The notes under the pieces were generated by a model. The model worked only from the letters and a program-made list of their open reading frames with translations. It made no database searches and was not told where the DNA came from. A program made the translations under genes and the position numbers. 64,000 bases of DNA from an uncultured Eubacteriales bacterium. GTDB lineage: Bacteria > Bacillota > Clostridia > Oscillospirales > CAG-272. Below are positions 1 to 64,000 of the stretch, piece after piece. Location of the stretch: positions 9,581 through 73,580 of the forward strand of contig CAKSNQ010000005.1 of NCBI GenBank assembly GCA_934476315.1. The letters are read 5' to 3'. Within the stretch, counting starts at the first letter, position 1. Every line of letters starts with the position of its first letter.

Positions 1-1
1 G

Positions 2-55
2 CAGACGCTCCTTGAGCAACTGCTCGAAAAAGGAAAGGAGACAACGGTAAAATGA
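2..55 (+). CDS. 3' end of a CDS that starts before the window (17 codons visible); product unknown
   Basis: Open frame from the window edge reads ...QTLLEQLLEKGKETTVK*. Its TGA overlaps the next ATG (ATGA), which suggests an operon with the following gene. Confidence 0.3.
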   Translation, partial: QTLLEQLLEKGKETTVK

Positions 56-1419
56 ACCTTTGGACGTACGTAAAGGAGCATATGATGGAAAATTCCGATC
101 AGAGAATCGCGGAGGGCAGGGAGTCGCTGTCCTTTGAGGAAACAGTGATCTGGGCGGAGGAGTTTGCAAAGAAGCTGAACGACTTTCATTGCTGTGCGAT
201 TCTTTGCTCCTCCGAAATGGCGACGGCAATGTCCCTGCTCGCCTGCTTTGCCGCCGGAGTGACGGCAGTTCCTCTTTCCATGCGGTATGGGGAGCTTCAC
301 TGCAATAAAATTCTCAGCGCCATCAGCCCCGACGCGATCATTACGGACACCGACAGCAGGATTCGGGTGTACAAAATCAAGGACAGCCAGTATATTCCGC
401 CTCAGGAGCACCCGGCGCTGATTATGTGTACCTCCGGCACCACGGGCATCCCGAAAGGCGCGATGCTCAGCGAGCGCAATATCATGACCAACGTGTCGGA
501 CATTGCGGAGTATTTCGTCATGGATCGGAGAGATACCATTCTGATCGTGCGCCCGCTGTATCATTGCGCCGTGCTGACCGGCGAATTCCTTACCGCGCTC
601 ATCCGGGGAGCCTGCGTCCGGTTCTATTCCGGGCAATTCAACCCGATGATGACGCTTGAGCTGATCCGCGAGAACGCGATCACCGCGTTTTGCGGGACGC
701 CGACATTGCTTTCCGTCATGGCGAGATTCAAGCGCGACTCCTATACAGATACCCTCCGGCACATCTGCGTCAGTGGGGAGTGTATGGGCGCCGAGGTCGG
801 GGAGCGGATCGCCGATGCCTTCCCGCAGTGTGCCGTTTATCACATCTACGGGTTGACCGAGGCGTGCCCCCGCGTCAGTTATCTGCCCCCGGAATATTTT
901 CGGGCGTATCCCGATTGCGTAGGTGTCCCGCTTCGGTCCGTGTCGGTCAAAATTCTGGACCCGCAGGGCAAGCCCTGCGGGGAGAACGAGGCAGGTATCC
1001 TGTACGTCAAGGGGGACAATGTGATGCTCGGGTACTACCGTCAGCCGGAAAAGACCCGCGAAATTCTGCGGGACGGCTGGCTGTGCACCGGAGATGTCGC
1101 ACTCATCAACAGTGCCGGTTTTCTGAAGATCAAAGGGCGGAACGACGACCTGATTATCCGCTCCGGGATGAACATTTATCCCGCGGAGATCGAAGCGGTC
1201 CTGAAACAGGATCCGCGGGTCAGGGAAGTGCTGGCATATGGCTTCCGCAACCAGCTCAGTACCCAGATCGGCTTGAAAGTCGTGGGCGATTTTGCATCTG
1301 TCGATGAAGTGAAACAGCTCTGCCTGCGGCTTCTTCCGCCGTACCAGCACCCGTCTGCCATCGAACTTCTGGAAGAACTGCCGAAAAACGGTTCCGGAAA
1401 GGTCATACGGCGCGGGTGA
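52..1419 (+). CDS. AMP-dependent synthetase/ligase (ANL adenylate-forming enzyme, acyl-CoA-synthetase-like)
   Basis: 455-aa ORF with SD AAAGGAAAGGAG upstream. It carries the AMP-binding signature TSGTTGIPKG, then YGLTE and TGD...GR.DD core motifs and a C-terminal GKV.R. Confidence 0.85.
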   Translation: MNLWTYVKEHMMENSDQRIAEGRESLSFEETVIWAEEFAKKLNDFHCCAILCSSEMATAMSLLACFAAGVTAVPLSMRYGELHCNKILSAISPDAIITDTDSRIRVYKIKDSQYIPPQEHPALIMCTSGTTGIPKGAMLSERNIMTNVSDIAEYFVMDRRDTILIVRPLYHCAVLTGEFLTALIRGACVRFYSGQFNPMMTLELIRENAITAFCGTPTLLSVMARFKRDSYTDTLRHICVSGECMGAEVGERIADAFPQCAVYHIYGLTEACPRVSYLPPEYFRAYPDCVGVPLRSVSVKILDPQGKPCGENEAGILYVKGDNVMLGYYRQPEKTREILRDGWLCTGDVALINSAGFLKIKGRNDDLIIRSGMNIYPAEIEAVLKQDPRVREVLAYGFRNQLSTQIGLKVVGDFASVDEVKQLCLRLLPPYQHPSAIELLEELPKNGSGKVIRRG

Positions 1420-1441
1420 CGAAGGGGGACAGAGCAGAAAA

Positions 1442-2062
1442 ATGAAAACGATGACAGAACGGGAGAAAAAGCACCTTCTGACCGAGGAGCAATACCGTGT
1501 TCTTCTGGAACGCTTCGGGCAGGGCAAGCCGGTCTTCGAGCAGGTCAATTATTATTTTGACACCGATGACCTCGCCATGAACCGCCGGAGCATCACGTGC
1601 CGGATTCGCCTGAAAAACGGCAGATATAAGGGCACGATCAAGCGCCATAGAACCGGGACGGATCACAGTACCGAGACTGAGATCGAGGTGCGCGACGGCA
1701 TCCGGGAAAATGCGTTTGTCGATATGGGTCTGCACCTTAAGGGACAACTTGTCACGGAGCGACACGTCATTCAGAAAGACGCGTATTGTGAGGTGGTGCT
1801 GGACAAAAACGACTACCTCGGCATCACGGACTACGAGCTTGAGGTCGAGTACCTGCCCGGCGGCGAGACGGCGGCAGGGGAGACGATACGCGCGATTGCG
1901 GAGGTTTTGCAATGCGGAACGCACGTGAAACGCGGGAGTCGCGACAGCGCTAAAAGCAAGTCCGAAAGATTTTTCCGGAAATTGCTGGAATCAATTTTAA
2001 CCATGACAGAAGATGTCGCGGTTGTCCCTTATACTGAGGGTGCAGCTGCAAGGAACAAATAA
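1442..2062 (+). CDS. CYTH-domain protein (triphosphate tunnel metalloenzyme, YjbK-like)
   Basis: 206-aa ORF. It has an N-terminal ExExK motif (EREKK), an R.R strand (CRIRL) and a later acidic ELEVE strand, all typical of CYTH. Confidence 0.7.
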   Translation: MKTMTEREKKHLLTEEQYRVLLERFGQGKPVFEQVNYYFDTDDLAMNRRSITCRIRLKNGRYKGTIKRHRTGTDHSTETEIEVRDGIRENAFVDMGLHLKGQLVTERHVIQKDAYCEVVLDKNDYLGITDYELEVEYLPGGETAAGETIRAIAEVLQCGTHVKRGSRDSAKSKSERFFRKLLESILTMTEDVAVVPYTEGAAARNK

Positions 2063-2103
2063 AATACCAAACAAAATCTTAAGAAAAAGGAGAATTATTT
2101 ATC

Positions 2104-2910
2104 ATGGCATGCAGAAATGTTTACCGGGTACCGACGGGGGATGAGGACGGGCATATGCCCAAGAGTATGATTACCGTCCCCGCGGTGGCAAAAAATGTGA
2201 ACCGTCTCCTCTTCGGCGCCGATTCGGCAACGCGGGCAGACGTCCTTCTTCAAAACAATATCCGGGAATTTGAATGGGTGGTCCGCAACAAAATTTACCC
2301 GAATTTCTACGGCAGATACCTGACCGGAAAGGATTGCCTGACCAAGGAAGAAATCAACTTCCTTCACGACAAGGGGTGCAAGATCGCTCCGATGTGCAAG
2401 GATATCTGCACAAAGGTAACGGAGTACGAGGGGCGCATGCTCGGTAAAAAGCTCGCGCTTCGCGCTCAGGATCTGCAGATTCCCACGGGCACCGCGATCT
2501 TCCTGGAGCTTGGCGAGGAGGAGGCAGTGAAGCGCGACTTCCTGCGTGGCTACGCGATTGCTCTGATGGAGGAGGGCTATACCCCCGGCTTCAAAGCGAA
2601 TACCGACGCGGCATTTAAGTTCGACCGTGAATTCAGTCGCGGGCTTCTGACAGAGAACAGCACCTTCAGAAGATGCATGATCTGGGCGGCGGCTCCCATT
2701 ATCGACAAATTCAACGGAATCAGAACCGCTCATCTGATCCATCCGGACAGATGGATGCCGTTTGCCCCCTCGGGGATGACGAGAAACGAGATTGCCGTCT
2801 GGCAGTATGGCAAAAATGCCCATCCCATCGAGGACGACAACGGAGGAGAAACGTTCTTCAACCTCAACCTCGTTCGCAACGAACAGGTCATCATCGAGAA
2901 AATGTTCTGA
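2104..2910 (+). CDS. Glycoside-hydrolase-like protein (Rv2525c/DUF1906-type, GH25-related fold), no signal peptide
   Basis: 268-aa ORF with SD AAAGGAG. The pattern FYGRYL..LT.EE...L...G..I.P...A..A...A..L.IP.GTAIFLE recalls DUF1906. The N-terminus is hydrophilic. An alternative start exists at 2152. The family call is from memory and was not searched. Confidence 0.5.
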   Translation: MACRNVYRVPTGDEDGHMPKSMITVPAVAKNVNRLLFGADSATRADVLLQNNIREFEWVVRNKIYPNFYGRYLTGKDCLTKEEINFLHDKGCKIAPMCKDICTKVTEYEGRMLGKKLALRAQDLQIPTGTAIFLELGEEEAVKRDFLRGYAIALMEEGYTPGFKANTDAAFKFDREFSRGLLTENSTFRRCMIWAAAPIIDKFNGIRTAHLIHPDRWMPFAPSGMTRNEIAVWQYGKNAHPIEDDNGGETFFNLNLVRNEQVIIEKMF

Positions 2911-2951
2911 TACACACAACAATTCAAATAAAAATGTAAAGGAGAAAAAAT

Positions 2952-5234
2952 ATGTTAGAGAATTATCATGCCTATTACGACTACGATTCCTGCGGTGGGT
3001 CCTGCGGCGGCGATTGCCCTCCCACCCCGACCCCCGTGTACGTTACCTCCGTCAGTGTCACGCCGAGCTACCTCAGCATGAAGGTCGGAGAGTGGTCCTA
3101 TGCCCCCTACGCCTCTGTCTTGCCGTCGAACGCCGATAACAGAACCGTGCAGTGGTACAGTAACGATTCGAGCATTGCCTCGGTCAACTCCTCCAGCGGC
3201 TACGTCTACGCGAATTCGGAAGGTACCACGCAAATTTACGCGGTTGCCACGGATGGAAGCGGTTGCCGCGACTACCTGACCGTGTCTGTGAGCCGGAGAG
3301 TTCTGGTTTCCACGGTGGAATTCGATTACACGAGCGTTACCCTTGAAAAGGGAGATAGCTGGCAGATTCATGCCACGATCTGCCCGTATAACGCGGATAA
3401 CACGGGACTGCGTTGGGAAAGCTCCAACACCGATATCGCAACTGTGAGCAACGGTCTTGTCACCGCCGTATCCCGCGGCACCGCGACCATTACCGCGACC
3501 GCACGCGACGGCAGTGGCGCAAGAGCCATTTGTACGGTTTACGTGACGGAAACCATTCCCGTGACCTCCGTCAATGTCTCTCCACAGTATAAGTCGATGT
3601 ACTGCGGAACGTCCAGTTATGTTTACGCAACGGTTTCCCCGTGCGACGCTACCAATTCAGAAGTGCTGTGGAGCAGTAGTGATGAGTGCGTTGCCACGGT
3701 GAACCCGGACAGCGGTCTGGTCTGGGCACGGTGCGCCGGTACAGCGGTCATCCGCGCAACCGCCCGCGACGGCAGTGGCGTATCCGGCTGTTGCTACCTG
3801 ACGGTCACGGAACAGATTTTGGTTCAGAATATTTACCTGAATCACTACGATATGACTCTGCCTGTCAATTCGTCCGGAATTCTGGAGGCATCCATTTGCC
3901 CCGAAAATGCCACGAATAAGACGATTTTGTGGACCAGTAGCAATACGCAGGTCGCCTCCATCAACGGCGCCGGCACCGTGGTCGCAAGGGGAATCGGTAC
4001 CGCAACGATTACCGCCAGCACCTACGACAACAGTGGCGTAACGGCATGCTGCCAGGTAACGGTCGTTCCGGTTCCGATTGAGAAGGTGGAACTGAATAAG
4101 ACCAAGATGTTCCTTGGAAAGGATGAGGTTGTGCAGCTGCAGTGCAACGTGACTCCTCGCAACGCGACAGTGTCGACCGTTACATGGGAATCCTCTCCCG
4201 GCTACGTTGCAAGCGTCTCCTCGAGCGGTGCTGTGACTGCCCTTGCCGATGGTACCGCCACGGTTACGGTACGGGTCAACGGAACCTATACTGCCACCTG
4301 CGAGGTTGTCGTGGATACAAGAGAAAAGGTTGTGATTGAAAAAGCGCTTGATACGGACAACGAGGAATACTTCAAAATCAAGTTTGATGATGGAAGCATC
4401 TGGAAAAGCATTGGTTGCGATTTGTCGCTGGACGTCAATCGTTCCGGAGGCCTCATGTCTGACCCGGATGACGAACGGCTAAACTGCCCGGAGCGGAGAC
4501 ATATGAGTAATGTGAGTATGAATTTCTCCGCAAGACAGCTTGCGTTCGCTTACTTGTGTGATCCTCTGGGTGTCGAATTCTACATGAATCGTTACGACAC
4601 TTCGGCGCACCCGATTTCAGCACTTGGGCTGATGTGTTTGAAGGATGAAATTTACAAGAACATCTTCGGACGCTGGCCGCGATTGTTCCGGGAACTTCCG
4701 GATGGTCAGGTCTCCTACGTCGTGTATACGCAATCTCAGGATGTTCGCCCCCATTATTATTCCGACGCTGAAATCATGTTCGGCGGACACACCATTGTCG
4801 ATTTCCTGTCTCTTGCGTCTTTTGCCTTCAATGTTATCAACAGCATCGCGTTGTCTATCTTCTCCATGGCTTCCGATTCCTTCGGTACATTTATGACAGC
4901 TATGGATATTTCAAAGCTGCTGTTGTTCAATGGCGCAGTAGAGGACACTCTTGCTAGCGGCTCGTCGGCGGCATTGTCCGAGTATGTGAACAATGTGATT
5001 AATTCCAGCACGAGCGTTCAAGCTGTGAGAAGCGGTTTGTCGAGCAGATTCGGCTGGGCGATGAACGTTCTGGATTTGATTCCTACCATTCTGGATGCTG
5101 CAGGTGCATTTGCGCCATCGCTGAATGAAATGAAAGTTTACACCAAGATCGACTCCGAGAACTTCCGGACTTGCTTCCTGGTGGACGGCGATGAAATGAG
5201 TTTGCAGGAACTTCTTGAAAACCTTGAAAACTAA
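2952..5234 (+). CDS. Large protein with five bacterial Ig-like group 2 (Big_2) repeats plus an uncharacterised ~300-aa C-terminal domain; no signal peptide
   Basis: 760-aa ORF with SD AAGGAG 8 nt upstream. It contains five ~85-aa repeats of the form V.SV.v.P....l..G.....A.V.P.nA.N..v.W.SSn..vA.V...G.V.A...GTA.I.A...DGSG, spanning about aa 29-455. The N-terminus is MLENYHAYYDYDSCGGSCGGDC with no hydrophobic stretch. Confidence 0.8.
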   Translation: MLENYHAYYDYDSCGGSCGGDCPPTPTPVYVTSVSVTPSYLSMKVGEWSYAPYASVLPSNADNRTVQWYSNDSSIASVNSSSGYVYANSEGTTQIYAVATDGSGCRDYLTVSVSRRVLVSTVEFDYTSVTLEKGDSWQIHATICPYNADNTGLRWESSNTDIATVSNGLVTAVSRGTATITATARDGSGARAICTVYVTETIPVTSVNVSPQYKSMYCGTSSYVYATVSPCDATNSEVLWSSSDECVATVNPDSGLVWARCAGTAVIRATARDGSGVSGCCYLTVTEQILVQNIYLNHYDMTLPVNSSGILEASICPENATNKTILWTSSNTQVASINGAGTVVARGIGTATITASTYDNSGVTACCQVTVVPVPIEKVELNKTKMFLGKDEVVQLQCNVTPRNATVSTVTWESSPGYVASVSSSGAVTALADGTATVTVRVNGTYTATCEVVVDTREKVVIEKALDTDNEEYFKIKFDDGSIWKSIGCDLSLDVNRSGGLMSDPDDERLNCPERRHMSNVSMNFSARQLAFAYLCDPLGVEFYMNRYDTSAHPISALGLMCLKDEIYKNIFGRWPRLFRELPDGQVSYVVYTQSQDVRPHYYSDAEIMFGGHTIVDFLSLASFAFNVINSIALSIFSMASDSFGTFMTAMDISKLLLFNGAVEDTLASGSSAALSEYVNNVINSSTSVQAVRSGLSSRFGWAMNVLDLIPTILDAAGAFAPSLNEMKVYTKIDSENFRTCFLVDGDEMSLQELLENLEN

Positions 5235-5248
5235 AAAATAGCATAAAA

Positions 5249-5280
5249 CTCCCGTGGACTACTCAGGTAGCCCACGGGAG
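5249..5280 (-). terminator. Rho-independent terminator for the LRR lipoprotein gene; may also stop the convergent Big_2 gene
   Basis: 9-bp stem CTCCCGTGG/CCACGGGAG. On the minus strand it is followed by TTTT and sits immediately after the stop at 5285. Confidence 0.6.
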
Positions 5281-5284
5281 AAAA

Positions 5285-6181
5285 TTACTTGACCTGCGTC
5301 TGAAATCCCGCCCATTCCGGGGATGTAAAGCCCTTGGCGTCCTTGTGATAGTACACCGTGTACTCAACAGGGCAGAACGAAATGTGAGGGACAGCCTCCG
5401 CATCGTACAGATAGGAGTCCGGAGCGTCGCCGTCAAACGTGACCTTCTTCAGCCCGCTGCAACCCGAAAAAGCCGCGTTGGTGACGGTTGTCACCGTTTT
5501 GGGGATAACAATCTCCGCCAGCTTCAAGTCCTTGGCGAAGGCTTCGATGCCGATGGTAAGCAATCCGTCGTTCAGCGTCACCGTTTTCAGGGCGGGGCAA
5601 TCCGAAAAAGCTCCGTCGCCGATAGCTTTGACGCTCTTGGGGAGAATCAATTTAGACAAGCCCGTGTTGTGGAAAGCATACGGGAAAATTTGCTCGAGTC
5701 CCTCGTAAAATTCCACGGACTCCAGCCGGGTGCAATCGGCAAAAGCAGAATCCGAAATCGTCACGACAGAGACGGGAATCCTTACATGACGCAAGGAAAA
5801 GCAACCCATGAAAGCGCTGGCGTCAATCTTTGTGAGCGAGTTGGAAAGAGTAACCGACTCAAGATACACGCACCCGGCGAAGGCATATTCGCCGATCAAT
5901 TTGACCGTATCCGGCATCGTGAGCGAAACGACCAGACTGGAGATAAAGGCTTGCGCCCCGATCTGCGTGACCGGAGAGGCGTTGATCATATCCGGAATGG
6001 CGACCGCGCCGCCCTTGCCGATATACTTGGTAATCGTGACTCCGCCGTCGCTGTTCGTCCGGTATTCAAAATCATTTGCCGGAGTGGTGGGAGTCTCCCG
6101 CGTTCCGCGGAGAGAATCACAACCGCCAAGGCAGATCAGAAGCAAAACTACGGATAGAAAACTGCAAAGTATTTTTTTCAT
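5285..6181 (-). CDS. BspA-type leucine-rich-repeat (LRR_5) surface lipoprotein, paralog 1
   Basis: 298-aa ORF with signal peptide and lipobox (LLICLGGC). It has repeated ~23-25-aa units (IP.sV..Ig..AF..C..L..v.l) and a C-terminal YTVYYHKDAKGFTSPEW. Confidence 0.8.
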   Translation of the reverse strand: MKKILCSFLSVVLLLICLGGCDSLRGTRETPTTPANDFEYRTNSDGGVTITKYIGKGGAVAIPDMINASPVTQIGAQAFISSLVVSLTMPDTVKLIGEYAFAGCVYLESVTLSNSLTKIDASAFMGCFSLRHVRIPVSVVTISDSAFADCTRLESVEFYEGLEQIFPYAFHNTGLSKLILPKSVKAIGDGAFSDCPALKTVTLNDGLLTIGIEAFAKDLKLAEIVIPKTVTTVTNAAFSGCSGLKKVTFDGDAPDSYLYDAEAVPHISFCPVEYTVYYHKDAKGFTSPEWAGFQTQVK

Positions 6182-6238
6182 TAGATACCTCCAAAGTTTG
6201 GCTGACCAAAAAAGCAGGTGGATTTGTACTTCAGATAA

Positions 6239-7132
6239 TTATCTGATCTGCGTTTGAAATCCCGACCATTCCGGGGATGTAAAGCCCTTGGCGTCTTTGC
6301 GATAGTACACTGTGTACTCAACGGGAATGAATGAAATGTGATACGTTTCCGGGTCATACAGATAAGTTTCCGGTGCGTCGCCGTCGAAAATGACTTTCTT
6401 CAGCCCGGTGCAACCGGAGAACGCCGCATTGGTAACGGTTTTCACGGTCTTGGGAATGACGATTTCTTCCAATTTCATATCTTTGGCAAACGCTTCATTT
6501 CCAATCGTAACCAGCCCGTTATTCAACGTCACCGTTTTCAGAGAGGGGCAAGACGCGAACGCCCCGATGCCGATGGTCTGAACATTTTTGGGAAGAACCA
6601 GCTTGGTCAGGCTCGTGTGGCTGAACGCGTATGCGGAAATCTGCTCAATCCCCTCGCCAAACTCCACGGTTTCCAGCCGCGAGCAGTATTGGAACGCGGA
6701 TTCCGAGATAGTTTTGACAGAGGAGGGGATTTTCACGTTTCGCAGGGAAGAGCAATTCATAAAGGCGCCGAGTCCGATGTTGGTGAGCGCGTTTGAAAAG
6801 GTGATCGACTCAAGATTTGTGCATCCGGCGAAGGCATGCTCACCGATCGAAGTCACAGTATCCGGCATCACCAGGGTGACGATCAGATTGGACATAAAGG
6901 ACTGCAACCCGATCTGTGTGACCGTGGAACCGTTGATTGTTTCCGGGATGGAGACCGCGCCGCCTTTTCCAACGTATTTGGTGATTGTGATTCCACCGTC
7001 ACTGTTTGTTTCATATTCAAAATCTTCTGTGGGACTTGTGGGAATTTTCTGCGCTCCCCGGAGAGAGTCGCATCCGCTGAGGCAAAGTAGCAACAAAACT
7101 ACGGACAGAAAACTGCAAAGTATTTTTTTCAT
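6239..7132 (-). CDS. BspA-type LRR surface lipoprotein, paralog 2 (recent tandem duplicate of 5285-6181)
   Basis: Start is taken at MKKILCSF (7132), because the upstream ATG at 7144 lies inside the SD GGAGGT. The lipobox is LLCLSGC. The protein is collinear with paralog 1 over its full length. Confidence 0.8.
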   Translation of the reverse strand: MKKILCSFLSVVLLLLCLSGCDSLRGAQKIPTSPTEDFEYETNSDGGITITKYVGKGGAVSIPETINGSTVTQIGLQSFMSNLIVTLVMPDTVTSIGEHAFAGCTNLESITFSNALTNIGLGAFMNCSSLRNVKIPSSVKTISESAFQYCSRLETVEFGEGIEQISAYAFSHTSLTKLVLPKNVQTIGIGAFASCPSLKTVTLNNGLVTIGNEAFAKDMKLEEIVIPKTVKTVTNAAFSGCTGLKKVIFDGDAPETYLYDPETYHISFIPVEYTVYYRKDAKGFTSPEWSGFQTQIR

Positions 7133-7183
7133 TGATACCTCCAAAGTTTAGTTGAACAAAAAATAGGTGGAATCTGTATGCAC

Positions 7184-7212
7184 ATTATACTATAAATTAT
7201 CGGTGCTGTCAA
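7184..7212 (-). promoter_or_regulatory. Sigma-A type promoter, exact consensus TTGACA-N17-TATAAT, driving the LRR paralog 2/1 pair
   Basis: Minus-strand TTGACA lies at 7212-7207, followed by a 17-nt spacer and TATAAT at 7189-7184, about 50 nt upstream of the ATG at 7132. Confidence 0.7.
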
Positions 7213-7517
7213 TAAGTGCCAATAATATATACAGAAAATTCATTTTTAATTGATTAAGCATATATAAAATAAGGGAAACGGGTATGGTAAGAATCCCGAA
7301 AAACTGTCGGAATTTCTTGGAAAATCGCGCAACAGAGAGAAAAACATACAGGCGTATGAAGCGCGGAGGGGGAGTAGATCTACCGCTTTCCCGATAAATT
7401 CCATTAAGAAGCATATGACCGTGCCGGGGCTTATATCACAAATATTTTCATTTTTTCCAAAATATTTTCCTGCGATTCCATAGCCTACTCGGATTTCAAG
7501 CACACGCATCTTCGTTC

Positions 7518-7545
7518 AAAAAACCACCCGTTTTGAGGTGGTTTT
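7518..7545 (-). terminator. Rho-independent terminator downstream of the third LRR gene
   Basis: Minus strand reads AAAACCACC-loop-GGTGGTTTTTT. It is preceded by a second perfect 13-bp hairpin, CCGGCACGTTCCC/GGGAACGTGCCGG, at 7561-7591. Confidence 0.7.
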
Positions 7546-7612
7546 CGTTTTGAAATCGATCCGGCACGTTCCCATTATGGGAACGTGCCGGAATAAAACA
7601 TAAACCTTAAGA

Positions 7613-8590
7613 CTATTTGATTGGAATCATCTCGTATACTCCCACCCATGCGCAGTCATCCCAGCCTTTGGCTTCCGGATGATAGTAGATTGTCGGGGCG
7701 GAGTAAAAACTTGTCGGTTCAATGATCTCGGGGCAGTCCCCTTCAAAAACAAAGCGGGCAGAGCACCCTCCCATGATCATAAAAGGCAATGTGGAAAATC
7801 TTTTGGTAGATTTAGGAATTATAATTTGAGGATTTGAGGAAATAGAAAAGTACCCATAGAAACCGTCGAGATCTTCCCATCCGTCTTTAAATATGATTTT
7901 TTCCAGAACCGGCGTTTCGTAGAAGACGGATTCAGAGGACATGAATTTTAAGTCAAGCGATGTGGGAACGCGTATTGTTTTTAGCGAAGAACAATAGCTG
8001 AATGCGGCTCTTCCGATTTTCTGAAGACCGTTCGGAAGATCAATTTCCAAAAGTGAAGAGCAATTCCGGAAAGTGATGGCACCAATTTCCACAAGAGTTT
8101 CCGGGAGCGCAATGTGTTCAAGTCCGGTACAATCTTCAAATACGCCGCCGTCCATGTCTTTTAGCGCAGTCTTCGAAAAATCAACCGTTTTCAGGTTTAT
8201 GCACCCTTGAAAAGCGCGTCCGCCAATTCCTCTAAGGTTTTTGGAGACTTTTATTTCTGTCAATTCTTTGCAGTCCCTAAATGCGTACCGCCCGATTCCA
8301 AGAACGGTATCCGGGAGAGTAACTGAACGCACGTTGCTGCCTTCAAATGCGCCAGAGCCTGGGATGCCACTGCCGGTAAAGAGAATTGAGAATACTTTCT
8401 TTCCGTCAATTTCCGCAGGAACAACAACGTTTTGAGAGGTTCCAATGTACTTGGTGATATATACCGATTGACCGTCATCGCTTAGTTTATACTCAAAATC
8501 CGTCGCCGGGGTTTCTTTCGGGGCGTTATGGCACGAGCAGAGACAAACGATGGCAAGCAGAGCGGCAAACAACAACAGAAGTTTTTTCAT
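7613..8590 (-). CDS. BspA-type LRR surface lipoprotein, diverged paralog 3
   Basis: 325-aa ORF with SD AAGGAG. It has a signal peptide and lipobox (IVCLCSC), the same FEY...ITKYIG..VVVP architecture and LRR_5-like repeats. Confidence 0.8.
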   Translation of the reverse strand: MKKLLLLFAALLAIVCLCSCHNAPKETPATDFEYKLSDDGQSVYITKYIGTSQNVVVPAEIDGKKVFSILFTGSGIPGSGAFEGSNVRSVTLPDTVLGIGRYAFRDCKELTEIKVSKNLRGIGGRAFQGCINLKTVDFSKTALKDMDGGVFEDCTGLEHIALPETLVEIGAITFRNCSSLLEIDLPNGLQKIGRAAFSYCSSLKTIRVPTSLDLKFMSSESVFYETPVLEKIIFKDGWEDLDGFYGYFSISSNPQIIIPKSTKRFSTLPFMIMGGCSARFVFEGDCPEIIEPTSFYSAPTIYYHPEAKGWDDCAWVGVYEMIPIK

Positions 8591-8682
8591 AATGTCTCCT
8601 TAATAAAATATGTAATGAATTTTGGGTGTGCCTGATTTCAAACGATGCTTACTTGGCTATTATCGGGGGACAACCTCCGGGT

Positions 8683-8790
8683 TTATCCCATGTCCGCGAC
8701 TGTCGCCGCTTTGAATGACGGGAAAAACAGTGCTCGCATCGAAAATTTTGCCGAGTCGCGTAACAGGAAAAATACAACCTTTTTTTTCAT
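8683..8790 (-). CDS. Possible 35-codon leader ORF in the long 5' leader of the third LRR gene
   Basis: ATG preceded by GGAGGTTTCA. The ORF lies between the consensus promoter (8861-8889) and the LRR gene. The peptide is MKKKVVFFLLRDSAKFSMRALFFPSFKAATVADMG. There is no family resemblance. Confidence 0.2.
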   Translation of the reverse strand: MKKKVVFFLLRDSAKFSMRALFFPSFKAATVADMG

Positions 8791-8860
8791 TGAAACCTCC
8801 AAAAGTTTTTCATAATACACTGCTTGTGACGGAAAAATAACGGGAAGCTCTCCCACGTGT

Positions 8861-8889
8861 ATTATACTATAATTTGAGCGTTTTGTCAA
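8861..8889 (-). promoter_or_regulatory. Sigma-A type promoter, exact consensus TTGACA-N17-TATAAT
   Basis: Minus-strand TTGACA lies at 8889-8884, followed by a 17-nt spacer and TATAAT at 8866-8861. It sits about 270 nt upstream of the LRR paralog 3 start. Confidence 0.65.
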
Positions 8890-9037
8890 CAGATTCCAAA
8901 CACATTGGCAAATATCTTTGCAATGCATGGCTTTTTGGGGGTCGCGTACAAAACTCCGCGATACCTGCGCAGACAAGCTCGTAAAACAAACCGAAAAGTT
9001 TTTTTCAAAAAGTCGAGAGTTGTCGATAAATTCGATG

Positions 9038-9066
9038 TTGACAAAAAAGGAAAAATATGTTAAAAT
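9038..9066 (+). promoter_or_regulatory. Sigma-A type promoter TTGACA-N17-TAAAAT reading toward the XRE/ImmA block
   Basis: TTGACA lies at 9038-9043, followed by a 17-nt spacer and TAAAAT at 9061-9066. It is divergent from the promoter at 8861-8889. Confidence 0.6.
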
Positions 9067-9431
9067 TAGAACAGCAAAGCAAAGAAAACGAAACGAAAGG
9101 CAAAAATTCGACCCTGAAAATGAAATCGACATTCCGGATTGCTCCCGTTTTTCAGTATTTCGGCAGCGCGATGACGCGTCAAAAAACCATGTCCGTCTCG
9201 TCCCATCATTTCCGATATTACGAAGAAGAAAACTTTCGCTACGTGAAAGCTGCGGTTGACAGGTATGAAAAAAAGACTGTGCGCAATGGATTCCCGCGCT
9301 CGGGAGTGACTTGGAAGCCAATGCTTTTCATATGCTCAAATCCGGTTGAAGCTGGAATTTTTTCGATGGAAATAGCCGATCGGATCAAAAAAGATTACCC
9401 GAAAATCCGAAAACGAGAAGAATGGAGATAG
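9057..9431 (+). CDS. Hypothetical protein upstream of the XRE gene (start uncertain; may be non-coding leader)
   Basis: The ORF ends with TAG 4 nt before the XRE ATG. There is no convincing SD for any in-frame ATG, the 5' part is AT-rich, and no motif is recognisable. Confidence 0.3.
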   Translation: MLKLEQQSKENETKGKNSTLKMKSTFRIAPVFQYFGSAMTRQKTMSVSSHHFRYYEEENFRYVKAAVDRYEKKTVRNGFPRSGVTWKPMLFICSNPVEAGIFSMEIADRIKKDYPKIRKREEWR

Positions 9432-9435
9432 CCCT

Positions 9436-9807
9436 ATGGGAAAGAATTACTTGCCGTTCGGCGAGTACATAAGGCAAAGACGCGAGAGCTTGAAAATGTC
9501 GATGCGGGATGTCGCCGTGAAAGTGCAGATTTCTCCCGCCTACCTATGTGACATTGAAAAAGGAAACCGCAAGCCTCCCGAAAAGTATCTGGAAAAGTTC
9601 GCGGAGGTTTTGCAGATTGCAGACGCGGACGAGCTGAATGCATTTTATGACAGCGCAGGAGTCAGCCGGAACGGACAGCATACCGACATCAACTCCTACA
9701 TCGAGGGCGTACCGTTTGCACGCATGGCGCTACGAACGGCAAAAGACAACCATTACACCAATGATGACTGGATGAGACTTGTAGAGATCATCAGACAAAA
9801 AAGATAA
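9436..9807 (+). CDS. XRE-family helix-turn-helix transcriptional regulator
   Basis: 123-aa ORF with SD GGAGAT. It has an N-terminal HTH_3 pattern (FGEYIRQRRESLKMSMRDVAVKVQISPAYLCDIEKGNRKP). Confidence 0.85.
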   Translation: MGKNYLPFGEYIRQRRESLKMSMRDVAVKVQISPAYLCDIEKGNRKPPEKYLEKFAEVLQIADADELNAFYDSAGVSRNGQHTDINSYIEGVPFARMALRTAKDNHYTNDDWMRLVEIIRQKR

Positions 9808-9809
9808 AA

Positions 9810-10565
9810 ATGGGGGGATTTCACATGCACTATGCGCAAAAGAGTAACGGTTTGTACGTACTTTACAGAAACGACATTGAGCGGATTGCAGTGGAGATCC
9901 TGAAGAGATACGCCCCGTCAAATCTGTGCGTCCCCAAACCGCTGAATACGACGGATTTTTTGGAAAACTACCTCGGGCTGGTCGTTAAGAATCGGTACAT
10001 TTGCGATTTTGGGTCCGGGATTCTCGGGTTGACGGTGATGGGAGACATCGTGCCGATTCCGTCGTACGATGAATTCCTCCGCCCGGTCATCCTGGAAGAG
10101 ACCTTCGGGACTGTTCTGATCTCGCCGCTCTTACTGAAACGGAACCGACGCCCTCGCCGCCGCTATACGGAAATGCACGAAGCTGCTCATTTTATCCTGC
10201 ACCGCCCGTATTTCGAACGGTGCGAGCGTACCACGGGGGCGGACTCGAAGTGCCCGTGTACGTTCATTGCCTGCCGCAAGGTGGAACGGGATCGGGAGGA
10301 GATCCGAACCGATCTGGACTGGTTGGAATATCAGGCAGACGCGCTTGCCGCGGCGCTTCTGATGCCGCGTGATGCCTTTGCCGCACGCGCGCAGGAGGCT
10401 TTCCGGGAGAACGGAATCCGCGGGCAGTGCATGGTGGTCGGGAAATTCGACAACTGGACCGCGCTCCACCGCGTGATTTATCAGATGGCGGAAACATTCT
10501 TTGTGTCCTATCGTGCAGCCCGGATCAGAATGTATCATTTAGGACTGATTCGCGAATATCAATAA
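9810..10565 (+). CDS. ImmA/IrrE-family (DUF955) zinc metallopeptidase
   Basis: It lies immediately after the XRE gene and carries an HEXXH motif (EMHEAAHFILH) with a downstream E..AD.LAAALLMP. An alternative start at 9825 has SD GGGGGGA. Confidence 0.8.
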   Translation: MGGFHMHYAQKSNGLYVLYRNDIERIAVEILKRYAPSNLCVPKPLNTTDFLENYLGLVVKNRYICDFGSGILGLTVMGDIVPIPSYDEFLRPVILEETFGTVLISPLLLKRNRRPRRRYTEMHEAAHFILHRPYFERCERTTGADSKCPCTFIACRKVERDREEIRTDLDWLEYQADALAAALLMPRDAFAARAQEAFRENGIRGQCMVVGKFDNWTALHRVIYQMAETFFVSYRAARIRMYHLGLIREYQ

Positions 10566-10594
10566 GTGGATCTCCATACTCTCCGCAATACGCG

Positions 10595-10627
10595 CAATAC
10601 GGTGAGCAATACACCGTATTGTTTTTT
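10595..10627 (+). terminator. Rho-independent terminator after the ImmA gene
   Basis: Perfect 10-bp stem CAATACGGTG/CACCGTATTG with a 7-nt loop and a T6 run. Confidence 0.75.
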
Positions 10628-10688
10628 ACCCCGCCTGTTCGCACTTTTGTGAACAGAGATTATCAGGCGAATATCGGAGGAGGGCTAT

Positions 10689-10886
10689 ATGACAAAGTAT
10701 CCGTGTCCTGTTTGCAACAGACGTATTTGCGATTCCGGAAAAAAGCTCTATCTTACCCGTTCCGGTGAGGAAAACGCGAGAACGGCAGACCTTTTTATCA
10801 AGTGCCAGAACTGCAAGAACACCATCGCTGTTGAGGTCATCCGGGGAATCGAATACGGTTCTCCGTGCGAGGAAACGTTTTACTGA
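10689..10886 (+). CDS. Small zinc-ribbon protein (CPxC...CxxC), architecture like the cysteine-rich KTR proteins of clostridial mobile elements
   Basis: 65-aa ORF with SD GGAGGAGGG. It has two CxxC pairs (CPVC, CQNC) about 30 aa apart. The KTR motif itself is not present. Confidence 0.55.
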   Translation: MTKYPCPVCNRRICDSGKKLYLTRSGEENARTADLFIKCQNCKNTIAVEVIRGIEYGSPCEETFY

Positions 10887-10935
10887 TTTACATTTCAAAA
10901 TTGAACCTTGTACATAGCACGATGTTTGAACATAC

Positions 10936-10983
10936 GAGCATGACAAGTAGCGTCAGAGCTATTTGTCATGCTCATTTATTTTT
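10936..10983 (+). terminator. Rho-independent terminator after the zinc-ribbon gene
   Basis: Perfect 11-bp stem GAGCATGACAA/TTGTCATGCTC followed by ATTTATTTTT. Confidence 0.7.
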
Positions 10984-11004
10984 GCGGAAAGGAGGGGGAG
11001 TGCG

Positions 11005-11343
11005 ATGGGAACTGCCGAGCGGAGACTGGAAATATACAAATATCTGTGTCTTGTCAGAAAAGCGACCATGCCTCAGCTTGCGAAGAAGTTCGGCGTTTCC
11101 GTCAGAACGATCCAGCGGGATATTTTTGAGATCGAGGCAACGTTCCGCGTCCCCCTCGAGGTGAAAACAGGGAAATACGGGGGAATCAGTGTGTTCGGTG
11201 ACTACACGCTGGACCGCGCGTATATGTGCGAGGAGGAGCTGCAGTTGCTGTGCAAGGTGCAGGCACTGGTCAAGGGGCAGGTGAGCGAGCAGGAAAACGC
11301 GCTTCTCTGCGGGCTGATTAAAAAATATTCAAAAAGTGCGTAA
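11005..11343 (+). CDS. Small HTH-domain protein (DeoR/HTH_11-like N-terminal winged helix)
   Basis: Start is taken at MGTAERRL, which has SD AAGGAGGGGG. The pattern RRLEIYKYL....ATMPQLAKKFGVSVRTIQRDI is typical of HTH_11. Confidence 0.7.
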   Translation: MGTAERRLEIYKYLCLVRKATMPQLAKKFGVSVRTIQRDIFEIEATFRVPLEVKTGKYGGISVFGDYTLDRAYMCEEELQLLCKVQALVKGQVSEQENALLCGLIKKYSKSA

Positions 11344-11434
11344 AATATTTTATCGGTGACAGTCGTTGACGGCGTTAAAATTTATAATGCAGGTACAGCC
11401 GAGCTGAAAACAAACAAAGAAAGGAGAAAATCTC

Positions 11435-11737
11435 ATGGAAGATGTAAGAAAAGACCTACAGGTTGTTCTGGAGCGTCACGAACAGCAACTTCTGACGCTT
11501 GAGCGCGACATTTCGGATCTGAGGGCGGTGCAGGCGGAGATTCGTTCGATGAACGAGACCCTCGTCACCCTGGCGACCGAAATGAAGCATACAAACGAGC
11601 ACCTGGCGCGTCACGAGCAGAAGATTGAAGCCATAGAAGCCGCCCCCCGCGCGCGGATGCAGCAGATTGCAACCGCGATCTTTGCCGCCCTCGCCGGAGG
11701 AATTATTTCTGCCGCGATTGGCATGATTTTTGCATGA
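11435..11737 (+). CDS. XhlA-like protein (phage lysis-cassette coiled-coil protein with a C-terminal TM helix)
   Basis: 100-aa ORF with SD AAAGGAG. It has an N-terminal heptad-like coiled coil and a C-terminal hydrophobic helix (IATAIFAALAGGIISAAIGMIFA). It sits directly before a holin. Confidence 0.6.
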   Translation: MEDVRKDLQVVLERHEQQLLTLERDISDLRAVQAEIRSMNETLVTLATEMKHTNEHLARHEQKIEAIEAAPRARMQQIATAIFAALAGGIISAAIGMIFA

Positions 11738-11751
11738 GGAGGGATGAAACC

Positions 11752-12042
11752 ATGAATTTTGAACAGTATATCAAGCCGGAGCTTCTCATTTTGATCCCGG
11801 TGCTGTATGTCATCGGAATCGGTCTGAAAAAAAGCAAGCTCCCCGACACGCTCATTCCTCTGATTTTGGGCGGGATTTCCATCGCCCTGTCGGCGTTTTG
11901 GGTGATCGCGACCAGCGGCATTTCTACGGCTGGTGACGTTACCTACGCGATGTTCGTGTCGGTCACGCAGGGTGTTCTTGCCGCAGGAGCCAGCGTCTAT
12001 ATCAATCAACTGTACGTCCAATCCAAAAAGAAGAAAAAGTAA
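11752..12042 (+). CDS. Phage holin family protein (Hol44/LL-H-like)
   Basis: 96 aa with SD GAGGAGGG overlapping the XhlA stop. The N-terminus is MNFEQYIKPELLILIPVLYVIGIGLKKSK. It has 2-3 TM helices and a lysine-rich C-terminal tail (QSKKKKK). Confidence 0.7.
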   Translation: MNFEQYIKPELLILIPVLYVIGIGLKKSKLPDTLIPLILGGISIALSAFWVIATSGISTAGDVTYAMFVSVTQGVLAAGASVYINQLYVQSKKKKK

Positions 12043-12056
12043 AGGGGAAGACCAAG

Positions 12057-13148
12057 ATGTTGCACCTGATTTTTATCACCATCGGCGTGATTTATAACGG
12101 AATCAGCCTGTGGTTTATTCGGATGTTTTTCAAGGAGCGGGACGGGGTCACATGGAAAAATTATCTGAAGTGCTTTGTTGGTGCTCCTGTGGGGTGCGCG
12201 GCATCCCTGTTGCTTTTCCCGATCAAAACCCCGAACCTCCTGTTATTTACGGTGATGGGAGGTCTGCTCGGGGAGCTGGGCATTCTGTTCACCCTTGCCG
12301 TAAAGCAAGCCGGCGAAAAAAATCCCGCGGGGCGATACAGCGACAGCACTCCCGACGCGCGATTTTTCATCACGGGGGACAAGCACCGTCGGTTTGCGGA
12401 GGTGAAAAAGTTCTGCCGTGTGATGGACACGAAAAGAAGCGACGTATTGATTGTCCTCGGAGACACCGGGTTCAATTACTACGGCGACAAGCGGGACGAC
12501 AAGCTCAAAAGGGAAATATCCGCTCTGGCTATCACGCTCTTTTGCCTCCACGGAAACAAGGAAAACCGCCCTCAGAATGTGGGGAGCTACGGAATCCGGG
12601 ACTTCTGCGGCGGAAAGGTCTACTATGAGCCACGGTATCCAAATCTGTATTTTGCCATGGACGGTGAAATTTACACCTTTGAAGGCAGAAAGTACATGGT
12701 TGTCGGCGGGGCGCACAGCGTGGATAAAATGCGGAGTCTTGAGGAAGGGAAGCCTTTTTGGGAGGACGAAATGCCGGACGGGGAGGTCAGACGGACAGTT
12801 GAGAACAGATTGCAAAAAGAGGAAAACAAAATCTACGGAATGTTGACGCACACCTGTCCGATCCGTTGTCTCCCGACGGAAATGTTTGTCTCAACGCGGC
12901 AAAGCGCGAATCTCCGGAACCATCCCCGCCGGGTGGCGACCATGAAAAAATCAAAAAAGTTTATCAAGCCGGATATCGACCGTTCCACGGAAATATGGCT
13001 TGGCGAGCTGGAACAAAAGCTCGAATACGAGGCTTGGTTCTGCGGTCATTACCACATTGACAAGCGCCTTGGCAAGGTCAGGATGATGTATCATGACATC
13101 CGCCCGCTACACACACCGCCCCCGGAGGATACGCCATGCCCGACCTGA
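12057..13148 (+). CDS. Membrane-anchored metallophosphoesterase (three N-terminal TM helices plus a calcineurin-like phosphoesterase domain)
   Basis: 363 aa with SD AAGGGGAAG. The first ~85 aa are hydrophobic. They are followed by the motifs GDKH, LGDTG, HGNKE (Lys in place of the usual His), GGAHS and CGHYH. Confidence 0.7.
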   Translation: MLHLIFITIGVIYNGISLWFIRMFFKERDGVTWKNYLKCFVGAPVGCAASLLLFPIKTPNLLLFTVMGGLLGELGILFTLAVKQAGEKNPAGRYSDSTPDARFFITGDKHRRFAEVKKFCRVMDTKRSDVLIVLGDTGFNYYGDKRDDKLKREISALAITLFCLHGNKENRPQNVGSYGIRDFCGGKVYYEPRYPNLYFAMDGEIYTFEGRKYMVVGGAHSVDKMRSLEEGKPFWEDEMPDGEVRRTVENRLQKEENKIYGMLTHTCPIRCLPTEMFVSTRQSANLRNHPRRVATMKKSKKFIKPDIDRSTEIWLGELEQKLEYEAWFCGHYHIDKRLGKVRMMYHDIRPLHTPPPEDTPCPT

Positions 13149-14251
13149 AGGTGCTCCTGTCACCCCTGCCGCTTTTCTTCCTGATTGTGATCGCGGGACT
13201 TGCCATCGGGAAAATACGGATTTATCACGTCTCGCTTGGAATTGCCGGTATTCTGTTTGCGGCAATTTTTGCCGGTTTTCTCATGAACCGATGGATTTCC
13301 GGAGCGCACATTCAAATATTACAGAGCGTGCAGGGAACAATGAACACATTGTCAAAGCTCGGCTCGTCCCTGTTCGTCTCTGTCATTGGATTGCAAACCG
13401 GGTTCTCCGTCAGAAACCGCTCCGGTGAGTCGCTTGCTTCCCTGGGGGTAGGCGCCGCGATGAGCACCGCGGGGGTACTTCTTGAGAGGCTGATTTCAGC
13501 GCTGGACCCGACGATCCGTGAGCCGATGCTCCTCGGCGTCCTCTGCGGCGCTCTGACGAGTACACCGGGATTGTCGAGCGTATGCGAATTGATTGACGGG
13601 CAAAGCGGGGAAGCGGTCTGGGGTTATGGGTGTTCCTATTTTTGCGGTGTTTTGTTTGCGGTGATCTTTGCCCGCGCACTGGGCGGGCGGCAAGCCGGGG
13701 AACAGCCGAAAAAGAAAACACCCGCAACGGAAAGCAAAATCCATCCGGAATGGATTCTTGTCAGCCTTCCGGCACTGCTGGGCGGGATTCTTGGCGAGAC
13801 TCGTGTGCCGATTCTGAATTTTTCACTCGGAAGCACCACGTGCACCTTACTCGCCGGGCTGGTGGTCGGCTGTGTTGCCGATCGTAAACAAAACGCACCC
13901 CGGTACTCCCGACAGGTGCTGAATGTGTTCAGAAATATAGGACTGGCGTTTTTCTTCGCGGGAACCGGGTACACCACGGGAACGCAGGCGGTCAACATCT
14001 GGGGCAAAGCCGTGATTTATGGGGCGTCGATCACCTTGACCGCGATTTTGTGCGGCATACTCCTGTGCCGCCTTGCGGCTTCAAGATTCCGCCTACGCCC
14101 CGGATTTGTCATCGCCGGCGGAATGACGAGTAGTCCCGCATACGGAGCAATCGGCACGGGTGACGACGAGGCTTGCGTGAATCATTTTTCATTTGCCTAT
14201 TTTGGCGCCATGCTTGCGCTGATGGTTGCGATTCAGATTATTGGCAGATAA
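13136..14251 (+). CDS. AAE-family (Asp-Al_Ex / YidE-YbjL-like) permease without TrkA-C domains
   Basis: 371 aa with SD GGAGGA. The start lies 13 nt inside the preceding gene. It is polytopic, with a duplicated G..T(S)TP.L signature (GALTSTPGLSS, GGMTSSPAYGA). Confidence 0.7.
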   Translation: MPDLKVLLSPLPLFFLIVIAGLAIGKIRIYHVSLGIAGILFAAIFAGFLMNRWISGAHIQILQSVQGTMNTLSKLGSSLFVSVIGLQTGFSVRNRSGESLASLGVGAAMSTAGVLLERLISALDPTIREPMLLGVLCGALTSTPGLSSVCELIDGQSGEAVWGYGCSYFCGVLFAVIFARALGGRQAGEQPKKKTPATESKIHPEWILVSLPALLGGILGETRVPILNFSLGSTTCTLLAGLVVGCVADRKQNAPRYSRQVLNVFRNIGLAFFFAGTGYTTGTQAVNIWGKAVIYGASITLTAILCGILLCRLAASRFRLRPGFVIAGGMTSSPAYGAIGTGDDEACVNHFSFAYFGAMLALMVAIQIIGR

Positions 14252-14306
14252 TTACATTCACTCACAAAAGCACCGCATAGGATCTCGTTCACCGCGGGAG
14301 AAAAAA

Positions 14307-14333
14307 AGCACTTGCAACGCAAGTGCTTTTTTT
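14307..14333. terminator. Bidirectional rho-independent terminator shared by the permease gene (+) and tRNA-Tyr (-)
   Basis: 9-bp stem AGCACTTGC/GCAAGTGCT with an A7 run on one side and a T6 run on the other. Confidence 0.8.
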
Positions 14334-14417
14334 GGTGGGAGCGGGTGGATTCGGACCACCGAAGTCAGAGACAACAGATTTACAGTCTGCCCCCTTTGGC
14401 CACTCGGGAACGCTCCC
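14333..14417 (-). tRNA. tRNA-Tyr (anticodon GTA), class II with long variable arm and encoded CCA
   Basis: Manual cloverleaf: acceptor GGGAGCG/CGCTCCC, anticodon stem GCAGA/TCTGT, loop CTGTAAA, variable stem GTC/GAC, T stem GGTGG/CCACC. The T-loop reads TCCGAAT rather than TTCGAAT. Confidence 0.9.
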
Positions 14418-14445
14418 ATATTGCGTTTGACCCGCAACAGACGGT

Positions 14446-14474
14446 ATTATATCAAAACAAATCGGATTTGTCAA
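14446..14474 (-). promoter_or_regulatory. Sigma-A promoter, exact consensus TTGACA-N17-TATAAT, for tRNA-Tyr
   Basis: Minus-strand TTGACA lies at 14474-14469, followed by a 17-nt spacer and TATAAT at 14451-14446, about 28 nt upstream of the tRNA 5' end. Confidence 0.75.
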
Positions 14475-14594
14475 GCCCTTTTTTCAATATTCTGCATTTA
14501 TTCGAGAAAATTTTCCGCTTTCTGCGCAAAACCGTGGACATTCGGGCGGAAATGTGGTAAAATGTTGACGGATAAATTTCAGGAGGACTTGTTT

Positions 14595-15431
14595 ATGTCA
14601 AGAATTTTGCTCATGTCGGATATACATTACTGCGAGCCGGTTTGGTACGGCGTACCATCGGAGACGCGTATGAAGCATATGGTGGAGGCGCTCCGGGGCG
14701 AATATGAAAGGGAACCGTTCGACCTGTTGCTTCTGCTCGGGGATTATTCGCTGGATTTTTGGGTGTACCCACCGTACGGCTCGGTTCTGAATCGCGGAAT
14801 TTCCTTTACCGAGAAGTTCATCCAGGAAGTCTACCCGCTCCTGCCGCCCTGCCCGAAATTCATGATTCCCGGAAACCACGAGCAGTACGGAGAGGAAAAC
14901 TGGCGTCGACTGACCGGCTTTTCCCGGCGCACAACGGTTCCGTACGGACGGAATCTGTTTATTCTTCTCGATAATTTTGCCGCCGATCTTGACCCGACCG
15001 TGAACAGCGACGGGACATATACCCCAGCGGATGTTGCGTATATCCGGGAGCAGATGGCGGCGCACCCCTCCGACCACGTCTTTCTCTGCGCGCACGAATT
15101 CATTCCGGAGGAGGAGAGCGAGGAGTTCAAGACACTTGTCCGTGAGGACGACCGTATCGTTGCGCTGTTTGCCGGGCATACTCACCTCTCGAAGCCGATC
15201 CCGCTCGGCGAGGCGTTCGGCAACAAATACCTGATCCGCGACGGACAATTCTCGTACTCCAAGGACCTGCCGAACAGCTGTTGGGGATGGCGGGAGATTC
15301 GGTTTGAGCCGAACGGACGCGTGACCACGGCATACATCACGCCGGACAGCGATCTGATTCCCGGAGGAAAGCCCATGCACCATACGGGTGGCAAGCAGGA
15401 CGCAATGGTGCTGGTGGAGGCGAACGGCTGA
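14595..15431 (+). CDS. Metallophosphoesterase (cytoplasmic, calcineurin-like)
   Basis: Start is at MSRILLMSDIHY with SD AGGAGG 8 nt upstream. Motifs are DIHY, LLGDY, GNHE and GHTH. The longer annotated ORF (from 14226) would run through the tRNA. Confidence 0.85.
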   Translation: MSRILLMSDIHYCEPVWYGVPSETRMKHMVEALRGEYEREPFDLLLLLGDYSLDFWVYPPYGSVLNRGISFTEKFIQEVYPLLPPCPKFMIPGNHEQYGEENWRRLTGFSRRTTVPYGRNLFILLDNFAADLDPTVNSDGTYTPADVAYIREQMAAHPSDHVFLCAHEFIPEEESEEFKTLVREDDRIVALFAGHTHLSKPIPLGEAFGNKYLIRDGQFSYSKDLPNSCWGWREIRFEPNGRVTTAYITPDSDLIPGGKPMHHTGGKQDAMVLVEANG

Positions 15432-15439
15432 CACAGCCC

Positions 15440-15488
15440 GATAGCCGATGGACGATAGAAGATAGACGCTAGACGGGCAAACGTCGAC
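15440..15488. repeat. Degenerate tandem heptanucleotide array (5-7 units)
   Basis: GATAGCC GATGGAC GATAGAA GATAGAC GCTAGAC GGGCAAA CGTCGAC, starting 9 nt after the stop codon at 15429-15431. Confidence 0.7.
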
Positions 15489-15504
15489 CATATACAGACA
15501 GAAT

Positions 15505-15538
15505 ACTGGGGTATCGCGCAGTCGCGCGATACCCCAGT
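15505..15538. terminator. Strong hairpin terminator between convergent genes
   Basis: Perfect 15-bp stem ACTGGGGTATCGCGC/GCGCGATACCCCAGT with a 4-nt loop, followed by GTGTTTTT on the plus strand. Confidence 0.8.
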
Positions 15539-15575
15539 GTGTTTTTATCAGCGGCAAAATGTTTGCTGTTTTCTA

Positions 15576-17744
15576 TTACTTTGCGTCCTTGACAAAGTAG
15601 AACATTTTCGCGAATTCGTCGGCGGAGTCGGACGAAACAGCAACGCCGCCGAGCAGTTGCTTGCCGGAGTACTTCTCGCCGCTCTTCCGATCGGTGTAGG
15701 TCGCCTCCGGCTCAGCCTGTGCCAGGACAAGGCGGTATTCCCGGGGCGTCTGTGCCTTGGGTTGCAGGAACGACAGCAGAAACTCTGTCCGGGCATCGTT
15801 CACGTAATAGAACGCGGAAATGCCACATTCAAACGGATTGAGAAGGCGGTACAAGTCTCCCTCCTCAACCAGATGCGCGTAGGTTCGATATTCCGCGATC
15901 TGATTGCGGATGGTCTCACGGGCAGTTTCGCTGACCGATGAGAAGTCAAACTCATACCCAAAGACACCCTGCGCCGCGACCGCGTAACGGAAGAAGAGCG
16001 ACCGCGGAACTTCGACGGCGTTTGAATGGTTGGAGACGTGGCAGCTCATGCAGGCGGCAGGGTAGCCGAGCGAGGTGCCGTACTGAATGAAGGTGCGGCG
16101 TTCCGGCGAGGTGTTGTCGCTGGTCCAGATCTGTGAGCTGTATTTGAGCATTCCGAAGTCAAAACGTCCGCCGCCACCGCTGCAATTTTCGATCATGACG
16201 TTCGGGTAAGTATCAACGAACCATTGGAACAGCTCGTACAGCCCGAGCATGTAGCGATGCGGGACCTCCATCTGCGCTTCCGGTGGCAGAGCGGGCGAGC
16301 CGACCTCGGTGAGATTCCGGTTGAAATCCCACTTGATATAATCGAGGGAAACGCCCTCAAATGCCTTTGAAAAGACATCTTTGAGATATTTTATCACCTC
16401 ATGGTTGGAAAAATCAAGTACAAGTTGATTTCTGCCAAGGGAACATGCACGTCCTTTGCACTGAAGCACCCAGTCGGGGTGCGAGCGGAACAGATCGCTG
16501 TCCGGATTGACCATTTCCGGTTCGATCCAGATACCGAAACGAAGCGGATATTCCTTGATACGACGGACGCAGGCGGCGAGTCCGTCCGGAAACCGCTCCG
16601 GGTTCGGGAACCAATCTCCGAGCGCGGCACGGTCATTGTAACGCTTGCCAAACCAGCCGTCGTCCATTACCAGCATGTCGGCGCCGCACGCAGCGGCATT
16701 TTTCGCGTAATCCAAGATTAGCTTTTCGTTGATGTCAAAGAACGTTCCTTCCCATGAGTTGAGAACAATCGGATGGTGCTCCCACGGGCAGGGGCGCAGA
16801 ATGTAACGGCGGGCGAAGCGGTGATAATTGCGGGAAATTTGCCCGATTCCTTCCGTGGTATAAGACATCAGAGCCTCGGGGGAGAAAAACGCTTCGCCGG
16901 GCGCGAGGCGCCAGCGGAAGCGATCCGGGTTCAGACCGACCTGGATGCGTGTGATTCCGTGCTGATCCACTTCGATGGTATTGCAAAAGTCTCCGCTGTA
17001 TACAAAGTGGAAGCCGTAGGTTTCGCCGGATTCCTCCGTCGCGTCCTCAGCAGTCAGCGCGAAAAAGGAATTCAGGGCATGTCCGGTCGCGCCGCGTCGG
17101 GAGTCCAGCACCAGCTTGGCGTGCGGTAGGGGAACGCTCTCAAGATTCCGCTCGTTGACGTGCGAGCCGTGCAGAAGCAGGCATTTGAAGTGACTGTCGG
17201 GGATGTCCAGTGACAAGCTCATGCCTTTTTCGAGAACGACCGGGGCGTTGCTCTTGTTTTCCAAAATATAATAGCGGGAAATCACATCCGTATCCGGGTA
17301 AACGGTGTAGAAAAGGTGAACCAGACAATCGGTCACGGTGTCTCGGAGCTGAATTTCCAGCGTCTCGGTGGACACACCGACGGAGGCGAAGGGAAGCCCC
17401 TTGATTTCCCGACGCCCCTTGAAAATGCGGTGGGACTCGTAGGTAAACTGCGTCGCGCAGTCGCCGTTGGCATTGCGGATGCGAATGGCGTCTTCACGGT
17501 AGTCGCCGGTATCAAAGCCGGGGAACTCCTGCATATTTCTGTTCAGTGAAAAGCCGACGCCCAGGTCTGCGGGAAACGGAGAAAATGAGAGACCGGGGAA
17601 GCGGTACGGCAGCTCCGGAATGTTCTCGGAGTCTCCGTAATAGCGGTGCATCAGGTAGCGGTTGCTCACGATCTCCATGATATAGCGGGTTTTGGATGTG
17701 CTGAGAACAAATTGCTGTACATCGGGTAAAAATTGAATCGACAT
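15576..17744 (-). CDS. Alpha-galactosidase, glycoside hydrolase family 36
   Basis: 722 aa. It carries GH36 hallmark segments DYIKWDFNR, CSGGGGRFD, MDDGWF and FGIWIEPEMV. Confidence 0.9.
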   Translation of the reverse strand: MSIQFLPDVQQFVLSTSKTRYIMEIVSNRYLMHRYYGDSENIPELPYRFPGLSFSPFPADLGVGFSLNRNMQEFPGFDTGDYREDAIRIRNANGDCATQFTYESHRIFKGRREIKGLPFASVGVSTETLEIQLRDTVTDCLVHLFYTVYPDTDVISRYYILENKSNAPVVLEKGMSLSLDIPDSHFKCLLLHGSHVNERNLESVPLPHAKLVLDSRRGATGHALNSFFALTAEDATEESGETYGFHFVYSGDFCNTIEVDQHGITRIQVGLNPDRFRWRLAPGEAFFSPEALMSYTTEGIGQISRNYHRFARRYILRPCPWEHHPIVLNSWEGTFFDINEKLILDYAKNAAACGADMLVMDDGWFGKRYNDRAALGDWFPNPERFPDGLAACVRRIKEYPLRFGIWIEPEMVNPDSDLFRSHPDWVLQCKGRACSLGRNQLVLDFSNHEVIKYLKDVFSKAFEGVSLDYIKWDFNRNLTEVGSPALPPEAQMEVPHRYMLGLYELFQWFVDTYPNVMIENCSGGGGRFDFGMLKYSSQIWTSDNTSPERRTFIQYGTSLGYPAACMSCHVSNHSNAVEVPRSLFFRYAVAAQGVFGYEFDFSSVSETARETIRNQIAEYRTYAHLVEEGDLYRLLNPFECGISAFYYVNDARTEFLLSFLQPKAQTPREYRLVLAQAEPEATYTDRKSGEKYSGKQLLGGVAVSSDSADEFAKMFYFVKDAK

Positions 17745-17917
17745 GGCAAAGCCCTCCCATATATTTCAGAGAAATTATATCAAGAGCGCCAGTAAAAGTC
17801 AAGAAAAAATTGAACATTTTTACGAAGAAGTACTTTTCTTTTTGCGCGGATGGTGATATAATGAGCGCGGAGAAAAATCAAAAATGACAAACGAGAAATC
17901 AGATGGAGGAAATTTGT

Positions 17918-18589
17918 ATGGCACTCATTTTTGACAAGGGCGACCGAATCCTGTTTTTGGGAGATTCCGTGACGGATATGGGGAGCAACAACCCCGTCGG
18001 CGAGGGGTTGAATAATTCCCTTGGCTTCGGATACGTGCGCATGGTGGAGAACCTTCTGTGTTCCGTTTACCCGGAATTGACGCTTCGCGTCACGAACGCA
18101 GGCGTGAGCGGAAATACGAGCCGCGATTTGCTGGCACGTTGGGAACGCGACGCGATTGCCCTCAAGCCGCAATGGGTCAGCATCTGCATCGGCATCAACG
18201 ATGTCTGGAGACGCTTTGACGTCCCGAGCCTGACCGAGCTGGCAGTACCGCCCGAGGAGTATGAAAAGAACGTCGAGCAGATGATCGTCTCGATCAAGGA
18301 TCAGGTCAAGGGCATTTATTTGCTGTCGCCGTATTACATGGAACCGAATCCGCAGGATGAGATGCGTGCTTACATGGACCAATACGGAGCCATCTGCCGC
18401 CGTCTCGCGGAAAAGTATCAGCTCACCTTCATTGACCTGCAGGAGATGTTCGACCGTTATTTCCGCTTCAAGCACTCCGCTTATATTGCGTGGGACCGCG
18501 TTCATCCGAATCAGATTGGCGCCACGTTGATTGCAAGAGAATTCCTACACCATTGCGGATTTGACTACGAGCACAAAGCCGAAATTTGA
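17918..18589 (+). CDS. SGNH/GDSL-family hydrolase (lipase/esterase)
   Basis: Start is at MALIFDKG with SD GGAGGA 7 nt upstream. Blocks are FLGDSVTD, GVSGNTS, GINDV and DRVHPN. Confidence 0.85.
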   Translation: MALIFDKGDRILFLGDSVTDMGSNNPVGEGLNNSLGFGYVRMVENLLCSVYPELTLRVTNAGVSGNTSRDLLARWERDAIALKPQWVSICIGINDVWRRFDVPSLTELAVPPEEYEKNVEQMIVSIKDQVKGIYLLSPYYMEPNPQDEMRAYMDQYGAICRRLAEKYQLTFIDLQEMFDRYFRFKHSAYIAWDRVHPNQIGATLIAREFLHHCGFDYEHKAEI

Positions 18590-18683
18590 GCCTGCTCAAA
18601 CTTATAAAAGGAGTTTTTTAATCTCTTACGCCGTGCATACGACAATGTTTTGCAAGTTTTGATGTTAAATTATTCATTTTTGA

Positions 18684-18712
18684 TTGACAATCTCTCTTAT
18701 TTGTGCTATACT
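18684..18712 (+). promoter_or_regulatory. Sigma-A promoter TTGACA-N17-TATACT for the citrate synthase-aconitase-IDH operon
   Basis: TTGACA lies at 18684-18689, followed by a 17-nt spacer and TATACT at 18707-18712. Confidence 0.65.
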
Positions 18713-18756
18713 GTCAACTATAGAAGCGCATTTTCTGAGAGAAAGAGGTTGTCATC

Positions 18757-20148
18757 ATGATAGAAATATCAAAAAAGTCAAATCTGTTGGAGCAAAAGTC
18801 GTACCGCTACCAGTTGCAGGACGTCGCCGAGCCGAATCTGTACCGGGACATTTATCCCTACGACGAGGTTCCCAAGGTGGCGTTCAACCACCGCCGCGTT
18901 CCGATGAATATGCCCTCGGAGATATGGATCACCGACACCACGATGCGCGACGGGCAACAGTCGCAGGAGCCGTACACGGTAAAACAGATTGTTGATCTTT
19001 ACCGTCTGATGTCGCGGCTTGGCGGTCCCAAGGGAATCATCCGCCAGACCGAATTTTTTATTTACAGTCAAAAGGATAGAGAAGCTCTGGAGGCGTGCCG
19101 CGATCTCGGCTTGCGCTTCCCGGAGATCACGACGTGGATTCGCGCGAAGCGCGAGGATTTCAAACTGGTCAAGGATCTTAAGCTCAAGGAGACGGGCATT
19201 CTTGTCAGCGCGTCGGACTACCACATTTTCAAAAAAATGAATATGACGCGGCGCGAGGCGATGAATTATTATCTCAAAACCGTCGGCGACGCGTTTGAGG
19301 CAGGAATCATCCCCCGGTGCCACCTGGAGGATATCACGCGGGCGGATTTCTACGGCTTTGTCGTCCCGTTTGTCAATGAACTGATGCGGATGAGCGCCGA
19401 CGCCAAGATTCCCGTCAAAATCCGTGCGTGCGATACGATGGGTTACGGCATCCCGTTCACCGAAGTTGCGCTGCCGCGTAGCGTTCCCGGTATTATTTAC
19501 GGCTTACAGCATTATTCGGACGTCCCCAGTGAACAGCTGGAATGGCACGGTCATAACGATTTCTGCAAGGCGGTGACAAACGCGTCTACCGCATGGCTGT
19601 TCGGCGCCTGCGCGGTCAACTGTTCCTTACTCGGCATCGGTGAGCGGACGGGCAACATCCCGCTGGAGGCGATGGTGTTCGAGTACGCGTCGTTGCGCGG
19701 CTCGTTTGACGGCATGGACCCGACGGCGATTACCGATATTGCCCGGTATTTTCACGATGAGATCGGGTATAACATCCCGAACATGACGCCGTTCGTCGGA
19801 CGCGATTTCAACGTGACGCGCGCGGGAATCCACGCCGACGGACTGATGAAGGACGAAGAAATTTACAATATTTTCGATACCAAGAAGATTCTCAACCGCG
19901 GCGCCGGCGTTATGGTTTCCAAAACCTCGGGACTGGCGGGAATCGCTTACTGGATCAACCAGAACTACGGGCTGGAGGGGGAAGACAAGATTGATAAGCG
20001 TGACCCCCTGGTCGAAGAGTTGAAGGCGTGGGTCGATGCGGAATACGACAACGGGCGGCTGACCTCGCTTTCGGCAAACGAGCTGGAGCATAAGATCGGC
20101 GAGCTTGCCGGGGATCGCTTTTCCGGGCAACACCACAAGAGCATTTAA
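18757..20148 (+). CDS. Homocitrate/2-isopropylmalate-synthase-family enzyme, probably Re-face citrate synthase
   Basis: 463 aa with an HMGL-like N-terminal motif (ITDTTMRDGQQS). It lies directly upstream of aconitase and isocitrate dehydrogenase, as in clostridial Re-citrate synthase loci. The specificity call is an inference. Confidence 0.6.
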   Translation: MIEISKKSNLLEQKSYRYQLQDVAEPNLYRDIYPYDEVPKVAFNHRRVPMNMPSEIWITDTTMRDGQQSQEPYTVKQIVDLYRLMSRLGGPKGIIRQTEFFIYSQKDREALEACRDLGLRFPEITTWIRAKREDFKLVKDLKLKETGILVSASDYHIFKKMNMTRREAMNYYLKTVGDAFEAGIIPRCHLEDITRADFYGFVVPFVNELMRMSADAKIPVKIRACDTMGYGIPFTEVALPRSVPGIIYGLQHYSDVPSEQLEWHGHNDFCKAVTNASTAWLFGACAVNCSLLGIGERTGNIPLEAMVFEYASLRGSFDGMDPTAITDIARYFHDEIGYNIPNMTPFVGRDFNVTRAGIHADGLMKDEEIYNIFDTKKILNRGAGVMVSKTSGLAGIAYWINQNYGLEGEDKIDKRDPLVEELKAWVDAEYDNGRLTSLSANELEHKIGELAGDRFSGQHHKSI

Positions 20149-20195
20149 TCCGCCCGGGCGAGAAAACACATGTGGAAAGGAACGGAATCAAGACA

Positions 20196-22133
20196 ATGGG
20201 CTTGACCATCGCACAAAAAATTATTAAGGCGCACCTTCTTTCCGGGGAAATGATACCCGGACATGAGATTGCGCTTCGTATGGATCAGACGCTGACGCAG
20301 GACGCGACGGGAACCATGGCGTATCTGGAATTTGAGGCAATCGGAATCCCGCGGGTGCGCACGGAACTGAGCGTCGCCTACGTGGACCACAACACTCTCC
20401 AATCCGGCTTTGAAAACGCCGATGACCATCGGTATATTCAGTCTGTCGCAAAAAAATACGGAATCCGCTTTTCGCGTCCCGGTAACGGTATTTGCCACCA
20501 GGTACATCTGGAACGCTTCGGAATTCCGGGGAAAACGCTGATCGGCTCGGACAGCCACACCCCCACGGGCGGCGGTATCGGAATGCTCGCGTTTGGCGCG
20601 GGCGGAATGGACGTTGCCGTTGCCATGGGCGGCGGTGCTTACTACATCACGATGCCGAAAATGCTGAAGGTCAATCTCCGCGGCAAGCTGTCGCCGTGGG
20701 TCAGTGCCAAGGACGTCAGCCTGGAAATTTTGCGGATTCTGTCCGTCAAGGGCGGCGTCGGCTACATCATTGAATGGGGCGGCGAGGGCATTGCAACGTT
20801 GACCGTTCCGGAACGCGCGACCATCACCAACATGGGGACGGAATTGGGCGCAACCACGTCTATTTTCCCGTCGGACGACGTTACCCGCGCCTTTTTGAAG
20901 GCACAGGGGCGCGAGCAGGATTACGTGCCGCTGTCGAGCGACGCAGACGCGGTTTATGACCGCCAGATCGACATTGATCTGTCCACGCTGAAACCCCTGC
21001 TGGCTTGCCCGCACAGTCCCGACAATGTCAAGAGCGCGGAGGAACTGAGCGACGTCAAGGTCGATCAGGTGTGTATCGGCTCCTGTACCAACTCGTCGCT
21101 GCGTGATATGCTGCGCGTTGCCGCCATTCTCAAAGGCAAAAAGATCGCCGATTCTGTGAGCCTTTCCGTCTCGCCCGGCTCCCGCCAGGTTTTGAGCATG
21201 CTGGCGGATTGCGGCGCACTGTCCGATATTCTTTCGTCCGGCGCCCGGGTTCTGGAATGTGCTTGCGGTCCTTGCATCGGCATGGGCTTCTCGCCGAATT
21301 CCGGCGGCGTCTCCCTGCGTACCTTCAATCGGAATTTCGAGGGAAGAAGCGGGACGCGGGACGGACAGGTCTACCTGGTTTCTCCCGAGGTCGCGGCGGC
21401 GTCCGCTCTGACGGGGCACATCACCGACCCGCGGACACTGGGGGCGTACCCGGAGATTTCCATGCCCGACGCCTTCAAAATCAATGACTCGGCAGTGCTG
21501 ATGCCCGCGGACGCGGATGAGGCGGCAAACGTCGAGGTTCTGCGCGGTCCCAATATCAAACCTTTCCCGAGCCCCATTCCGTTGGCGGACACGATCAAGG
21601 CTCCGCTGACGCTGAAGGTCGGCGACAACATCACGACCGACCACATCATGCCGGCGGGCGCGAAAATTCTGCCGTACCGCTCCAATATTCCGTACCTGTC
21701 GAAGTTCTGTTTTGCCGTCTGTGACGAAACCTTTGCGGAACGCGCGATGGCGGCAGGGCAGTCGATTATTGTCGGCGGGGTCAACTATGGACAGGGTTCC
21801 TCGCGCGAGCACGCGGCGCTGGTGCCTCTTTACCTGGGTGTGCGTGCTGTGGTGGTTAAAAGCTTCGCGCGGATTCACGTGGCAAACCTTATCAACGCGG
21901 GAATCCTGCCGCTGACCTTTGCCGATCCGGAGGACTATGAGCTTTTGGCGCAGGGCGATGAGTTGGTGTTGGAAAATATTATGGAATCGCTGGATAGCGG
22001 TGAATTCACTTTGACCGATACAACCAATAGTAGAAAAATAAAACTGCGTGGAGACTTTACGGAGCGACAGAAGGCGATGTTGCGTGCCGGCGGGCTTTTG
22101 ACGTATACCCGTGACGCGGAAAACAGGAAATGA
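20196..22133 (+). CDS. Aconitate hydratase (aconitase family, about 640-aa clostridial type)
   Basis: N-terminus is MGLTIAQKIIKAHL...DQTLTQDATG. Fe-S cluster Cys motifs are IGSCTNSS and CGPCIGMG. The swivel domain carries GSSREHAA. The start may instead be at 20172. Confidence 0.9.
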   Translation: MGLTIAQKIIKAHLLSGEMIPGHEIALRMDQTLTQDATGTMAYLEFEAIGIPRVRTELSVAYVDHNTLQSGFENADDHRYIQSVAKKYGIRFSRPGNGICHQVHLERFGIPGKTLIGSDSHTPTGGGIGMLAFGAGGMDVAVAMGGGAYYITMPKMLKVNLRGKLSPWVSAKDVSLEILRILSVKGGVGYIIEWGGEGIATLTVPERATITNMGTELGATTSIFPSDDVTRAFLKAQGREQDYVPLSSDADAVYDRQIDIDLSTLKPLLACPHSPDNVKSAEELSDVKVDQVCIGSCTNSSLRDMLRVAAILKGKKIADSVSLSVSPGSRQVLSMLADCGALSDILSSGARVLECACGPCIGMGFSPNSGGVSLRTFNRNFEGRSGTRDGQVYLVSPEVAAASALTGHITDPRTLGAYPEISMPDAFKINDSAVLMPADADEAANVEVLRGPNIKPFPSPIPLADTIKAPLTLKVGDNITTDHIMPAGAKILPYRSNIPYLSKFCFAVCDETFAERAMAAGQSIIVGGVNYGQGSSREHAALVPLYLGVRAVVVKSFARIHVANLINAGILPLTFADPEDYELLAQGDELVLENIMESLDSGEFTLTDTTNSRKIKLRGDFTERQKAMLRAGGLLTYTRDAENRK

Positions 22134-22157
22134 TGTGGGGAGGTTGAAAAAATCAAC

Positions 22158-23378
22158 ATGGCAAAAATCCAGATGAAAACGCCGCTTGTTGAAATGGACG
22201 GCGACGAAATGACGCGGATTCTATGGAAGATGATCAAGGATGAGTTGATTCTTCCGTACGTGGATTTAAAGACGGAATACTACGATTTAGGATTGCGGGA
22301 GCGCGAGCGGACAAAGGACGCCGTCACGGTGGCGTCTGCCGAAGCCGCGAAAAAACACGGTGTCGCCGTGAAGTGCGCGACGATTACTCCGAACTGTCAG
22401 CGAGTTGAGGAATATCATCTTTCCGAAATGTGGAAAAGCCCGAACGGGACGATCCGTGCCATTCTGGACGGAACCGTGTTCCGCGCACCGATTCTGATCG
22501 ATTCGGTCAGACCGGTCGTGCGCAACTGGAAGAAGCCGATTACCATCGCGCGTCACGCGTACGGCGACGTGTATAAGGCGACCGAAATGAGAATCGAGGG
22601 AGAGGGGAAGGCGGAGCTCCTGTTCACGGATAAAGACGGCAAGGAAACCCGCCGTACCATCTACGATTTTGAATGTCCGGGCGTTCTCCAAGGACAATAC
22701 AACAAGGATTCCTCCATCCGTTCCTTTGCCCACTCTTGCTTCCGTTACGCGATCGCGACGAAGCAGGACCTGTGGTTCTCGACCAAGGACACGATTTCCA
22801 AGCAGTACGATCAGACGTTCAAATTGATTTTTGAGGAAATTTATGAAGAATCCTACCGCGCGGAGTTTGAAAAGCTGGGAATCACCTATTTCTACACCCT
22901 GATTGATGACGCGGTGGCGCGTGTTATCCGCAGTGAGGGCGGATTCATTTGGGCGTGCAAGAATTATGACGGCGACGTGATGAGCGATATGGTGTCCACG
23001 GCGTTCGGCTCGCTTGCCATGATGACATCGGTGTTGGTTTCTCCCGATGGGAAGTACGAGTATGAGGCGGCACACGGAACGGTGACGCGGCACTATTACC
23101 GCTACCTGAAGGGCGAAGAGACATCGACCAACCCGATGGCGACCATCTACGCGTGGACCGGGGCTTTGCGCAAGCGTGGCGAGCTGGATGATCTGCCGGA
23201 ACTGGTCGACTTCGCGGATCGCCTGGAGCATGCATGCATCCAGACTCTGAATGACGGCATCATGACAAAGGATCTGGCGCACCTGGTGGAGGACGGAACA
23301 AAAGTCACCGCGGTGAACAGCTCCGAGTTTATTCGCGCCATCCAGGAACACCTTGAACGGTCCCGTGTGTGCCGTTGA
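22158..23378 (+). CDS. icd: NADP-dependent isocitrate dehydrogenase (eukaryote-like subfamily II, about 400 aa)
   Basis: 406 aa. It carries [27 protein letters not shown] and NYDGDV.SD segments. Confidence 0.9.
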
Positions 23379-23388
23379 CTCTATGACC

Positions 23389-23432
23389 GAAGCGAGGTTT
23401 TTACCCTTTGGCGGGTGAAGACCTCGCTTTTT
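23389..23432 (+). terminator. Rho-independent terminator after icd
   Basis: 9-bp stem AAGCGAGGT/ACCTCGCTT followed by a T6 run. Confidence 0.7.
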
Positions 23433-23670
23433 TATGAATTTTTCAAAACCGCTTGATATTTAAGGAATTTTATAGTATGATGTAGTGACGCGGGCGGGTA
23501 TTGCTTTGTTTTTCTTCAACGCAATTTGCGGCGGAGACAACCGACGCCACTCGTCCCACCACACACCGGGAAATAAGAGACAAAGACAAAATCACAGGTG
23601 GGCGCCCCTCAAGGCAGAGGACAGAAATAAAAAATGAGAACAAATAAAAGAGTGAAAGGGAGAAACAAAA

Positions 23671-25032
23671 ATGAAACAGTGGCAGGAGGAAACGCTGGTA
23701 CAGGGGCTTTTTGATTGGATCGAAGCGTGCCCAACCGCGTATCATACGGTGGATCAGATTCGAAAAGCGCTGGACCGAGCGGGCTTTGTTGGGCTTTGCG
23801 AGTCAGAACCGTGGACGCTCCGCGCGGGAAAGCGATATTATGTCACACGCAACGATTCTTCCGTTCTGGCGTTCCGACTTCCCCCACACCCGGAAGAAGC
23901 CACGGGGTATCAGGTAGTTGCCGCTCACGGCGATTCGCCCTCGTTCAAACTCAAGGCGGATTGCGAGGAGGTAGTACTGGATCACTACACAAAGCTCAAT
24001 GTTGAAAAGTATGGTGGAATGATCTGTTCCACTTGGCTGGACCGCCCGTTGTCGGTTGCCGGGCGCGTGATGATACGAAACGAAGCCGGGGAGATCGAGA
24101 GCCGCCTTGTCCGCGTTGACCGCGATCTGGCTCTGATTCCGAATGTCGCTATCCACATGAACCGCAACATCAACGATGGCTTTTCGTTCAATCCCCAGGT
24201 GGATATGCTTCCGCTGGTTGGTGAAAAATCAACCAATTCGCTGAAAAATCAATTTGCAAGCGAAATCGGGGTGAAAGAAGAACAAATTCTCGCACATGAT
24301 TTGTTTTTGTATGTTCGCCAGAGGGGATGCCGCTGGGGGGTAAACGAGGAATATATTTCCGCTCCTCACCTGGATGACCTGATGTGCGTCTATACCGCCC
24401 TTCAGGCGTTTCTGTCCGTTTCCGTGAATTGCGACGTCTCTTGCATGCCAAACAGCATCCCAATGCTTGCGGTTTTCGACAATGAGGAAGTCGGCAGTGC
24501 AACAAGACAAGGTGCCTCCTCCTCTATGATTGAGGATACTGTTGCGCGCATTGAACACGCCATCGCGGGGAAAAATCCCGACGGACGATATTGCCGGATG
24601 GCGAACAGCATGATGCTCTCCGCCGACAATGCCCACGCCGTTCATCCCAATCACCCGGAATATGCCGACGCACAGAACCGCCCCTATATGAACGGGGGGA
24701 TTGTTGTGAAATGCCACGCGGGACAGGCGTATTCCACCGATGCGGTCAGCGCGGCATTGTTCAGCGAGATCTGCAAGCGCGCGGAGGTGCCGATGCAAAC
24801 CTTTGCGAATCGTTCCGACATGCGCGGAGGTTCGACGCTTGGAAATCTGGCGGCAACGCGAGTGCCGTTTTTGACGGTGGATATCGGTCTGGCACAGCTT
24901 GCGATGCACTCGGCTTATGAGACCGCAGGCGCAAAGGATCTTGGTTACATGGCGCGGGCGTGTGAGGTTTTTTATCGCAGTGCCGTGATTTCGGACGGCG
25001 CAGGGAAGTATCGGCTGGTTCAGGCGGATTAA
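23671..25032 (+). CDS. M18-family aminopeptidase (aspartyl aminopeptidase-like)
   Basis: 453 aa. It carries AAHGDSPSFKLK, HLDDLMC and FDNEEVGS motifs plus the C-terminal D.G.A.L.MHS. Confidence 0.85.
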   Translation: MKQWQEETLVQGLFDWIEACPTAYHTVDQIRKALDRAGFVGLCESEPWTLRAGKRYYVTRNDSSVLAFRLPPHPEEATGYQVVAAHGDSPSFKLKADCEEVVLDHYTKLNVEKYGGMICSTWLDRPLSVAGRVMIRNEAGEIESRLVRVDRDLALIPNVAIHMNRNINDGFSFNPQVDMLPLVGEKSTNSLKNQFASEIGVKEEQILAHDLFLYVRQRGCRWGVNEEYISAPHLDDLMCVYTALQAFLSVSVNCDVSCMPNSIPMLAVFDNEEVGSATRQGASSSMIEDTVARIEHAIAGKNPDGRYCRMANSMMLSADNAHAVHPNHPEYADAQNRPYMNGGIVVKCHAGQAYSTDAVSAALFSEICKRAEVPMQTFANRSDMRGGSTLGNLAATRVPFLTVDIGLAQLAMHSAYETAGAKDLGYMARACEVFYRSAVISDGAGKYRLVQAD

Positions 25033-25095
25033 TTAAGCCTCATTTGATACAGAAAGCCGACTGCCGGACAGGAAAAATCAGGCACCGCTCCCTCT

Positions 25096-25125
25096 GAATA
25101 AAAGATAAATTCTGATGACAATACT
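25096..25125 (+). promoter_or_regulatory. Candidate forespore (sigma-F/sigma-G type) promoter of sigG
   Basis: GAATA (25096-25100), an 18-nt spacer and CAATACT (25119-25125). This is an imperfect match to the GHATR-N18-CATNNTA consensus as I recall it. Confidence 0.35.
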
Positions 25126-25167
25126 CCTTTTTGACGGGAAATATAACTTTACGTCAAAAAGGAGTAT
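25121..25167 (+). promoter_or_regulatory. 16-bp perfect hairpin sequestering the sigG ribosome-binding site
   Basis: ATACTCCTTTTTGACG (25121-25136) pairs perfectly with CGTCAAAAAGGAGTAT (25152-25167). The 3' arm contains the SD AAAGGAG, 3 nt before the ATG at 25170. Confidence 0.8.
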
Positions 25168-25169
25168 CC

Positions 25170-25937
25170 ATGTATTATAACAAGGTTGAAATTTGCGGCG
25201 TCAACACCTCGGAGCTGACCGTGCTGAGCGACGCGGAGAAGAAAGACCTTTTGATACGGACAAAAAAAGGGGACAAGGATGCGCGCTCCGCCCTAATCTG
25301 CGGGAATCTGCGCCTGGTTCTGAGCATTATTCAGCGGTTCACCAACAGACACGAGAATATGGATGATTTGTTTCAGGTTGGTTGCATCGGACTGGTAAAG
25401 GCGGTTGATAATTTCAACACTGGGTTGGATGTAAAGTTCAGCACGTACGCCGTTCCGATGATTATCGGGGAAATCCGACGTTACCTCCGCGATAACAATT
25501 CAATTCGAATCAGTCGCTCTATGCGTGATCTTGCCTATCGCGCGCTTCAGGCGAGGGAAGAATGGATTCGCGAAAAGGAGAGTGAGCCGGATATGGAACA
25601 GCTTGCCAGTAAGCTGGGCGAAAAAAAAGAGGCGGTTCTGCGCGCAATGGAATCCATTGTGGAACCGATCTCCCTGTACGAGCCGGTTTTTACGGAGAAC
25701 GGCGACTCAGTGTATGTCATGGATCAACTCAGCGATGAGAGCGATCAGTCGTGGTTGGAAAACATCATGCTCAAGGACGCGATGAAAACACTGACCGAAC
25801 GCGAACGGCACATTATTACCATGCGTTTTTACCTGAACAAAACCCAAATGGAAATCGCAGACGAGATCGGAATTTCGCAGGCACAGGTCTCGCGTCTGGA
25901 AAAAGGCGCCCTCGACCACCTGAAAAAAAAGATGTAA
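25170..25937 (+). CDS. sigG: RNA polymerase sporulation sigma factor SigG
   Basis: It is near-collinear with Bacillus SigG as remembered: NKVEICGV.TS.L.VL, GNLRLVLS.IQRF, KFSTYAVPMIIGEIRRYLRDNN.IR.SRS and GISQAQVSRLEK. Confidence 0.9.
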   Translation: MYYNKVEICGVNTSELTVLSDAEKKDLLIRTKKGDKDARSALICGNLRLVLSIIQRFTNRHENMDDLFQVGCIGLVKAVDNFNTGLDVKFSTYAVPMIIGEIRRYLRDNNSIRISRSMRDLAYRALQAREEWIREKESEPDMEQLASKLGEKKEAVLRAMESIVEPISLYEPVFTENGDSVYVMDQLSDESDQSWLENIMLKDAMKTLTERERHIITMRFYLNKTQMEIADEIGISQAQVSRLEKGALDHLKKKM

Positions 25938-25954
25938 TTTTGCGCGTAGCGACG

Positions 25955-25997
25955 AAAAGTCCCCGCAGTACCGAATGGGCACTGCGGGGACTTTTTT
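25955..25997. terminator. Bidirectional terminator between sigG and groEL
   Basis: 11-bp stem GTCCCCGCAGT/ACTGCGGGGAC flanked by an A4 run and a T6 run. Confidence 0.8.
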
Positions 25998-26019
25998 GCG
26001 ATATTGAATTACCGCGGAA

Positions 26020-27702
<1,683 letters not shown>

Positions 27703-27987
27703 TCACTCCACGATCGCAAGAATGTCACTCTGACGCACAATGTTATACTCAACACCATCCGCCTTGACTTCCGTTCCCGCGTACTTGCTGGTGATGACCT
27801 TCTGACCGACCTTGACTTCCATCGTTACCTCGTGTCCATCGACCATTCCGCCGGGACCGACGGCAACTACCTCGGCGATCTGCGGCTTTTCCTGTGCACT
27901 TGCGGTCAGGATGATGCCGGTCTTGGTTTTTTCCTCCGCCTCAACCATCTTCACTACAACTCTGTCTGCCAACGGTTTGATAGTCAT
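27703..27987 (-). CDS. groS: Co-chaperonin GroES (10 kDa)
   Basis: 94 aa, reading MTIKPLADRVVVK...GIILT. It lies directly upstream of groEL. Confidence 0.95.
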   Translation of the reverse strand: MTIKPLADRVVVKMVEAEEKTKTGIILTASAQEKPQIAEVVAVGPGGMVDGHEVTMEVKVGQKVITSKYAGTEVKADGVEYNIVRQSDILAIVE

Positions 27988-28067
27988 AATTCAAATACCT
28001 CCTTGAAATTATCGGCGCTCGCCGCCATGCGGAAACTTCCGCTTGGAGGCACGCCGAGAGTGTGACC

Positions 28068-28094
28068 TTGGCACTCTTTGATGCTGAGTGCCAA
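28068..28094. promoter_or_regulatory. CIRCE operator (HrcA binding site) upstream of groES
   Basis: TTGGCACTC-N9-GAGTGCCAA, a perfect inverted repeat. It differs from the canonical TTAGCACTC-N9-GAGTGCTAA by one symmetric position. Confidence 0.85.
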
Positions 28095-28256
28095 ACCATG
28101 ATTATATTTTATACTAATTTTGGAAAAAATCAAGAGCTTTTTTATAAGTTCACATTTTATTTACAATTGTGCGCGGCAGTCGTCGGGGAAAGGGAGGAAC
28201 CACCGGGGTTCGGCGCGCATTTTCACATGTATATCGGGCTGAAAAGGAGAAATGCT

Positions 28257-29651
28257 GTGACAATTTTTTCTTGGTGGAACCAAAACATTCTGGGCGTGGC
28301 TGTCCCGCTTTTTCTTTTGGTCACGGGCGTTTTTTACTTGTTCCGATTGCGGGCGTTCCCGTTTTTACACCCGATCCGCCTACTGCGCTCCGTTCTTGAC
28401 AGCCGAAATCGGACGGACGGAATTTCTCCCCTGCGGGCATTGTCCATGGCGCTGGCTGGAACGCTGGGAGTCGGGAATCTGGTCGGCGTCTCCGCGGCGA
28501 TTGCCATGGGAGGCGCGGGGGCAATTTTTTGGATGTGGGTTAGCGCTACATTGGCGATGCTGCTAAAATACGCCGAGGTGGTGCTCGCACTGGGTCATCG
28601 GGTCATGCTGTCCGGGGGAATCCGCGGCGGTGCAATGTATTATATGCGCGACACAGGAAAGCGGAACAGAACGCTCGGCAAAATCGCGGCGATGGTCTTT
28701 ACCGTACTGTGTTTGCTGGACGCGTTCAGCATGGGATGCGTGGTACAGGTCAACGCCGTTGCGGGGGCGCTGGAAGCGAGCTTTCACCTTCCCGTGTGGG
28801 CAATCGGGCTCGGCATTGCGCTGATTACGCTGGCAGTCGGTGCGACCGGTGCCAACGGAATCTCCGCCTGCACGGAACGACTGGTTCCGCTGATGACCGT
28901 CGGATTTGTGGTTGTTTCCGCCGTGGCAATTGCAGGACAACACGATCGGTTGCCGCATGTTCTCGGCGAAATTTTCCGGGATGCGCTGCATCCGAAAAGT
29001 GCGGCTGGCGGTGTGCTGGGCTTTCTGTTCTCTCGCGGCATGCGCTACGGAACCATGCGGGGACTGCTTTCCAATGAGGCTGGGTGCGGAACCTCCCCGA
29101 TGGCACACGCCTCCTCACAGATCAAGGACGCCGCCACACAGGGGTGCATGGGAATCATTGAAGTTTTTGTGGACACTCATGTCCTGTGCACTATGACGGC
29201 GCTTGTAATCCTGTTGGCATGGGATCATGTCAGCAGTCTGGGAGCGACCCCGATGCTGATGACATTGAGGGCGTATGAGGCGCTGTTGGGGCATGGCGCG
29301 GGAATTTTTCTCAGCATCGCGGTTTTGTTTTTCGGCTTGGCAACGGTACTTTGCTGGTCGCACTACGCAGTCTGTTGTTGCGACTACATGGTCGGAGATA
29401 GCCGGGAGCGTGCGATCGGGCAGTGGACACGGCGGATTTGCCTTTGGATGTACAGCCTGTTTTGCGTGATTGGGGCGGTTGTCGCCCCTGCCGGGGTGTG
29501 GACATTGTCGGATTTTTCCATCGGAAACATGACCTTGATCAATGTGGTGTTTCTGTGCCTCCATCACCGCGAGGTGGAAAACGCTTCGGCGGTGATGGTG
29601 GGGAAGGTGTCACACCTTCTCGGAAAGAAAGAAAAAAGCCCCCGACGATAG
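28257..29651 (+). CDS. Alanine/glycine:cation symporter (AGCS family amino-acid carrier)
   Basis: GTG start with SD AGGAG 7 nt upstream. The protein is polytopic, with G.SP..AL..ALAGT.GVGN..GV..AI..GG.GA.FWMW and NEAG.G.SPMAH signatures. Confidence 0.85.
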   Translation: MTIFSWWNQNILGVAVPLFLLVTGVFYLFRLRAFPFLHPIRLLRSVLDSRNRTDGISPLRALSMALAGTLGVGNLVGVSAAIAMGGAGAIFWMWVSATLAMLLKYAEVVLALGHRVMLSGGIRGGAMYYMRDTGKRNRTLGKIAAMVFTVLCLLDAFSMGCVVQVNAVAGALEASFHLPVWAIGLGIALITLAVGATGANGISACTERLVPLMTVGFVVVSAVAIAGQHDRLPHVLGEIFRDALHPKSAAGGVLGFLFSRGMRYGTMRGLLSNEAGCGTSPMAHASSQIKDAATQGCMGIIEVFVDTHVLCTMTALVILLAWDHVSSLGATPMLMTLRAYEALLGHGAGIFLSIAVLFFGLATVLCWSHYAVCCCDYMVGDSRERAIGQWTRRICLWMYSLFCVIGAVVAPAGVWTLSDFSIGNMTLINVVFLCLHHREVENASAVMVGKVSHLLGKKEKSPRR

Positions 29652-29695
29652 TGACTGCGTCTTTTTGATGACACAGGTGGTGTCGGGGGAATCAG

Positions 29696-30838
29696 TCATT
29701 TATTATAGTAGGCAACCACCAGATCGACAACTGCGTCGTAGTCGCGGGAGCCTTGAATTTTGATGGTAGCGTCATTGACCGCGCCGCTGATCGTGCCGAC
29801 GGTCGAGTCGCGGTATTTGTCAAAAAAGCAACTGTACGCGTACATTTCGTAACGAACATCTATGGAGAGCGTTTGCTTGACCTCGCGATAGAGGTCGGAG
29901 TCGTATTGATACAGCGCGTCCGCAACAAATTCATACAGGCTCAGGTAGCCGCTGTATCGGATATACGCGTCGTCCGACCCGATACATACGAGAAAGGCAA
30001 CAAAATTCGCCTCATCCTCGCGGGAAATGCCGCGTTGGTGCGCAAGCTCGTGCGCCGCGGTGTAAGGAATGGAATAATCCGGGAAAACCGTGTTGATATT
30101 CGCCTCGCCGGTGAAAAAGGTATACACTCCGGTGATGTGCGTGTAAGACCAGAGGTCGCTGGACATGACCGGCTTGACACGACACGGAAAGGTTTCGATC
30201 CATGACTTTTGGGCGCAGAACGTCTCATACGCCGCCGTCAGTTTTCGGTTTAACTCATCAAGCGTGTACGGCATCGCGGAAAAATCATGGTAGCGGAAAT
30301 GGACATTTGCACTCTCCTCGTTGATGTGCTCAACAAGCGTCCGTGCAACGTCAGCAAGCTGCTCCGCGGTCGGCTCCACCTGACGAAGGTCCAGCTTTTC
30401 GGGAGCGTCAATGGTGCGTCCGTTGTACCCGGCGGCAAACATCCAGATGAAGAGAATCAAAAACACGCAGGCAACGCTGAGTAGTTCCAAAAAGTAAACC
30501 CCGACCGAGCGCCAGCTCCCACTTCTGTTGCGGATAGCGTGCGTGAGGACAAGCACAAGAAAGACAGGGAGGAACAGAACCATCGCTTCCGCCAGGGAGA
30601 AAGGAATCCATGCAGTCAGCCGGGCGAACAGCGTCCGCAGAAACTGACTGATGGAACGGTTAAACCCGTCGGAAAAGGACGGAGAGAGCCGCATCACCCC
30701 GTACAGCAGGAGGCTGACCCCTGTTGTGATAAAAATTCCAAGGCATGCGCGGGACAGGCTCGGGCGCTTGGCGGACTGGGGGGAAGAATGTACTTTTTCA
30801 GGGGAGGTGCTTGGCAACAAGGGCGAATTGTTTGTCAT
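29696..30838 (-). CDS. DUF3810-like membrane protein with a putative zinc-metalloprotease motif
   Basis: 380 aa with N-terminal TM helices and a conserved AAHELAHQRGI segment. The family call is from memory. Confidence 0.6.
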   Translation of the reverse strand: MTNNSPLLPSTSPEKVHSSPQSAKRPSLSRACLGIFITTGVSLLLYGVMRLSPSFSDGFNRSISQFLRTLFARLTAWIPFSLAEAMVLFLPVFLVLVLTHAIRNRSGSWRSVGVYFLELLSVACVFLILFIWMFAAGYNGRTIDAPEKLDLRQVEPTAEQLADVARTLVEHINEESANVHFRYHDFSAMPYTLDELNRKLTAAYETFCAQKSWIETFPCRVKPVMSSDLWSYTHITGVYTFFTGEANINTVFPDYSIPYTAAHELAHQRGISREDEANFVAFLVCIGSDDAYIRYSGYLSLYEFVADALYQYDSDLYREVKQTLSIDVRYEMYAYSCFFDKYRDSTVGTISGAVNDATIKIQGSRDYDAVVDLVVAYYNK

Positions 30839-30891
30839 GCTTTCGAGGTGGCTTTTGCAAAAAGCATCCTTTCTGTAATCGTTTGGTTGTA

Positions 30892-31851
30892 TTATTCAAT
30901 AAGAGGTTGATATTCGGATGGGATTATTGACAAAAAACCTGTCGGTAACGGCGCATCGACGGTCATCGCCGTACCGGTGACCGGATGGGAAAACGACAGC
31001 GTTTTTGCGTGCAACGCATGCCCACAGAAATCCGGTACCTCGCCATACCCGTAGAGACCGTCGCCAAGAACGGGGGCGCCGCTCGCGGCAAAGTGTAGCC
31101 GGAGCTGGTGTGTCCGCCCGGTCAGGGGCGTTGCCCTCACCAATGAGCGCACGGAGCCGTCCTCCGTCTGCCACGACGCAACAACCTCATAGCGCGTACG
31201 CGCGACGGCGGCGTTTGGCTCGTCAATGTCACAGACCTCGCGCAAAATCACACTTTTCTGCGCGCGGCGAATGCCTGTCAGTATCTCCCCTTGCTTCTCC
31301 GGCATTGCGCCGCAAAGCAGGGCATAGTATGTTTTCCGGATATTTCCCAGCCGCATATCCTCAGACAGTCGGGACGCGGCAAGCTGTGTCTGCGCGATCA
31401 GAACAACTCCGCTCGTATTCCGATCCAGGCGGGTAATCGGTCGGAAAACCGGGGCGTGGCGTCCGTGCGACAACTCGTAGGCGGCGACGGCGTTCGCCAG
31501 GGTATCGTCAAAATGACCGTGCGACGGATGCGTCGGCATATCTGCGGGCTTGTTGCATAACAGAATATACCCATCCTCGTACAGGATTTGCAAAGGCAAG
31601 GCACGCGGTACGACCGAAGTAAGCGGCGCGGTTGTCATCGCGGAGGTAGCAGAACTTTGATCCTCAATCGCCAGGGAAAGTACCGCGTTCGCTCTCAAAC
31701 GGGCGCGTACCGTAACCGGTTCGCCATCCAGGGTGATCCCGCCGGGCGTTTGCTTCAGTCGCGAAAGCAGACGGGAAGAAACGCGGCAAACCGTCCGGAG
31801 ATATGTCCGCAAAAGCATACCGTCCTGCTGTTCGGATATGATATAGTTCAT
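30892..31851 (-). CDS. RluA-family 23S rRNA pseudouridine synthase (RluD-like, S4 domain plus catalytic domain)
   Basis: Start is at MNYII with SD GGAGGG 5 nt upstream. The catalytic motif is RLDRNTSGVVL, and HQLR lies near the C-terminus. Confidence 0.85.
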   Translation of the reverse strand: MNYIISEQQDGMLLRTYLRTVCRVSSRLLSRLKQTPGGITLDGEPVTVRARLRANAVLSLAIEDQSSATSAMTTAPLTSVVPRALPLQILYEDGYILLCNKPADMPTHPSHGHFDDTLANAVAAYELSHGRHAPVFRPITRLDRNTSGVVLIAQTQLAASRLSEDMRLGNIRKTYYALLCGAMPEKQGEILTGIRRAQKSVILREVCDIDEPNAAVARTRYEVVASWQTEDGSVRSLVRATPLTGRTHQLRLHFAASGAPVLGDGLYGYGEVPDFCGHALHAKTLSFSHPVTGTAMTVDAPLPTGFLSIIPSEYQPLIE

Positions 31852-32081
31852 CGTTTCCCTCCGGAAAAGCGCCATTGCGAGAATACCTGTATTATAACCG
31901 AATTTTCCGATATATACAAGGGGATTCTGTGATTTCTTTGTGAATTTTTGACCCCACGCTGGCGCCGCACGGCATATCTTTCACTCTCCGCGCGTAAGAT
32001 GTTACAGGTGCGGACTATCGAGGACTTACCGGAGATTTATCTTGTCAGTCCTGATAATGCCCGGAATTGCGGGGAAATAAA

Positions 32082-33221
32082 ATGACAGAACAAAGATTTT
32101 CGGTCAGTCGGATGATATTCGGAGCGTTTCTCGTCTTTATAGTCGCGTTGTTTGTGAAAAATTCTCAACTGGCGATTGAATTTGTCAACAAAGGATTGCT
32201 TTTGTGCGCAAGAGTCATGATACCAACCCTGTTTCCCTTTATGGTTATCGCTGAAATTATCGTGCGGAGCGGCGTCGGGGAAATGCTGTCAAGACCGCTT
32301 TGTCGCGCGCTTCGTCCCGCGCTCGGTGTCGGAGAGGAGGGAATGTGCGCTCTGACGCTTGGCGTGCTGTGCGGATTTCCTGTCGGTGCGCGCACCGCGT
32401 CAGCCTATTACCGTAACGGCAAGCTCAGCAAAAGGGAGCTTCACCAGATTATTTGCTGCGGCAACATACCGAGCTCCGCTTTCGTTGTCGGCGCCGTCGG
32501 CACCGGATTGTTCGGCGACGTGCGTCTCGGGTGGATTCTGTTTACAATGGCGCTGTGCGCGGCTTTTTTGACCGGTTGCATCTTTCGAAAAATACTACCG
32601 CACGGAGGGAATTGGGATGCGATTCCGTCGCGTTCCGGGAAAACGACGCCGGGGAGAGAAACTGATTTTTCCTTCCATCTCGGCATGTTTTCAGAGTCCG
32701 TGACGGGAGCGGCATCCTCGATGCTGAATGTTTGCGCAACCGTCATCCTGTTCAGCGCGCTGATCGGATGTCTGACCTCTTTTTGCGACGCATTGCTACT
32801 GCCGCCCGTTGTCAGGACCCTGGTGTTCGGCTTGTTTGAAATGACGACCGGGGTATGCGAGGCTTCCGCCTTGTCCGGAGGCACCACGGCGCTCCTCTTG
32901 TGCGCGGCATTTCTCGGCTGGGCGGGACTTTCTGTGCACTGCCAGATTTTTTCCGTGTGTACGGAGTGCCCGCTGTCGCTTGGCTGGTTCTGGCTGTCGC
33001 GCCTGATGCAAACGGGCTTTTGCCTCGGCGGAATGACTCTCCTTACCCTGACGGGAATGTTTGATTCGCTGAACGTTCCCCGACCGCTTCACAGCACTTT
33101 TTCGGAAACTCTCGGAGGGGGGGCAAAAATTTCTCTGGTCGGCACGGTCTTTCTGATTTTCTTTTTGATCGCGTCAGTCGCGTGGATAGTTCGAATCCGG
33201 CAGAGAAAACGGGTCGGATAA
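32082..33221 (+). CDS. ylbJ: Sporulation integral membrane protein YlbJ-like (nucleoside-recognition/Gate domain)
   Basis: Polytopic protein. The N-terminal segment A...V..GL.LCA.V.IP.LFPFMV..E and the length fit YlbJ. The start may instead be TTG at 32067. Confidence 0.65.
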   Translation: MTEQRFSVSRMIFGAFLVFIVALFVKNSQLAIEFVNKGLLLCARVMIPTLFPFMVIAEIIVRSGVGEMLSRPLCRALRPALGVGEEGMCALTLGVLCGFPVGARTASAYYRNGKLSKRELHQIICCGNIPSSAFVVGAVGTGLFGDVRLGWILFTMALCAAFLTGCIFRKILPHGGNWDAIPSRSGKTTPGRETDFSFHLGMFSESVTGAASSMLNVCATVILFSALIGCLTSFCDALLLPPVVRTLVFGLFEMTTGVCEASALSGGTTALLLCAAFLGWAGLSVHCQIFSVCTECPLSLGWFWLSRLMQTGFCLGGMTLLTLTGMFDSLNVPRPLHSTFSETLGGGAKISLVGTVFLIFFLIASVAWIVRIRQRKRVG

Positions 33222-33255
33222 CCGTCGACCGTCGACTGTCGACCGTCAACCGTTA
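33221..33255. repeat. Tandem heptanucleotide array (5 units) containing three GTCGAC palindromes
   Basis: ACCGTCG ACCGTCG ACTGTCG ACCGTCA ACCGTTA, beginning at the last base of the ylbJ stop codon. Confidence 0.8.
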
Positions 33256-33314
33256 AACTTCCGACTATGTAAGAAAGGAGGCTTTCGTTTTGTGAAAGCC
33301 ATGGTCGCCTACAT

Positions 33315-33638
33315 ATGAAAGAGCACAGTAAAAACCCCTCGTTACGTTCAAAACTCCGGCAGGCATACGACCGTTTGACATTGCGCGTTTGCCGCGCAGA
33401 GCTGACAGGAGGGCGAAATGTTCTCATTCAGGGGTGCCGCGATATCGTTTGTTACGATCCCACGTGCATCTCTCTTCAGGTGGAGGATCCAGACATCGGA
33501 TTTCTGAGCGTGCACGGGACCTCACTTGTTTGCTTGAGCTATCACGCGGATGCGGTCGTGATCGAGGGAGAAATCCGGGAGGTGACGCTTAGTGGGCGGT
33601 GCGAGCGAAGCGGAGACGGTGCAAAATCTGAAAAATGA
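33315..33638 (+). CDS. yqfC: Sporulation protein YqfC (YabP/YqfC family)
   Basis: 107 aa. The pattern L.GG..VLI.GC..I..YD...I.L......L.V.G..L....Y..D.V.I.G.I..V and its position before yqfD fit YqfC. Confidence 0.7.
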   Translation: MKEHSKNPSLRSKLRQAYDRLTLRVCRAELTGGRNVLIQGCRDIVCYDPTCISLQVEDPDIGFLSVHGTSLVCLSYHADAVVIEGEIREVTLSGRCERSGDGAKSEK

Positions 33639-33743
33639 GTATAAAACAGCCGACAATCTGAATTTTTGCCGTTTACGACAATGCTTAACGGAGAAATCCC
33701 ACGCCGATTCCGTAAGAAAGGAAAATTTCGCAAAAGCGAAGAG

Positions 33744-35177
33744 ATGATTATGAAAATGAAAGCTGACTTTATTCTGTTCGGTTACGGGGACTATGTAGTA
33801 AAGAAGCAACATGCGGCTTGTTTTCTCAATTTGTGCCACCAGTACGGAATTTTATACACGCCGCTCGCAGGGGAAACACACTCCGCGCGACACACCAAAA
33901 AGGTTCACGGGTCAAGCACGGGCGAGCGGAGTCGGAGAAAAAGAAAAACAACGCCCCGTCGCAGGATACCACTTCCCGGCGCGGACCATGGCGCGGAGGG
34001 GGAGTGTGGTGGCGCTTCAACCTCTCAGGAGACTGCTGTCTCCAAAGAACAAGCGGATTTAGTAGAAAAGATAATCGATGAGGACCTCCGTATTCGTTGT
34101 CGGCTGAGCTACACCACGCGACTTTGTTTGCTGTGCGCGTCGCGCGGAATCAATATCCGACTGGAGCGCAAGGGAGGGCTCCCCCTTTGGTTTTATCGGT
34201 ACCGCAGGCGCATGGGACTCCTGATCGGCGCCGTGCTTGCGTTCGTCCTTTTCTATATGGCGGGAAACGTGATTTGGGACGTTCGCGTGGATGGGGAGGA
34301 GAGCATCGACGTCACGGCGTTCGTGGACGAATTGGACGAGTGCGGTCTGCGTGTCGGGTCCTGGATTCCCAAGATGGATACGGACGCGATCGAGCGGCGG
34401 ATTCTTTCCCGCTCGGACAAGGTCGCGTGGATCAGCGTGAATCTGAAGGGAACCGTCGCGTATGTTCAGATCCGGGAGCTGATGCGTCCGCCCAAGACGG
34501 AGAATGAATCTTTCGGACAACCGTCCGGACAGCCGGTCAATCTCGTCGCACGTTGCGACGGGATCATCGAGTCGGTGCGGCTCGTTTCCGGGGAGGTCGT
34601 GGTCAAACCGGGAGAACTGGTTCGCGCAGGAGACCTGCTGATCAGCGGCGTACGGGATTCCGGCAATTTCGGATACCGGATACGAACCGCCAACGGGCAG
34701 GTCATGGCGGTCACAGAACATACAATGGTCGTGCAGATTCCGCTCAAACAACAGGAAAAAAGCTATCTGCCGCAGAAATCAGAGCAGAAAACGTTGTTTT
34801 TTTTCGGAAAATCCATAAAAGTTACAAAAAACAGTGGAAATTTCGGGGAGGAATGTGATACAATAAAAAAGATGGAGGTTTTCAGCCTTGGCTCAGGTGT
34901 GCCGCTCCCGATTTTTGTGGAGACGGTTATCGCCCGCCCGTTTGAATGGCGGGAAATCTGCCTGAGCGAACAGCAGGCGGAGCGCATGGCGGAGGATGAG
35001 CTGGAACGTCAACTGAACGAAGCGCTCGCCGATCAGGGCATTTTGCTCTCGAAAGCCGTGAGCCGCTCGGTATCAGAGGAATATTATACGATCAACTGTC
35101 GCTATCGGTGTGTGGAAAATATCGCCGAGAAAAAACCGTTTTCGGTGCAGACTCCGGAAGCGGGAGCAGGCGAATAA
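33744..35177 (+). CDS. yqfD: Sporulation protein YqfD (stage IV-like), with a basic low-complexity insertion
   Basis: Start is taken at MIMKMKADF. It has a single TM helix (LLIGAVLAFVLFYMAGNVIW) followed by DVRVDG... and the YqfD-type C-terminal domain. Synteny is yqfC-yqfD-phoH. Confidence 0.7.
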   Translation: MIMKMKADFILFGYGDYVVKKQHAACFLNLCHQYGILYTPLAGETHSARHTKKVHGSSTGERSRRKRKTTPRRRIPLPGADHGAEGECGGASTSQETAVSKEQADLVEKIIDEDLRIRCRLSYTTRLCLLCASRGINIRLERKGGLPLWFYRYRRRMGLLIGAVLAFVLFYMAGNVIWDVRVDGEESIDVTAFVDELDECGLRVGSWIPKMDTDAIERRILSRSDKVAWISVNLKGTVAYVQIRELMRPPKTENESFGQPSGQPVNLVARCDGIIESVRLVSGEVVVKPGELVRAGDLLISGVRDSGNFGYRIRTANGQVMAVTEHTMVVQIPLKQQEKSYLPQKSEQKTLFFFGKSIKVTKNSGNFGEECDTIKKMEVFSLGSGVPLPIFVETVIARPFEWREICLSEQQAERMAEDELERQLNEALADQGILLSKAVSRSVSEEYYTINCRYRCVENIAEKKPFSVQTPEAGAGE

Positions 35178-35238
35178 CGGGAAGCGCGGCGTCGCCCACC
35201 GTTGACATTGCTTTGAAAAACACAGGAAAGGAAACAGC

Positions 35239-36339
35239 ATGAACCGGGAGAAGTTTGTAAGGACAGTGCGCGCGGGGAATTCTGAATTAACGGCGCGCGT
35301 GTTTGGTATGTTCGATTCCAATGTTCATTTGATTGAGCATACGTTTGACGTGGAAGTCCGTAATCGGACGCCGCAGGGGAGCGAGGACGACACCTTGTCC
35401 GTGGAGGGCAACGGCGAAGCGAATGTCAACCGCGCGGCGCAGGTTCTCGGAGCGCTCTGCGAAGCGGCACAACGCGGCGATGAGATTACCGAGCAATTTC
35501 TTCGCTATCTGATCAGCATGACGCAGGCGGGACGGCAGGAGGAATTGTCCGAAATGACGTCGGACAGCCTGCTTGTGACAACACGCGGTAAACCCATTCG
35601 CCCCAAGACCGTCGGTCAAAAAAAATACGTTGAATTGATCCGGAAAAACACGATCGTATTCGGCGTGGGACCTGCCGGGACAGGGAAGACCTTTCTTGCC
35701 GTCGCCATGGCGGTAAAAGCCTTGCGTGAAAAAAAGGTCAGCCGCATTATTCTGACCCGTCCGGCGATTGAAGCGGGAGAGAGACTCGGCTTTTTGCCGG
35801 GTGACCTGCAAAGTAAGATCGATCCCTACCTCCGCCCCTTGTACGACGCGCTCTTTGAAATGATGGGACCGGAAAATTATCAGGCGTGCGTTGAAAAACA
35901 GACCATCGAGGTCGCGCCGCTGGCGTATATGCGCGGGCGCACGCTGGACGATTCCTTTATCATTCTGGACGAGGCACAGAATGCGACGCCGGAGCAAATG
36001 AAAATGTTTCTGACGCGACTTGGCTTCAATTCCAAAGCGGTCATTACGGGCGACCTGACACAAACAGACCTGCCGCGAGGAGTGCGGAGCGGATTGTCGA
36101 TGGTGGTCAGAATCCTTGCCGATGTCGAGGACATTGCCGTGTTCCGCTTCAGCGAACAGGATGTCGTCCGTCATCATCTGGTGCAGAAAATCATCCAAGC
36201 GTACGACCGTTACGAGCACAACCGCCACCCGCAGGAGACTCTCACCGCGGAAATCTCCGACAACAGGCAGTCCGACCGACGCCTGTTGTGGGGATCACAC
36301 CAGAGAAATAATAAGAAATATACCGATCACTCAAAGTAA
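35239..36339 (+). CDS. phoH: PhoH-family ATPase
   Basis: Walker A is GPAGTGKTFLAVA. It also has ILTRPAIEAGE.LGFLPGDL and ILDEAQN segments. Confidence 0.9.
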   Translation: MNREKFVRTVRAGNSELTARVFGMFDSNVHLIEHTFDVEVRNRTPQGSEDDTLSVEGNGEANVNRAAQVLGALCEAAQRGDEITEQFLRYLISMTQAGRQEELSEMTSDSLLVTTRGKPIRPKTVGQKKYVELIRKNTIVFGVGPAGTGKTFLAVAMAVKALREKKVSRIILTRPAIEAGERLGFLPGDLQSKIDPYLRPLYDALFEMMGPENYQACVEKQTIEVAPLAYMRGRTLDDSFIILDEAQNATPEQMKMFLTRLGFNSKAVITGDLTQTDLPRGVRSGLSMVVRILADVEDIAVFRFSEQDVVRHHLVQKIIQAYDRYEHNRHPQETLTAEISDNRQSDRRLLWGSHQRNNKKYTDHSK

Positions 36340-36417
36340 CTACGGGGATTTTCCCCGGACGGTTCACCCAATCGACAAAAGACAAAAAAACAGGAAGAGT
36401 AAGGGAGTCAGAGAAAA

Positions 36418-36930
36418 ATGAACGTGATTGTTTATTATGAAAATCAACAAAAAAAAGAAAAAATCAACTATAAGTTAAAAATGCTCATTCGGCGCGCCAT
36501 TCTTGAAACGCTCGCCTATGAACAATACGGTAACGACGTCGAGGTCAGCGTGACTTTTACGGACAACGAGGGAATCCGGGAGATCAATCGCCGTTTCCGG
36601 AACATCGACGCCGCCACGGACGTACTTTCATTCCCGCTCTTCGATTACGAAAACGAAAAAGGCGAGCCTCCCATTGATGAGGTTGAGAATATGTTGGGTG
36701 ACATTGTTCTGAATCCGGAGCGTGCCCGTGTGCAAGCGCAGGAGTACGGACATTCCTTCGAGCGGGAAATGGCGTTTCTGACCGTTCATTCCATGCTCCA
36801 TCTGCTGGGATATGACCACGAAACATGCGAGCAGGACGAGCTGGATATGCGCCGCCGCCAGCACGAGATCATGGATCGCCTGGGGCTCTCGGTCGTAAGA
36901 GAACCTCAAAACTCAACTGAACCGGACTGA
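36418..36930 (+). CDS. ybeY: rRNA maturation endoribonuclease YbeY
   Basis: 170 aa with the zinc motif HSMLHLLGYDH. Confidence 0.9.
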   Translation: MNVIVYYENQQKKEKINYKLKMLIRRAILETLAYEQYGNDVEVSVTFTDNEGIREINRRFRNIDAATDVLSFPLFDYENEKGEPPIDEVENMLGDIVLNPERARVQAQEYGHSFEREMAFLTVHSMLHLLGYDHETCEQDELDMRRRQHEIMDRLGLSVVREPQNSTEPD

Positions 36931-36944
36931 GAGGGGGGCCCCTT

Positions 36945-37430
36945 TTGCCGTATCCGAAACATCGGCGTGTGAGACCGACTTCTGTGGTGCGGGCGGCGGA
37001 CAAGCAGGCTCCGGAGCAACCGACACGCGGTCGGACGGAAAATTTTTTCACGGCACACGCGCGCCTACTGACTTTTCTCGCCTGCATCGCCTTATTTTTG
37101 ATTTTGTGCGGACCGATCAACATTTTTCGGGTCAACACATGGGTGAGCGAACGAGTGCAGGAGTCTGCCCGGATGCCGGTAGAGACGCTGATGCAGATTG
37201 CCGACCGCGGAGCCGCGCTGACATGGGATGACTTCGGGGGGTACGCGTTCCACGTCGTGGCAGAGGATGTGTGCTACATACGTCGGTACGAGGTTCGCGG
37301 AGGGGAATACGTGCTGTTTGTCAGCGCGGATGTCTGCGACGATCCGATCCGTACGGCGATTGTGATTCGCCTGTCGGACGCGGCGCGTGCCGACCTGATC
37401 TCCGAGGATAGCGCTTTTCTCTTTGAATGA
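36945..37430 (+). CDS. Hypothetical membrane-anchored protein
   Basis: TTG start with SD GAGAGGGGGG. It has a basic N-terminus, then one TM helix (LLTFLACIALFLILCGPI). It occupies the slot between ybeY and era. There is no recognisable motif. Confidence 0.5.
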   Translation: MPYPKHRRVRPTSVVRAADKQAPEQPTRGRTENFFTAHARLLTFLACIALFLILCGPINIFRVNTWVSERVQESARMPVETLMQIADRGAALTWDDFGGYAFHVVAEDVCYIRRYEVRGGEYVLFVSADVCDDPIRTAIVIRLSDAARADLISEDSAFLFE

Positions 37431-37499
37431 TAGTTCGCGCGGAAATCCCCGTGCACCGAAAGAAAAATAAAATCAATGACATAAAGGATAAATTTAACG

Positions 37500-38393
37500 A
37501 TGGGTAACAAAAAGACGGCGTATATTGCCATTGTCGGACGCCCCAATGTAGGAAAATCGACGCTTCTGAACGCAATGATTCGTGAAAAAATCGCGATTGT
37601 GTCCAACAAACCGCAGACCACGCGCAACCGGATTCTCGGGATTCTCACGCGCGACGACGACCAGTTTGTCTTTCTGGATACGCCGGGAATTTTCAAGCCG
37701 CGCAACGCGCTCGGCGAGTATATGGTCAAGGAAGCGGACAGTACGCTGTCAGACGCCGACGCTGTGATCGTCATGGTTGACGCGGCGAAGCCGATCGGTG
37801 AGGTGGAGGAGCGTCTGATCGCCTCTCTGGAATCCTCGGGGCTTCCCGCGATTCTCGCCGTCAATAAAATGGATACGGTGACGCCGGAACAGCTTGCGCT
37901 TTGCCTGAAAACCTACGCAGATCGTTACGCATTTGACGCATTTGTTCCGCTGAGCGCCAAAAACAGCAAGAATATCGAGGTATTGCTGACGGAATGCAGC
38001 GCCTTTCTGAGTGAATCCGAGTGGTTTTTCCCGGAGGATATGACAACGGACCAGCCAATCCGGCAAATGGCAGCCGAAATTATCCGCGAGAAAATTTTGC
38101 GAACGCTTGACAAAGAGGTTCCTCACGGTGTGGCGGTCGTGATCGAAGAATTTCGTGAGGAGGGAGATCTGACCCGCATCCGTGCCGAAATTTTCTGCGA
38201 AAAGGCATCCCACAAGGGGATTATCGTAGGAAAGAATGGGGAGGAGCTGAAGCGCGTCGGCTCCTACGCACGAGCGGATCTGGAGAAATTGCTCGGTTGC
38301 AAGGTGTACCTGAATCTTTGGGTCAAGGTCAAGGAAAACTGGCGCGACAGCGCGAGAAGCGTGACTAATTTCGGCTATACAGAAGATCGTTGA
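37500..38393 (+). CDS. era: GTPase Era
   Basis: G1 motif is GRPNVGKSTL, G3 is DTPG and G4 is NKMD. A C-terminal KH domain is present. Confidence 0.95.
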   Translation: MGNKKTAYIAIVGRPNVGKSTLLNAMIREKIAIVSNKPQTTRNRILGILTRDDDQFVFLDTPGIFKPRNALGEYMVKEADSTLSDADAVIVMVDAAKPIGEVEERLIASLESSGLPAILAVNKMDTVTPEQLALCLKTYADRYAFDAFVPLSAKNSKNIEVLLTECSAFLSESEWFFPEDMTTDQPIRQMAAEIIREKILRTLDKEVPHGVAVVIEEFREEGDLTRIRAEIFCEKASHKGIIVGKNGEELKRVGSYARADLEKLLGCKVYLNLWVKVKENWRDSARSVTNFGYTEDR

Positions 38394-38455
38394 CCGCGGT
38401 CGGGATCCACCGGTTTGCGAAAACCGAAAGTGCGAAATACAAAAGGGAGGTTCTT

Positions 38456-39271
38456 ATGCCTGAATTGTGCCATACGCCGGGTGTTGTTATCCGGGCGCGC
38501 AGGGATAAAGATGTGCTCCTGACGCTCCTGACCCCAACGCTTGGCAGAATTTCGGTGATCGCCAAGGGCGCCCGCTCGCTCAAGGGACCACAGATGTCAC
38601 TGAGCCAGGTGTTTTGCTACGGAGACTACGAGTTGTACCGTCGCGGGGAAATTTACTGGCTCCGCACCGGGGAATTGAAAGACAATTTTTACGGCGTCGC
38701 GCAACGGCTCGACGCGCTCAATCTTGCTTCGTACTTCTGCGACGTGGCGTCCTTAGCGAGCGAACCGGATGTTCCGGCGGCGGAGCTGATGCGCCTTCTG
38801 CTGAATTGTCTGGCGTTTCTGGAGCGGGAAACGTACCCCGATCTGCTGATTAAAGGTGTGTTTGAATGGCGCGTGCTTGCCATGCAGGGACTGTCCCCGT
38901 CGCTTGGCTCCTGCCCGCGTTGCGGGCGGCGTGTTGAGGATATTTGCGCGGCTTCTCCGCTGGAAAACTTCACGCTGGATATTACGCAGGGGGCTTTACT
39001 GTGCGGCAAATGTCGCGGCGGACAGGTCGGAGCGCTCCCCGGTGTCGGAGTTGTTCCCAGCACCTCGGTGTCGGACGCGGTGCTTCTGTCCGCAGACGCG
39101 CTGGCGGCAATCCGCTTTGCACTCCGGACACCGATGGAGCGGATGATGTCGTTCCGCATGGAAAATCCGGAGGACATCCGCATGTTTTCTACGGCGGGAG
39201 AAAAATTTCTGCGTTATCACATGGACTGCGACAGCAAGGCACTTTCGATGTATTATGCTATGAAAATCTAA
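38456..39271 (+). CDS. recO: DNA repair protein RecO
   Basis: Start has SD GGGAGG 5 nt upstream. It has an OB-fold N-terminus and a C-terminal zinc motif (CPRCG...CGKC). It follows era as in Bacillus. Confidence 0.85.
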   Translation: MPELCHTPGVVIRARRDKDVLLTLLTPTLGRISVIAKGARSLKGPQMSLSQVFCYGDYELYRRGEIYWLRTGELKDNFYGVAQRLDALNLASYFCDVASLASEPDVPAAELMRLLLNCLAFLERETYPDLLIKGVFEWRVLAMQGLSPSLGSCPRCGRRVEDICAASPLENFTLDITQGALLCGKCRGGQVGALPGVGVVPSTSVSDAVLLSADALAAIRFALRTPMERMMSFRMENPEDIRMFSTAGEKFLRYHMDCDSKALSMYYAMKI

Positions 39272-39385
39272 TAGTAAGAGAAAAAAACAACCAACGAGAG
39301 ATTTTGAGGAGTTTATATGCGCTTGACGTCGGCTCCGGCGGAGTGCCATGAACTCGCAACTGTGAAGATTTGATAAAGGACGAAC

Positions 39386-41797
39386 ATGAAAATTACGGAA
39401 AAAACACGATCTACATTGGAATTTGATCGCGTATGCGAAATGTTGGCGGAATGTGCCCCGACGGAGGGAAGCCGCGCCATGGCGTATACGCTGATGCCAT
39501 CGGACGAGATCGGGACCGTTCTGCGGCGTCTGCGGCGCACGACGGACGCCAGACGCATGTCCGACGCCAAGGGAATGCCATCGTTCGGCATGGTGGTGGA
39601 CATCGGGGACGCGTGCGAGCGTGCGGAAAAAGGCGCTGTGCTGACGCCTCGGGAGCTACTTGATATTGCCCGCGTTCTGACAACCTCCCGCACATTGCGG
39701 GAATACGGCACGGAAAACCGGAATTTCGAGACCTCGCTGGACGAAATGTTTGAGCGTCTGATCCCAAACCGACACCTGGAGAGCGAAATCACGCATTCCA
39801 TTCTGGCGGAGGACATGATCGCCGATGAAGCGAGCAGTGCGTTGGCAGATATCCGACGCAACATCCGTTCCGTCAACAACCGGATTAAGGAGACTCTTCA
39901 GAAATACATTTCCGGTGGGACTCACGCCAAATACCTGCAGGAAAATCTCGTGACTACGCGGGACGGTAGGTATGTGATTCCCGTGCGTGCCGAGCACCGA
40001 GGCGATGTCCCGGGACTTTTGCACGATACGTCCGCCTCGGGCGCCACGCTGTTTATCGAACCGATGCCGGTTGTCGAGGCTAACAACGAGCTACGTATGC
40101 TCCGCGCGAAGGAGGAGAGGGAAATTGAAAAAATTCTTGCGACCCTTTCCGCGCATGTGAGCGACGCCGGGACCGCACTGAGCCTCAATTACCGCAATAT
40201 CACGGAGCTGGCGTTCATCTTTGCCTGCGGCGAGCTGTCGTCAAGAATGCGCGGCATTGCTCCGACCCTCACCGGTCAGCGGATGGTCTCGCTCACGCGT
40301 GCCCGTCACCCGCTGATCGACAAAAATCAGGTCGTTCCGATTGATCTTTCTATCGGGCGCGAGGAAGATGGCACGGGATATGATACGCTCATTATTACGG
40401 GACCGAACACGGGCGGCAAAACGGTTGCGCTGAAAACACTCGGGCTGTTTTGCCTGATGGCGCAGTCGGGGCTGCACATTCCGGCGGAGGAGCCGTCGTC
40501 GATGTGCTTGTTTGACCGCGTTCTCGTGGACCTCGGTGACGAGCAAAGCATCGAGCAATCGCTGTCCACCTTCTCCTCTCACATGGTCAACATCGTGGAC
40601 ATTCTCAAAAATCTGACCACAAAGTCGCTGGTACTGTTCGATGAGCTGGGCGGGGGAACCGACCCGGTGGAGGGCGCGGCGCTCGCAGTGGCGATTATCG
40701 ACGCCGTGCGGAAAGCCGGGGCTGTCTGCGCGGCGACCACGCACTATGCTGAGCTGAAGGCGTACGCGTTATCCACGCCCGGAGTATGCAATGCGTCCTG
40801 TGAATTTGATGTTGAAACCCTCAAACCAACCTATCGCCTCATCATCGGCACGCCCGGGAAATCCAACGCCTTTGCCATCTCGTCCAAGCTGGGGCTTCCC
40901 GATGAAATTGTTGAGAATGCCAAAGCCTATATCAGTGCGGATAACAAAAAATTTGAGGATGTGATCGGTGAGCTGGAGCAAAGCCGATTGGAAATGGAAA
41001 AGGAGAAGGCGACGGCGCATCGGTTGCGGGAAGAGTACGAGACATTCAAAAACCGCGCCGAGCGGCAGATCTCCCAGCGGTTGACGGAATCGGAAACAAT
41101 GCTGAATAAGGCAAAGGAAAAAGCGCAGGCGCTTCTGACAGGAGCCAAGGCTTCCAGCGACTATATTCTGGAGCAGGCGGACAAGGTTCGCCGCGCTCAG
41201 CAGACCGACCGACTGGCACAGCAACTGGAGGAGACGCGGCGAAACGTCCGCGAGCACATACGGGCAAGCGAGGCGCTGATCGATCCGGTGGAGGAGCAGA
41301 CGCGGAACGAAAATTACGTTCTGCCGCGTGCACTGCACAAAGGCGATGAGGTCATGCTGATGAATATCCGCAAGCCGGGAATTCTTCTGACCGATCCGGA
41401 CAGCCGGGGAAACGTGACTGTCAAGGCGGGAATCATTACAAGCAAGACCAACATTTCCAATCTGCAACTGATTGAAAATGACAACACATTTGTGATTACG
41501 GCTGACCGCGACCGCAAAAAAGCATCCGACTTTCGTGCACAGGTCAGTTATGATTTCAAGCCGGAGATCGATCTGCGCGGCATGACCGGTGAGGAAGCAT
41601 GGCTTGCGGTGGACAAATACCTCGATGAGGCGCAGCTTCACGGGATTCACACCGTGTCCCTGATTCACGGAAAGGGAACAGGAGCGTTGCGGAAAGCTCT
41701 GTGGGAGTTTTTGCGCAGAGACCGCCGGATCGCGAATTATCGTCTGGGACAGTACGGCGAGGGCGACAGCGGCGTGACGCTGGTCGAGGTAAAATAA
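39386..41797 (+). CDS. mutS2: Endonuclease MutS2 (MutS-family ATPase with C-terminal Smr domain)
   Basis: 803 aa. Walker A is ITGPNTGGKT, followed by DELGGGTDP. The Smr end reads DLRGM..EEA...V...L......G......IHGKGTGALR. Confidence 0.9.
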   Translation: MKITEKTRSTLEFDRVCEMLAECAPTEGSRAMAYTLMPSDEIGTVLRRLRRTTDARRMSDAKGMPSFGMVVDIGDACERAEKGAVLTPRELLDIARVLTTSRTLREYGTENRNFETSLDEMFERLIPNRHLESEITHSILAEDMIADEASSALADIRRNIRSVNNRIKETLQKYISGGTHAKYLQENLVTTRDGRYVIPVRAEHRGDVPGLLHDTSASGATLFIEPMPVVEANNELRMLRAKEEREIEKILATLSAHVSDAGTALSLNYRNITELAFIFACGELSSRMRGIAPTLTGQRMVSLTRARHPLIDKNQVVPIDLSIGREEDGTGYDTLIITGPNTGGKTVALKTLGLFCLMAQSGLHIPAEEPSSMCLFDRVLVDLGDEQSIEQSLSTFSSHMVNIVDILKNLTTKSLVLFDELGGGTDPVEGAALAVAIIDAVRKAGAVCAATTHYAELKAYALSTPGVCNASCEFDVETLKPTYRLIIGTPGKSNAFAISSKLGLPDEIVENAKAYISADNKKFEDVIGELEQSRLEMEKEKATAHRLREEYETFKNRAERQISQRLTESETMLNKAKEKAQALLTGAKASSDYILEQADKVRRAQQTDRLAQQLEETRRNVREHIRASEALIDPVEEQTRNENYVLPRALHKGDEVMLMNIRKPGILLTDPDSRGNVTVKAGIITSKTNISNLQLIENDNTFVITADRDRKKASDFRAQVSYDFKPEIDLRGMTGEEAWLAVDKYLDEAQLHGIHTVSLIHGKGTGALRKALWEFLRRDRRIANYRLGQYGEGDSGVTLVEVK

Positions 41798-41912
41798 TGG
41801 GATTCGGGCACCTCGCCCCGGGCGAAAACCATCGGAAAAACCGTTTCTTTGTCGTATTCCGAACCGTGCGCTATATCCTTTTGTGTAACCTGACAAAAAT
41901 AGGAAGCGTATA

Positions 41913-41941
41913 TTGACAATATCGGACTTGTGTGGTATAAT
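41913..41941 (+). promoter_or_regulatory. Sigma-A promoter, exact TTGACA-N17-TATAAT with a TG extension
   Basis: TTGACA lies at 41913-41918 and TGGTATAAT ends at 41941. It sits about 110 nt upstream of the MgsA-like gene. Confidence 0.7.
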
Positions 41942-42053
41942 TAGGCATAAAATCAGAACGATATGGCAATATTTGTTGTGCATAGCGACAAGATTCCGGC
42001 GTTTTGTATGGCAGTTTCCAAGCAAATTCGATAAAACAGAGAGGATGGTTGAA

Positions 42054-42494
42054 ATGGAGATCGCTATTATTGCCCACGATACAAAAAAAGAATTGATGAC
42101 ACAGTTCTGCATTGCGTATTGCGGGATACTGAGCAAGCATAATCTGTATGCGACAAGCATTACGGCAAAGTATATATCGGAAGCTACGGGACTAACCATT
42201 GAACGTCTTCTGACCGGAGACCAGGGTGGCGAGGAACAGATTGCTTCCCGGATCGCCTACAATGAAATCGATGTGTTGCTCGATTTTCGGGATACACGAC
42301 CGAGTGAAAAAGAGAGCGAAGTGGAACATGAGCTGTTCCGTTTGTGCGATATGTACAACATCCCGGTGGCGACAAATATCGCGACCGCAGAGGTCCTGAT
42401 TACGGCGCTGGATCGCGGAGATCTGGATTGGCGCGATATTGTGAACCCGCACTCTGCTTACAACCTCCGAAAAAAGAGCGCGGCGGGAAAATAA
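42054..42494 (+). CDS. Methylglyoxal-synthase-like (MGS-like) domain protein lacking canonical catalytic residues
   Basis: Start is at MEIAIIAHD with SD GAGAGG 9 nt upstream. It aligns without gaps to Bacillus MgsA as remembered for the first ~120 aa, but the GGD, PHEPD and ATGTTG motifs are altered. Confidence 0.75.
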   Translation: MEIAIIAHDTKKELMTQFCIAYCGILSKHNLYATSITAKYISEATGLTIERLLTGDQGGEEQIASRIAYNEIDVLLDFRDTRPSEKESEVEHELFRLCDMYNIPVATNIATAEVLITALDRGDLDWRDIVNPHSAYNLRKKSAAGK

Positions 42495-42513
42495 AATAAA
42501 TTTTCAAACCCTC

Positions 42514-42542
42514 TTGACAAACGGAGCGGTTTGAAGTAAAAT
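42514..42542 (+). promoter_or_regulatory. Sigma-A promoter TTGACA-N17-TAAAAT for the thrS leader
   Basis: TTGACA lies at 42514-42519, followed by a 17-nt spacer and TAAAAT at 42537-42542. Confidence 0.65.
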
Positions 42543-42548
42543 GTTGAG

Positions 42549-42752
42549 GAAGCGAATCGGACATGTGTCGGTTTTGCCGGTATACAGAGAGAGAACTACG
42601 ATTAACGTCGTGCTGTGAGGTTCTTATGCGGGCGCTCCGATGTACCACCGATGGAAAATCGTGTATAGAAATGAGAACAAAGCTCGGGTGGAACCGTGCG
42701 GATGAACAAAAATCCACACCCCGGACAGACCAATGTGTCTGCCCGGGGTTTT
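42549..42752 (+). promoter_or_regulatory. T-box riboswitch leader (tRNA-Thr sensing) with terminator/antiterminator
   Basis: AGAGAG bay lies at about 42586. A candidate ACC specifier followed by A lies at 42644-42647. The conserved T-box sequence GGGTGGAACCGTGCGG lies at 42686-42701. The terminator CCCCGGACAGAC/GTCTGCCCGGGG plus TTTT lies at 42719-42752. Confidence 0.85.
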
Positions 42753-42784
42753 GATTTAGCAAAATGAACGGAGGAAATCAAGGT

Positions 42785-44722
42785 ATGTTTCAAGTAAAAT
42801 TTGCAGAAAAAACCATGGAATTTGACGCTCCGCTGACCGTGTTTGACGCGGCAAAAGCGGCGGAGCTTGTGACACGCGCCCACATCGTGGCAAAGGTAAA
42901 CGGCGTTCTGACGGATATGACACACACGCTGGACGGTGACGCGCAGGTAGAGCTTCTGACCTTTGCCGACCCCGAGGGAAGACATGTGTTCAACCACACG
43001 GCATCCCACATTCTCGCCCAGGCGGTCAAGCGTCTCTATCCCAATGCCAAGGTGACGATCGGTCCTGCGATCGAATCCGGCTTCTATTACGATTTTGACA
43101 GCGATGTTCCTTTCACCGCTGAGGTGCTGAAGTCCATCGAGAATGAGATGAAGAAAATCGTCAAGGAAAATCTGCTGATTCAGCGCTTTGAGTTACCGCG
43201 CGCCGAGGCAATCGCTCTGATGCAGGAGCGCGAGGAACCCTACAAAGTTCAGCTGATCGAGGAGCTGCCCGAGGGAGAGGTCATCAGCTTCTACCGACAA
43301 GGAGAGTACGTCGATCTGTGCGTCGGACCGCACCTGTTTTCGACGGGAGCTGTCAAAGCGTTCAAACTCACACAGTGCACGGGCGCGTACTGGAAGGGCG
43401 ATCAGAAAAATAAGCAGTTGCAGAGAATCTACGGCATCGCATTCCCTACAAAGGAGGAGTTGAACGCGCATCTGACCGCCGTGGAAGCGGCGAAAAAGCG
43501 CGATCACAACAAGATCGGCAGGGAATTGGAGTATTTCACAACGGTGGACACGCTCGGGCAGGGGCTTCCCGTTCTGTTGCCGAAGGGCGCCCGCGTCGTT
43601 CAGGTGCTTCAGCGCTGGGTGGAGGATAAGGAACAGCGCGAGGGCTATTTGCTGACAAAAACACCGCTGATGGCAAAGAGAGAGTTCTTCAAGATTTCCG
43701 GACACTGGGATCACTACCTTGATGGCATGTTCGTCATCGGCGACCCGTTCGATGAAACCAAGGAATGCTTCGCGCTTCGCCCCATGACCTGCCCGTTCCA
43801 GTATCAGGTCTATCTGAATAAGAAACGCTCCTACCGCGATCTTCCCATGCGGCTGGGCGAAACGTCCACGCTGTTCCGCAATGAGGATTCCGGTGAGATG
43901 CATGGTCTGATCCGCGTGCGTCAGTTCACCATCTCCGAGGGACACAACATTGTCCGCCCGGATCAGCTTGAGGAGGAATTCAAGCGTTGCCTCGACCTCG
44001 CAAAATATTTCCTCGGCACAGTCGGTCTGTTTGAGGACTGCACGTTCCGCTTCTCACAGTGGGATCCCGCCAACCCGCACAACAAATACGAAGGAACCCC
44101 TGAACAGTGGGAGGAAGCGCAGGCGGCGATGAAGCGTATTCTCGACCACCTCGGCATCCAGTACTCCATCGGAATCGACGAGGCAGCGTTCTACGGACCG
44201 AAGCTGGATATTCAGTACAAGAACGTCCACGGCAAGGAGGACACCCTCGTCACCATCCAGATTGATATGTTGCTCGCCAAGAAATTCGGGATGGAATATA
44301 CCGACCGCGACGGCAAGCAGGCGACACCGTATATTCTGCACCGCACCTCGCTCGGATGCTACGAACGTACGCTTGCGTACCTGCTTGAAAAATATGCAGG
44401 CGCTCTGCCGACCTGGATGGCGCCGACGCAGGTCAAGATTCTTCCCATCGGCGAGGAGCAGTACGATTACTGCGATCAACTCACCGAAAAGTGCATGGAC
44501 CTCGGCATCCGCGCCGAAATCGACAAAAGTAACAATACCATCGGATACAAAATCCGCGGTGCTCAGACCGAGAAAGTTCCGTATATGCTGGTCATCGGTG
44601 CCAAGGAGGTTGCCGAAGGAACCGTTTCCGTTCGCTCGCGTAAGGACGGCGAGACGGGAAGTATGGCTTCCGACGCGTTCTTCGATACACTGTTGCAGGA
44701 AATCAACGAGAGAAGAAGATAA
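42785..44722 (+). CDS. thrS: Threonine--tRNA ligase
   Basis: It has a TGS N-terminus, an editing-domain HSASH-like motif (HTASHILAQAVK), class II motifs (FRNE.SG..HGL.RVRQFT) and a C-terminal anticodon-binding domain. The start could be 42764. Confidence 0.95.
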   Translation: MFQVKFAEKTMEFDAPLTVFDAAKAAELVTRAHIVAKVNGVLTDMTHTLDGDAQVELLTFADPEGRHVFNHTASHILAQAVKRLYPNAKVTIGPAIESGFYYDFDSDVPFTAEVLKSIENEMKKIVKENLLIQRFELPRAEAIALMQEREEPYKVQLIEELPEGEVISFYRQGEYVDLCVGPHLFSTGAVKAFKLTQCTGAYWKGDQKNKQLQRIYGIAFPTKEELNAHLTAVEAAKKRDHNKIGRELEYFTTVDTLGQGLPVLLPKGARVVQVLQRWVEDKEQREGYLLTKTPLMAKREFFKISGHWDHYLDGMFVIGDPFDETKECFALRPMTCPFQYQVYLNKKRSYRDLPMRLGETSTLFRNEDSGEMHGLIRVRQFTISEGHNIVRPDQLEEEFKRCLDLAKYFLGTVGLFEDCTFRFSQWDPANPHNKYEGTPEQWEEAQAAMKRILDHLGIQYSIGIDEAAFYGPKLDIQYKNVHGKEDTLVTIQIDMLLAKKFGMEYTDRDGKQATPYILHRTSLGCYERTLAYLLEKYAGALPTWMAPTQVKILPIGEEQYDYCDQLTEKCMDLGIRAEIDKSNNTIGYKIRGAQTEKVPYMLVIGAKEVAEGTVSVRSRKDGETGSMASDAFFDTLLQEINERRR

Positions 44723-44768
44723 AATCTTGTTCTTTGCCGCCTGACCGACATGTGCGAATAAAAGCAAG

Positions 44769-44808
44769 GGGGTGTGAAAAAATTCAAAAATGAATTTTTT
44801 CACACCCC
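44769..44808. terminator. 17-bp perfect hairpin downstream of thrS (no adjacent U-run)
   Basis: GGGGTGTGAAAAAATTC, a 6-nt loop, then GAATTTTTTCACACCCC. Confidence 0.5.
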
Positions 44809-44940
44809 TACGACGTTGGTCTCGGCAGCTGAACGCCGCCGTTTCGCCATCCAAAGGGTCGAAAAGTCAAGAATACGGGGCAAAAACGACCAAGATCGCA
44901 CAAAATGCCCGAAATCCGAAATCCAGACCGACATTTTTGC

Positions 44941-44963
44941 GGGGCTGTTAATTTAACAGCCCC
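44941..44963. terminator. Hairpin next to the ABC exporter stop codon
   Basis: GGGGCTGTTAA/TTAACAGCCCC palindrome, followed by TTTATT on the plus strand. Confidence 0.5.
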
Positions 44964-44975
44964 TTTATTGTATCA

Positions 44976-46865
44976 TCAGGATTGTTCAAACTGGCTGTTG
45001 TACAGCTTTGCGTAAAAACCTCCGGCACTCAGAAGCTCGTCATGCTTGCCGTGCTCGATGATGTTTCCGTCCTTCATGACCAGAATCACATCAGCGTCCT
45101 GAATGGTGGACAGTCGGTGCGCCACGATGAAAGAGGTACGGCCTCTCATCAGTTTCGCGAAAGCGTCCTGAATTTTGATTTCCGTCCGCGTATCGATAGA
45201 GGAGGTTGCCTCGTCGAGAATCAGCATCGGGGGCAGGCAAAGCATGACACGAGTGATGCACAAGAGCTGTTTTTGCCCCTGCGAGAGACTGCCGCCGTCC
45301 TCCCCGATGACCGTATCATAGCCGTTCGGGAGGCGCTTGATAAAACTGTGCGCGTGCGAAGCCCGCGCCGCGGCTTCAATTTCCTCGTCGGTGGCGTCGG
45401 GCTTACCCATCGTGATATTCTCGCGGATGGTTCCCGATTTCATCCAGGTTTCCTGCAGAACCATTCCGTAGCTCTGCCGCAGATTCTTTCGCGTCAGATG
45501 GCGGATGTCCACGCCGTCAACCGAAATGCTTCCCTCGTTGACGTCATAGAAGCGCATGAGCAGGTTAATCAGCGTCGTCTTTCCGCAACCGGTCGGACCC
45601 ACGATGGCAATGCGTTGCCCGGATTCCACCCGGAGATTCAGATCGTGGATAAGCGGGCGCTCCGGAACGTAAGAGAACGCTACATTCTCAAGACCGACAT
45701 TGCCCCTGACGTCGGTCAGCGGGACACTGTTCGGGTCATCCGGCATGCGGGCGGGCTGTTCGATCAGCTCAAAAATGCGGGCAGCGCAGGCGAGCGCATT
45801 CTGCAGTTCGGTAATAACACCGGAAATTTCATTGAACGGCTTGGTGTATTGGTTGGCGTAGGTCAGAAAGCAGGAAAGCTTTCCGACGGTGAATACCGTG
45901 CCCGGTTGCAGAACCGTCAGAGCGCCGGTCAGCGCAACACCGGCATACACCATAGCGTTGATGAACCGCGTGGAGGGATTGACAAGCGACGAGTAGAACG
46001 TCGCGCGCAGAGCGCAGTCGGATAGCTTTTCGTTGACATGGTCAAAGTGCTCCGCGGTCTGCTTTTCCATGGAAAATGCTTTGACGATTTTTTGGTTTCC
46101 GATCATTTCGTCGATCAGCGCCGTCTGCTCGCCGCGCACCTCAGACTGCGCGCGGAACATGTCATAGGTGTGAGTGGCGATATATTTGGCAACGAAAAGC
46201 GAAACAGGAGTCAGTAGTACCACGAGGGCGGTGATGCCCGGGTGCAGGGTCAGCATGAAAATCAGCGTGCCGAGAATGGTCAGAACTCCGGTAAACAACT
46301 GTGTGAATCCAAGAAGCAAGCCATCGGCGAACTGATCGACGTCGGCAATGACGCGGCTGACAATCTCTCCGGTCGGCTTGGTGTCGAGGTAGGACAGCGG
46401 CAGAACCTGCAAGTGCTCGAACGCATCCCGCCGCGTGTCGCGGATGACCTCAAAGGTGATCTTGTTGTTCAGCGTTCCCATCAGCCACTGGCATACCGCG
46501 ATGATGAGCGCGCTGACGCCGGCACGGATGAGGAACGGGTACAACGCCTGAAAATCAATTTGTCCTATTCCGATCATCAGGTCAATTGCGTCGCCGATCA
46601 CGATCGGAATGTAGAGAGTAAGCGCAACGGAGATTCCCGCGAGAAGTACAGAGAGAAAAATCAGAGGGCGATAGTGCCGCAGATAGCGGAAGACCTTGGC
46701 AAGAGTTTTCCGGCTTTGTTCCGCGGACAGCTTCGGCTTTTTTGGCGCTTTGGGGGATAATTTCTGTTTTGTTGAGTTTTTCATTGTATGAGTATAACTT
46801 TTGCTTGCGCAAAAGCTCCTTTCTTGCTGAAAATCAGATTTTTGCGGTGCGGGAGATTCAAACAC
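44976..46865 (-). CDS. ABC transporter permease/ATP-binding protein (type I exporter half-transporter, subunit B)
   Basis: It has a six-TM N-terminal domain plus a nucleotide-binding domain: Walker A GPTGCGKTT, signature LSQGQKQ and Walker B ILILDEATS. The start is uncertain (GTG at 46865 or ATG at 46784). Confidence 0.9.
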   Translation of the reverse strand: MFESPAPQKSDFQQERSFCASKSYTHTMKNSTKQKLSPKAPKKPKLSAEQSRKTLAKVFRYLRHYRPLIFLSVLLAGISVALTLYIPIVIGDAIDLMIGIGQIDFQALYPFLIRAGVSALIIAVCQWLMGTLNNKITFEVIRDTRRDAFEHLQVLPLSYLDTKPTGEIVSRVIADVDQFADGLLLGFTQLFTGVLTILGTLIFMLTLHPGITALVVLLTPVSLFVAKYIATHTYDMFRAQSEVRGEQTALIDEMIGNQKIVKAFSMEKQTAEHFDHVNEKLSDCALRATFYSSLVNPSTRFINAMVYAGVALTGALTVLQPGTVFTVGKLSCFLTYANQYTKPFNEISGVITELQNALACAARIFELIEQPARMPDDPNSVPLTDVRGNVGLENVAFSYVPERPLIHDLNLRVESGQRIAIVGPTGCGKTTLINLLMRFYDVNEGSISVDGVDIRHLTRKNLRQSYGMVLQETWMKSGTIRENITMGKPDATDEEIEAAARASHAHSFIKRLPNGYDTVIGEDGGSLSQGQKQLLCITRVMLCLPPMLILDEATSSIDTRTEIKIQDAFAKLMRGRTSFIVAHRLSTIQDADVILVMKDGNIIEHGKHDELLSAGGFYAKLYNSQFEQS

Positions 46866-46871
46866 GAGTCT

Positions 46872-48614
46872 TCAGATCGAAGCCTGATCTTTTTTGAACT
46901 GAGACTCGTAAATTTCCCGATAAACCACACAGTTTTTCAACAATTCGTCGTGGTTTCCGACGCCAACCAGGGCGCCGTCATCCAGAACGAGGATGCGATC
47001 GGCGTAGCGCAGAGAGGTTGCGCGTTGTGAAACAAGGAAGACGACAGGGTGGTAGGACAAGGAGCGGATCGCGTGGCGCAGCGCCGCATCGGTCGCGTAG
47101 TCGAGCGCGGAGGAGCTGTCGTCCAGAATCAGGATTTCGGGGCGTCGGATGAGCGCGCGCGCAATGGTCAGACGCTGCCTTTGACCGCCGGAGAAATTCC
47201 GCCCGTTCTGCTCTACCTCAGCATCCAGTCCGCCGGGCTTTCCGTGTACGATCTCGGACGCCTGCGCCAGGGACAGCGCCTCCTCCATTTCCTGCTCGGT
47301 GGCGTCCTGCTTGCCCCACGCAAGGTTCTCGCGGATTGTCCCCTTGAACAGTACCGCCTTTTGCGGCACGATTCCGATGCGCGCCCGAAGGGAAGTGGGA
47401 GACCATTCGCGGACGGGAATACCGTCCACCAAAATCTCTCCCCCGGTCGCGTCGTAAAAGCGCGGAATCAGATTGACCAGCGAGGTCTTGCCGGAGCCGG
47501 TTCCGCCGATGACGCCGATGGTTTCCCCTCGCCGCGCGGTGAACGTAATATCGCTGAGCGACGGTTCCCCCGCGCCGGGATAACACAGCTCCACATGGTC
47601 GAAGCGAACGACCTCGTCGTCCTCACCCGGTGCGGGGATTTCAGATACAGGATGCTCGCTGATCGGCATTGAGCAGGGTAGGCGGAGGAGTGCCTCGACC
47701 CGGTTCCCGCATGCAACCGCCTTGGTAATGTTGATAATCAGATTAGCGAACTTGATCAGCTCCACCAGAATCTGCGACATCAGATTATAAAGGGCGACGA
47801 CCTCACCCTTGGATAGCGTCCCCTGGTTCACCCGAATCGCCCCGACGTAGATCAGAACGACGATGGCAAGATTGATCAGCGCGTAGGAAAGCGGATTGAG
47901 CAAGTTGGAAATTCTTCCGACGCGGTTTTGCAGGGTGGTCAGCGCCTCGTTTTTCTCGTGGAAAGCGTCCTTTTCTTCCTCCTCGCGGCAAAACGCACGG
48001 ATGACGCGGACGCCCGTCAGATTTTCCCGCGTCGCACCGGTGATTCCGTCCAGATGGCGCTGAACCTTCTGATACAGCGGCAGGCATACCAGCATGATTG
48101 CGAACACAACCGCGAGCAGGACGGGAATGGCGACCGCAAATACAAGCGCGCCTTTGACGTCGATCGTGAACGCCACGACCATGGCGCCGAACACTACGAA
48201 CGGCGAGCGCAAAAGCAGGCGAAGCGCCAGGTTCATGCCGGATTGAATCTGGTTGGTGTCACTGGTCATGCGGGTAATCATCGTCGAGGCGCCGGCGCGG
48301 TCCAGGTCGGCATACGACAGCTCGCCGATATGGGAAAAGAGAGCGTGACGGATATGTTTTACAAAACCGACCGACGCTTTGGCGGCGTAATACTGTGCGG
48401 TGATCGAGCTGGCAAGCCCGATGATTCCGAGCGCGATCAGAATCAGCGAATTGGTCAGAATTACTCTCCGGTCGCCGTTTTCAATACCGACATCGATGAT
48501 GCGCGCCACAACGAGCGGAACGAGCAATTCAAAGCAGGCTTCCAGCAGCTTGAACAGCGGTCCGAGGATACTTTCCTTTCGGTATGGCTTGAGAAATTTC
48601 ATCAGATACTTCAT
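46872..48614 (-). CDS. ABC transporter permease/ATP-binding protein (type I exporter half-transporter, subunit A)
   Basis: 580 aa. Walker A is GGTGSGKTS, the signature is FSGGQRQR and Walker B is ILILDDSSS. It lies 6 nt upstream of its partner, so a heterodimeric exporter is likely. Confidence 0.9.
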   Translation of the reverse strand: MKYLMKFLKPYRKESILGPLFKLLEACFELLVPLVVARIIDVGIENGDRRVILTNSLILIALGIIGLASSITAQYYAAKASVGFVKHIRHALFSHIGELSYADLDRAGASTMITRMTSDTNQIQSGMNLALRLLLRSPFVVFGAMVVAFTIDVKGALVFAVAIPVLLAVVFAIMLVCLPLYQKVQRHLDGITGATRENLTGVRVIRAFCREEEEKDAFHEKNEALTTLQNRVGRISNLLNPLSYALINLAIVVLIYVGAIRVNQGTLSKGEVVALYNLMSQILVELIKFANLIINITKAVACGNRVEALLRLPCSMPISEHPVSEIPAPGEDDEVVRFDHVELCYPGAGEPSLSDITFTARRGETIGVIGGTGSGKTSLVNLIPRFYDATGGEILVDGIPVREWSPTSLRARIGIVPQKAVLFKGTIRENLAWGKQDATEQEMEEALSLAQASEIVHGKPGGLDAEVEQNGRNFSGGQRQRLTIARALIRRPEILILDDSSSALDYATDAALRHAIRSLSYHPVVFLVSQRATSLRYADRILVLDDGALVGVGNHDELLKNCVVYREIYESQFKKDQASI

Positions 48615-48898
48615 ACAGATTCACGCTTTCCGATCCAAGAGATTTGCCGCGGCACAAAATTGTCGCGGTAACTTTTATAGTATAGCATATTTTCTGTCGA
48701 TTGAAAAGGGGGGAGCTTGTTTTTTTTACATTGCAGCCGGAAAAAAGAGTCGGGAAGTTACCGGGCGTCCGCGCGCCGTCATAAAAAATTCGCTCCGCAC
48801 ATATAGTGTGCTGTCGGCGAGCTTGAAATCATGACGCCGTGAGAAAAAATGAAAAAACCGAAAATCTGGAAACACGGAGAGAGAAAGGAGCGGCGGAC

Positions 48899-49864
48899 AT
48901 GAAAAACACTACCTATCTGCCGGAGGGACAGCGGTTGACAACTGCGGAAAATCTGGAGGTCACATCAACGCTTGCGGGGCTTGAGCGGGCAATGAATACG
49001 GGAATGATCGTCGAGGGCGTGGCGAAGCTCTGCGATTCCTCCTTTAATCTGACGGTGGACGTCGGCGGATTTGAGGGGTACATGCCTTTTGAGGAGACCG
49101 TTTACGACCCGACCGGGCAGCCAATCAAGGACATTGCGGTCATTACACGGGTCGGAAAGCCGATCTGCTTTTGCGTGATGGGAGTGGTCAGAGGAGAGGG
49201 CGGCGAGAAGCCCCGGCTGCTTTTGTCCCGACGGGCGGCGCAAAGAGAGTGCTACCACCATTACCTGTCCGAGCTTTGCCCCGGGGATATTATCCCGGCG
49301 CGGGTGACACATCTGGAGTCCTTCGGGGCGTTCGTTGACATCGGGTGCGGAATTGTTTCACTTCTCTCTGTGGACTGCCTCTCAGTTTCGAGAATCCGTC
49401 ACCCGCGCGAGCGGTTATATCAGGGAATGAATATCCGCGTGGTCGTCAAAAGCGTAGACGAGACGCGACATCGGTTCTTTGTCAGCATGAGGGAGCTACT
49501 CGGCACATGGGAGGAAAACGCCGCGGGATTTGAAGTGGGGCAGACGGTGACGGGGATCATCCGCAGTGTGGAAAGCTACGGAATCTTCATTGAGTTGACG
49601 CCGAATCTTGCCGGTCTGACCGAGCTTCGCGAGGAGTGGAAGGGAATGGAATCCTCTCTTATCGGGCAAAGCGCGGCGGTATTTATCAAGAGCATTACGC
49701 CGGAACGCATGAAGATCAAACTGGTCATGATCGACGCTTTTTCCGCGCCGCGCCAGCCGAATTCTCTGAGCTATTACATACCGGAAACGCAGGAGCACCT
49801 GGCAAAATGGGTCTATTCACCGGAGCACTGCAACAAATGTGTGGAAACAATTTTTGACATCTGA
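48899..49864 (+). CDS. S1 RNA-binding-domain protein (multiple S1/OB repeats)
   Basis: Start has SD AAGGAG 8 nt upstream. It has repeated G.I..G.V..l..fGaFV.i motifs (for example ARVTHLESFGAFVDIG and GIIRSVESYGIFIEL). Confidence 0.7.
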   Translation: MKNTTYLPEGQRLTTAENLEVTSTLAGLERAMNTGMIVEGVAKLCDSSFNLTVDVGGFEGYMPFEETVYDPTGQPIKDIAVITRVGKPICFCVMGVVRGEGGEKPRLLLSRRAAQRECYHHYLSELCPGDIIPARVTHLESFGAFVDIGCGIVSLLSVDCLSVSRIRHPRERLYQGMNIRVVVKSVDETRHRFFVSMRELLGTWEENAAGFEVGQTVTGIIRSVESYGIFIELTPNLAGLTELREEWKGMESSLIGQSAAVFIKSITPERMKIKLVMIDAFSAPRQPNSLSYYIPETQEHLAKWVYSPEHCNKCVETIFDI

Positions 49865-49886
49865 CACAGCTTTGTGTATTTGAAAC

Positions 49887-49920
49887 AAAAAACGGCGGTA
49901 CGGCAGTACTGCCGTTTTTT
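49887..49920 (+). terminator. Rho-independent terminator after the S1-domain gene
   Basis: AAAAAACGGC...GCCGTTTTTT arms enclose an ACGGCAGT/ACTGCCGT palindrome. A T6 run follows. Confidence 0.75.
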
Positions 49921-49955
49921 CGGGGAAAGCGTTGTTTTGCAGGTTCGGAAAACCG

Positions 49956-49984
49956 TTGACTTTTCCCGTCCCCGGTGTTATACT
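49956..49984 (+). promoter_or_regulatory. Sigma-A promoter TTGACT-N17-TATACT for birA
   Basis: TTGACT lies at 49956-49961, followed by a 17-nt spacer and TATACT at 49979-49984. Confidence 0.6.
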
Positions 49985-50075
49985 GTGACAGGGAGACGGT
50001 CGTTTCCGCAATTTTCAACGAATCGAAGGTGTCTCCCGACTTTGGTGCCGCTCGATGGCGAAACGGAGATTGTTT

Positions 50076-50918
50076 ATGTCTTTTCTGTCAGATGAAACCA
50101 CATGGGAAGCGCGCGAGGTCATGAACGGACTGCGCGGGGAGGCGGGGAAGTTTCGGGTCATATACTCCCCCGAGCTTGCCTCTACCAATCAGACGCTGTA
50201 CGAGATGGGAGCCGCAGGTGCCGCGGATGGCACGGTCGTCATTGCCGGGCATCAGACCTCAGGGCGCGGACGCATGCGCCGGGCTTTCTTTTCACCAGAC
50301 CGAACCGGACTGTACATGAGCCTGCTGTTACGGCGCCCGATTCCTTTTTCCGACGCGGTCTATCTCACGCCGGCGGCGGCGGTGGCAACGGCAGGTGCCA
50401 TTGAAGCACTCTCCGGGGAACAGGCGAAAATCAAGTGGGTCAATGATATCTACATAAATGAGCGAAAGGTGTGCGGGATTCTGACAGAAACGGCAATCAA
50501 CGCCGCTGACAATGCGCGCTCCTTTGCGTTTGCCGTCATCGGGATCGGCGTGAATATCACACCACCCTGCGACGGTTTTCCCGATGCGATTTCAGACGTC
50601 GCGGGCGTTGCTTTCCGCGATGCTCAGAATACGGAAAATCTGAAATTCCGCTTGGCGGCGGAGATTTTGAACCGCCTTTCCGAGTTGCTACCCAACCTTG
50701 CTTCTCACGCGTTTCTGGCGGAGTATCGGGAGCGCTCGATGATTCTCGGACACTCCGTGACGGTTCTGCGAGGCGATACGGCTACCTCGGCTCTGGCGCT
50801 GAGTATTGATGACAGATGTCGCCTTGTCGTGCGATACGCGGACGGTCATACGGAGGCTCTCGACAGCGGCGAGGTCAGTATTAAAGCCAAAAGGGGCAGC
50901 AGGGAAGCCGGAAACTGA
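50076..50918 (+). CDS. birA: Biotin--[acetyl-CoA-carboxylase] ligase, class I (no N-terminal HTH)
   Basis: The GRGRMRR.F.SP motif (GRGR..R.W) and KWVNDI are present. The length is about 280 aa and no DNA-binding domain is present. Confidence 0.85.
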   Translation: MSFLSDETTWEAREVMNGLRGEAGKFRVIYSPELASTNQTLYEMGAAGAADGTVVIAGHQTSGRGRMRRAFFSPDRTGLYMSLLLRRPIPFSDAVYLTPAAAVATAGAIEALSGEQAKIKWVNDIYINERKVCGILTETAINAADNARSFAFAVIGIGVNITPPCDGFPDAISDVAGVAFRDAQNTENLKFRLAAEILNRLSELLPNLASHAFLAEYRERSMILGHSVTVLRGDTATSALALSIDDRCRLVVRYADGHTEALDSGEVSIKAKRGSREAGN

Positions 50919-50960
50919 AAAATTCCAGACAAAGGAAAAAAACAAAGAACTCACGAACAC

Positions 50961-50989
50961 TTGACACATAAGTTTTTGTGTGCTATAAT
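50961..50989 (+). promoter_or_regulatory. Sigma-A promoter, exact TTGACA-N17-TATAAT, upstream of the capsule regulatory module
   Basis: TTGACA lies at 50961-50966, followed by a 17-nt spacer and TATAAT at 50984-50989. Confidence 0.7.
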
Positions 50990-51102
50990 AAAGAAAAGCT
51001 CTGAGAATTTTGACTGTCTGGCTTTGGTTATGTCGCTTTTTCTGATAAATGAAAGGAGCATGACGTTTTGTTTGAACACAATATCTCTGCGGTGTGTGCT
51101 TC

Positions 51103-53049
51103 ATGAGGATTAAGAGTCGAAAGCTACTGCTTTTTCTGATCGATACGGCAATATACATCGGCGTCTGGGCGGTGATGCTGGCTGTCGTGGCGCTCACATG
51201 CGCGAGCAATGGCGAGGAGGTTTCCGCGCAGTACGTTCGCGACTCCTCATTGGAATTTCTTGTAACATACGCGCCCGTGGTCCTGTCGCGGTTGGCTTTC
51301 CGTGTGTACAACAATGTTTGGCGGTACGCGGATTCGCAGGTCTTTTTACAGATGGTGGCTGCGGATGCCGTGGGCTGCGCCCTCGGTGTGGCTGTTCTGT
51401 GCGTGATTCCGTTACCGACGGGGTTCAATCTGTGGTTTGCCGTGGCGCTTGTGGTTCTGTCCGGCGGAGCAACACTGTGTTCGCGTTTTGTCTACCAGCA
51501 GTATTATCGCCGTGAAAACACTCACACACAGCAAAAAAGAAACAAGGTTGGCGTAGCAATCGTGGGAGCGGGGCAGATCGGCACGCTTTTGGCGGATGAG
51601 CTGGTTTTGAACGCCTCCTCGCACTACTACCCGGTTTGCTTCGTTGATACAGCTCCCTCCAAGATCGGAAGCCGGATCCGCGGCATCCGCGTCTACTCGG
51701 AAGAGGAATTTTTGAATTCGGTAGCGCTGTTACCGATTCAGGAAATTTTTATTGCGCTCGCCGAGGCAGACCGTGCGAAGGCAGAGAGAGTGTTTGGTAT
51801 TTACAGTCGTACGGGATGTAAGGTCAAGACCTACGACTTTCCCATGCGCGACGCGCGTGTGACCGGCGTTTCCAGAGAGTCCGGGCGCGTGATCCGCGAT
51901 TTCAATATTGAAGATTTGCTGTTTCGCGGTGCGTTGCAGATCAATGACACGTTGACGCGGGAGTTTTACACCGGAAAGACCGTGCTGGTCACGGGCGGAG
52001 GCGGCTCTATCGGAAGCGAGCTTTGCAGACAGATTGCAGGACGCGCTCCGAAACAACTGATTATCTTTGATATTTACGAGAACAACGCCTACGAAATCCA
52101 ACAGGAACTGCTTCGCAAATACGGCGACAACCTGAATCTTCAGGTGGAAATTGGTTCCGTGCGGGATTGCGCGCGACTGGAAGCAGTGTTTTCCAAATAT
52201 CGCCCGCAGGTTGTTTTTCATGCCGCGGCACATAAACATGTCCCGCTGATGGAACACAGTAGCGGCGAAGCAATCAAAAATAATGTTTTCGGTACCTACA
52301 ACACGGCGGACATGGCTGAGAAATACGGGGCGGAAAAGTTTGTTCTCATTTCCACCGATAAAGCCGTGAACCCGACCAACATCATGGGCGCCTCCAAGCG
52401 CCTGTGCGAGATGGTCATACAGTGCCGCGGAGAGAGCAGCACCGTTTTTGCCGCAGTGCGCTTTGGTAACGTCCTCGGGAGCAACGGATCGGTCATCCCC
52501 CTGTTCAAAAAACAGATTGAGGCGGGCGGTCCGGTGACAATCACGGACAAACGGATCATCCGTTATTTCATGACGATCTCCGAGGCGTCACAGCTTGTGA
52601 TTCAAGCCGGTGCAATGGCAAAAAAAGGCGAATTATTTGTTCTTGACATGGGCAACCCGGTCAAGATTCTCGATCTCGCAGAAAATATGATTCGTCTCTC
52701 CGGTTTCCGTCCGTACGATGAAATCAACATCGTTGAGGTCGGACTGCGCCCCGGTGAAAAATTGTATGAAGAGCTGCTACTGAAAACCGAACACCTTGAC
52801 AAAACGGACAACGACATGATTTTTGTCGAGCAGGACACGCCTCTGTCCCGCGATGACGTGGATAAAAAATTACAGATTCTTCGGAACGCGCTGGCGGAAT
52901 CCCATAATGAAAGCGACTCTGAAGCAATCCGCGTCGCGATGCACCAGGTTGTCCCCACCTACTGCGATCCGGAAGCGGTGAACTGCCATGCGGCACAGGC
53001 GGAGGAAATGATTCTTGTCAACGCCGCCGCCGAAAAAAGCCCTGTGTGA
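51103..53049 (+). CDS. Membrane-bound polysaccharide biosynthesis protein CapD/PglF-like (NDP-sugar 4,6-dehydratase/epimerase)
   Basis: It has four N-terminal TM helices and two Rossmann segments (VGAGQIG and TGGGGSIGSEL), plus a short-chain dehydrogenase Y...K-type core. Confidence 0.85.
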   Translation: MRIKSRKLLLFLIDTAIYIGVWAVMLAVVALTCASNGEEVSAQYVRDSSLEFLVTYAPVVLSRLAFRVYNNVWRYADSQVFLQMVAADAVGCALGVAVLCVIPLPTGFNLWFAVALVVLSGGATLCSRFVYQQYYRRENTHTQQKRNKVGVAIVGAGQIGTLLADELVLNASSHYYPVCFVDTAPSKIGSRIRGIRVYSEEEFLNSVALLPIQEIFIALAEADRAKAERVFGIYSRTGCKVKTYDFPMRDARVTGVSRESGRVIRDFNIEDLLFRGALQINDTLTREFYTGKTVLVTGGGGSIGSELCRQIAGRAPKQLIIFDIYENNAYEIQQELLRKYGDNLNLQVEIGSVRDCARLEAVFSKYRPQVVFHAAAHKHVPLMEHSSGEAIKNNVFGTYNTADMAEKYGAEKFVLISTDKAVNPTNIMGASKRLCEMVIQCRGESSTVFAAVRFGNVLGSNGSVIPLFKKQIEAGGPVTITDKRIIRYFMTISEASQLVIQAGAMAKKGELFVLDMGNPVKILDLAENMIRLSGFRPYDEINIVEVGLRPGEKLYEELLLKTEHLDKTDNDMIFVEQDTPLSRDDVDKKLQILRNALAESHNESDSEAIRVAMHQVVPTYCDPEAVNCHAAQAEEMILVNAAAEKSPV

Positions 53050-53126
53050 ACGCGCCGACTTGGTTGTGAGACTGATGTTGCCGGATGTTCAAAGGCTATC
53101 ACAAAACTAACAGGAGTAAAAGATTG

Positions 53127-53915
53127 ATGGAAGTCAAGCAAGAGTCTGGAGAAATCGATTTGATGCAAGTGCTTCGCGTTCTTTGGAAGAGAGCGTGGGT
53201 CATCCTCGTCTGTTCCGTTCTCGCAGCAGGACTTGCATTCTTCGGGACGGTAAATTTTATTACCCCGAAATATCAGGCAAATGTAAAAATGTATGTCAAC
53301 AACACGTCGCTGAACGTTGGTTCCGTCGGTATTTCCGTTGGTAGCCTGACGGCGGCACAGAGCCTTGTCAATACATACATCGAGATACTGAAAACACGTC
53401 CGGTCATTGAGGACGTGATTGAAAAATCCAACGCGCCGTACACCTACGCCACGATGGTCGGCAATCTCCGGGCAAGCTCGGTCAACTCGACGGAAATTTT
53501 CAAAATTACCGTGACGGACACCGACCCGGAGCGAGCGGTAAAGATTGCGAACTCAATCGCGGAGATTCTGCCGGACAAAATTGCCAATGTGGTGGAGGGA
53601 AGCTCGGTCAAGGTTGTCGAGTGGGCTGACGGCACCGCTCGTCTTTCCTCACCCAACGTATTCAGAAACACGTTTCTCGGCTTTATTGTTGGCTTTATCC
53701 TGGCATGCGGCGTTGTTTTATTGCTTTCCATGAACGACCCGTTGATTCGTTCTGAGGAATATATTCAGCAGCGCTACAATATCCCGCTTCTGGCGGTCAT
53801 TCCGAATATCCGTGCCAAGGACGAAAACGGTTATGCACGGAAGCATGGACGCGGGTACGTTAGTAAGTCCTCTCAGAAAAAGGAAGTGAACGGAGAGGAG
53901 GAGGACGAGCAATGA
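53127..53915 (+). CDS. Wzz/CpsC-like chain-length determinant (tyrosine-kinase transmembrane modulator)
   Basis: SD AGGAG is present. The N-terminus reads IDL..VLRVLWKRAW and is followed by TM1. Then come a periplasmic-like coiled region and TM2 near the C-terminus. Confidence 0.8.
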   Translation: MEVKQESGEIDLMQVLRVLWKRAWVILVCSVLAAGLAFFGTVNFITPKYQANVKMYVNNTSLNVGSVGISVGSLTAAQSLVNTYIEILKTRPVIEDVIEKSNAPYTYATMVGNLRASSVNSTEIFKITVTDTDPERAVKIANSIAEILPDKIANVVEGSSVKVVEWADGTARLSSPNVFRNTFLGFIVGFILACGVVLLLSMNDPLIRSEEYIQQRYNIPLLAVIPNIRAKDENGYARKHGRGYVSKSSQKKEVNGEEEDEQ

Positions 53916-54679
53916 AACTTGATTTTGCCGAAAAAAGCGCCGAAAAAAAGGCGGGTCAGAACGCGACTTCCGTCGGCAAGGATATGAATTTTGCCGCTGC
54001 CGAAGCATTCAAGTTGTTGCGTACAAATCTGAATTTTTCGTTGCCGGACGAGAAAAAATGCCGCATTGTCGCCATAACAGGTGCACAGCAGGGCGTCGGA
54101 AAGTCACTGGTTGCTCTTAACCTGGCGTATTCGACCTCGCAGGCTGAAAAGCGGGTTTTGCTGATTGAGGCGGACCTGCGGATGCCGTCTATCTCCAGGA
54201 AAACCGGACTGAAGCCGACCCCGGGACTGTCCAATCTGCTGGCGGGTGCCAATGACCTGACTTCCTGCGTGCAACATTATGTAAAAAATCTCGACGTTAT
54301 TACCTCGGGGGACATTCCGCCAAATCCGTCGGAGTTGCTCGGTTCCCACCGTATGCAGGAGCTGATGGCAGAATTCTCCGGACAATACGATGAAATTATT
54401 GTAGACCTCCCGCCGATGACCATTGTCTCCGACTCGTTGGTGATTTCTGATTTTGTCCATGGCTACATCGTCGTGGTTCGTGAGAACGAGGATGAAAAGG
54501 CTTCGTTCAACGAAATGATGCGCCAATTCGAGGTGGCGAAAGTTAAGGTTCTCGGTTTTGTATATAACTGCGCGGAAAACTCCGGTAAAAAGTACGGAAA
54601 GAAAAAATACAGGCACTACAAAAACGGCTACTACAACTACGACGGATATTACGGAAGCTCCGATCCTTCAAAGCAATGA
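53912..54679 (+). CDS. CpsD/CapB-family BY-kinase (protein-tyrosine kinase)
   Basis: It shows ATGA start overlap. Walker A is TGAQQGVGKS, Walker A' is LLIEADLR and Walker B is IIVDLPP. The C-terminal tail is Tyr-rich (YRHYKNGYYNYDGYYG). Confidence 0.85.
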   Translation: MKLDFAEKSAEKKAGQNATSVGKDMNFAAAEAFKLLRTNLNFSLPDEKKCRIVAITGAQQGVGKSLVALNLAYSTSQAEKRVLLIEADLRMPSISRKTGLKPTPGLSNLLAGANDLTSCVQHYVKNLDVITSGDIPPNPSELLGSHRMQELMAEFSGQYDEIIVDLPPMTIVSDSLVISDFVHGYIVVVRENEDEKASFNEMMRQFEVAKVKVLGFVYNCAENSGKKYGKKKYRHYKNGYYNYDGYYGSSDPSKQ

Positions 54680-55401
54680 TCCGCGTCGATATTCACACGC
54701 ATATTCTGCCGGGCATTGACGACGGAAGCCGCAATGTCGCCGAATCGTTGCAGATGCTGAAGATTTTGGCAGACAGCGCTGTTTCCGTCGCTGTCGCGAC
54801 GCCTCATTTTTATGCGGAATCCGACCACCCGCTCCACTTCTTGAAACGAAGAGAGCATGCGGCAAATATTTTGACATCCGAATTATCCGGCAAGCTCGCT
54901 CCTCATATTCTGCTTGGCGCGGAGGTTGCCTATTTCGAGGGAATTCACACGTGTGAGTATGTAAAAGAACTTGCCATTCAAAACACACGACTCCTGCTTG
55001 TGGAATTGCCGATGTGCCAATGGACGGAACGCATGTTTTTTGAGTTGACTACCTTACTTGAACGTCGCGGTTTGGTGCCCGTGATTGCACACCTTGACCG
55101 CTATCGTCTGTCCGGACGGGAAATGACTATGGTAAAGGGATTCGTTCGTGACGGTGGCTTGGTGCAGTTGAACGCTGACAGCTTCCTGTCGTGGCGAACC
55201 GCACGCAAGTCGAAGAAGCTGCTCATAGACGGAACCGCACAACTGATCGGGTCCGACTGTCATAATATGCAGACGCGCCCGCCGCGAATCGGTCAGGTCT
55301 GCGATGAAATCGAAAAAATAAAAAAAGGGAATCTCCCGGAACGAATGGAGCATACCTTACGTACTTTTTTCCCAAAAGATATTTTACTTGAGCGTTCTTA
55401 A
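54676..55401 (+). CDS. CpsB/CapC-family PHP-domain protein-tyrosine phosphatase
   Basis: It shows ATGA start overlap. The N-terminus is IDIHTHILPGIDDGS, followed by later ATPH and SD.H motifs. Confidence 0.85.
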   Translation: MIRVDIHTHILPGIDDGSRNVAESLQMLKILADSAVSVAVATPHFYAESDHPLHFLKRREHAANILTSELSGKLAPHILLGAEVAYFEGIHTCEYVKELAIQNTRLLLVELPMCQWTERMFFELTTLLERRGLVPVIAHLDRYRLSGREMTMVKGFVRDGGLVQLNADSFLSWRTARKSKKLLIDGTAQLIGSDCHNMQTRPPRIGQVCDEIEKIKKGNLPERMEHTLRTFFPKDILLERS

Positions 55402-55434
55402 ATTCACATAAATTCCAACCAGAAAGAAAGGACA

Positions 55435-56175
55435 ATGATTATCATGAAAAAAACAGTTGCAATTCTGATGACGCTGGTAATGATCGTCGCCATGATCCCC
55501 GCGGCGTTCGCGGCAAAAGACGTTTTCACGCCGAGCGTCGGCGCCAAATCCACGCCTGACATTGTTCCCCCCAAGGGCTCCGACTTGCCCGCCGGGACCG
55601 TGGGAACCGTTGTTGACGACAAGGGAAATGTCGTCGAAAATGTTCTCGCCGAGAACGTGAAGCTCATTTCTTTTGATAAGAATGACACCAAGAACCCGGA
55701 AGCACAGAAAATCCTGCAGGAGAGCTATAATTCCATCTCCTCCTCCGGACTGTCCTCCATTCTCGGTGAGAGCGGTAAGGACATGGTTGTCACCGACCTG
55801 TTCTACATGTCCTATGAGGGCGACAAACTGTATTCCGGCAATAAGCTCCAGCTCACGCTCGACGCGGCTTCGGTAGAGGCAGGGAAGAACGTCGTGGTTC
55901 TTACCTCGTCGGACGGAAAAACGTGGGAGAAGGTTCCCGCAAAGAATGTCCTCGTCAACGCCGACGGCACCCTGACCGTTTCGCTGGATAAGGCTGGTGC
56001 GGTTGCTCTTGCGGTCGGGTCGACCTCTCAGGAGCCTGAGGAAAAGAACAATACGTGGTTGATCGTTTTGATTATTGTTATCGCCGTGGTCGCGGTTGCC
56101 GCTGTGGTGGTGGTCGTTGTTCTCAAGAAGAAAAACGCGCCGGCAAAGAAGCCTGAGCAGACGAACAAAAACTGA
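55435..56175 (+). CDS. Uncharacterised secreted protein with a C-terminal membrane anchor
   Basis: It has a signal peptide (MKKTVAILMTLVMIVAMIPAAFA) and a C-terminal TM helix (WLIVLIIVIAVVAVAAVVVVVVL) followed by a KKKN tail. There is no recognisable domain. Confidence 0.6.
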   Translation: MIIMKKTVAILMTLVMIVAMIPAAFAAKDVFTPSVGAKSTPDIVPPKGSDLPAGTVGTVVDDKGNVVENVLAENVKLISFDKNDTKNPEAQKILQESYNSISSSGLSSILGESGKDMVVTDLFYMSYEGDKLYSGNKLQLTLDAASVEAGKNVVVLTSSDGKTWEKVPAKNVLVNADGTLTVSLDKAGAVALAVGSTSQEPEEKNNTWLIVLIIVIAVVAVAAVVVVVVLKKKNAPAKKPEQTNKN

Positions 56176-56179
56176 TTAA

Positions 56180-57178
56180 ATGAACAAAGCGCGGTATCGG
56201 GGCAATCCCTCGGGAAATCTGGCGAAAGCCATGGTTCTCGTTGTCATTGCATTGTTGCTGTTTGGCGCTGTATTCTATGGGGCAAAGTACTTGGAGGAGC
56301 GCCACTTCGGATTTTTGGAAGCGGCAGCCTCCAGACCCGTGGAATATAACGGAAAAACCTATCTTCCCAATAATGACATCGTCGCTTTTCTGTTGATCGG
56401 CGTGGATTCCATAGGAGAAATGCAGTCCAGTGGTTATTTCAGAAACGACTCCTTGGCGGATTTTATTTGCTTGATTGCATTTGATACCAAGAGCGGAAGC
56501 TCCACGATCATTCACATCAACCGAGATACGATGACGGATATCACGATTTTGGGGATGAATGACCGTGAAGTAGGCGAGACCAGAGCGCAAATCGCACTTT
56601 CGTACTCCTACGGCGACGGTGGCGAAAGCAGTTGCAGAAACACAAAGAAGGCAGTTTCTGAGCTATTGGGCGACTTGAATATTTCATATTACCTTTCGAT
56701 GACCATGGATGCCGTGCCCATTCTTAACGACGCGGTGGGCGGGGTAGAGGTCCTTGTCGAAGACGATTTTTCGGCTGTTGATCCGACTCTGCAACAAGGT
56801 CAACGGGTAACACTGCGCGGAGATCAGGCGCTGACGTTTATCCGCTCAAGGCATCATGTCGGCGAGATGACGAATCTTTCACGTATGTCACGTCAGGTGG
56901 AGTACATGCAGAATTTTTACCTGAGATTCAAGAAAGCAATTCAAAACAACCCGCAATTTCTTGTAAGCTCTTTTAAGGATATTTCTCCGTATATTGTCAC
57001 AAACTGCAGTGATCGCGCGCTTTCCTACATCAGTAAAAAGATCGGGAACAGCGAGCTGAAGGAGGTTGTCTCTTTGCCGGGAGAAGCCGTGCTGGGGGAC
57101 ACCTACATGGAATATCATTTGGACCGGGAACAGTTACAGGAATTGATTCTTCGCATTTTTTACAAAGAAAAGCGTTAA
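56180..57178 (+). CDS. LCP-family (LytR-CpsA-Psr) glycopolymer transferase
   Basis: It has an N-terminal TM anchor, then LLIGVDS...R.DS...I......I..I.RDT and RSRH motifs. Confidence 0.85.
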   Translation: MNKARYRGNPSGNLAKAMVLVVIALLLFGAVFYGAKYLEERHFGFLEAAASRPVEYNGKTYLPNNDIVAFLLIGVDSIGEMQSSGYFRNDSLADFICLIAFDTKSGSSTIIHINRDTMTDITILGMNDREVGETRAQIALSYSYGDGGESSCRNTKKAVSELLGDLNISYYLSMTMDAVPILNDAVGGVEVLVEDDFSAVDPTLQQGQRVTLRGDQALTFIRSRHHVGEMTNLSRMSRQVEYMQNFYLRFKKAIQNNPQFLVSSFKDISPYIVTNCSDRALSYISKKIGNSELKEVVSLPGEAVLGDTYMEYHLDREQLQELILRIFYKEKR

Positions 57179-57705
57179 CTTCAACAAAGAGTCCCAACTA
57201 ATCACCGGATATGCGCATCTGAACATAGGTGCGCCCGGAACGGATCGGTTGGGATTCTTTTTGCTATTTTTCTTTGAGTTAGATTTAATGTCTCGTCTAA
57301 GCCAATGACGACTTGTTGGGAAAGCTTGTTGTGCAGACATAATCGAAAATGGATCAGGAAATTCAGCGAACCCCCGCGGCTACCGCGAAAGTAGCCCACC
57401 CCCACCCGGCGCGGGAGCGTCGGCGCGGGAATTATACAAAATGCAAATTTTGTATCAAAAAGGGGATTGGTTTAGGGGTTTTTGTGCAATTATCGGTCAT
57501 AAGCCGCATCGCCGCATGGTTGGTCAGTCATCTCTCGGTAGCCGATGACCACATTGCTCAAGACGGATGAACGACAAAATGCCGACATTGTTTTGAAGAC
57601 ATGCATCAATGCTGATCGCAATTATCGCGCAATGGCGACTCTAACTCTGTATCGATTAACAAATCCACTGCAAGCCGCGTTTACCGACTTGACGACGATT
57701 CGCAC

Positions 57706-57984
57706 CTACACTTTATCTGTGGCGTTATTATGGCATGCCAAATACTTTTGCTTTGTAGCCTCTCCGCCGCGCAAATGCCGCTCATCCTTATTTCGTTCGA
57801 GCACTTGCTGCACCTGTGCATATAACGCCGGATCAATTCGGCGAAGTGCGTGTGTAATGTCCTTATGTACCGTACTCTTGCTGACTCGAAATTGGCGGGC
57901 TGTTGAACGGACTGTCGCTTGATTTTCCACCAAATAAGCCCCGAATATGACACAGCGTTCTTTTCCAACTGAAATATACATCAT
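57706..57984 (-). CDS. spoIIID: Sporulation transcriptional regulator SpoIIID
   Basis: 92 aa. It is near-collinear with Bacillus SpoIIID: KERC..G.Y.VE...TVR..A..F.VSKSTVHKD....L..I.P.L...V...L...K..RHLRGGEATK.KY. Confidence 0.9.
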   Translation of the reverse strand: MMYISVGKERCVIFGAYLVENQATVRSTARQFRVSKSTVHKDITHALRRIDPALYAQVQQVLERNKDERHLRGGEATKQKYLACHNNATDKV

Positions 57985-58028
57985 AATACTGTACCTTGCC
58001 TGTTGATTTTTCTGTGGAATCCTGTTAT

Positions 58029-58057
58029 AATGTATGTGACTTATATCGCGGATATTC
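58029..58057 (-). promoter_or_regulatory. Candidate sigma-E type promoter of spoIIID
   Basis: The minus strand reads GAATAT (58057-58052), a 15-nt spacer and CATACATT (58036-58029). This resembles the mother-cell sigma-E consensus (ATATT...CATACA-T) as remembered. Confidence 0.4.
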
Positions 58058-58090
58058 CATGATTTCAGTTGCAATCAAGGTGGTAGAAGT

Positions 58091-58912
58091 ATGCCGGATG
58101 TCGTAAAAAGCAAGGAATGTGAAAAATTTAACAATAGTACCGTTTTGGAGGGCATGACCTCAATTTCTGCTCTCATCGGCGGCATCCGTTCCGGGACCAA
58201 TACCCGGTCGATCCAAACCGTCTTTTTTGATGAAAGCAAACGCATTTCCAAGAAAAAAGAACTCTCTTTTTTGAGTGCAGTTTCGCGCGAATTGGGGTTT
58301 TCCCTGCAACCCGCCAAGGATTCCGACATTGACCGCATGACGGTCGGGACATCCCACGGAGGCATTGTGGCGGTTTGCAGTGAACGTTCACTTCCCTCTT
58401 TGGAAAGCCTTTTATCTGCGGATTCTTCCCCGTTCCATCGGTCAGACAGCTTCTTTGCCATGCTGGAGGGGATGGAGGACCCCTATAATTTTGGCTACGC
58501 CTTGCGTTCTCTGTATGCCGCCGGCGTTGACGGAGTCATTCTCAACCCGCGCAACTGGATGGGAGCCGCAGGAGTTGTCGCGCGCGCTTCTGCCGGCGCG
58601 TCCGAACTGTTACCTATGTCGGTTTCGGACGCGGCGACGGCTGCCGATATGCTTCAAAAGCGTGGCTATCGCATTGTATGCGCGGGAATCAGAGATTCCG
58701 TTTCACTGTACGAAGCTGACCTGAAAAAGCCGCTATTTCTCGTTGTTGGCGGCGAAAAACGAGGAATTTCCCGGGCAGTCCTGGACCTTGCCGACGAAAT
58801 TGTACGAATTGATTACGGGAGACCGTTCCGCGGATCATTGTCGGCAGCTTCTGCCGCAACCGTACTCGGATTTGAAATTTTACGGCAAAATATGAAGAGC
58901 GTCAAAATGTAA
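58091..58912 (+). CDS. TrmH/SpoU-family RNA 2'-O-methyltransferase (RlmB-like)
   Basis: SD AAGGTGG is present. SpoU motifs are DPYNFG...RS, LVVGGEKRGIS and LS.A.AA...L.E. Confidence 0.8.
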   Translation: MPDVVKSKECEKFNNSTVLEGMTSISALIGGIRSGTNTRSIQTVFFDESKRISKKKELSFLSAVSRELGFSLQPAKDSDIDRMTVGTSHGGIVAVCSERSLPSLESLLSADSSPFHRSDSFFAMLEGMEDPYNFGYALRSLYAAGVDGVILNPRNWMGAAGVVARASAGASELLPMSVSDAATAADMLQKRGYRIVCAGIRDSVSLYEADLKKPLFLVVGGEKRGISRAVLDLADEIVRIDYGRPFRGSLSAASAATVLGFEILRQNMKSVKM

Positions 58913-59031
58913 AAAGTGTGAATTTTTATCGAAAAACGCATAAATAATTGCACTTTTCCCTTGCGTGATGCCGGAATTTGTGATAAAATGTCTGATAGCA
59001 GATTCAATTTTCAGAAAGGAGAAGAAACGCG

Positions 59032-59988
59032 TTGCGAAGCATATTCCGATTCCGAGACCGCGACGGAAAAGGGGTGGAAAAAGGAGAGGATACTACCCCG
59101 AATCTGAAGTATTTTTTCAAGTTGTTCCGTCGGAAGCTTTCTTCTCTTTTGAGCCTGAACATTCTGATGCTTTTTCAAGTTCTTCCCATTGTGATCGGCG
59201 TGCTTGCCTACTTATATGCGTCCAAAACACCGTCGCAGACCTCGGCGGTTTTTGCTCCCGTGTACGGAGTGTCCCTGATCGACTCAAGTGCAACAACATC
59301 TCTTCTTTTGGCGTTGCACGGAGTACCGTTGGGAATTCCCACATTTCACAACGCTTCCTATTGGATCATCGGCGCTTGCGTTGTGTTCTTTGTGCTGACG
59401 ATCGGCTGGCAAAGCGCCGGCTCTTCCTATGTGTTGCGCGGTTTGGTGCGCGGAGACGCCGTTTTTGTCTTTTCCGACTACTTCTACGCAATCCGGCGGA
59501 ATTTCAAGCAGGCGTTTTTGTATGGGCTGATCGACACGGTCATTTGCCTGGCGCTATTGGTGGATTTTCTCTACTATCAGTCCCGTGTTGGTGCGTTTTG
59601 GCAGGATGTCATGTTTTGGATTATCACCGCCCTTACCTTGCTGTACCTGATTATGCGTCCGTATATTTATCTGATGCTTGTGACGTTCCGGATGAAAATC
59701 CGCAAAATGTTCAAGAACGCCCTCATTTTTTCCGCGCTCGGCATCAAACGCAACTTCATGGCGGTCCTTGGCATTGTTCTCTTGCTCGCCGTTCATGTGG
59801 TTCTGATCGTCGCGTTGCTTCCCTACGGGATTGCGATACCCGTAATCATTCCGGTGGTCTATCTGGTTGCGGCAATCGGCTTCATCATTACCTATGCCGC
59901 GTATCCCATCATTGATCGCTATATGATCGCTCCGTATGTGACAAAAACGGAGGACGAGAATGCCGACACCGAGGCACAATCTGAGTAA
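59032..59988 (+). CDS. YesL-like (DUF624) integral membrane protein
   Basis: TTG start with SD AAAGGAG. It is polytopic and hydrophobic, with the N-terminal pattern F...R.KL..L..LN.L........... Confidence 0.55.
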   Translation: MRSIFRFRDRDGKGVEKGEDTTPNLKYFFKLFRRKLSSLLSLNILMLFQVLPIVIGVLAYLYASKTPSQTSAVFAPVYGVSLIDSSATTSLLLALHGVPLGIPTFHNASYWIIGACVVFFVLTIGWQSAGSSYVLRGLVRGDAVFVFSDYFYAIRRNFKQAFLYGLIDTVICLALLVDFLYYQSRVGAFWQDVMFWIITALTLLYLIMRPYIYLMLVTFRMKIRKMFKNALIFSALGIKRNFMAVLGIVLLLAVHVVLIVALLPYGIAIPVIIPVVYLVAAIGFIITYAAYPIIDRYMIAPYVTKTEDENADTEAQSE

Positions 59989-60021
59989 CAAAAAAGACGA
60001 ACAAATAGAAGGAGTATCTTT

Positions 60022-60663
60022 ATGACAGAATTTTCTCATTATTCCTATGGTGGCAAAACACTTGCCTACCTGCTGACACGTCCCGAAAAAGCCGACAAAA
60101 CCCAACCTCTGCCGATGATTGTGTTTCTGCACGGCGCCGGAGAGCGCGGTGACGATCTGAAAACGCTGGCGCGGCACGGGATTCCAAAATACTTCGGAGC
60201 GGACGCCGAATATCTCGGAACACAGGTGGTTACGCTTTCCCCGCAGTGCGAGGGGAACATTTCCTGGAGTCAGCTTACGGAAATAGTTATGCAACTGATT
60301 TTGGAGGTTGCAAAGAAAGAAAATGTGGACTTCTCGCGCATTTCCATTACGGGGCTCAGCATGGGCGGGTTTGGAACATGGGAAATGCTCTGCTGCTATC
60401 CTGACTTTTTCAGTGCCGCGGCTCCGGTTTGCGGCGGCGGTATGAGCTGGCGTATCAATACGCAGACCCCCGTACGTGCCTTCCACGGAGACATCGATCC
60501 GACGGTTCCAGCCGCCTATTCCTACATGATGGTGGACGCTCTGAACGCCCGCGGCGGACACGCAGAGCTGACCATTTTCCACGACTGCAAGCACGACTCC
60601 TGGACGCGTACCTATGAACATACCGACGTTATTCCGTGGTTGATTGCGCAGAAGCGCGCGTAA
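60022..60663 (+). CDS. Alpha/beta-hydrolase esterase (carboxylesterase/phospholipase-like)
   Basis: SD GAAGGAG is present. It has the HG oxyanion segment (VFLHGAGERG), the nucleophile elbow GLSMGG, and later D and H residues (HGDID, HDSW). Confidence 0.7.
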   Translation: MTEFSHYSYGGKTLAYLLTRPEKADKTQPLPMIVFLHGAGERGDDLKTLARHGIPKYFGADAEYLGTQVVTLSPQCEGNISWSQLTEIVMQLILEVAKKENVDFSRISITGLSMGGFGTWEMLCCYPDFFSAAAPVCGGGMSWRINTQTPVRAFHGDIDPTVPAAYSYMMVDALNARGGHAELTIFHDCKHDSWTRTYEHTDVIPWLIAQKRA

Positions 60664-60694
60664 GTCAAAACCACCTATTAGGTGCAAATAAAAA

Positions 60695-60728
60695 TCGGCT
60701 GAAAGAACCTTAGCGTCCTTTCAGCCGA
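60695..60728. terminator. Hairpin terminator between convergent genes
   Basis: 11-bp stem TCGGCTGAAAG/CTTTCAGCCGA flanked by an A-run and a T-rich tail. Confidence 0.65.
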
Positions 60729-60732
60729 ATGT

Positions 60733-61437
60733 TTATTCAAGTGTGTCTGTGGAATTCTTGTAGCATCGTTTACACGGCGTAAAGCCGCTTGCCTGCGCCT
60801 CGGCTAGGGAAACGCGCGTTGGATTCTTCATGCCACTGCATTCACTGCTCCTGTGATACCGTTTTCCACCATTGCCCGAAACCCATACATACGTTGTTTC
60901 CGGATTGTCCCCCGGATGCTCGTCCTCTCCGGGTGTGTCAGTCGTGCCATCGGTTCCCTCTTGTTGACCCGATTCATCCGGCTTTTCCGGTTCTGTTGGT
61001 TCTGTGGGTGTGGGGGTGTTCGGCTCGTCCGATTGGCTCGGAGCGTCCGGGTCCTGGGATGGCGAAGGATCTTGTTGCGGCGTGGCATCCTCACCCTTTT
61101 TGGTGTCATCCATGAAGTAAACCAGAATAATTTCCGTATCGCTCGCAATCTTCTGTTCCTCATCGTAGTGCGTGCTACCGCCGACGTAAACATCCGTCAC
61201 CTCACCGGTCAGCCGCGTCGTCCCGTCCGGATTCTCCGCGGTACGTCGGAGAAAAACATTGGTAAATCCGTTTTTCTGAAGCGCCATAACTGCGTCCTTG
61301 TAATTCTGTCCGATGAGCAACGAGCGCTTCGGAGGAAACGCCATGGAGTAATTTGCGCTCTCGCAAGAGAGCAGAAAACAGTTTTGGATGAGCAGGACCA
61401 AAAGAAGTGCAGATACAACAATCTTGTTTCGCAACAT
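60733..61437 (-). CDS. Putative lipoprotein with an acidic Pro/Thr/Glu linker and a C-terminal His-Cys3 motif
   Basis: It has a signal peptide with lipobox (FLLSC), a small globular domain, a ~60-aa PQQDPSPSQDPDAPSQSDEPNTPTPTEPTEPEKPDE linker, and then YHRSSECSGM...GFTPCKRC. Confidence 0.6.
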   Translation of the reverse strand: MLRNKIVVSALLLVLLIQNCFLLSCESANYSMAFPPKRSLLIGQNYKDAVMALQKNGFTNVFLRRTAENPDGTTRLTGEVTDVYVGGSTHYDEEQKIASDTEIILVYFMDDTKKGEDATPQQDPSPSQDPDAPSQSDEPNTPTPTEPTEPEKPDESGQQEGTDGTTDTPGEDEHPGDNPETTYVWVSGNGGKRYHRSSECSGMKNPTRVSLAEAQASGFTPCKRCYKNSTDTLE

Positions 61438-61463
61438 AAGAAAGTCCCCAATCGTAAAGAAAT

Positions 61464-63647
61464 TCAGTGAAATTCCAGCATCAGGACGGAGAGCGCCGGA
61501 ACGGTCAGCTTCGCTTTTCCGGTACCATCCGGTGACAAGGTTCCCGGACTGCTACCGTCGGACGCCACGATTTCGGCACACTTCCACGCGCCGAAATCAA
61601 TGGTGCACACAGAGTCCTGCGCCGTATAGTTGGCGGAGAACTGTGCGACAGCCCCGTCGGAAGCGCGCCATGCGCTGGTCATAACCGCCGGATACATAAC
61701 CGGATTTTCCGGACTTGCCCGACGCACCATTGCCACTTCCCTGTCGCACGCTGTGCGAAGCGGCGCGACCATTTCGCCGTAGCAAAGATATTTCTTTCCG
61801 GCGTGGCGTCGGAATGCGTTCGCGGAACGGATAAAGGAAATGACCTGCTCCCGCGGCGGCAGGTAGCTGAAATCACGCTGTCCCCAGCACCAGACGATCT
61901 CTCCGGCATCGTTGATAATCACGGTCAACAGATCGCCGGCAACAAAGGAATGTGCCAGGCGGAGCAGCAACATCTCAGGCGTTTTGTGAACGTCAGTGAT
62001 GCCGTCCGCTACCACGCCGTTCCCTGAGAAATTGAACAAATAGCGGTGATAAATATATCCGTACAGCGGAACGGGACGCCCGCCGTAATAGTTCAGATTG
62101 TAGCGGTTATCGCTCAACTGCAAGTACGGAATATACGCCTCCGCCGCGGCGGACTCGCAACCGAGCAGGAGGTTCTTTCCGACCGTGTCTTTCAATCGGC
62201 GCAGGGTGTCCCGCATTTCGTCCACCTGCCACTTTCCGGGGACGGGCGGATGACCGTGCTTATCACTGTAACAAAAATAGGGGGTTCCGCCGTGGTTCTG
62301 GTCGAAAATCTGAATGTAGTCCACTCCGCCGGACGCCATTTCCTCCGCCTCGTGGCAAAGAGTCCGCTTCGTAAATTCCTGCGAGATGCACATATCAAAG
62401 CCGGAACGTTGTGCGGAGCAGATGTTTGAATACGGCAACGAGCCGTCGGGGGCGGCGCACATGTACTGCGACAGATGATTCTTTTCGAACTCTTCCTGCT
62501 TGTTGTATTGGTTGATATTGCTTTGGATGGTATAGCCCGTACCACTGCAATACACCCCAAGCAGGTGATGGTTTTGGTGTAACTGTGCGGCAAATGCCCG
62601 GAATTCCTCCGCACCACCATACGGAGGCCACACATAAGGCGGTGCCCACGGTGCGGTTCCCTCCCAATGCATCAGAATCGTGAGCATGCGGGACGCGGTT
62701 TCCTTGCCCAGGGCGTTGATGTACGGCAGACCATTGGCATAAGGATACAGACGATTTGGGACATCTTCATCCATATCATGGATTCCGCGCAGCGGATAGG
62801 AGACGATCAAGGGGGAGTCCGTGTACCATTCCGGAAGATCGGCGTTTTCCTCGATCGGCTTCAGCCCCTCGGGGAGATGCGCTTCAAACCAATCGCGGTA
62901 GATCTGCGCGGCGGTCTCCCATGTGCCGCAGAAGAAGCGCATGACCATCGGGAACGACGCTTTATATTCCGTCTGCCCGGCAAAAATGCCCGGATAGAGA
63001 CGGTATTGCAGTTTGATGCCGTCACCGTCCTCATGATAGTCCACACCCTTCAGATTGCGCTCAGCGTCATGCGCGGCGAAATACAACCCGGCGCCGTCGT
63101 TTTCGAAATACGCAAGCATTTGCGTTTCCACCGCGGCGGGAAACAGTCCGGTCAATCCCATGCTCGGGTATTCCGGCTCGATGTAGCCGCAGATGGCGCT
63201 ATGGAAGCGAATATCCTCGCAAAGCACCCCCTCGTTCCAACCGGACAGAATGCGGCTTTTCCCTCCCGCTCCGATCAGATCGTTCGGAACGGCCAGCTGT
63301 GGGAAATCGATCCACTCCACGACCTTGCCGGTCTTGTTCTCAAATTGCACATACCAGCGAAGATCCTCAGCCAAAAGGACCGTCACCGTGACCACCAACG
63401 CGGTTTTGCCAAATCCGCGGTATGTCATGGTGAGATGTTCGCCGCTGTCCGTGTCTCTCTCCTCTGTGAATGACACGTCGGTCGCGTCGTCCGAGGTCAC
63501 GTAGCTGACGTCGCCGCCGTTTCTCAACCGAATACGGAAAAGCGGCAGGCGGTGCGAAACAAACTCCTTTCCCTGCGCGGTCAGGGAGAGAATGGCACCC
63601 TTTTCATCCAACGAAATCGCATAAAACTCCGTGTGCCTTTGGTACAT
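61464..63647 (-). CDS. Uncharacterised 727-aa cytoplasmic protein (possibly a glycan-active enzyme)
   Basis: It has a strong SD (AAGGAG) and no signal peptide. It is Trp/Tyr-rich with TIM-barrel-like segments (HWEGTAPWAPPYVWPPYGG, IQIFDQNHGG). I cannot name the family. Confidence 0.7.
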   Translation of the reverse strand: MYQRHTEFYAISLDEKGAILSLTAQGKEFVSHRLPLFRIRLRNGGDVSYVTSDDATDVSFTEERDTDSGEHLTMTYRGFGKTALVVTVTVLLAEDLRWYVQFENKTGKVVEWIDFPQLAVPNDLIGAGGKSRILSGWNEGVLCEDIRFHSAICGYIEPEYPSMGLTGLFPAAVETQMLAYFENDGAGLYFAAHDAERNLKGVDYHEDGDGIKLQYRLYPGIFAGQTEYKASFPMVMRFFCGTWETAAQIYRDWFEAHLPEGLKPIEENADLPEWYTDSPLIVSYPLRGIHDMDEDVPNRLYPYANGLPYINALGKETASRMLTILMHWEGTAPWAPPYVWPPYGGAEEFRAFAAQLHQNHHLLGVYCSGTGYTIQSNINQYNKQEEFEKNHLSQYMCAAPDGSLPYSNICSAQRSGFDMCISQEFTKRTLCHEAEEMASGGVDYIQIFDQNHGGTPYFCYSDKHGHPPVPGKWQVDEMRDTLRRLKDTVGKNLLLGCESAAAEAYIPYLQLSDNRYNLNYYGGRPVPLYGYIYHRYLFNFSGNGVVADGITDVHKTPEMLLLRLAHSFVAGDLLTVIINDAGEIVWCWGQRDFSYLPPREQVISFIRSANAFRRHAGKKYLCYGEMVAPLRTACDREVAMVRRASPENPVMYPAVMTSAWRASDGAVAQFSANYTAQDSVCTIDFGAWKCAEIVASDGSSPGTLSPDGTGKAKLTVPALSVLMLEFH

Positions 63648-63709
63648 ACGAGGCTCCTTTTCATTTCATCTCTGAAATTTGAAATTAAAATACTGAAAGG
63701 AAAATTTAC

Positions 63710-63928
63710 ATGGAAACAATCAAGATCGGACGTTATCGGCATTTCAAGGGCAACGAGTACGAGGTTCTGATGATCGCGCGGCACTCGGAAACGTTGGAAG
63801 ACATGGTGGTCTATCGTGCATTGTACGGCAACGGGGACATTTGGGTCCGCCCAGCCGCCATGTGGAATGAAACCGTCATGTCGGACGGGAAATCCGTACC
63901 GCGGTTTTCCTACATACCGGAAGCATAA
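63710..63928 (+). CDS. DUF1653-family small protein
   Basis: 72 aa. The pattern YRHFKGNEYEV...ARHSETLE..VVYRALYG.G..WVRP..MW is typical of DUF1653. Confidence 0.7.
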   Translation: METIKIGRYRHFKGNEYEVLMIARHSETLEDMVVYRALYGNGDIWVRPAAMWNETVMSDGKSVPRFSYIPEA

Positions 63929-64000
63929 CGGCGTTTCCGGATATGCCGACGCCGTCCGGGAATTCAAAATATCCAGACGGCGTGGTATGCAAATGATTTT

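Follow-up and report, generated by a model that had tools for sequence, protein, structure and literature searches.

That toxins without a signal peptide can leave the cell by way of a holin is established for clostridia and for type 10 systems (PMC9527704, PMC10847048). Type 10 examples are the Yersinia entomophaga Tc toxin, Serratia ChiWXYZ and Salmonella Typhi TtsA (PMC10847048, PMC9527704), and clostridial ones are the TcdE holin and TcdL endolysin remnant of the C. difficile PaLoc and TpeE of C. perfringens (PMC10516005, PMC12485765, PMC9527704). Polymorphic toxin systems (RHS/YD, CDI, LXG and MuF) have been described with LRR-type immunity proteins (Imm-LRR) as a recognised class (Zhang et al. 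2012, PMC3482391); in 300,000 characters of that survey's text the word "holin" does not occur.

The locus analysed here lies in a window of 64,000 nucleotides (the whole stretch of DNA that was analysed) from G000, the genome of an uncultured gut member of the Clostridia. A sequence-only reading had described two co-oriented genes 41 nt apart, the first DUF1906/GH25-like and the second made of five Big_2 repeats, neither with an N-terminal hydrophobic signal, lipobox or twin-arginine motif, and the analysis below agrees on each point. Both open reading frames, A and B, were recovered on the same strand with that spacing:

2104-2910, + strand: gene A, 268 aa, signal-less DUF1906/Rv2525c-like protein, predicted GH25-type barrel
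2952-5234, + strand: gene B, 760 aa, leader plus Big_2 head plus the C-terminal domain CTD-X
2952-3038, + strand: leader of B, N-terminal 29 residues, Cys/Gly-rich and non-hydrophobic, starting MLENYHAYYDYDSCGGSCGGDC
3039-4331, + strand: head of B, five Big_2 (bacterial Ig-like) repeats, PF02368
4332-5234, + strand: CTD-X, 300 aa

As the best explanation, with confidence evenly balanced, we propose that polymorphic effectors are released by a holin and a muramidase in a type-10-like manner. A and B would then be a conserved "accessory + cargo" module belonging to a polymorphic effector system of Oscillospirales-type Clostridia from the gut, a view that we hold with the same even confidence. 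As in type 10 systems, a phage-derived holin and a signal-less candidate wall hydrolase are found in a putative toxin island that is not a prophage, the holin is genetically linked to the cargo, the island has its own regulator genes, and the cargo is large (the Yersinia cargo also has an RHS-type shell). As the candidate hydrolase, A is signal-less and linked, and its predicted fold fits. In contrast to type 10, the host is Gram-positive, hence no spanin; the DUF1906/GH25-like hydrolase candidate adjoins the cargo, not the holin; and the holin is accompanied by an XhlA-like partner, a membrane phosphoesterase and a permease. The cargo family also differs in being polymorphic, with swappable payloads and probable immunity genes, and the likely target is therefore other bacteria rather than the animal host.

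The TcdE/TcdL pair is likewise found in a Clostridia-class host, where signal-less large toxins are linked to a holin and an endolysin-derived protein, and lytic and non-lytic release are both conceivable. However, TcdL is a fragment of an amidase-type endolysin, whereas A is full length and strongly conserved, with a predicted GH25-like barrel; the cargo has no relationship to the large clostridial toxins, and the holin is of the Hol44 family, with XhlA. Polymorphic toxins share the conserved N-terminal trafficking head with variable C-terminal payloads, and relatives of B have the orphan C-terminal cassettes and immunity genes typical of them. Unlike those systems, the head here is signal-less Big_2 with no LXG, PAAR, TPS or signal peptide, its gene comes after that of a GH25-like accessory protein, and the candidate immunity gene of B is convergent rather than on the same strand downstream.

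The absence of export signals was examined by a hydrophobicity and motif scan and from the N-termini of the families. No 19-residue window with a Kyte-Doolittle hydrophobicity of ≥1.6 was found anywhere in A or in the N-terminal part of B, and the first 45 residues of both lack a lipobox or twin-arginine motif. Re-annotating the starts reveals no signal peptide, since neither gene has an in-frame start 5' of the annotated one, and both have a GGAG ribosome-binding site 7-11 nt before the ATG. Since 24 A homologues keep both the 268-aa length and the N-terminus MACR, the annotated start of A is the right one. Signals are likewise missing from about 150 CTD-X family representatives, most of which begin with MICVNSVSV, the first strand of Big_2. 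By these measures, A and B are predicted to be without Sec, lipoprotein and Tat signals. Type VII export (LXG/WXG100) was considered for B and is not supported: B has no match to an LXG head and no WXG100 protein, the type VII marker, was found in G000, which is 87.6% complete.

Gene A consists of the invariant MACR, a variable linker (about residues 8-30) and then the barrel. Its match to Pfam PF08924 (Rv2525c_GlyHyd-like) is 20.9 bits, under the curated gathering cut-off of 27.2, and most A homologues have a precomputed match to this family. Against the DUF1906 structure 1SFS_A, a single-sequence phmmer search of the PDB gave E 6.8e-12, and the A family profile gave E 3.5e-18 over residues 32-240. 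An AlphaFold2 model of moderate quality (pLDDT 71.6) had 1sfs as its best Foldseek match (E 2.1e-14, target TM-score 0.79), followed by the GH25 proteins LytC, PlyB, Ply40, cellosyl and the phiSM101 endolysin (E 8e-5 to 1e-2); phage lysozymes in BFVD also match (E 5e-6 to 1e-3). In the model, A thus folds like phage lysozymes and the GH25/DUF1906 wall hydrolases. At the profile level no similarity to GH25 was detected, with no PF01183 match in A and an hhalign probability of 0.8% for the A family against six GH25 domains. GH25-like motifs occur in A in the GH25 order (FGvD40S, FLE135xGE138, N166-T-D168 and W233-Q-Y). From motif order only, the invariant D40 in FGvDS matches the GH25 IDVS, and the E135-x-G-E138 that follows strand 4 in most A proteins takes the place of the GH25 D-x-E. 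Because that motif is inexact and the profile comparison gave no match, A could be catalytically inactive, like TcdL. Its homologues, numbering hundreds, are full length with many invariant residues. Like Rv2525c of M. tuberculosis and other DUF1906 proteins, A appears to be a GH25-like TIM-type barrel with significant similarity to 1SFS. Rv2525c is a Tat substrate, in contrast to the signal-less A, whose 87.6%-complete genome has no TatC above the curated cut-off, and the invariant MACR with its variable linker is unique to A.

The five Big_2 stretches of B match PF02368 well above threshold (217.7 bits, E 1.4e-65), and the head is 50-51% identical to the heads of signal-less Big_2-DUF6531-RHS toxins. 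Across proteins with all the payload types named below, head identity is 50-53%. The leader motif also opens the cargo of locus L062 and a Big_2-RHS protein on contig C4 of G000, a second cargo of this genome whose head is 51% identical to that of B. Payloads carried on such heads vary, being RHS, CTD-X, Amidase_2, DUF1906 (at the end of one cargo) or no recognised domain. The clearest exchange is seen between loci L063 and L064, where A and the first 70 cargo residues are identical and the payload is Amidase_2 in one and RHS in the other. On sequence grounds, B is placed in a family of polymorphic effectors that otherwise consists of RHS toxins.

The C-terminal domain itself, CTD-X, is a widespread orphan domain: it occurs in 170 representative clusters at E≤1e-3, C-terminal every time, and has no family match in Pfam, none in the PDB and no fold match. 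Its N-terminal half is alpha/beta, with the invariant polar residues R56, N60, Y74, D77, D105, R139, E147 and H153 (domain numbering), and its C-terminal half is helical and partly hydrophobic; AlphaFold2 gave pLDDT values of 70-87 at residues 1-153 and <50 beyond. The sequence-only reading had not described these last 300 residues as a separate conserved domain, and it had also missed the RHS-toxin kin of B and the LRR genes tied to CTD-X.

The putative exit for such cargo is a holin module on the strand of A and B, whose XhlA-like and holin genes lie 6.2 kb past the stop of B; it is listed here with the regulator gene before it:

10963-11343, + strand: HTH_11/DeoR-type regulator (PF08279, E 1e-8)
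11435-11737, + strand: XhlA-like coiled-coil protein (phrog_937 "hemolysin", E 1.7e-7)
11734-12042, + strand: Hol44-type holin, Phage_holin_5_2 (PF16079, E 2.3e-22; phrog_1129 holin)
12057-13148, + strand: membrane-anchored metallophosphoesterase (PF00149) with three N-terminal hydrophobic segments
13136-14251, + strand: AAE-family permease, last gene of the holin operon

The XhlA-like protein has a C-terminal transmembrane helix (residues 81-99) and no match to the Pfam XhlA model, and its gene overlaps the holin start by 4 nt. The PBSX/SPbeta-type lysis cassette of Bacillus subtilis is xhlA-xhlB-xlyA, and the window resembles it in having an XhlA-like membrane protein followed directly by a small holin. 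It differs in that no amidase follows the holin, the module is outside a prophage, and the phosphoesterase and permease have joined it; these two come next in the operon, which contains no wall hydrolase gene. The surroundings recur in related loci, the regulator in most of the related islands (L020, L022, L023, L026, L027, L044, L047, L062 and L063), the metallophosphoesterase after the holin in L049 and L063, directly or behind an amidase gene, and the permease 3' of the holin in L020, L022, L049 and L050.

A and a Hol44 holin occur together in 7 of 151 family genomes, whereas chance alone would give about 0.8 (Fisher p = 3e-7, a test that ignores relatedness, though each A genome is of a different genus). 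Over all scans, 9 of the 11 genomes with A have a Hol44 holin, compared with a background of 7-14%; in the order as a whole such holins were found in 55 of 401 genomes and are presumably mostly in prophages. Six loci, each from its own genome or assembly, have the holin within 11 kb of A:

G000, same strand: holin about 9 kb from A
G124, same strand: A, cargo, XhlA, holin and permease contiguous
G139 and G100, same strand: holin within 11 kb of A
G191, same strand: holin, Amidase_2 and A contiguous
L063, same strand: XhlA, holin, amidase, phosphoesterase, regulator, six genes, A and cargo

Two further genomes (G075 and G078) have a holin abutting RHS genes at contig breaks. In G022, which is 98% complete and has A and a Big_2-RHS gene, no XhlA, Hol44 or SPP1-type holin was detected; G056 has a weak XhlA-like match only, and several metagenome loci with A and RHS have no holin within 10 kb. 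The proposed linkage to holin genes, and the downstream XhlA/holin pair lacking its own hydrolase, have held up. The suggestion that A is the missing hydrolase has held in part: A is predicted to be GH25-like, signal-less and holin-linked, but two related holins come with an Amidase_2 endolysin in addition to A, and calling A "the missing hydrolase" is therefore too simple. This Amidase_2 gene lies 3' of the holin in L044 and L063, though not in the window, and A comes directly next in L044 and 7.5 kb downstream in L063.

The own amidase in these two loci means that the holin needs no A for a complete lysis pair, which argues for another role of A: a partner specific to the cargo rather than an export enzyme. 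We regard this as possible but rather unlikely. A might be a chaperone or adaptor that binds the Big_2 head, or it might travel with the head and cut the wall of the target cell such that the payload reaches the membrane or cytoplasm; the producer would then release the cargo in some other way, or through simple holin-driven lysis without any part for A. In 17 of 18 locus types, the gene that immediately follows an A homologue, in the same orientation, encodes a Big_2-headed cargo, with gaps of 14-175 nt where measured, and the gaps of 14-50 nt are typical of translational coupling. Where the cargo has another N-terminal domain, the gene of an unrelated protein of 374-383 aa replaces A upstream. 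Some cargos also bear wall hydrolases (DUF1906, Amidase_2), which suggests that attack on the target wall is part of the system. Pairing this tight would be explained by a cargo-specific partner no less readily than by a general wall opener. Such a partner is less easily reconciled with a single A serving two or three cargos in both G000 and G124, with the second G000 cargo having no A beside it, or with the holin-amidase-A cassette of G191, which no cargo adjoins. Moreover, A is itself signal-less and therefore would also need a non-classical exit.

In the preferred reading of holin-mediated effector release, the genes convergent with B bear on how the producer would be protected from CTD-X:

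5249-5280, strand not assigned: 14-bp hairpin between B and the first LRR lipoprotein gene, probably their shared terminator
5285-6181, - strand: LRR_5 lipoprotein 1, BspA-type (PF13306, E 3e-55), convergent with B
6239-7144, - strand: LRR_5 lipoprotein 2, a paralogue of the first
7613-8590, - strand: LRR_5 lipoprotein 3, a more divergent paralogue

The first of these has a signal peptide with the lipobox LGGC and may be the immunity protein or the receptor of CTD-X. All nine Big_2-CTD-X genes that were examined are followed by a convergent LRR_5 lipoprotein gene, and none of the RHS cargo genes is; related loci have 1-3 copies, and these are probably immunity genes. RHS relatives have small downstream ORFs and orphan cassettes; directly 3' of B there is no same-strand immunity gene, the + strand being empty. 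This absence would also suit a different view of B, improbable in our judgement, as a surface adhesin or structural protein whose Big_2 array projects outward and whose CTD-X anchors it to the cell surface, either with the LRR_5 lipoproteins as binding partners or through insertion of its hydrophobic helices. Heads of the Big_2, Flg_new and ricin-lectin kinds are typical of adhesins, one A-linked cargo consists of ten Big_2 repeats with no recognisable payload, and the strict adjacency of CTD-X and LRR lipoproteins is as compatible with a receptor pair as with an immunity pair. Nevertheless, the invariant D77, D105, R139, E147 and H153 look like an active site, B-type heads elsewhere bear RHS toxins and wall hydrolases, and the LRR genes are tandemly multiplied and diverged in the manner of polyimmunity arrays.

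Upstream of A, an operon that reaches past the start of the window encodes NTP_transf_5, a dTMP-kinase-like protein, an acyl carrier protein, a 338-aa protein, and finally:

52-1419, + strand: AMP-binding (fatty-acyl ligase-like) protein (NCBIfam long-chain-fatty-acid ligase families, E 1e-71)
1442-2062, + strand: CYTH-domain protein (PF01928, E 1e-14), last gene of the operon

The same gene order is found 5' of A homologues in L062, L063, L064 and L044. The CYTH stop is 41 nt from A, with no promoter-like or terminator-like site between them on the + strand, and A and B may thus share a transcript with this cytoplasmic acyl-activation operon. Such an arrangement would fit the view that both proteins are intracellular and never exported, with A acting, for example, on a cytoplasmic glycan or in wall-precursor recycling; neither protein has an export signal, and 1SFS, the nearest relative with a solved structure, enters the alignment at its residue 25, with no signal peptide to be seen there. 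This is nonetheless very doubtful, since RHS toxins with immunity genes and orphan cassettes make sense only outside the cell, the same holds for the wall amidase payloads and the Big_2, ricin and Flg_new adhesion modules, and the paired LRR proteins are surface lipoproteins. The sequence-only reading had offered as its alternative that the genes are leftovers of a phage tail/lysis region, now functionless and near a holin for historical reasons, and although the Ig-like domains match PHROG tail and head families and the XhlA/holin and XRE/ImmA pairs are phage-type genes (the only such ones), this is already largely refuted and barely credible: tblastn of A and CTD-X against 50,697 phage records gave zero matches, structural, integrase and packaging genes are absent from the island, A is intact and conserved, and the gene order is kept across at least nine genera and two families.

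Under type-10-like release, then, the cargo would consist of a head without a signal (Big_2 repeats, optionally with a Cys-rich leader) and interchangeable C-terminal payloads, namely RHS cages with toxin tips, CTD-X, Amidase_2 or DUF1906, and would fold in the cytoplasm. The XhlA/Hol44 module of the same island would open the membrane, possibly in a subset of cells and possibly lysing them. A, signal-less like phage endolysins, would follow through the holin and cut the peptidoglycan of the producer, allowing cargo of 80-200 kDa to pass the wall. Once outside, the Big_2 head would adhere and the payload act on neighbouring bacteria, while the convergent LRR_5 surface lipoproteins would most likely protect the producer from CTD-X as immunity proteins, or else dock it. 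Because the A-effector pair recurs in many related genomes, often beside a phage-type holin, the locus suggests that Gram-positive commensals export antibacterial toxins through a holin combined with a lysozyme.

The two genes lie as the sequence-only reading had placed them, co-oriented and 41 nt apart. The features of the window that bear on the argument are as follows.

Features of the window
52-2062, co-directional with A: window part of an acyl-carrier operon, continuing upstream on G000:C5 (L058:6666-9635; G000 is the window's own genome and C5 one of its contigs)
2104-2910, + strand: gene A, an ORF of 268 aa
2104-2115: M-A-C-R, residues 1-4 of A
2952-5234, + strand: gene B, an ORF of 760 aa
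2952-3038, + strand: leader of B (residues 1-29), Cys/Gly-rich and non-hydrophobic (MLENYHAYYDYDSCGGSCGGDC...)
B residues ~30-460, + strand: head of five Big_2 repeats
B residues 461-760, + strand: CTD-X, an orphan domain of 300 aa
5249-5280: 14-bp hairpin between B and the convergent lipoprotein gene
5285-8590, convergent with B: three tandem, diverged LRR_5 lipoprotein genes

A GGAG box stands 7-11 nt 5' of the ATG of both A and B. The stop of the preceding CYTH gene is likewise 41 nt from the start of A, and no promoter-like or terminator-like site was found on the + strand of that gap. Hydrophobicity and motif scans bore out the claim that neither protein has an N-terminal hydrophobic signal, a lipobox or a twin-arginine motif: the top 19-residue hydrophobicity window in the whole of A scores 0.84, and the N-terminal region of B contains no hydrophobic 19-residue segment. 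Signals are absent family-wide: most of ~150 CTD-X proteins begin with M-I/T/S-C/Y-V-N-S-V-S-V, so that Big_2 strand one starts at the very N-terminus, and others open with acidic Cys-rich leaders. That a signal peptide was missed through a wrongly called start was rejected: neither ORF has an in-frame start further upstream, and the M-A-C-R N-terminus of A is invariant in 24 homologues. Neither TatC above the cut-off nor a WXG100 protein was found in G000, which is 87.6% complete; with no WXG100 there and no LXG match in B, a type VII substrate was rejected.

The comparison with other loci carries the most weight. The neighbourhoods of A were surveyed on metagenome contigs and in genomes representing species of the same family and order. 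Behind A, 17 of 18 distinct locus types have a co-oriented gene for a signal-less protein with a Big_2 head (gene and protein hereafter called the cargo), at gaps of 14-175 nt where measured. The head of B is 50% identical to that of a 1877-aa RHS toxin and 51% identical to that of a second cargo in G000, on contig C4. The C-terminal payloads are of several kinds.

Payloads of cargo genes, by locus (L numbers)
DUF6531 and RHS/YD shell with toxin tip; small ORFs and orphan RHS-tip cassettes come next: L001-L007, L023, L027, L060, L064
CTD-X: window, L021, L022, L024, L045
Ricin and DUF1906 domains: L025
Amidase_2: L063
Unknown or none: L020, L026
L059:9182-13582 (= G000:C4:71181-75581), second cargo of G000: leader, four Big_2 repeats, DUF6531 and RHS, at least 1466 aa, ending at the contig end

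The second G000 cargo begins with the same leader motif as B (MSFNYQNYYDEGCCGGSCGGSCG...) and has no adjoining A, its upstream neighbours being thioredoxin, YmdB and MntP genes. An example of exchange comes from two assemblies, L063 (10001-12969) and L064 (3249-7900), in which A and the first 70 cargo residues are identical, whereas the payload is Amidase_2 in the former (a cargo of 715 aa) and an RHS shell in the latter. On one head, the payload has been replaced. One head with swappable payloads across loci is the hallmark of a polymorphic effector family, with A as its constant accessory gene. In the L025 cargo (L025:8568-11339, on G074:C9), four Big_2 repeats and a ricin lectin are followed at the C-terminus by a DUF1906 domain (PF08924, E 3.7e-20); that domain was considered as a close copy of A and rejected, as it belongs to a different branch. 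A convergent 238-aa lipoprotein gene follows the L063 cargo. Short remnants adjoin some intact modules (L004-L007 at ~8200-8290; L027:3675-3923), namely 27 aa of a CTD-X (89% identity) and 82 aa of an A, and these suggest past cassette turnover.

The DUF1906/GH25-like fold proposed for A stands. The Pfam Rv2525c/DUF1906 model scores 20.9 bits, below its threshold of 27.2; despite this, sequence comparison shows A to be a clear homologue of 1SFS, a crystal structure from the DUF1906 family (E 6.8e-12 with the single sequence, 3.5e-18 with the family profile). An AlphaFold2 model (pLDDT 71.6) is an alternating strand/helix barrel that matches 1SFS first (E 2e-14), then the GH25 lysozymes and endolysins LytC, PlyB, Ply40, cellosyl and phiSM101; among viral models, it matches phage lysozymes. 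Several hundred homologues occur in gut metagenomes, nearly all of 266-270 aa and 60-73% identical, with a common plan of the M-A-C-R N-terminus, a hypervariable stretch of ~20 residues and the barrel, in which D40, E57, E83, D168, D174, D215 and E243-D244-D245 are invariant. As to catalytic acids, the result was mixed: the GH25 hallmarks IDVS, FDVED, YTNN and WQY have counterparts in the same order (FGvD40S, FLE135xGE138, N166-T-D168 and W233-Q-Y), including D40, but the D-x-E motif is not exactly kept, E135xGE138 standing in its place in a comparison by motif order only. No usable alignment came from comparing the profile of the A family with that of GH25 domains taken from related genomes. 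Because the Cys codon of M-A-C-R varies between TGC and TGT, the constraint acts on the protein; M-A-C-R might serve as a recognition tag, be modified, or form a disulphide with the cargo.

The five Big_2 repeats expected in B are present, and beyond them lies CTD-X, which has no match in Pfam, NCBIfam, PHROGs, PADLOC or PDB sequences, only a chance-level hit in a PDB sequence-profile search, and nothing below E 2 in a fold search against the PDB. An exhaustive search of 1.84 billion representatives returned 170 clusters of relatives (E<=1e-3, clusters at 50% identity), as against a single relative from a word-index protein search. By this count CTD-X is a real family; it is C-terminal in all 170 clusters, in proteins of 280-1740 aa whose N-terminal parts are Big_2 arrays, Flg_new repeats, ricin lectins or other heads. 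Its first half is an alpha/beta unit (pLDDT 70-87) with invariant R56, N60, Y74, D77, D105, R139, E147 and H153, polar residues with the look of an active site. In a low-confidence model, the other half is helical; it varies in sequence and is hydrophobic in part. A Cys/Gly-rich acidic leader, N-Y-x-x-Y-Y-D...C-G-G-S-C-G-G, precedes the first Big_2 repeat in both G000 cargos (for the second, L059:9182-9320) and in other relatives (for example L062:10853-11030), and many other members of the cargo family start directly with Big_2.

Wherever DNA past a Big_2-CTD-X gene was available, a convergent gene for a BspA-type LRR_5 lipoprotein comes next, at nine loci (the window, L020, L021, L022, L024, L028, L039, L045 and one further CTD-X locus, with L063-type relatives excluded from the count). 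Related loci have one to three copies, always convergent to the CTD-X gene, and no RHS cargo has one behind it. Among the immunity proteins of polymorphic toxin systems, an LRR class is recognised in a 2012 survey (PMC3482391). The LRR_5 lipoproteins are probably immunity proteins for CTD-X or, alternatively, its receptors.

The suspected link between A and holin genes was upheld. Of 151 genomes drawn from the family, 11 have A (E<=1e-20), 11 have the Hol44 holin and seven have both, where ~0.8 would be expected by chance (Fisher one-sided p = 3e-7, or 2.8e-6 without G000, uncorrected for shared ancestry). Across the family and order scans, 9 of the 11 genomes with a strong A homologue, each from a different genus, have the holin, against a background of 7% of the family and 14% of the order. 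Linkage is on the same strand.

Arrangement of A and the holin (G numbers are genomes)
G000 (window), same strand: A and holin ~9 kb apart
G124, same strand: A-cargo-XhlA-holin-permease, contiguous
G139, same strand: A and holin ~6 kb apart
G100 (Clostridium sp. CAG:448), same strand: A and holin 10.6 kb apart
G191 (another family), same strand: holin-Amidase_2-A, contiguous, no cargo
L063, one strand, ~13 kb: XhlA-holin-Amidase_2-phosphoesterase-HTH_11-six genes-A-cargo

In G075, an XhlA-holin-phosphoesterase-permease operon lies directly 3' of orphan RHS cassettes at a contig break, and in G078 an RHS gene adjoins the holin. In L042, XhlA and a holin-like protein of a non-Hol44 family come after a CTD-X cargo; their genes (4439-5054, the holin-like product being 112 aa long) lie 2 kb past the cargo, with an IS200-like gene between. 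Several metagenome loci with A have no holin within 10 kb. In G022 (98% complete), which has A and a Big_2-RHS gene, XhlA, Hol44 and an SPP1-type holin all went undetected. This genome and those metagenome loci count against strict holin dependence of the A-cargo module. The window's 100-aa XhlA-like protein has no match to the Pfam XhlA model; its label derives from PHROG hemolysin families, architecture and position.

Two other readings were rejected: leftovers of a phage tail/lysis region, the alternative offered with the first reading, by tblastn of A and CTD-X against 50,697 phage records (no match) and the lack of structural, packaging and integrase genes in the island, and an anti-phage defence system by the lack of a PADLOC match.

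Endolysins are the classic signal-less proteins, and holin lesions are their way to the wall. In Clostridia without Tat, holins release signal-less toxins, and in Gram-negative type 10 systems a holin and a wall hydrolase release large cargo, including RHS-containing Tc toxins (PMC9527704, PMC10847048, PMC10516005). The island has the elements of type 10 systems: an XhlA/holin pair that does lack its own endolysin, a signal-less protein of endolysin fold (A) and signal-less cargo of 80-200 kDa. Since all three are present, type-10-like release is the best-supported model. In the release step, with the holin, A would open the producer's wall and the Big_2-headed effectors would leave; we give this an even chance. 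More tentatively, gut Oscillospirales may export interbacterial effectors by a pathway of their own that has not been described before, in which an XhlA/Hol44 holin acts with A as a signal-less GH25-like wall opener, the Big_2 head, with or without the Cys-rich leader, is the address label for RHS, CTD-X, amidase and DUF1906 payloads, and CTD-X would be a new toxin that targets the envelope, with LRR surface lipoproteins neutralising it.

In the main rival reading, A would be a partner specific to the head, acting as its chaperone or adaptor, or else as an enzyme that travels with the cargo and breaches the wall of the target. The tight coupling of A and cargo favours this, as does the unrelated 374-383-aa protein of no family that takes A's place (L028:8838-9962, L037:5354-6505) upstream of CTD-X proteins with a different head, a ~270-aa domain with the motif EEIxLAPxxEL..EAxxIA. 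However, G000 and G124 have one A per two or three cargos, and the holin-amidase-A cassette of G191 has none, which tells against a strict 1:1 partnership. We consider this reading rather unlikely; it and type-10-like release are not mutually exclusive.

The conserved co-directional operon, always found ahead of A and its cargo, encodes HTH_11, NTP_transf_5, dTMP-kinase-like, acyl carrier, ~338-aa no-family, fatty-acyl-AMP-ligase-like and CYTH proteins. It recurs in L062, L063, L064, L028 and L044, in L063 between the holin module and A, and it might act as a modifier of the wall, A or the cargo. That its acyl carrier and acyl ligase modify the invariant N-terminal Cys of A or the Cys-rich leaders seems improbable.

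No paper was found tying DUF1906 to RHS or Big_2-headed toxins, none reporting that polymorphic toxins of Gram-positive commensals are linked to holins, and searches on polymorphic toxin with holin and XhlA with toxin returned nothing describing the A-cargo-holin module; the word "holin" is absent from the text examined of the 2012 survey of polymorphic-toxin trafficking (PMC3482391). The locus bears on how large signal-less polymorphic toxins without an LXG/type VII head are exported in Gram-positives; holin-dependent release has so far been documented mainly for the host-directed toxins of pathogens (large clostridial, Tc and typhoid toxins). The A loci give the DUF1906 family a concrete biological context, and CTD-X is defined as an effector domain of 300 aa, an orphan for which there is a candidate family of cognate immunity proteins. 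The locus and its relatives form a compact, reconstitutable set (XhlA, holin, GH25-like protein, Big_2-headed cargo and LRR lipoprotein) that is widespread in abundant, uncultured Clostridia of the human and animal gut, and that makes holin-dependent export directly testable for interbacterial antagonism among commensals.

Follow-up and report, generated by a model that had tools for sequence, protein, structure and literature searches.

Organization of the holin operon

The 64-kb stretch of DNA analysed here (the window) carries four tightly packed genes on the + strand, and the ORF list places them exactly where a first-pass annotation, made from the letters alone, had put them: an XhlA-like protein, a Hol44 holin, a metallophosphoesterase (MPE) with three transmembrane (TM) helices and a short AAE-family permease. 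The XhlA-like protein (11435..11737, 100 aa) has an N-terminal coiled coil and a C-terminal TM anchor. Its match to the Pfam XhlA profile is weak (E=0.022; 15.3 bits, below the 34.7 cutoff), it matches phrog_937 ('hemolysin') at 1.7e-7, and it is the most conserved component, with the motif EIRxMNETLVTLAxExKHTNEHLxRHExKI nearly invariant (alignment A3). The holin gene (11734..12042, +) has its main start at ATG 11752, behind a GGAGG Shine-Dalgarno sequence that coincides with the XhlA stop and extends just past it; further upstream, a second in-frame ATG (11734) overlaps this stop (start analysis). The protein matches Phage_holin_5_2/Hol44 (PF16079) at 2.3e-22 and the phrog_1129 holin family at 1.9e-21, and holins of Clostridium and C. 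difficile phages are 36-51% identical to it. A gap of 14 nt separates the holin and MPE genes, and the MPE and AAE genes overlap by 13 nt; this spacing, with the ribosome-binding site at the XhlA stop, had been read correctly before. A bidirectional, GC-rich terminator-like hairpin with A-run and T-run flanks (14297..14335; AAAAAAAGCACTTGCAACGCAAGTGCTTTTTTT) closes the operon.

The MPE (12057..13148, +; 363 aa) comprises TM helices at about 2-26, 42-51 and 58-87 and a catalytic domain at about 100-355. It matches Pfam Metallophos (3.7e-7; 31.2 bits, cutoff 21.5) and phrog_1649 (2.1e-16), and the five motifs previously noted (GDKH, GDTG, GNKE, GGAH and GHYH) are all present. In an alignment of 102 sequences D108, H110, D136, H165, E169, H265, H331 and H333 are invariant and N167 is kept in at least 90%; H220, in 'GGAH', is not conserved. 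Note that the GNKE variant has Lys where motif III normally carries its catalytic-acid His, and that this Lys (K168) is invariant across the TM clade. Foldseek searches with the AF2 model (pLDDT 82.5) returned MPE folds only (LpxH, aq_1956, Mre11, PptH), with weak similarity (TM-score 0.53 or less, identity 9-15%); the fold is that of a metallophosphoesterase and not of a peptidoglycan hydrolase, the alternative that the first-pass annotation had considered. The positive-inside count predicts an N-out/C-in topology, and the protein is a membrane-tethered putative enzyme that probably faces the cytoplasm. The TM-MPE originates from a large soluble MPE family of phages and hosts (phrog_1649; for example, gene XPP58145 of the Oscillospirales phage PV036458). 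These relatives share all metal-binding motifs with the window MPE and are 36-47% identical to its catalytic domain, but they are about 230 aa long and have the canonical GNHE, whereas the window MPE has the conserved 3-TM anchor and GNKE. In the annotated phage PV036458 the soluble MPE gene follows the repressor within the early region, outside any lysis cassette.

The last gene (13136..14251, +; 371 aa), whose start overlaps the MPE gene, matches Pfam Asp-Al_Ex over two stretches (5.5e-35) and TIGR01625 (2.2e-23). In the profile search TrkA_C domains were absent and the AspT/YidE equivalogs scored far below their cutoffs. By its sequence, the protein would be a short anion/solute permease.

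A constant core with facultative partners

We surveyed 61 non-redundant TM-MPE loci and 19 distinct XhlA-anchored loci; because many contigs are short, absences in this survey are lower bounds. The strong profile E-values and an order that recurs in dozens of independent loci put the four-gene arrangement beyond chance. The holin, MPE and AAE do not, however, form the obligate unit that had been suggested: the MPE is found in 8/19 and the AAE permease in 6/19 of the distinct XhlA-anchored loci. The constant core is the XhlA-like protein plus Hol44, with MPE, AAE and endolysin each facultative, and MPE and AAE are frequent add-ons (AAE lies directly 3' of the MPE in 39/61 TM-MPE loci).

A tblastn search found no Amidase_2 or CHAP homologs of the relatives' endolysins anywhere in the 64-kb window, confirming the endolysin-less operon for the window's lineage. 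The first-pass annotation had also placed the MPE and the permease in the endolysin slot. This does not hold: in 20/61 loci an Amidase_2 (3.1e-14 in the profile search) or CHAP+SH3 (SH3_3) endolysin separates the holin from the MPE, which makes the MPE an additional gene downstream. The endolysin-less state of the window looks like a derived loss on the MPE tree.

A conserved regulatory block precedes the operon

An XRE-type repressor (9436-9807, +; HTH_3 1.3e-10) and an ImmA/IrrE M78 protease (9810-10565, +; Peptidase_M78 1.4e-7) lie upstream of the holin operon, as previously described, and this block regularly precedes the operon among relatives. Among the MPE-anchored loci, 11 show the order XRE-ImmA-Znr-HTH11-XhlA, and in other loci a LexA/CI-like S24 repressor takes the XRE/ImmA position. 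With PADLOC models, XRE matches capH (1.7e-7) and ImmA matches capP (1.5e-12). We propose the pair as a candidate stress or DNA-damage switch.

The next member of the block is a zinc-ribbon protein (10689..10886, +; 65 aa; CxxC...CxxC), with no above-threshold Pfam family; many loci encode a homolog (E 1e-12 to 1e-19) that has ImmA or the LexA-like repressor on one side and HTH11 on the other. The zinc-ribbon gene is followed by a conserved non-coding leader (10906..10990, +) that immediately precedes the HTH_11 gene and contains a terminator-like hairpin (10936-10973) and a T-run. The leader 13-mer CATGACAAGTAGC is exact in 31 loci, always on the + strand, and just upstream of HTH11 where checked. 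In a 24-sequence alignment the 14 pairs of the hairpin are kept via one-sided G.U changes, with zero compensatory changes. The small HTH_11 regulator (11005..11343, +; Pfam HTH_11 1.3e-8) likely starts at ATG 11005 (MGTAERR) according to the start-region alignment, as against the mechanical ORF start at 10963. A 113-aa homolog lies directly 5' of XhlA in most loci, and in one (L052) a second paralog lies ahead of the accessory/toxin operon; we propose this regulator as a candidate activator of the lysis operon.

The holin module lies in a polymorphic-toxin island

Judged by its neighbours, the holin module is part of a larger conserved island of signal-less RHS/Big_2 toxins and an accessory enzyme operon. 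The accessory operon has six genes (NTP_transf_5, dTMP-kinase-like, ACP, an unknown family (f7), AMP-ligase and CYTH), begins upstream of the window, and recurs in the same order in 19 MPE-anchored loci; 42/61 MPE loci have no accessory-operon gene within the fetched flanks. Its last two genes in the window encode an AMP-binding ligase (52..1419, +; Pfam AMP-binding 5.9e-60; 62% identical to family f9 of L045) and a CYTH-domain protein (1442..2062, +; Pfam CYTH 1.1e-14; 48% identical to the L021 CYTH). They are followed by a glycoside-hydrolase-like protein of the Rv2525c type (2104..2910, +; PF08924 4.3e-4 here and 7.4e-12 in L043; 58% identical to L021), which lacks a signal peptide, lies directly 5' of Big_2-type cargo wherever both were identified (window, L021, L043, L044, L046, L051), and is a possible wall-active factor. 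The candidate released cargo is a 760-aa protein with five Big_2 repeats (2952..5234, +; Pfam Big_2 1.4e-65), whose N-terminus (MLENYHAYYDYDS...) has no signal peptide. Along its full length it shares 38% identity with its L019 counterpart in the matching position, and its N-terminal Big_2 region resembles that of RHS and lipase toxins in relatives; a PDB sequence search with its C-terminal ~300 aa was empty. Positions 52-5234, the first 5.2 kb of the window, are thus part of the island, a context overlooked in the first-pass annotation.

Among relatives, the XhlA-Hol44 pair neighbours large RHS, Big_2-RHS or Big_2-lipase proteins with extracellular-type domains. Their cargo domains include RHS (1e-116), Big_2, DUF6531 and an LCAT/PGAP1-like lipase, the companion genes are Rv2525c-like or f16, and no examined toxin with a complete N-terminus has a signal peptide. 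Toxin or accessory genes lie within about 10 kb in 39/61 MPE-anchored and 15/19 distinct XhlA-anchored loci. Three BspA-type LRR lipoproteins on the - strand (5285-6181, 6239-7144 and 7613-8590; LRR_5 3.2e-55, 3.5e-54 and 1.9e-36) are recurrent opposite-strand neighbours: similar lipoproteins occupy the matching position in L019 and adjoin XhlA in L151/L152. Their membership in the system is uncertain. The right-hand island boundary in this genome is a tRNA-Tyr (GTA) gene (14333..14417, -; ARAGORN; Rfam tRNA 50 bits), with housekeeping genes beyond it. The island, chromosomal or mobile, is hosted by uncultured gut Clostridia (Oscillospiraceae, Acutalibacteraceae and 'Eubacteriales' MAGs), where it is apparently undescribed; the literature searched contained no description of a holin-MPE-AAE operon.

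A putative release module

Read from the gene neighbourhood, the four genes would constitute a stress-switched, T10SS/PaLoc-like release module of the polymorphic-toxin island, a reading to which we assign a probability of roughly 0.55. Of the roles listed in the first-pass annotation, the island context favours toxin release over the others. Stress or DNA damage would inactivate the repressor, and read-through or activation via the Zn-ribbon and HTH_11 proteins would then switch on XhlA-holin-(endolysin)-MPE-AAE, probably in a fraction of the cells. Membrane lesions made by the holin would let cytoplasmically folded toxins out, and passage through the wall would depend on the adjacent Amidase_2 or CHAP endolysin, where present. 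Since this endolysin appears to have been lost in the window's lineage, release there would have to rely on the holin alone, host autolysins, the Rv2525c-like protein or accessory proteins. MPE and AAE may tune envelope precursors, nucleotides or membrane potential during release.

Several observations weigh against the release reading. With no recognisable peptidoglycan hydrolase beside the holin, the window lacks one of the parts that define a T10SS. Moreover, no toxin domain is recognised in the window's candidate cargo (2952-5234), no immunity gene adjoins it, and three opposite-strand genes separate it from the lysis operon. Known T10SS and PaLoc loci contain nothing equivalent to MPE and AAE, and the model does not account for these two.

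Alternative explanations

A decaying prophage lysis cassette, with its endolysin lost and an unrelated phosphoesterase and transporter beside it by chance, would account for the similarity to phage holins, the tRNA gene at the right end and regulators of the XRE/ImmA type, typical of prophages. Recurrence and selection contradict this, making it extremely improbable. The holin directly abuts the MPE, in identical gene order, in 22/61 loci from different species of gut Clostridia, with tight or overlapping junctions throughout. In the endolysin-less clade, XhlA has a dN/dS of 0.055, the holin 0.095 and the MPE 0.049 (approximate values, because dS is near saturation), which points to strong purifying selection. 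No TM-MPE was found among the 2.9 million viral contigs of IMG/VR, where the best match was 38% identical and covered the soluble domain only, and across the 61 loci there is no recurrent family of capsid, tail, terminase or integrase genes; the recurrent neighbours are only the island families named here and serine recombinases. The module is therefore conserved outside prophages and not a product of accidental decay, in agreement with the domesticated module that the first-pass annotation had suggested. The operon is seen in varied contexts, with RHS arrays, serine recombinases or defence genes nearby, and several loci lie in defence-island-like surroundings, which are compatible with a suicide or defence role too. 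In such abortive infection, a CapH/CapP-like XRE/ImmA pair would sense phage or DNA damage and the holin (with MPE and AAE) would collapse the membrane, killing the cell before the phage completes, with the toxin genes as passengers of a variable island. The matches to CBASS regulators agree with this, some loci adjoin type I R-M, ThsB-TIR, Macro/ADP-ribosylglycohydrolase, AAA_14/DUF4143 or Lar genes, and an endolysin-free holin is enough for killing. However, the four operon proteins have no meaningful PADLOC match (only weak XhlA coiled-coil matches), the neighbours that recur most strongly are not defence genes but RHS/Big_2 toxins together with the accessory operon, and the full endolysins of sister loci would be superfluous for a suicide effector; we regard it as quite unlikely.

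Two further alternatives concern the MPE. In one, unlikely in our view, MPE and AAE play no part in lysis or secretion and are partners of the accessory enzymes that happen to be co-transcribed with the holin; with these enzymes they would synthesise, trim or export a small molecule, or modify the envelope or toxin, possibly by PptH-like removal of phosphopantetheine from a carrier protein or by hydrolysis of a nucleotide intermediate. Among the Foldseek matches are PptH (6unc), a phosphopantetheinyl hydrolase, and LpxH, a nucleotide-sugar pyrophosphatase, and the island has genes for a PP-binding carrier protein and for enzymes that handle nucleotides. Moreover, the MPE directly abuts the accessory operon in L017, L041, L045, L047, L048 and L053, and in L161/L162 the AAE follows the holin, with no MPE, beside this operon. 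Against these stand the weak structural similarity, the 42 MPE loci without accessory genes and the translational coupling to the holin operon, which is the rule (14-30 nt gaps or overlaps). The other, decidedly improbable, makes the MPE a new lysis effector that renders the endolysin dispensable: cleavage of pyrophosphate or phosphodiester linkages in envelope precursors (UDP-sugars, lipid-linked intermediates, lipoteichoic-acid precursors) at the inner face would cause the wall or lipoglycan layer to fail once the holin fires. The membrane anchor, the predicted cytoplasmic orientation and a whole clade that keeps holin and MPE without endolysin are in line with this, and LpxH, a membrane-associated UDP-diacylglucosamine pyrophosphatase, is among the best structural neighbours. 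Other phages have been proposed to use accessory lysis factors to overcome membrane-anchored glycopolymers (LysZ; bioRxiv 10.1101/2025.06.24.661397). Yet among the 19 distinct XhlA-anchored loci endolysin and MPE presence is uncorrelated (OR 1.6, p=1) and 8/19 XhlA-holin pairs have neither; there is no substitution pattern, because the two co-occur in 20 loci. The Lys in place of the catalytic-acid His and the absence of TM-MPE from IMG/VR also argue against it.

Comparison with known systems

In the ImmR/ImmA and CapH/CapP switches, as in the window, an HTH_3 repressor and then an M78 (IrrE/ImmA) metalloprotease lie directly upstream of the controlled operon. Those switches control an ICE or CBASS, whereas the putative target of the window pair is a holin operon, with Zn-ribbon, leader/terminator and HTH_11 layers added in between.

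The PBSX-type lysis cassette of Bacillus subtilis has the order xhlA-xhlB-xlyA (see also PMC5589764). The order of a coiled-coil, TM-anchored XhlA-like protein, a holin and then an amidase is shared by the sister loci, and the SOS-type induction logic that we propose for the holin operon would be common to both. However, PBSX is a phage-like element and the window operon lies outside one; its XhlA match is below the Pfam threshold, its holin is Hol44, the amidase is missing, and MPE and AAE are appended.

Like TcC, a subunit of Tc toxins, RHS proteins belong to the YD-shell proteins. Lytic release of Tc toxin that depends on a T10SS is known from YenLC of Yersinia entomophaga (PMC10847048). 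T10SS and island have in common a phage-derived lysis cassette outside a prophage, large cytoplasm-folded toxins without signal peptides and a dedicated regulatory block. A bona fide endolysin follows the holin in T10SS and in the 20 sister loci, unlike in the window's clade; the host being Gram-positive, no spanin is involved. The window has an XhlA-like partner, and TM-MPE, AAE permease and the six-gene accessory operon are extras known from no T10SS; the likeness drawn here is one of genes.

The TcdE holin presumably belongs to PF05105, and the PaLoc holin family probably differs from the window's Hol44/PF16079. The PaLoc (TcdE, TcdL, TcdR; PMC12485765, PMC12150058) has large glucosylating toxins, a TcdR sigma factor and neither MPE nor AAE, whereas the island has polymorphic toxins of the RHS or Big_2 kind, accompanied by immunity-like genes, and the window has XRE/ImmA, Zn-ribbon and HTH_11 regulators and both add-ons. 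In C. difficile, TcdE and the endolysin remnant TcdL release signal-less toxins from a subpopulation (PMC12485765). As in the window, a clostridial host carries a holin without a functional endolysin beside large signal-less toxins, with a small dedicated regulator upstream, and lysis of a subpopulation is a plausible mode of release.

Operon layout and identity of the XhlA-like protein and the holin

The ORF table and the sequence both contain the four tightly packed genes described in the first-pass annotation, all on the forward strand: an XhlA-like gene (11435-11737), a Hol44 holin gene (11752-12042), the gene of a 363-aa metallophosphoesterase (MPE) with a transmembrane (TM) anchor (12057-13148) and an AAE permease gene (13136-14251). 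The gap between the holin and MPE genes is 14 nt, and the permease start overlaps the MPE gene by 13 nt. The operon ends in a hairpin (14297-14335) with A-run and T-run flanks, followed by a tRNA-Tyr on the opposite strand.

The holin assignment is solid. The protein, which is small and has multiple TM segments, matched Hol44 (PF16079; 2.3e-22, 79.5 bits against a cutoff of 29.2) over profile positions 1-75 of 76, as well as phrog_1129 (1.9e-21), and is 36-51% identical to annotated phage holins. The XhlA-like protein is named for its architecture and position: about 90-100 aa, with an N-terminal coiled coil and a C-terminal TM anchor (sequence and alignment A3), encoded immediately 5' of the holin. 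Its match to PF10779 (15.3 bits, E=0.022) lies below the gathering threshold of 34.7 bits, and tblastn against 50,697 phage records returned no match; among the PHROG 'hemolysin' families it matched phrog_937 (1.7e-7) and phrog_1193 (2.5e-4). Note that its residues 52-63 carry an invariant KHTNEHLxRHExK motif, with histidines at i, i+4 and i+8 (H52, H56 and H60) of a cytoplasmic helix, which could form a metal- or pH-sensing face.

The GGAGG of the holin lies just 3' of the XhlA stop, and a second in-frame ATG (11734) overlaps this stop. Among about 25 related loci compared, such dual in-frame starts (11734-11754 in the window) were present in most of the endolysin-less ones, the upstream start being an ATG or GTG that shares bases with the XhlA stop (ATGA) and lengthens the protein by M-R-x-x-x ahead of the main Met. 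Single starts occurred mostly in the endolysin-containing loci; three relatives (L013, L018 and L019) have no upstream start. This motif resembles the lambda S107/S105 dual start. The Arg codon of the extension coincides with the Shine-Dalgarno sequence, and an antiholin-like reading was not retained, as it is not separable from the constraint on that sequence.

The phosphoesterase and the permease

The MPE matched the Metallophos family above threshold (PF00149; 3.7e-7, 31.2 bits against a cutoff of 21.5) and phrog_1649 (2.1e-16). In all 102 aligned sequences the calcineurin-like metal ligands D108, H110, D136, H265, H331 and H333 are the same, and N167 occurs in at least 90% of them. The general-acid histidine of motif III, GNH(E/D), is missing: K168 is invariant in the TM clade, and the soluble relatives have GNHE. 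AF2 modelling gave a pLDDT of 52 with a 23-sequence alignment and of 82.5 with the 102-sequence alignment, the catalytic domain being mostly above 90. Among the best 50 of 441 Foldseek matches of the model, those with E<=0.001 were the MPE-type proteins LpxH and aq_1956 and one spliceosome chain; Mre11, PptH and TT1561 were also among these 50, and none of them had an amidase, lysozyme, CHAP or peptidase fold. The structural similarity is weak (TM-score <=0.53, 9-15% identity). The MPE profile retrieved nothing from PDB sequences at E<=1, and PADLOC and NCBIfam gave no meaningful match for either the MPE or the holin. A peptidoglycan-hydrolase fold of the 363-aa protein, the objection that the first-pass annotation had raised to its own reading, was thus not found among these 50 matches, and the protein has no such Pfam or PHROG match either.

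Full-length MPE homologs number in the hundreds (59-69% identity). The TM clade is narrow, with the TM region present in a handful of the 258 clusters at 50% identity (E<=1e-30). Because the positive-inside counts over 44 sequences (mean K+R of 3.55 in loop 1, 0.09 in loop 2 and 2.84 after TM3) predict an N-out/C-in topology, the catalytic domain would be cytoplasmic. A second MPE gene, soluble (Metallophos, 1.5e-12), lies just past the tRNA at about 14598-15431 (+); no related locus contains a homolog of it, which suggests a chromosomal neighbour without a link to the system, and it was discarded as a member.

The assignment of the permease to the AAE family is also solid. It matched Asp-Al_Ex (PF06826; 5.5e-35) with 121 bits in two stretches, and TIGR01625 with 82.7 bits against a cutoff of 71.95, in keeping with a two-repeat protein. 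It is not a full-length equivalog of AspT, YidE or YbjL, which have about 550-560 aa and central TrkA_C domains: it has 371 aa and no TrkA_C match, scores 33-64 bits against equivalog cutoffs of 449-646, and matched only generic AAE domain models in NCBIfam. Two related loci (L161 and L162) carry the AAE gene with the holin and no MPE, and in three others (L017, L045 and L047) the MPE anchor is kept without AAE. Each therefore associates with the holin operon and not with the other.

Recurrence of the operon and presence of an endolysin

The HTH_11/XhlA-like/Hol44/TM-MPE/AAE cassette was the same in three contexts of MPE homologs with unrelated surroundings. The MPE-anchored survey, comprising one genome per species, three metagenome context loci and the window, covered 61 non-redundant TM-MPE loci, every one of them from uncultured gut Clostridia. 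In 22 of these the MPE gene follows the holin directly, which is also the arrangement in the window, and AAE lies directly 3' of the MPE in 39/61. In another 20/61 a gene of about 1.1 kb, encoding Amidase_2 (3.1e-14) or CHAP+SH3_3, separates holin and MPE. Thus, the proposal that phosphoesterase and permease fill the endolysin slot did not hold, since relatives have an endolysin precisely there. No homolog of the relatives' endolysins was found in the 64-kb window.

The neighbour-joining MPE tree places loci with an endolysin on deep, scattered branches and those without one mainly in a single crown clade that includes the window, which fits a derived loss of the endolysin in this clade followed by diversification. 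The dN/dS values of the endolysin-less clade, which are approximate because dS is near saturation, were 0.055 for XhlA, 0.095 for Hol44, 0.049 for the MPE and 0.167 for AAE, indicating that the genes of the operon are under strong purifying selection.

The XhlA-anchored survey of metagenomes yielded 19 distinct loci with at least 3 kb downstream. Hol44 was adjacent in 15/19, and toxin or accessory genes were present in 15/19; an endolysin was found in 6/19, the MPE in 8/19 and AAE in 6/19. The lack of an adjacent endolysin is thus the commoner state (13/19), and the presence of endolysin and MPE was uncorrelated across these loci (OR 1.6, p=1). The XhlA-like protein and Hol44 are therefore the constant core, and endolysin, MPE and AAE are facultative; an obligate holin-MPE-AAE set is not supported by these counts. 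Variant cassettes included XhlA-Hol44-AAE without MPE (L161 9998-11691), XhlA-Hol44 with an RHS gene directly after it, and XhlA-Hol44 without any recognisable gene 3' of it (variants include L204/L205 and L183/L186). In L151-L157, XhlA occurs alone, after the accessory operon.

The operon is not a prophage

Judging from gene content, the operon is not a prophage. ORF clustering of the loci recovered only system genes and serine recombinases as recurrent families; no capsid or other structural, terminase or integrase family recurs in the 61 loci. This gene-neighbourhood survey answers a question raised in the first-pass annotation: the arrangement occurs outside intact prophages and is not unique to one strain. 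The flanks in the window are housekeeping genes. No TM-anchored MPE was found in the 2.9 million viral contigs of IMG/VR, where the best matches were 37-38% identical and covered the soluble domain only, and a soluble MPE homolog in an annotated Oscillospirales phage lies in the early region, not in the lysis cassette. The XhlA-like protein had four matches in IMG/VR. Two come from 4-kb pieces of this system, and one is distant (26% identical) and failed a follow-up phmmer screen. The remaining match (L219, 1-6000) is a truncated XhlA-like gene where a viral contig of 41 kb ends, with a transposase and phage head genes after it. Nothing else hinted at a connection to a real phage, and this case may simply reflect a neighbouring prophage.

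Regulatory genes and a conserved leader

In 11 MPE-anchored loci, as well as in several from metagenomes, an XRE-ImmA-Zn-ribbon-HTH_11 block lies 5' of XhlA. Upstream of the operon, the HTH_3 repressor and M78 protease form a gene pair of the ImmR/ImmA or CapH/CapP type, and the two proteins gave matches to capH and capP, regulators of CBASS. Elsewhere, XRE/ImmA is replaced by an HTH+Peptidase_S24 (LexA/CI-like) repressor. At 9038-9066 the window has a near-consensus promoter, TTGACA-17-TAAAAT, together with an upstream TG. The unannotated ORF after it (9057-9431) stops 4 nt short of the XRE start and could be an additional gene at the head of the regulatory operon.

Directly 5' of HTH_11 there is a non-coding leader of about 70 nt (10906-10990), which reads ACTTnGTACATAGCACGATGTnnAACATAC, followed by a terminator-like hairpin of 14-16 bp (10936-10973) and a T-run. 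It is conserved far better than the flanking proteins, with counterparts in L001 (about 6870-6950), L008 (6949-6987) and L022 (7630-7667) and an exact 13-mer core in 31 loci. G.U changes on the + strand preserve the pairing in the hairpin, whose alignment showed no compensatory changes. A second hairpin lies 3' of ImmA, and an Rfam search of 8500-14700 returned the tRNA only. The arrangement suggests that derepression, and then terminator read-through or activation, controls the operon; from the layout we infer a resemblance to lambda PR'-tR' before the lysis genes.

The holin module belongs to a toxin island

By gene content, the holin module is part of a toxin island that the first-pass annotation had overlooked. 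The window starts inside this island, with an AMP-ligase (52-1419; 62% identity to L045), CYTH (1442-2062; 48% to L021), an Rv2525c-like protein (2104-2910; 58% to L021) and a Big_2 protein (2952-5234; 38% to the same-position protein of L019). The cargo of the island comprises RHS proteins as long as about 2,100 aa, Big_2-DUF6531-RHS proteins and Big_2 proteins that carry LCAT/PGAP1-like lipase domains; small unannotated genes lie 3' of it, some multi-TM and immunity-like. No signal peptide was found in the examined toxins with complete N-termini, in the Big_2 protein of the window or in the Rv2525c-like protein, and the C-terminus of the Big_2 protein matched no PDB sequence at E<=1.

Each cargo gene is preceded by an Rv2525c-like GH-like gene or by a member of f16, a recurrent 370-aa family (window 2104-2910; L021 11302-12108; L043 6838-7647; L017 9359-10471; L053 10941-12071). 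The former precedes toxins that start with Big_2 repeats and f16 precedes other RHS, a pairing that resembles the adaptor/effector pairs of other secretion systems. The Rv2525c-like protein might be a wall hydrolase. The accessory operon encodes NTP_transf_5, a thymidylate-kinase-like protein, a PP-binding carrier protein, f7 (a recurrent 346-aa family), an AMP-binding ligase and CYTH (L021 6228-11278; L017 4434-9375; in the window the last two genes only, 52-2062), and might modify the toxin, the envelope or a small molecule in a nucleotide- or acyl-carrier-dependent manner. Searches of PDB sequences with f7 and f16 gave chance-level matches only (E 0.2-0.7). Note that genes for BspA-type LRR lipoproteins, which have lipobox signal peptides, are encoded on the opposite strand, either adjacent to XhlA or separating the cargo operon from the lysis operon (window 5285-8590 (-); L019 5713-9235; L151 10557-14008; also L152), and that in the window the GC content falls to 0.43-0.46 at these genes.

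Interpretation and comparison with known systems

What the first-pass annotation observed stands; its interpretation is supported in part, with three corrections: the endolysin slot of the relatives, the facultative MPE and AAE, and the membership of a toxin island. The boldest reading, with a probability of only about 0.15, is that the locus is an undescribed Gram-positive toxin export system of gut Clostridia, in which a domesticated XhlA/Hol44 pair would release signal-less RHS/Big_2 polymorphic toxins. In the large endolysin-less clade to which the window belongs, release would be non-canonical: the holin would act jointly with AAE and with an LpxH-like phosphoesterase that is tethered to the membrane and faces the cytoplasm. 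These two proteins would make the envelope weaker or set the moment at which the holin fires, with a lambda-Q-like leader/terminator switch in control. Two other roles for the MPE were ranked low: replacement of the endolysin, because the two are uncorrelated and often co-occur, and action as an extracellular teichoicase-like third lysis factor, because the positive-inside counts place its catalytic domain in the cytoplasm.

If true, this would be an enzymatically new mechanism of lysis or secretion. How Gram-positives release large RHS-type toxins without signal peptides and without LXG/T7SS domains is a largely unexplained question, and in C. difficile it is still debated whether holin-dependent toxin export involves lysis. 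The natural variants (amidase, CHAP endolysin or neither, with or without phosphoesterase and permease) make both questions testable. Loci of this family abound in the gut commensals of humans and animals. They also point to a wider polymorphic-toxin island, apparently undescribed, that has accessory enzymes of its own as well as a conserved regulatory leader and that could shape competition between strains in the gut.

We found no description of this locus in the literature on holins, lysis cassettes and Rhs/polymorphic toxins; S8-PTS (PMC9424270) is a different system. The closest logic is that of T10SS, whose lysis cassettes release large toxins (PMC10847048), and of the C. difficile PaLoc, where the TcdE holin, encoded next to the remnant of an endolysin, lets signal-less toxins out of a subpopulation of lysing cells (PMC12485765). 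As in T10SS, the holin gene lies outside a prophage and in or next to a toxin locus; the cognate peptidoglycan hydrolase of T10SS is absent from the cassette in the window, where the Rv2525c-like protein (2104-2910) would be a candidate for this role, and present in 20 of the 61 related loci. The present system shares its logic with T10SS and PaLoc but differs from them in host type, holin partner, regulators and toxins, and whereas both lack an MPE, an AAE permease and the accessory operon, it has all three.
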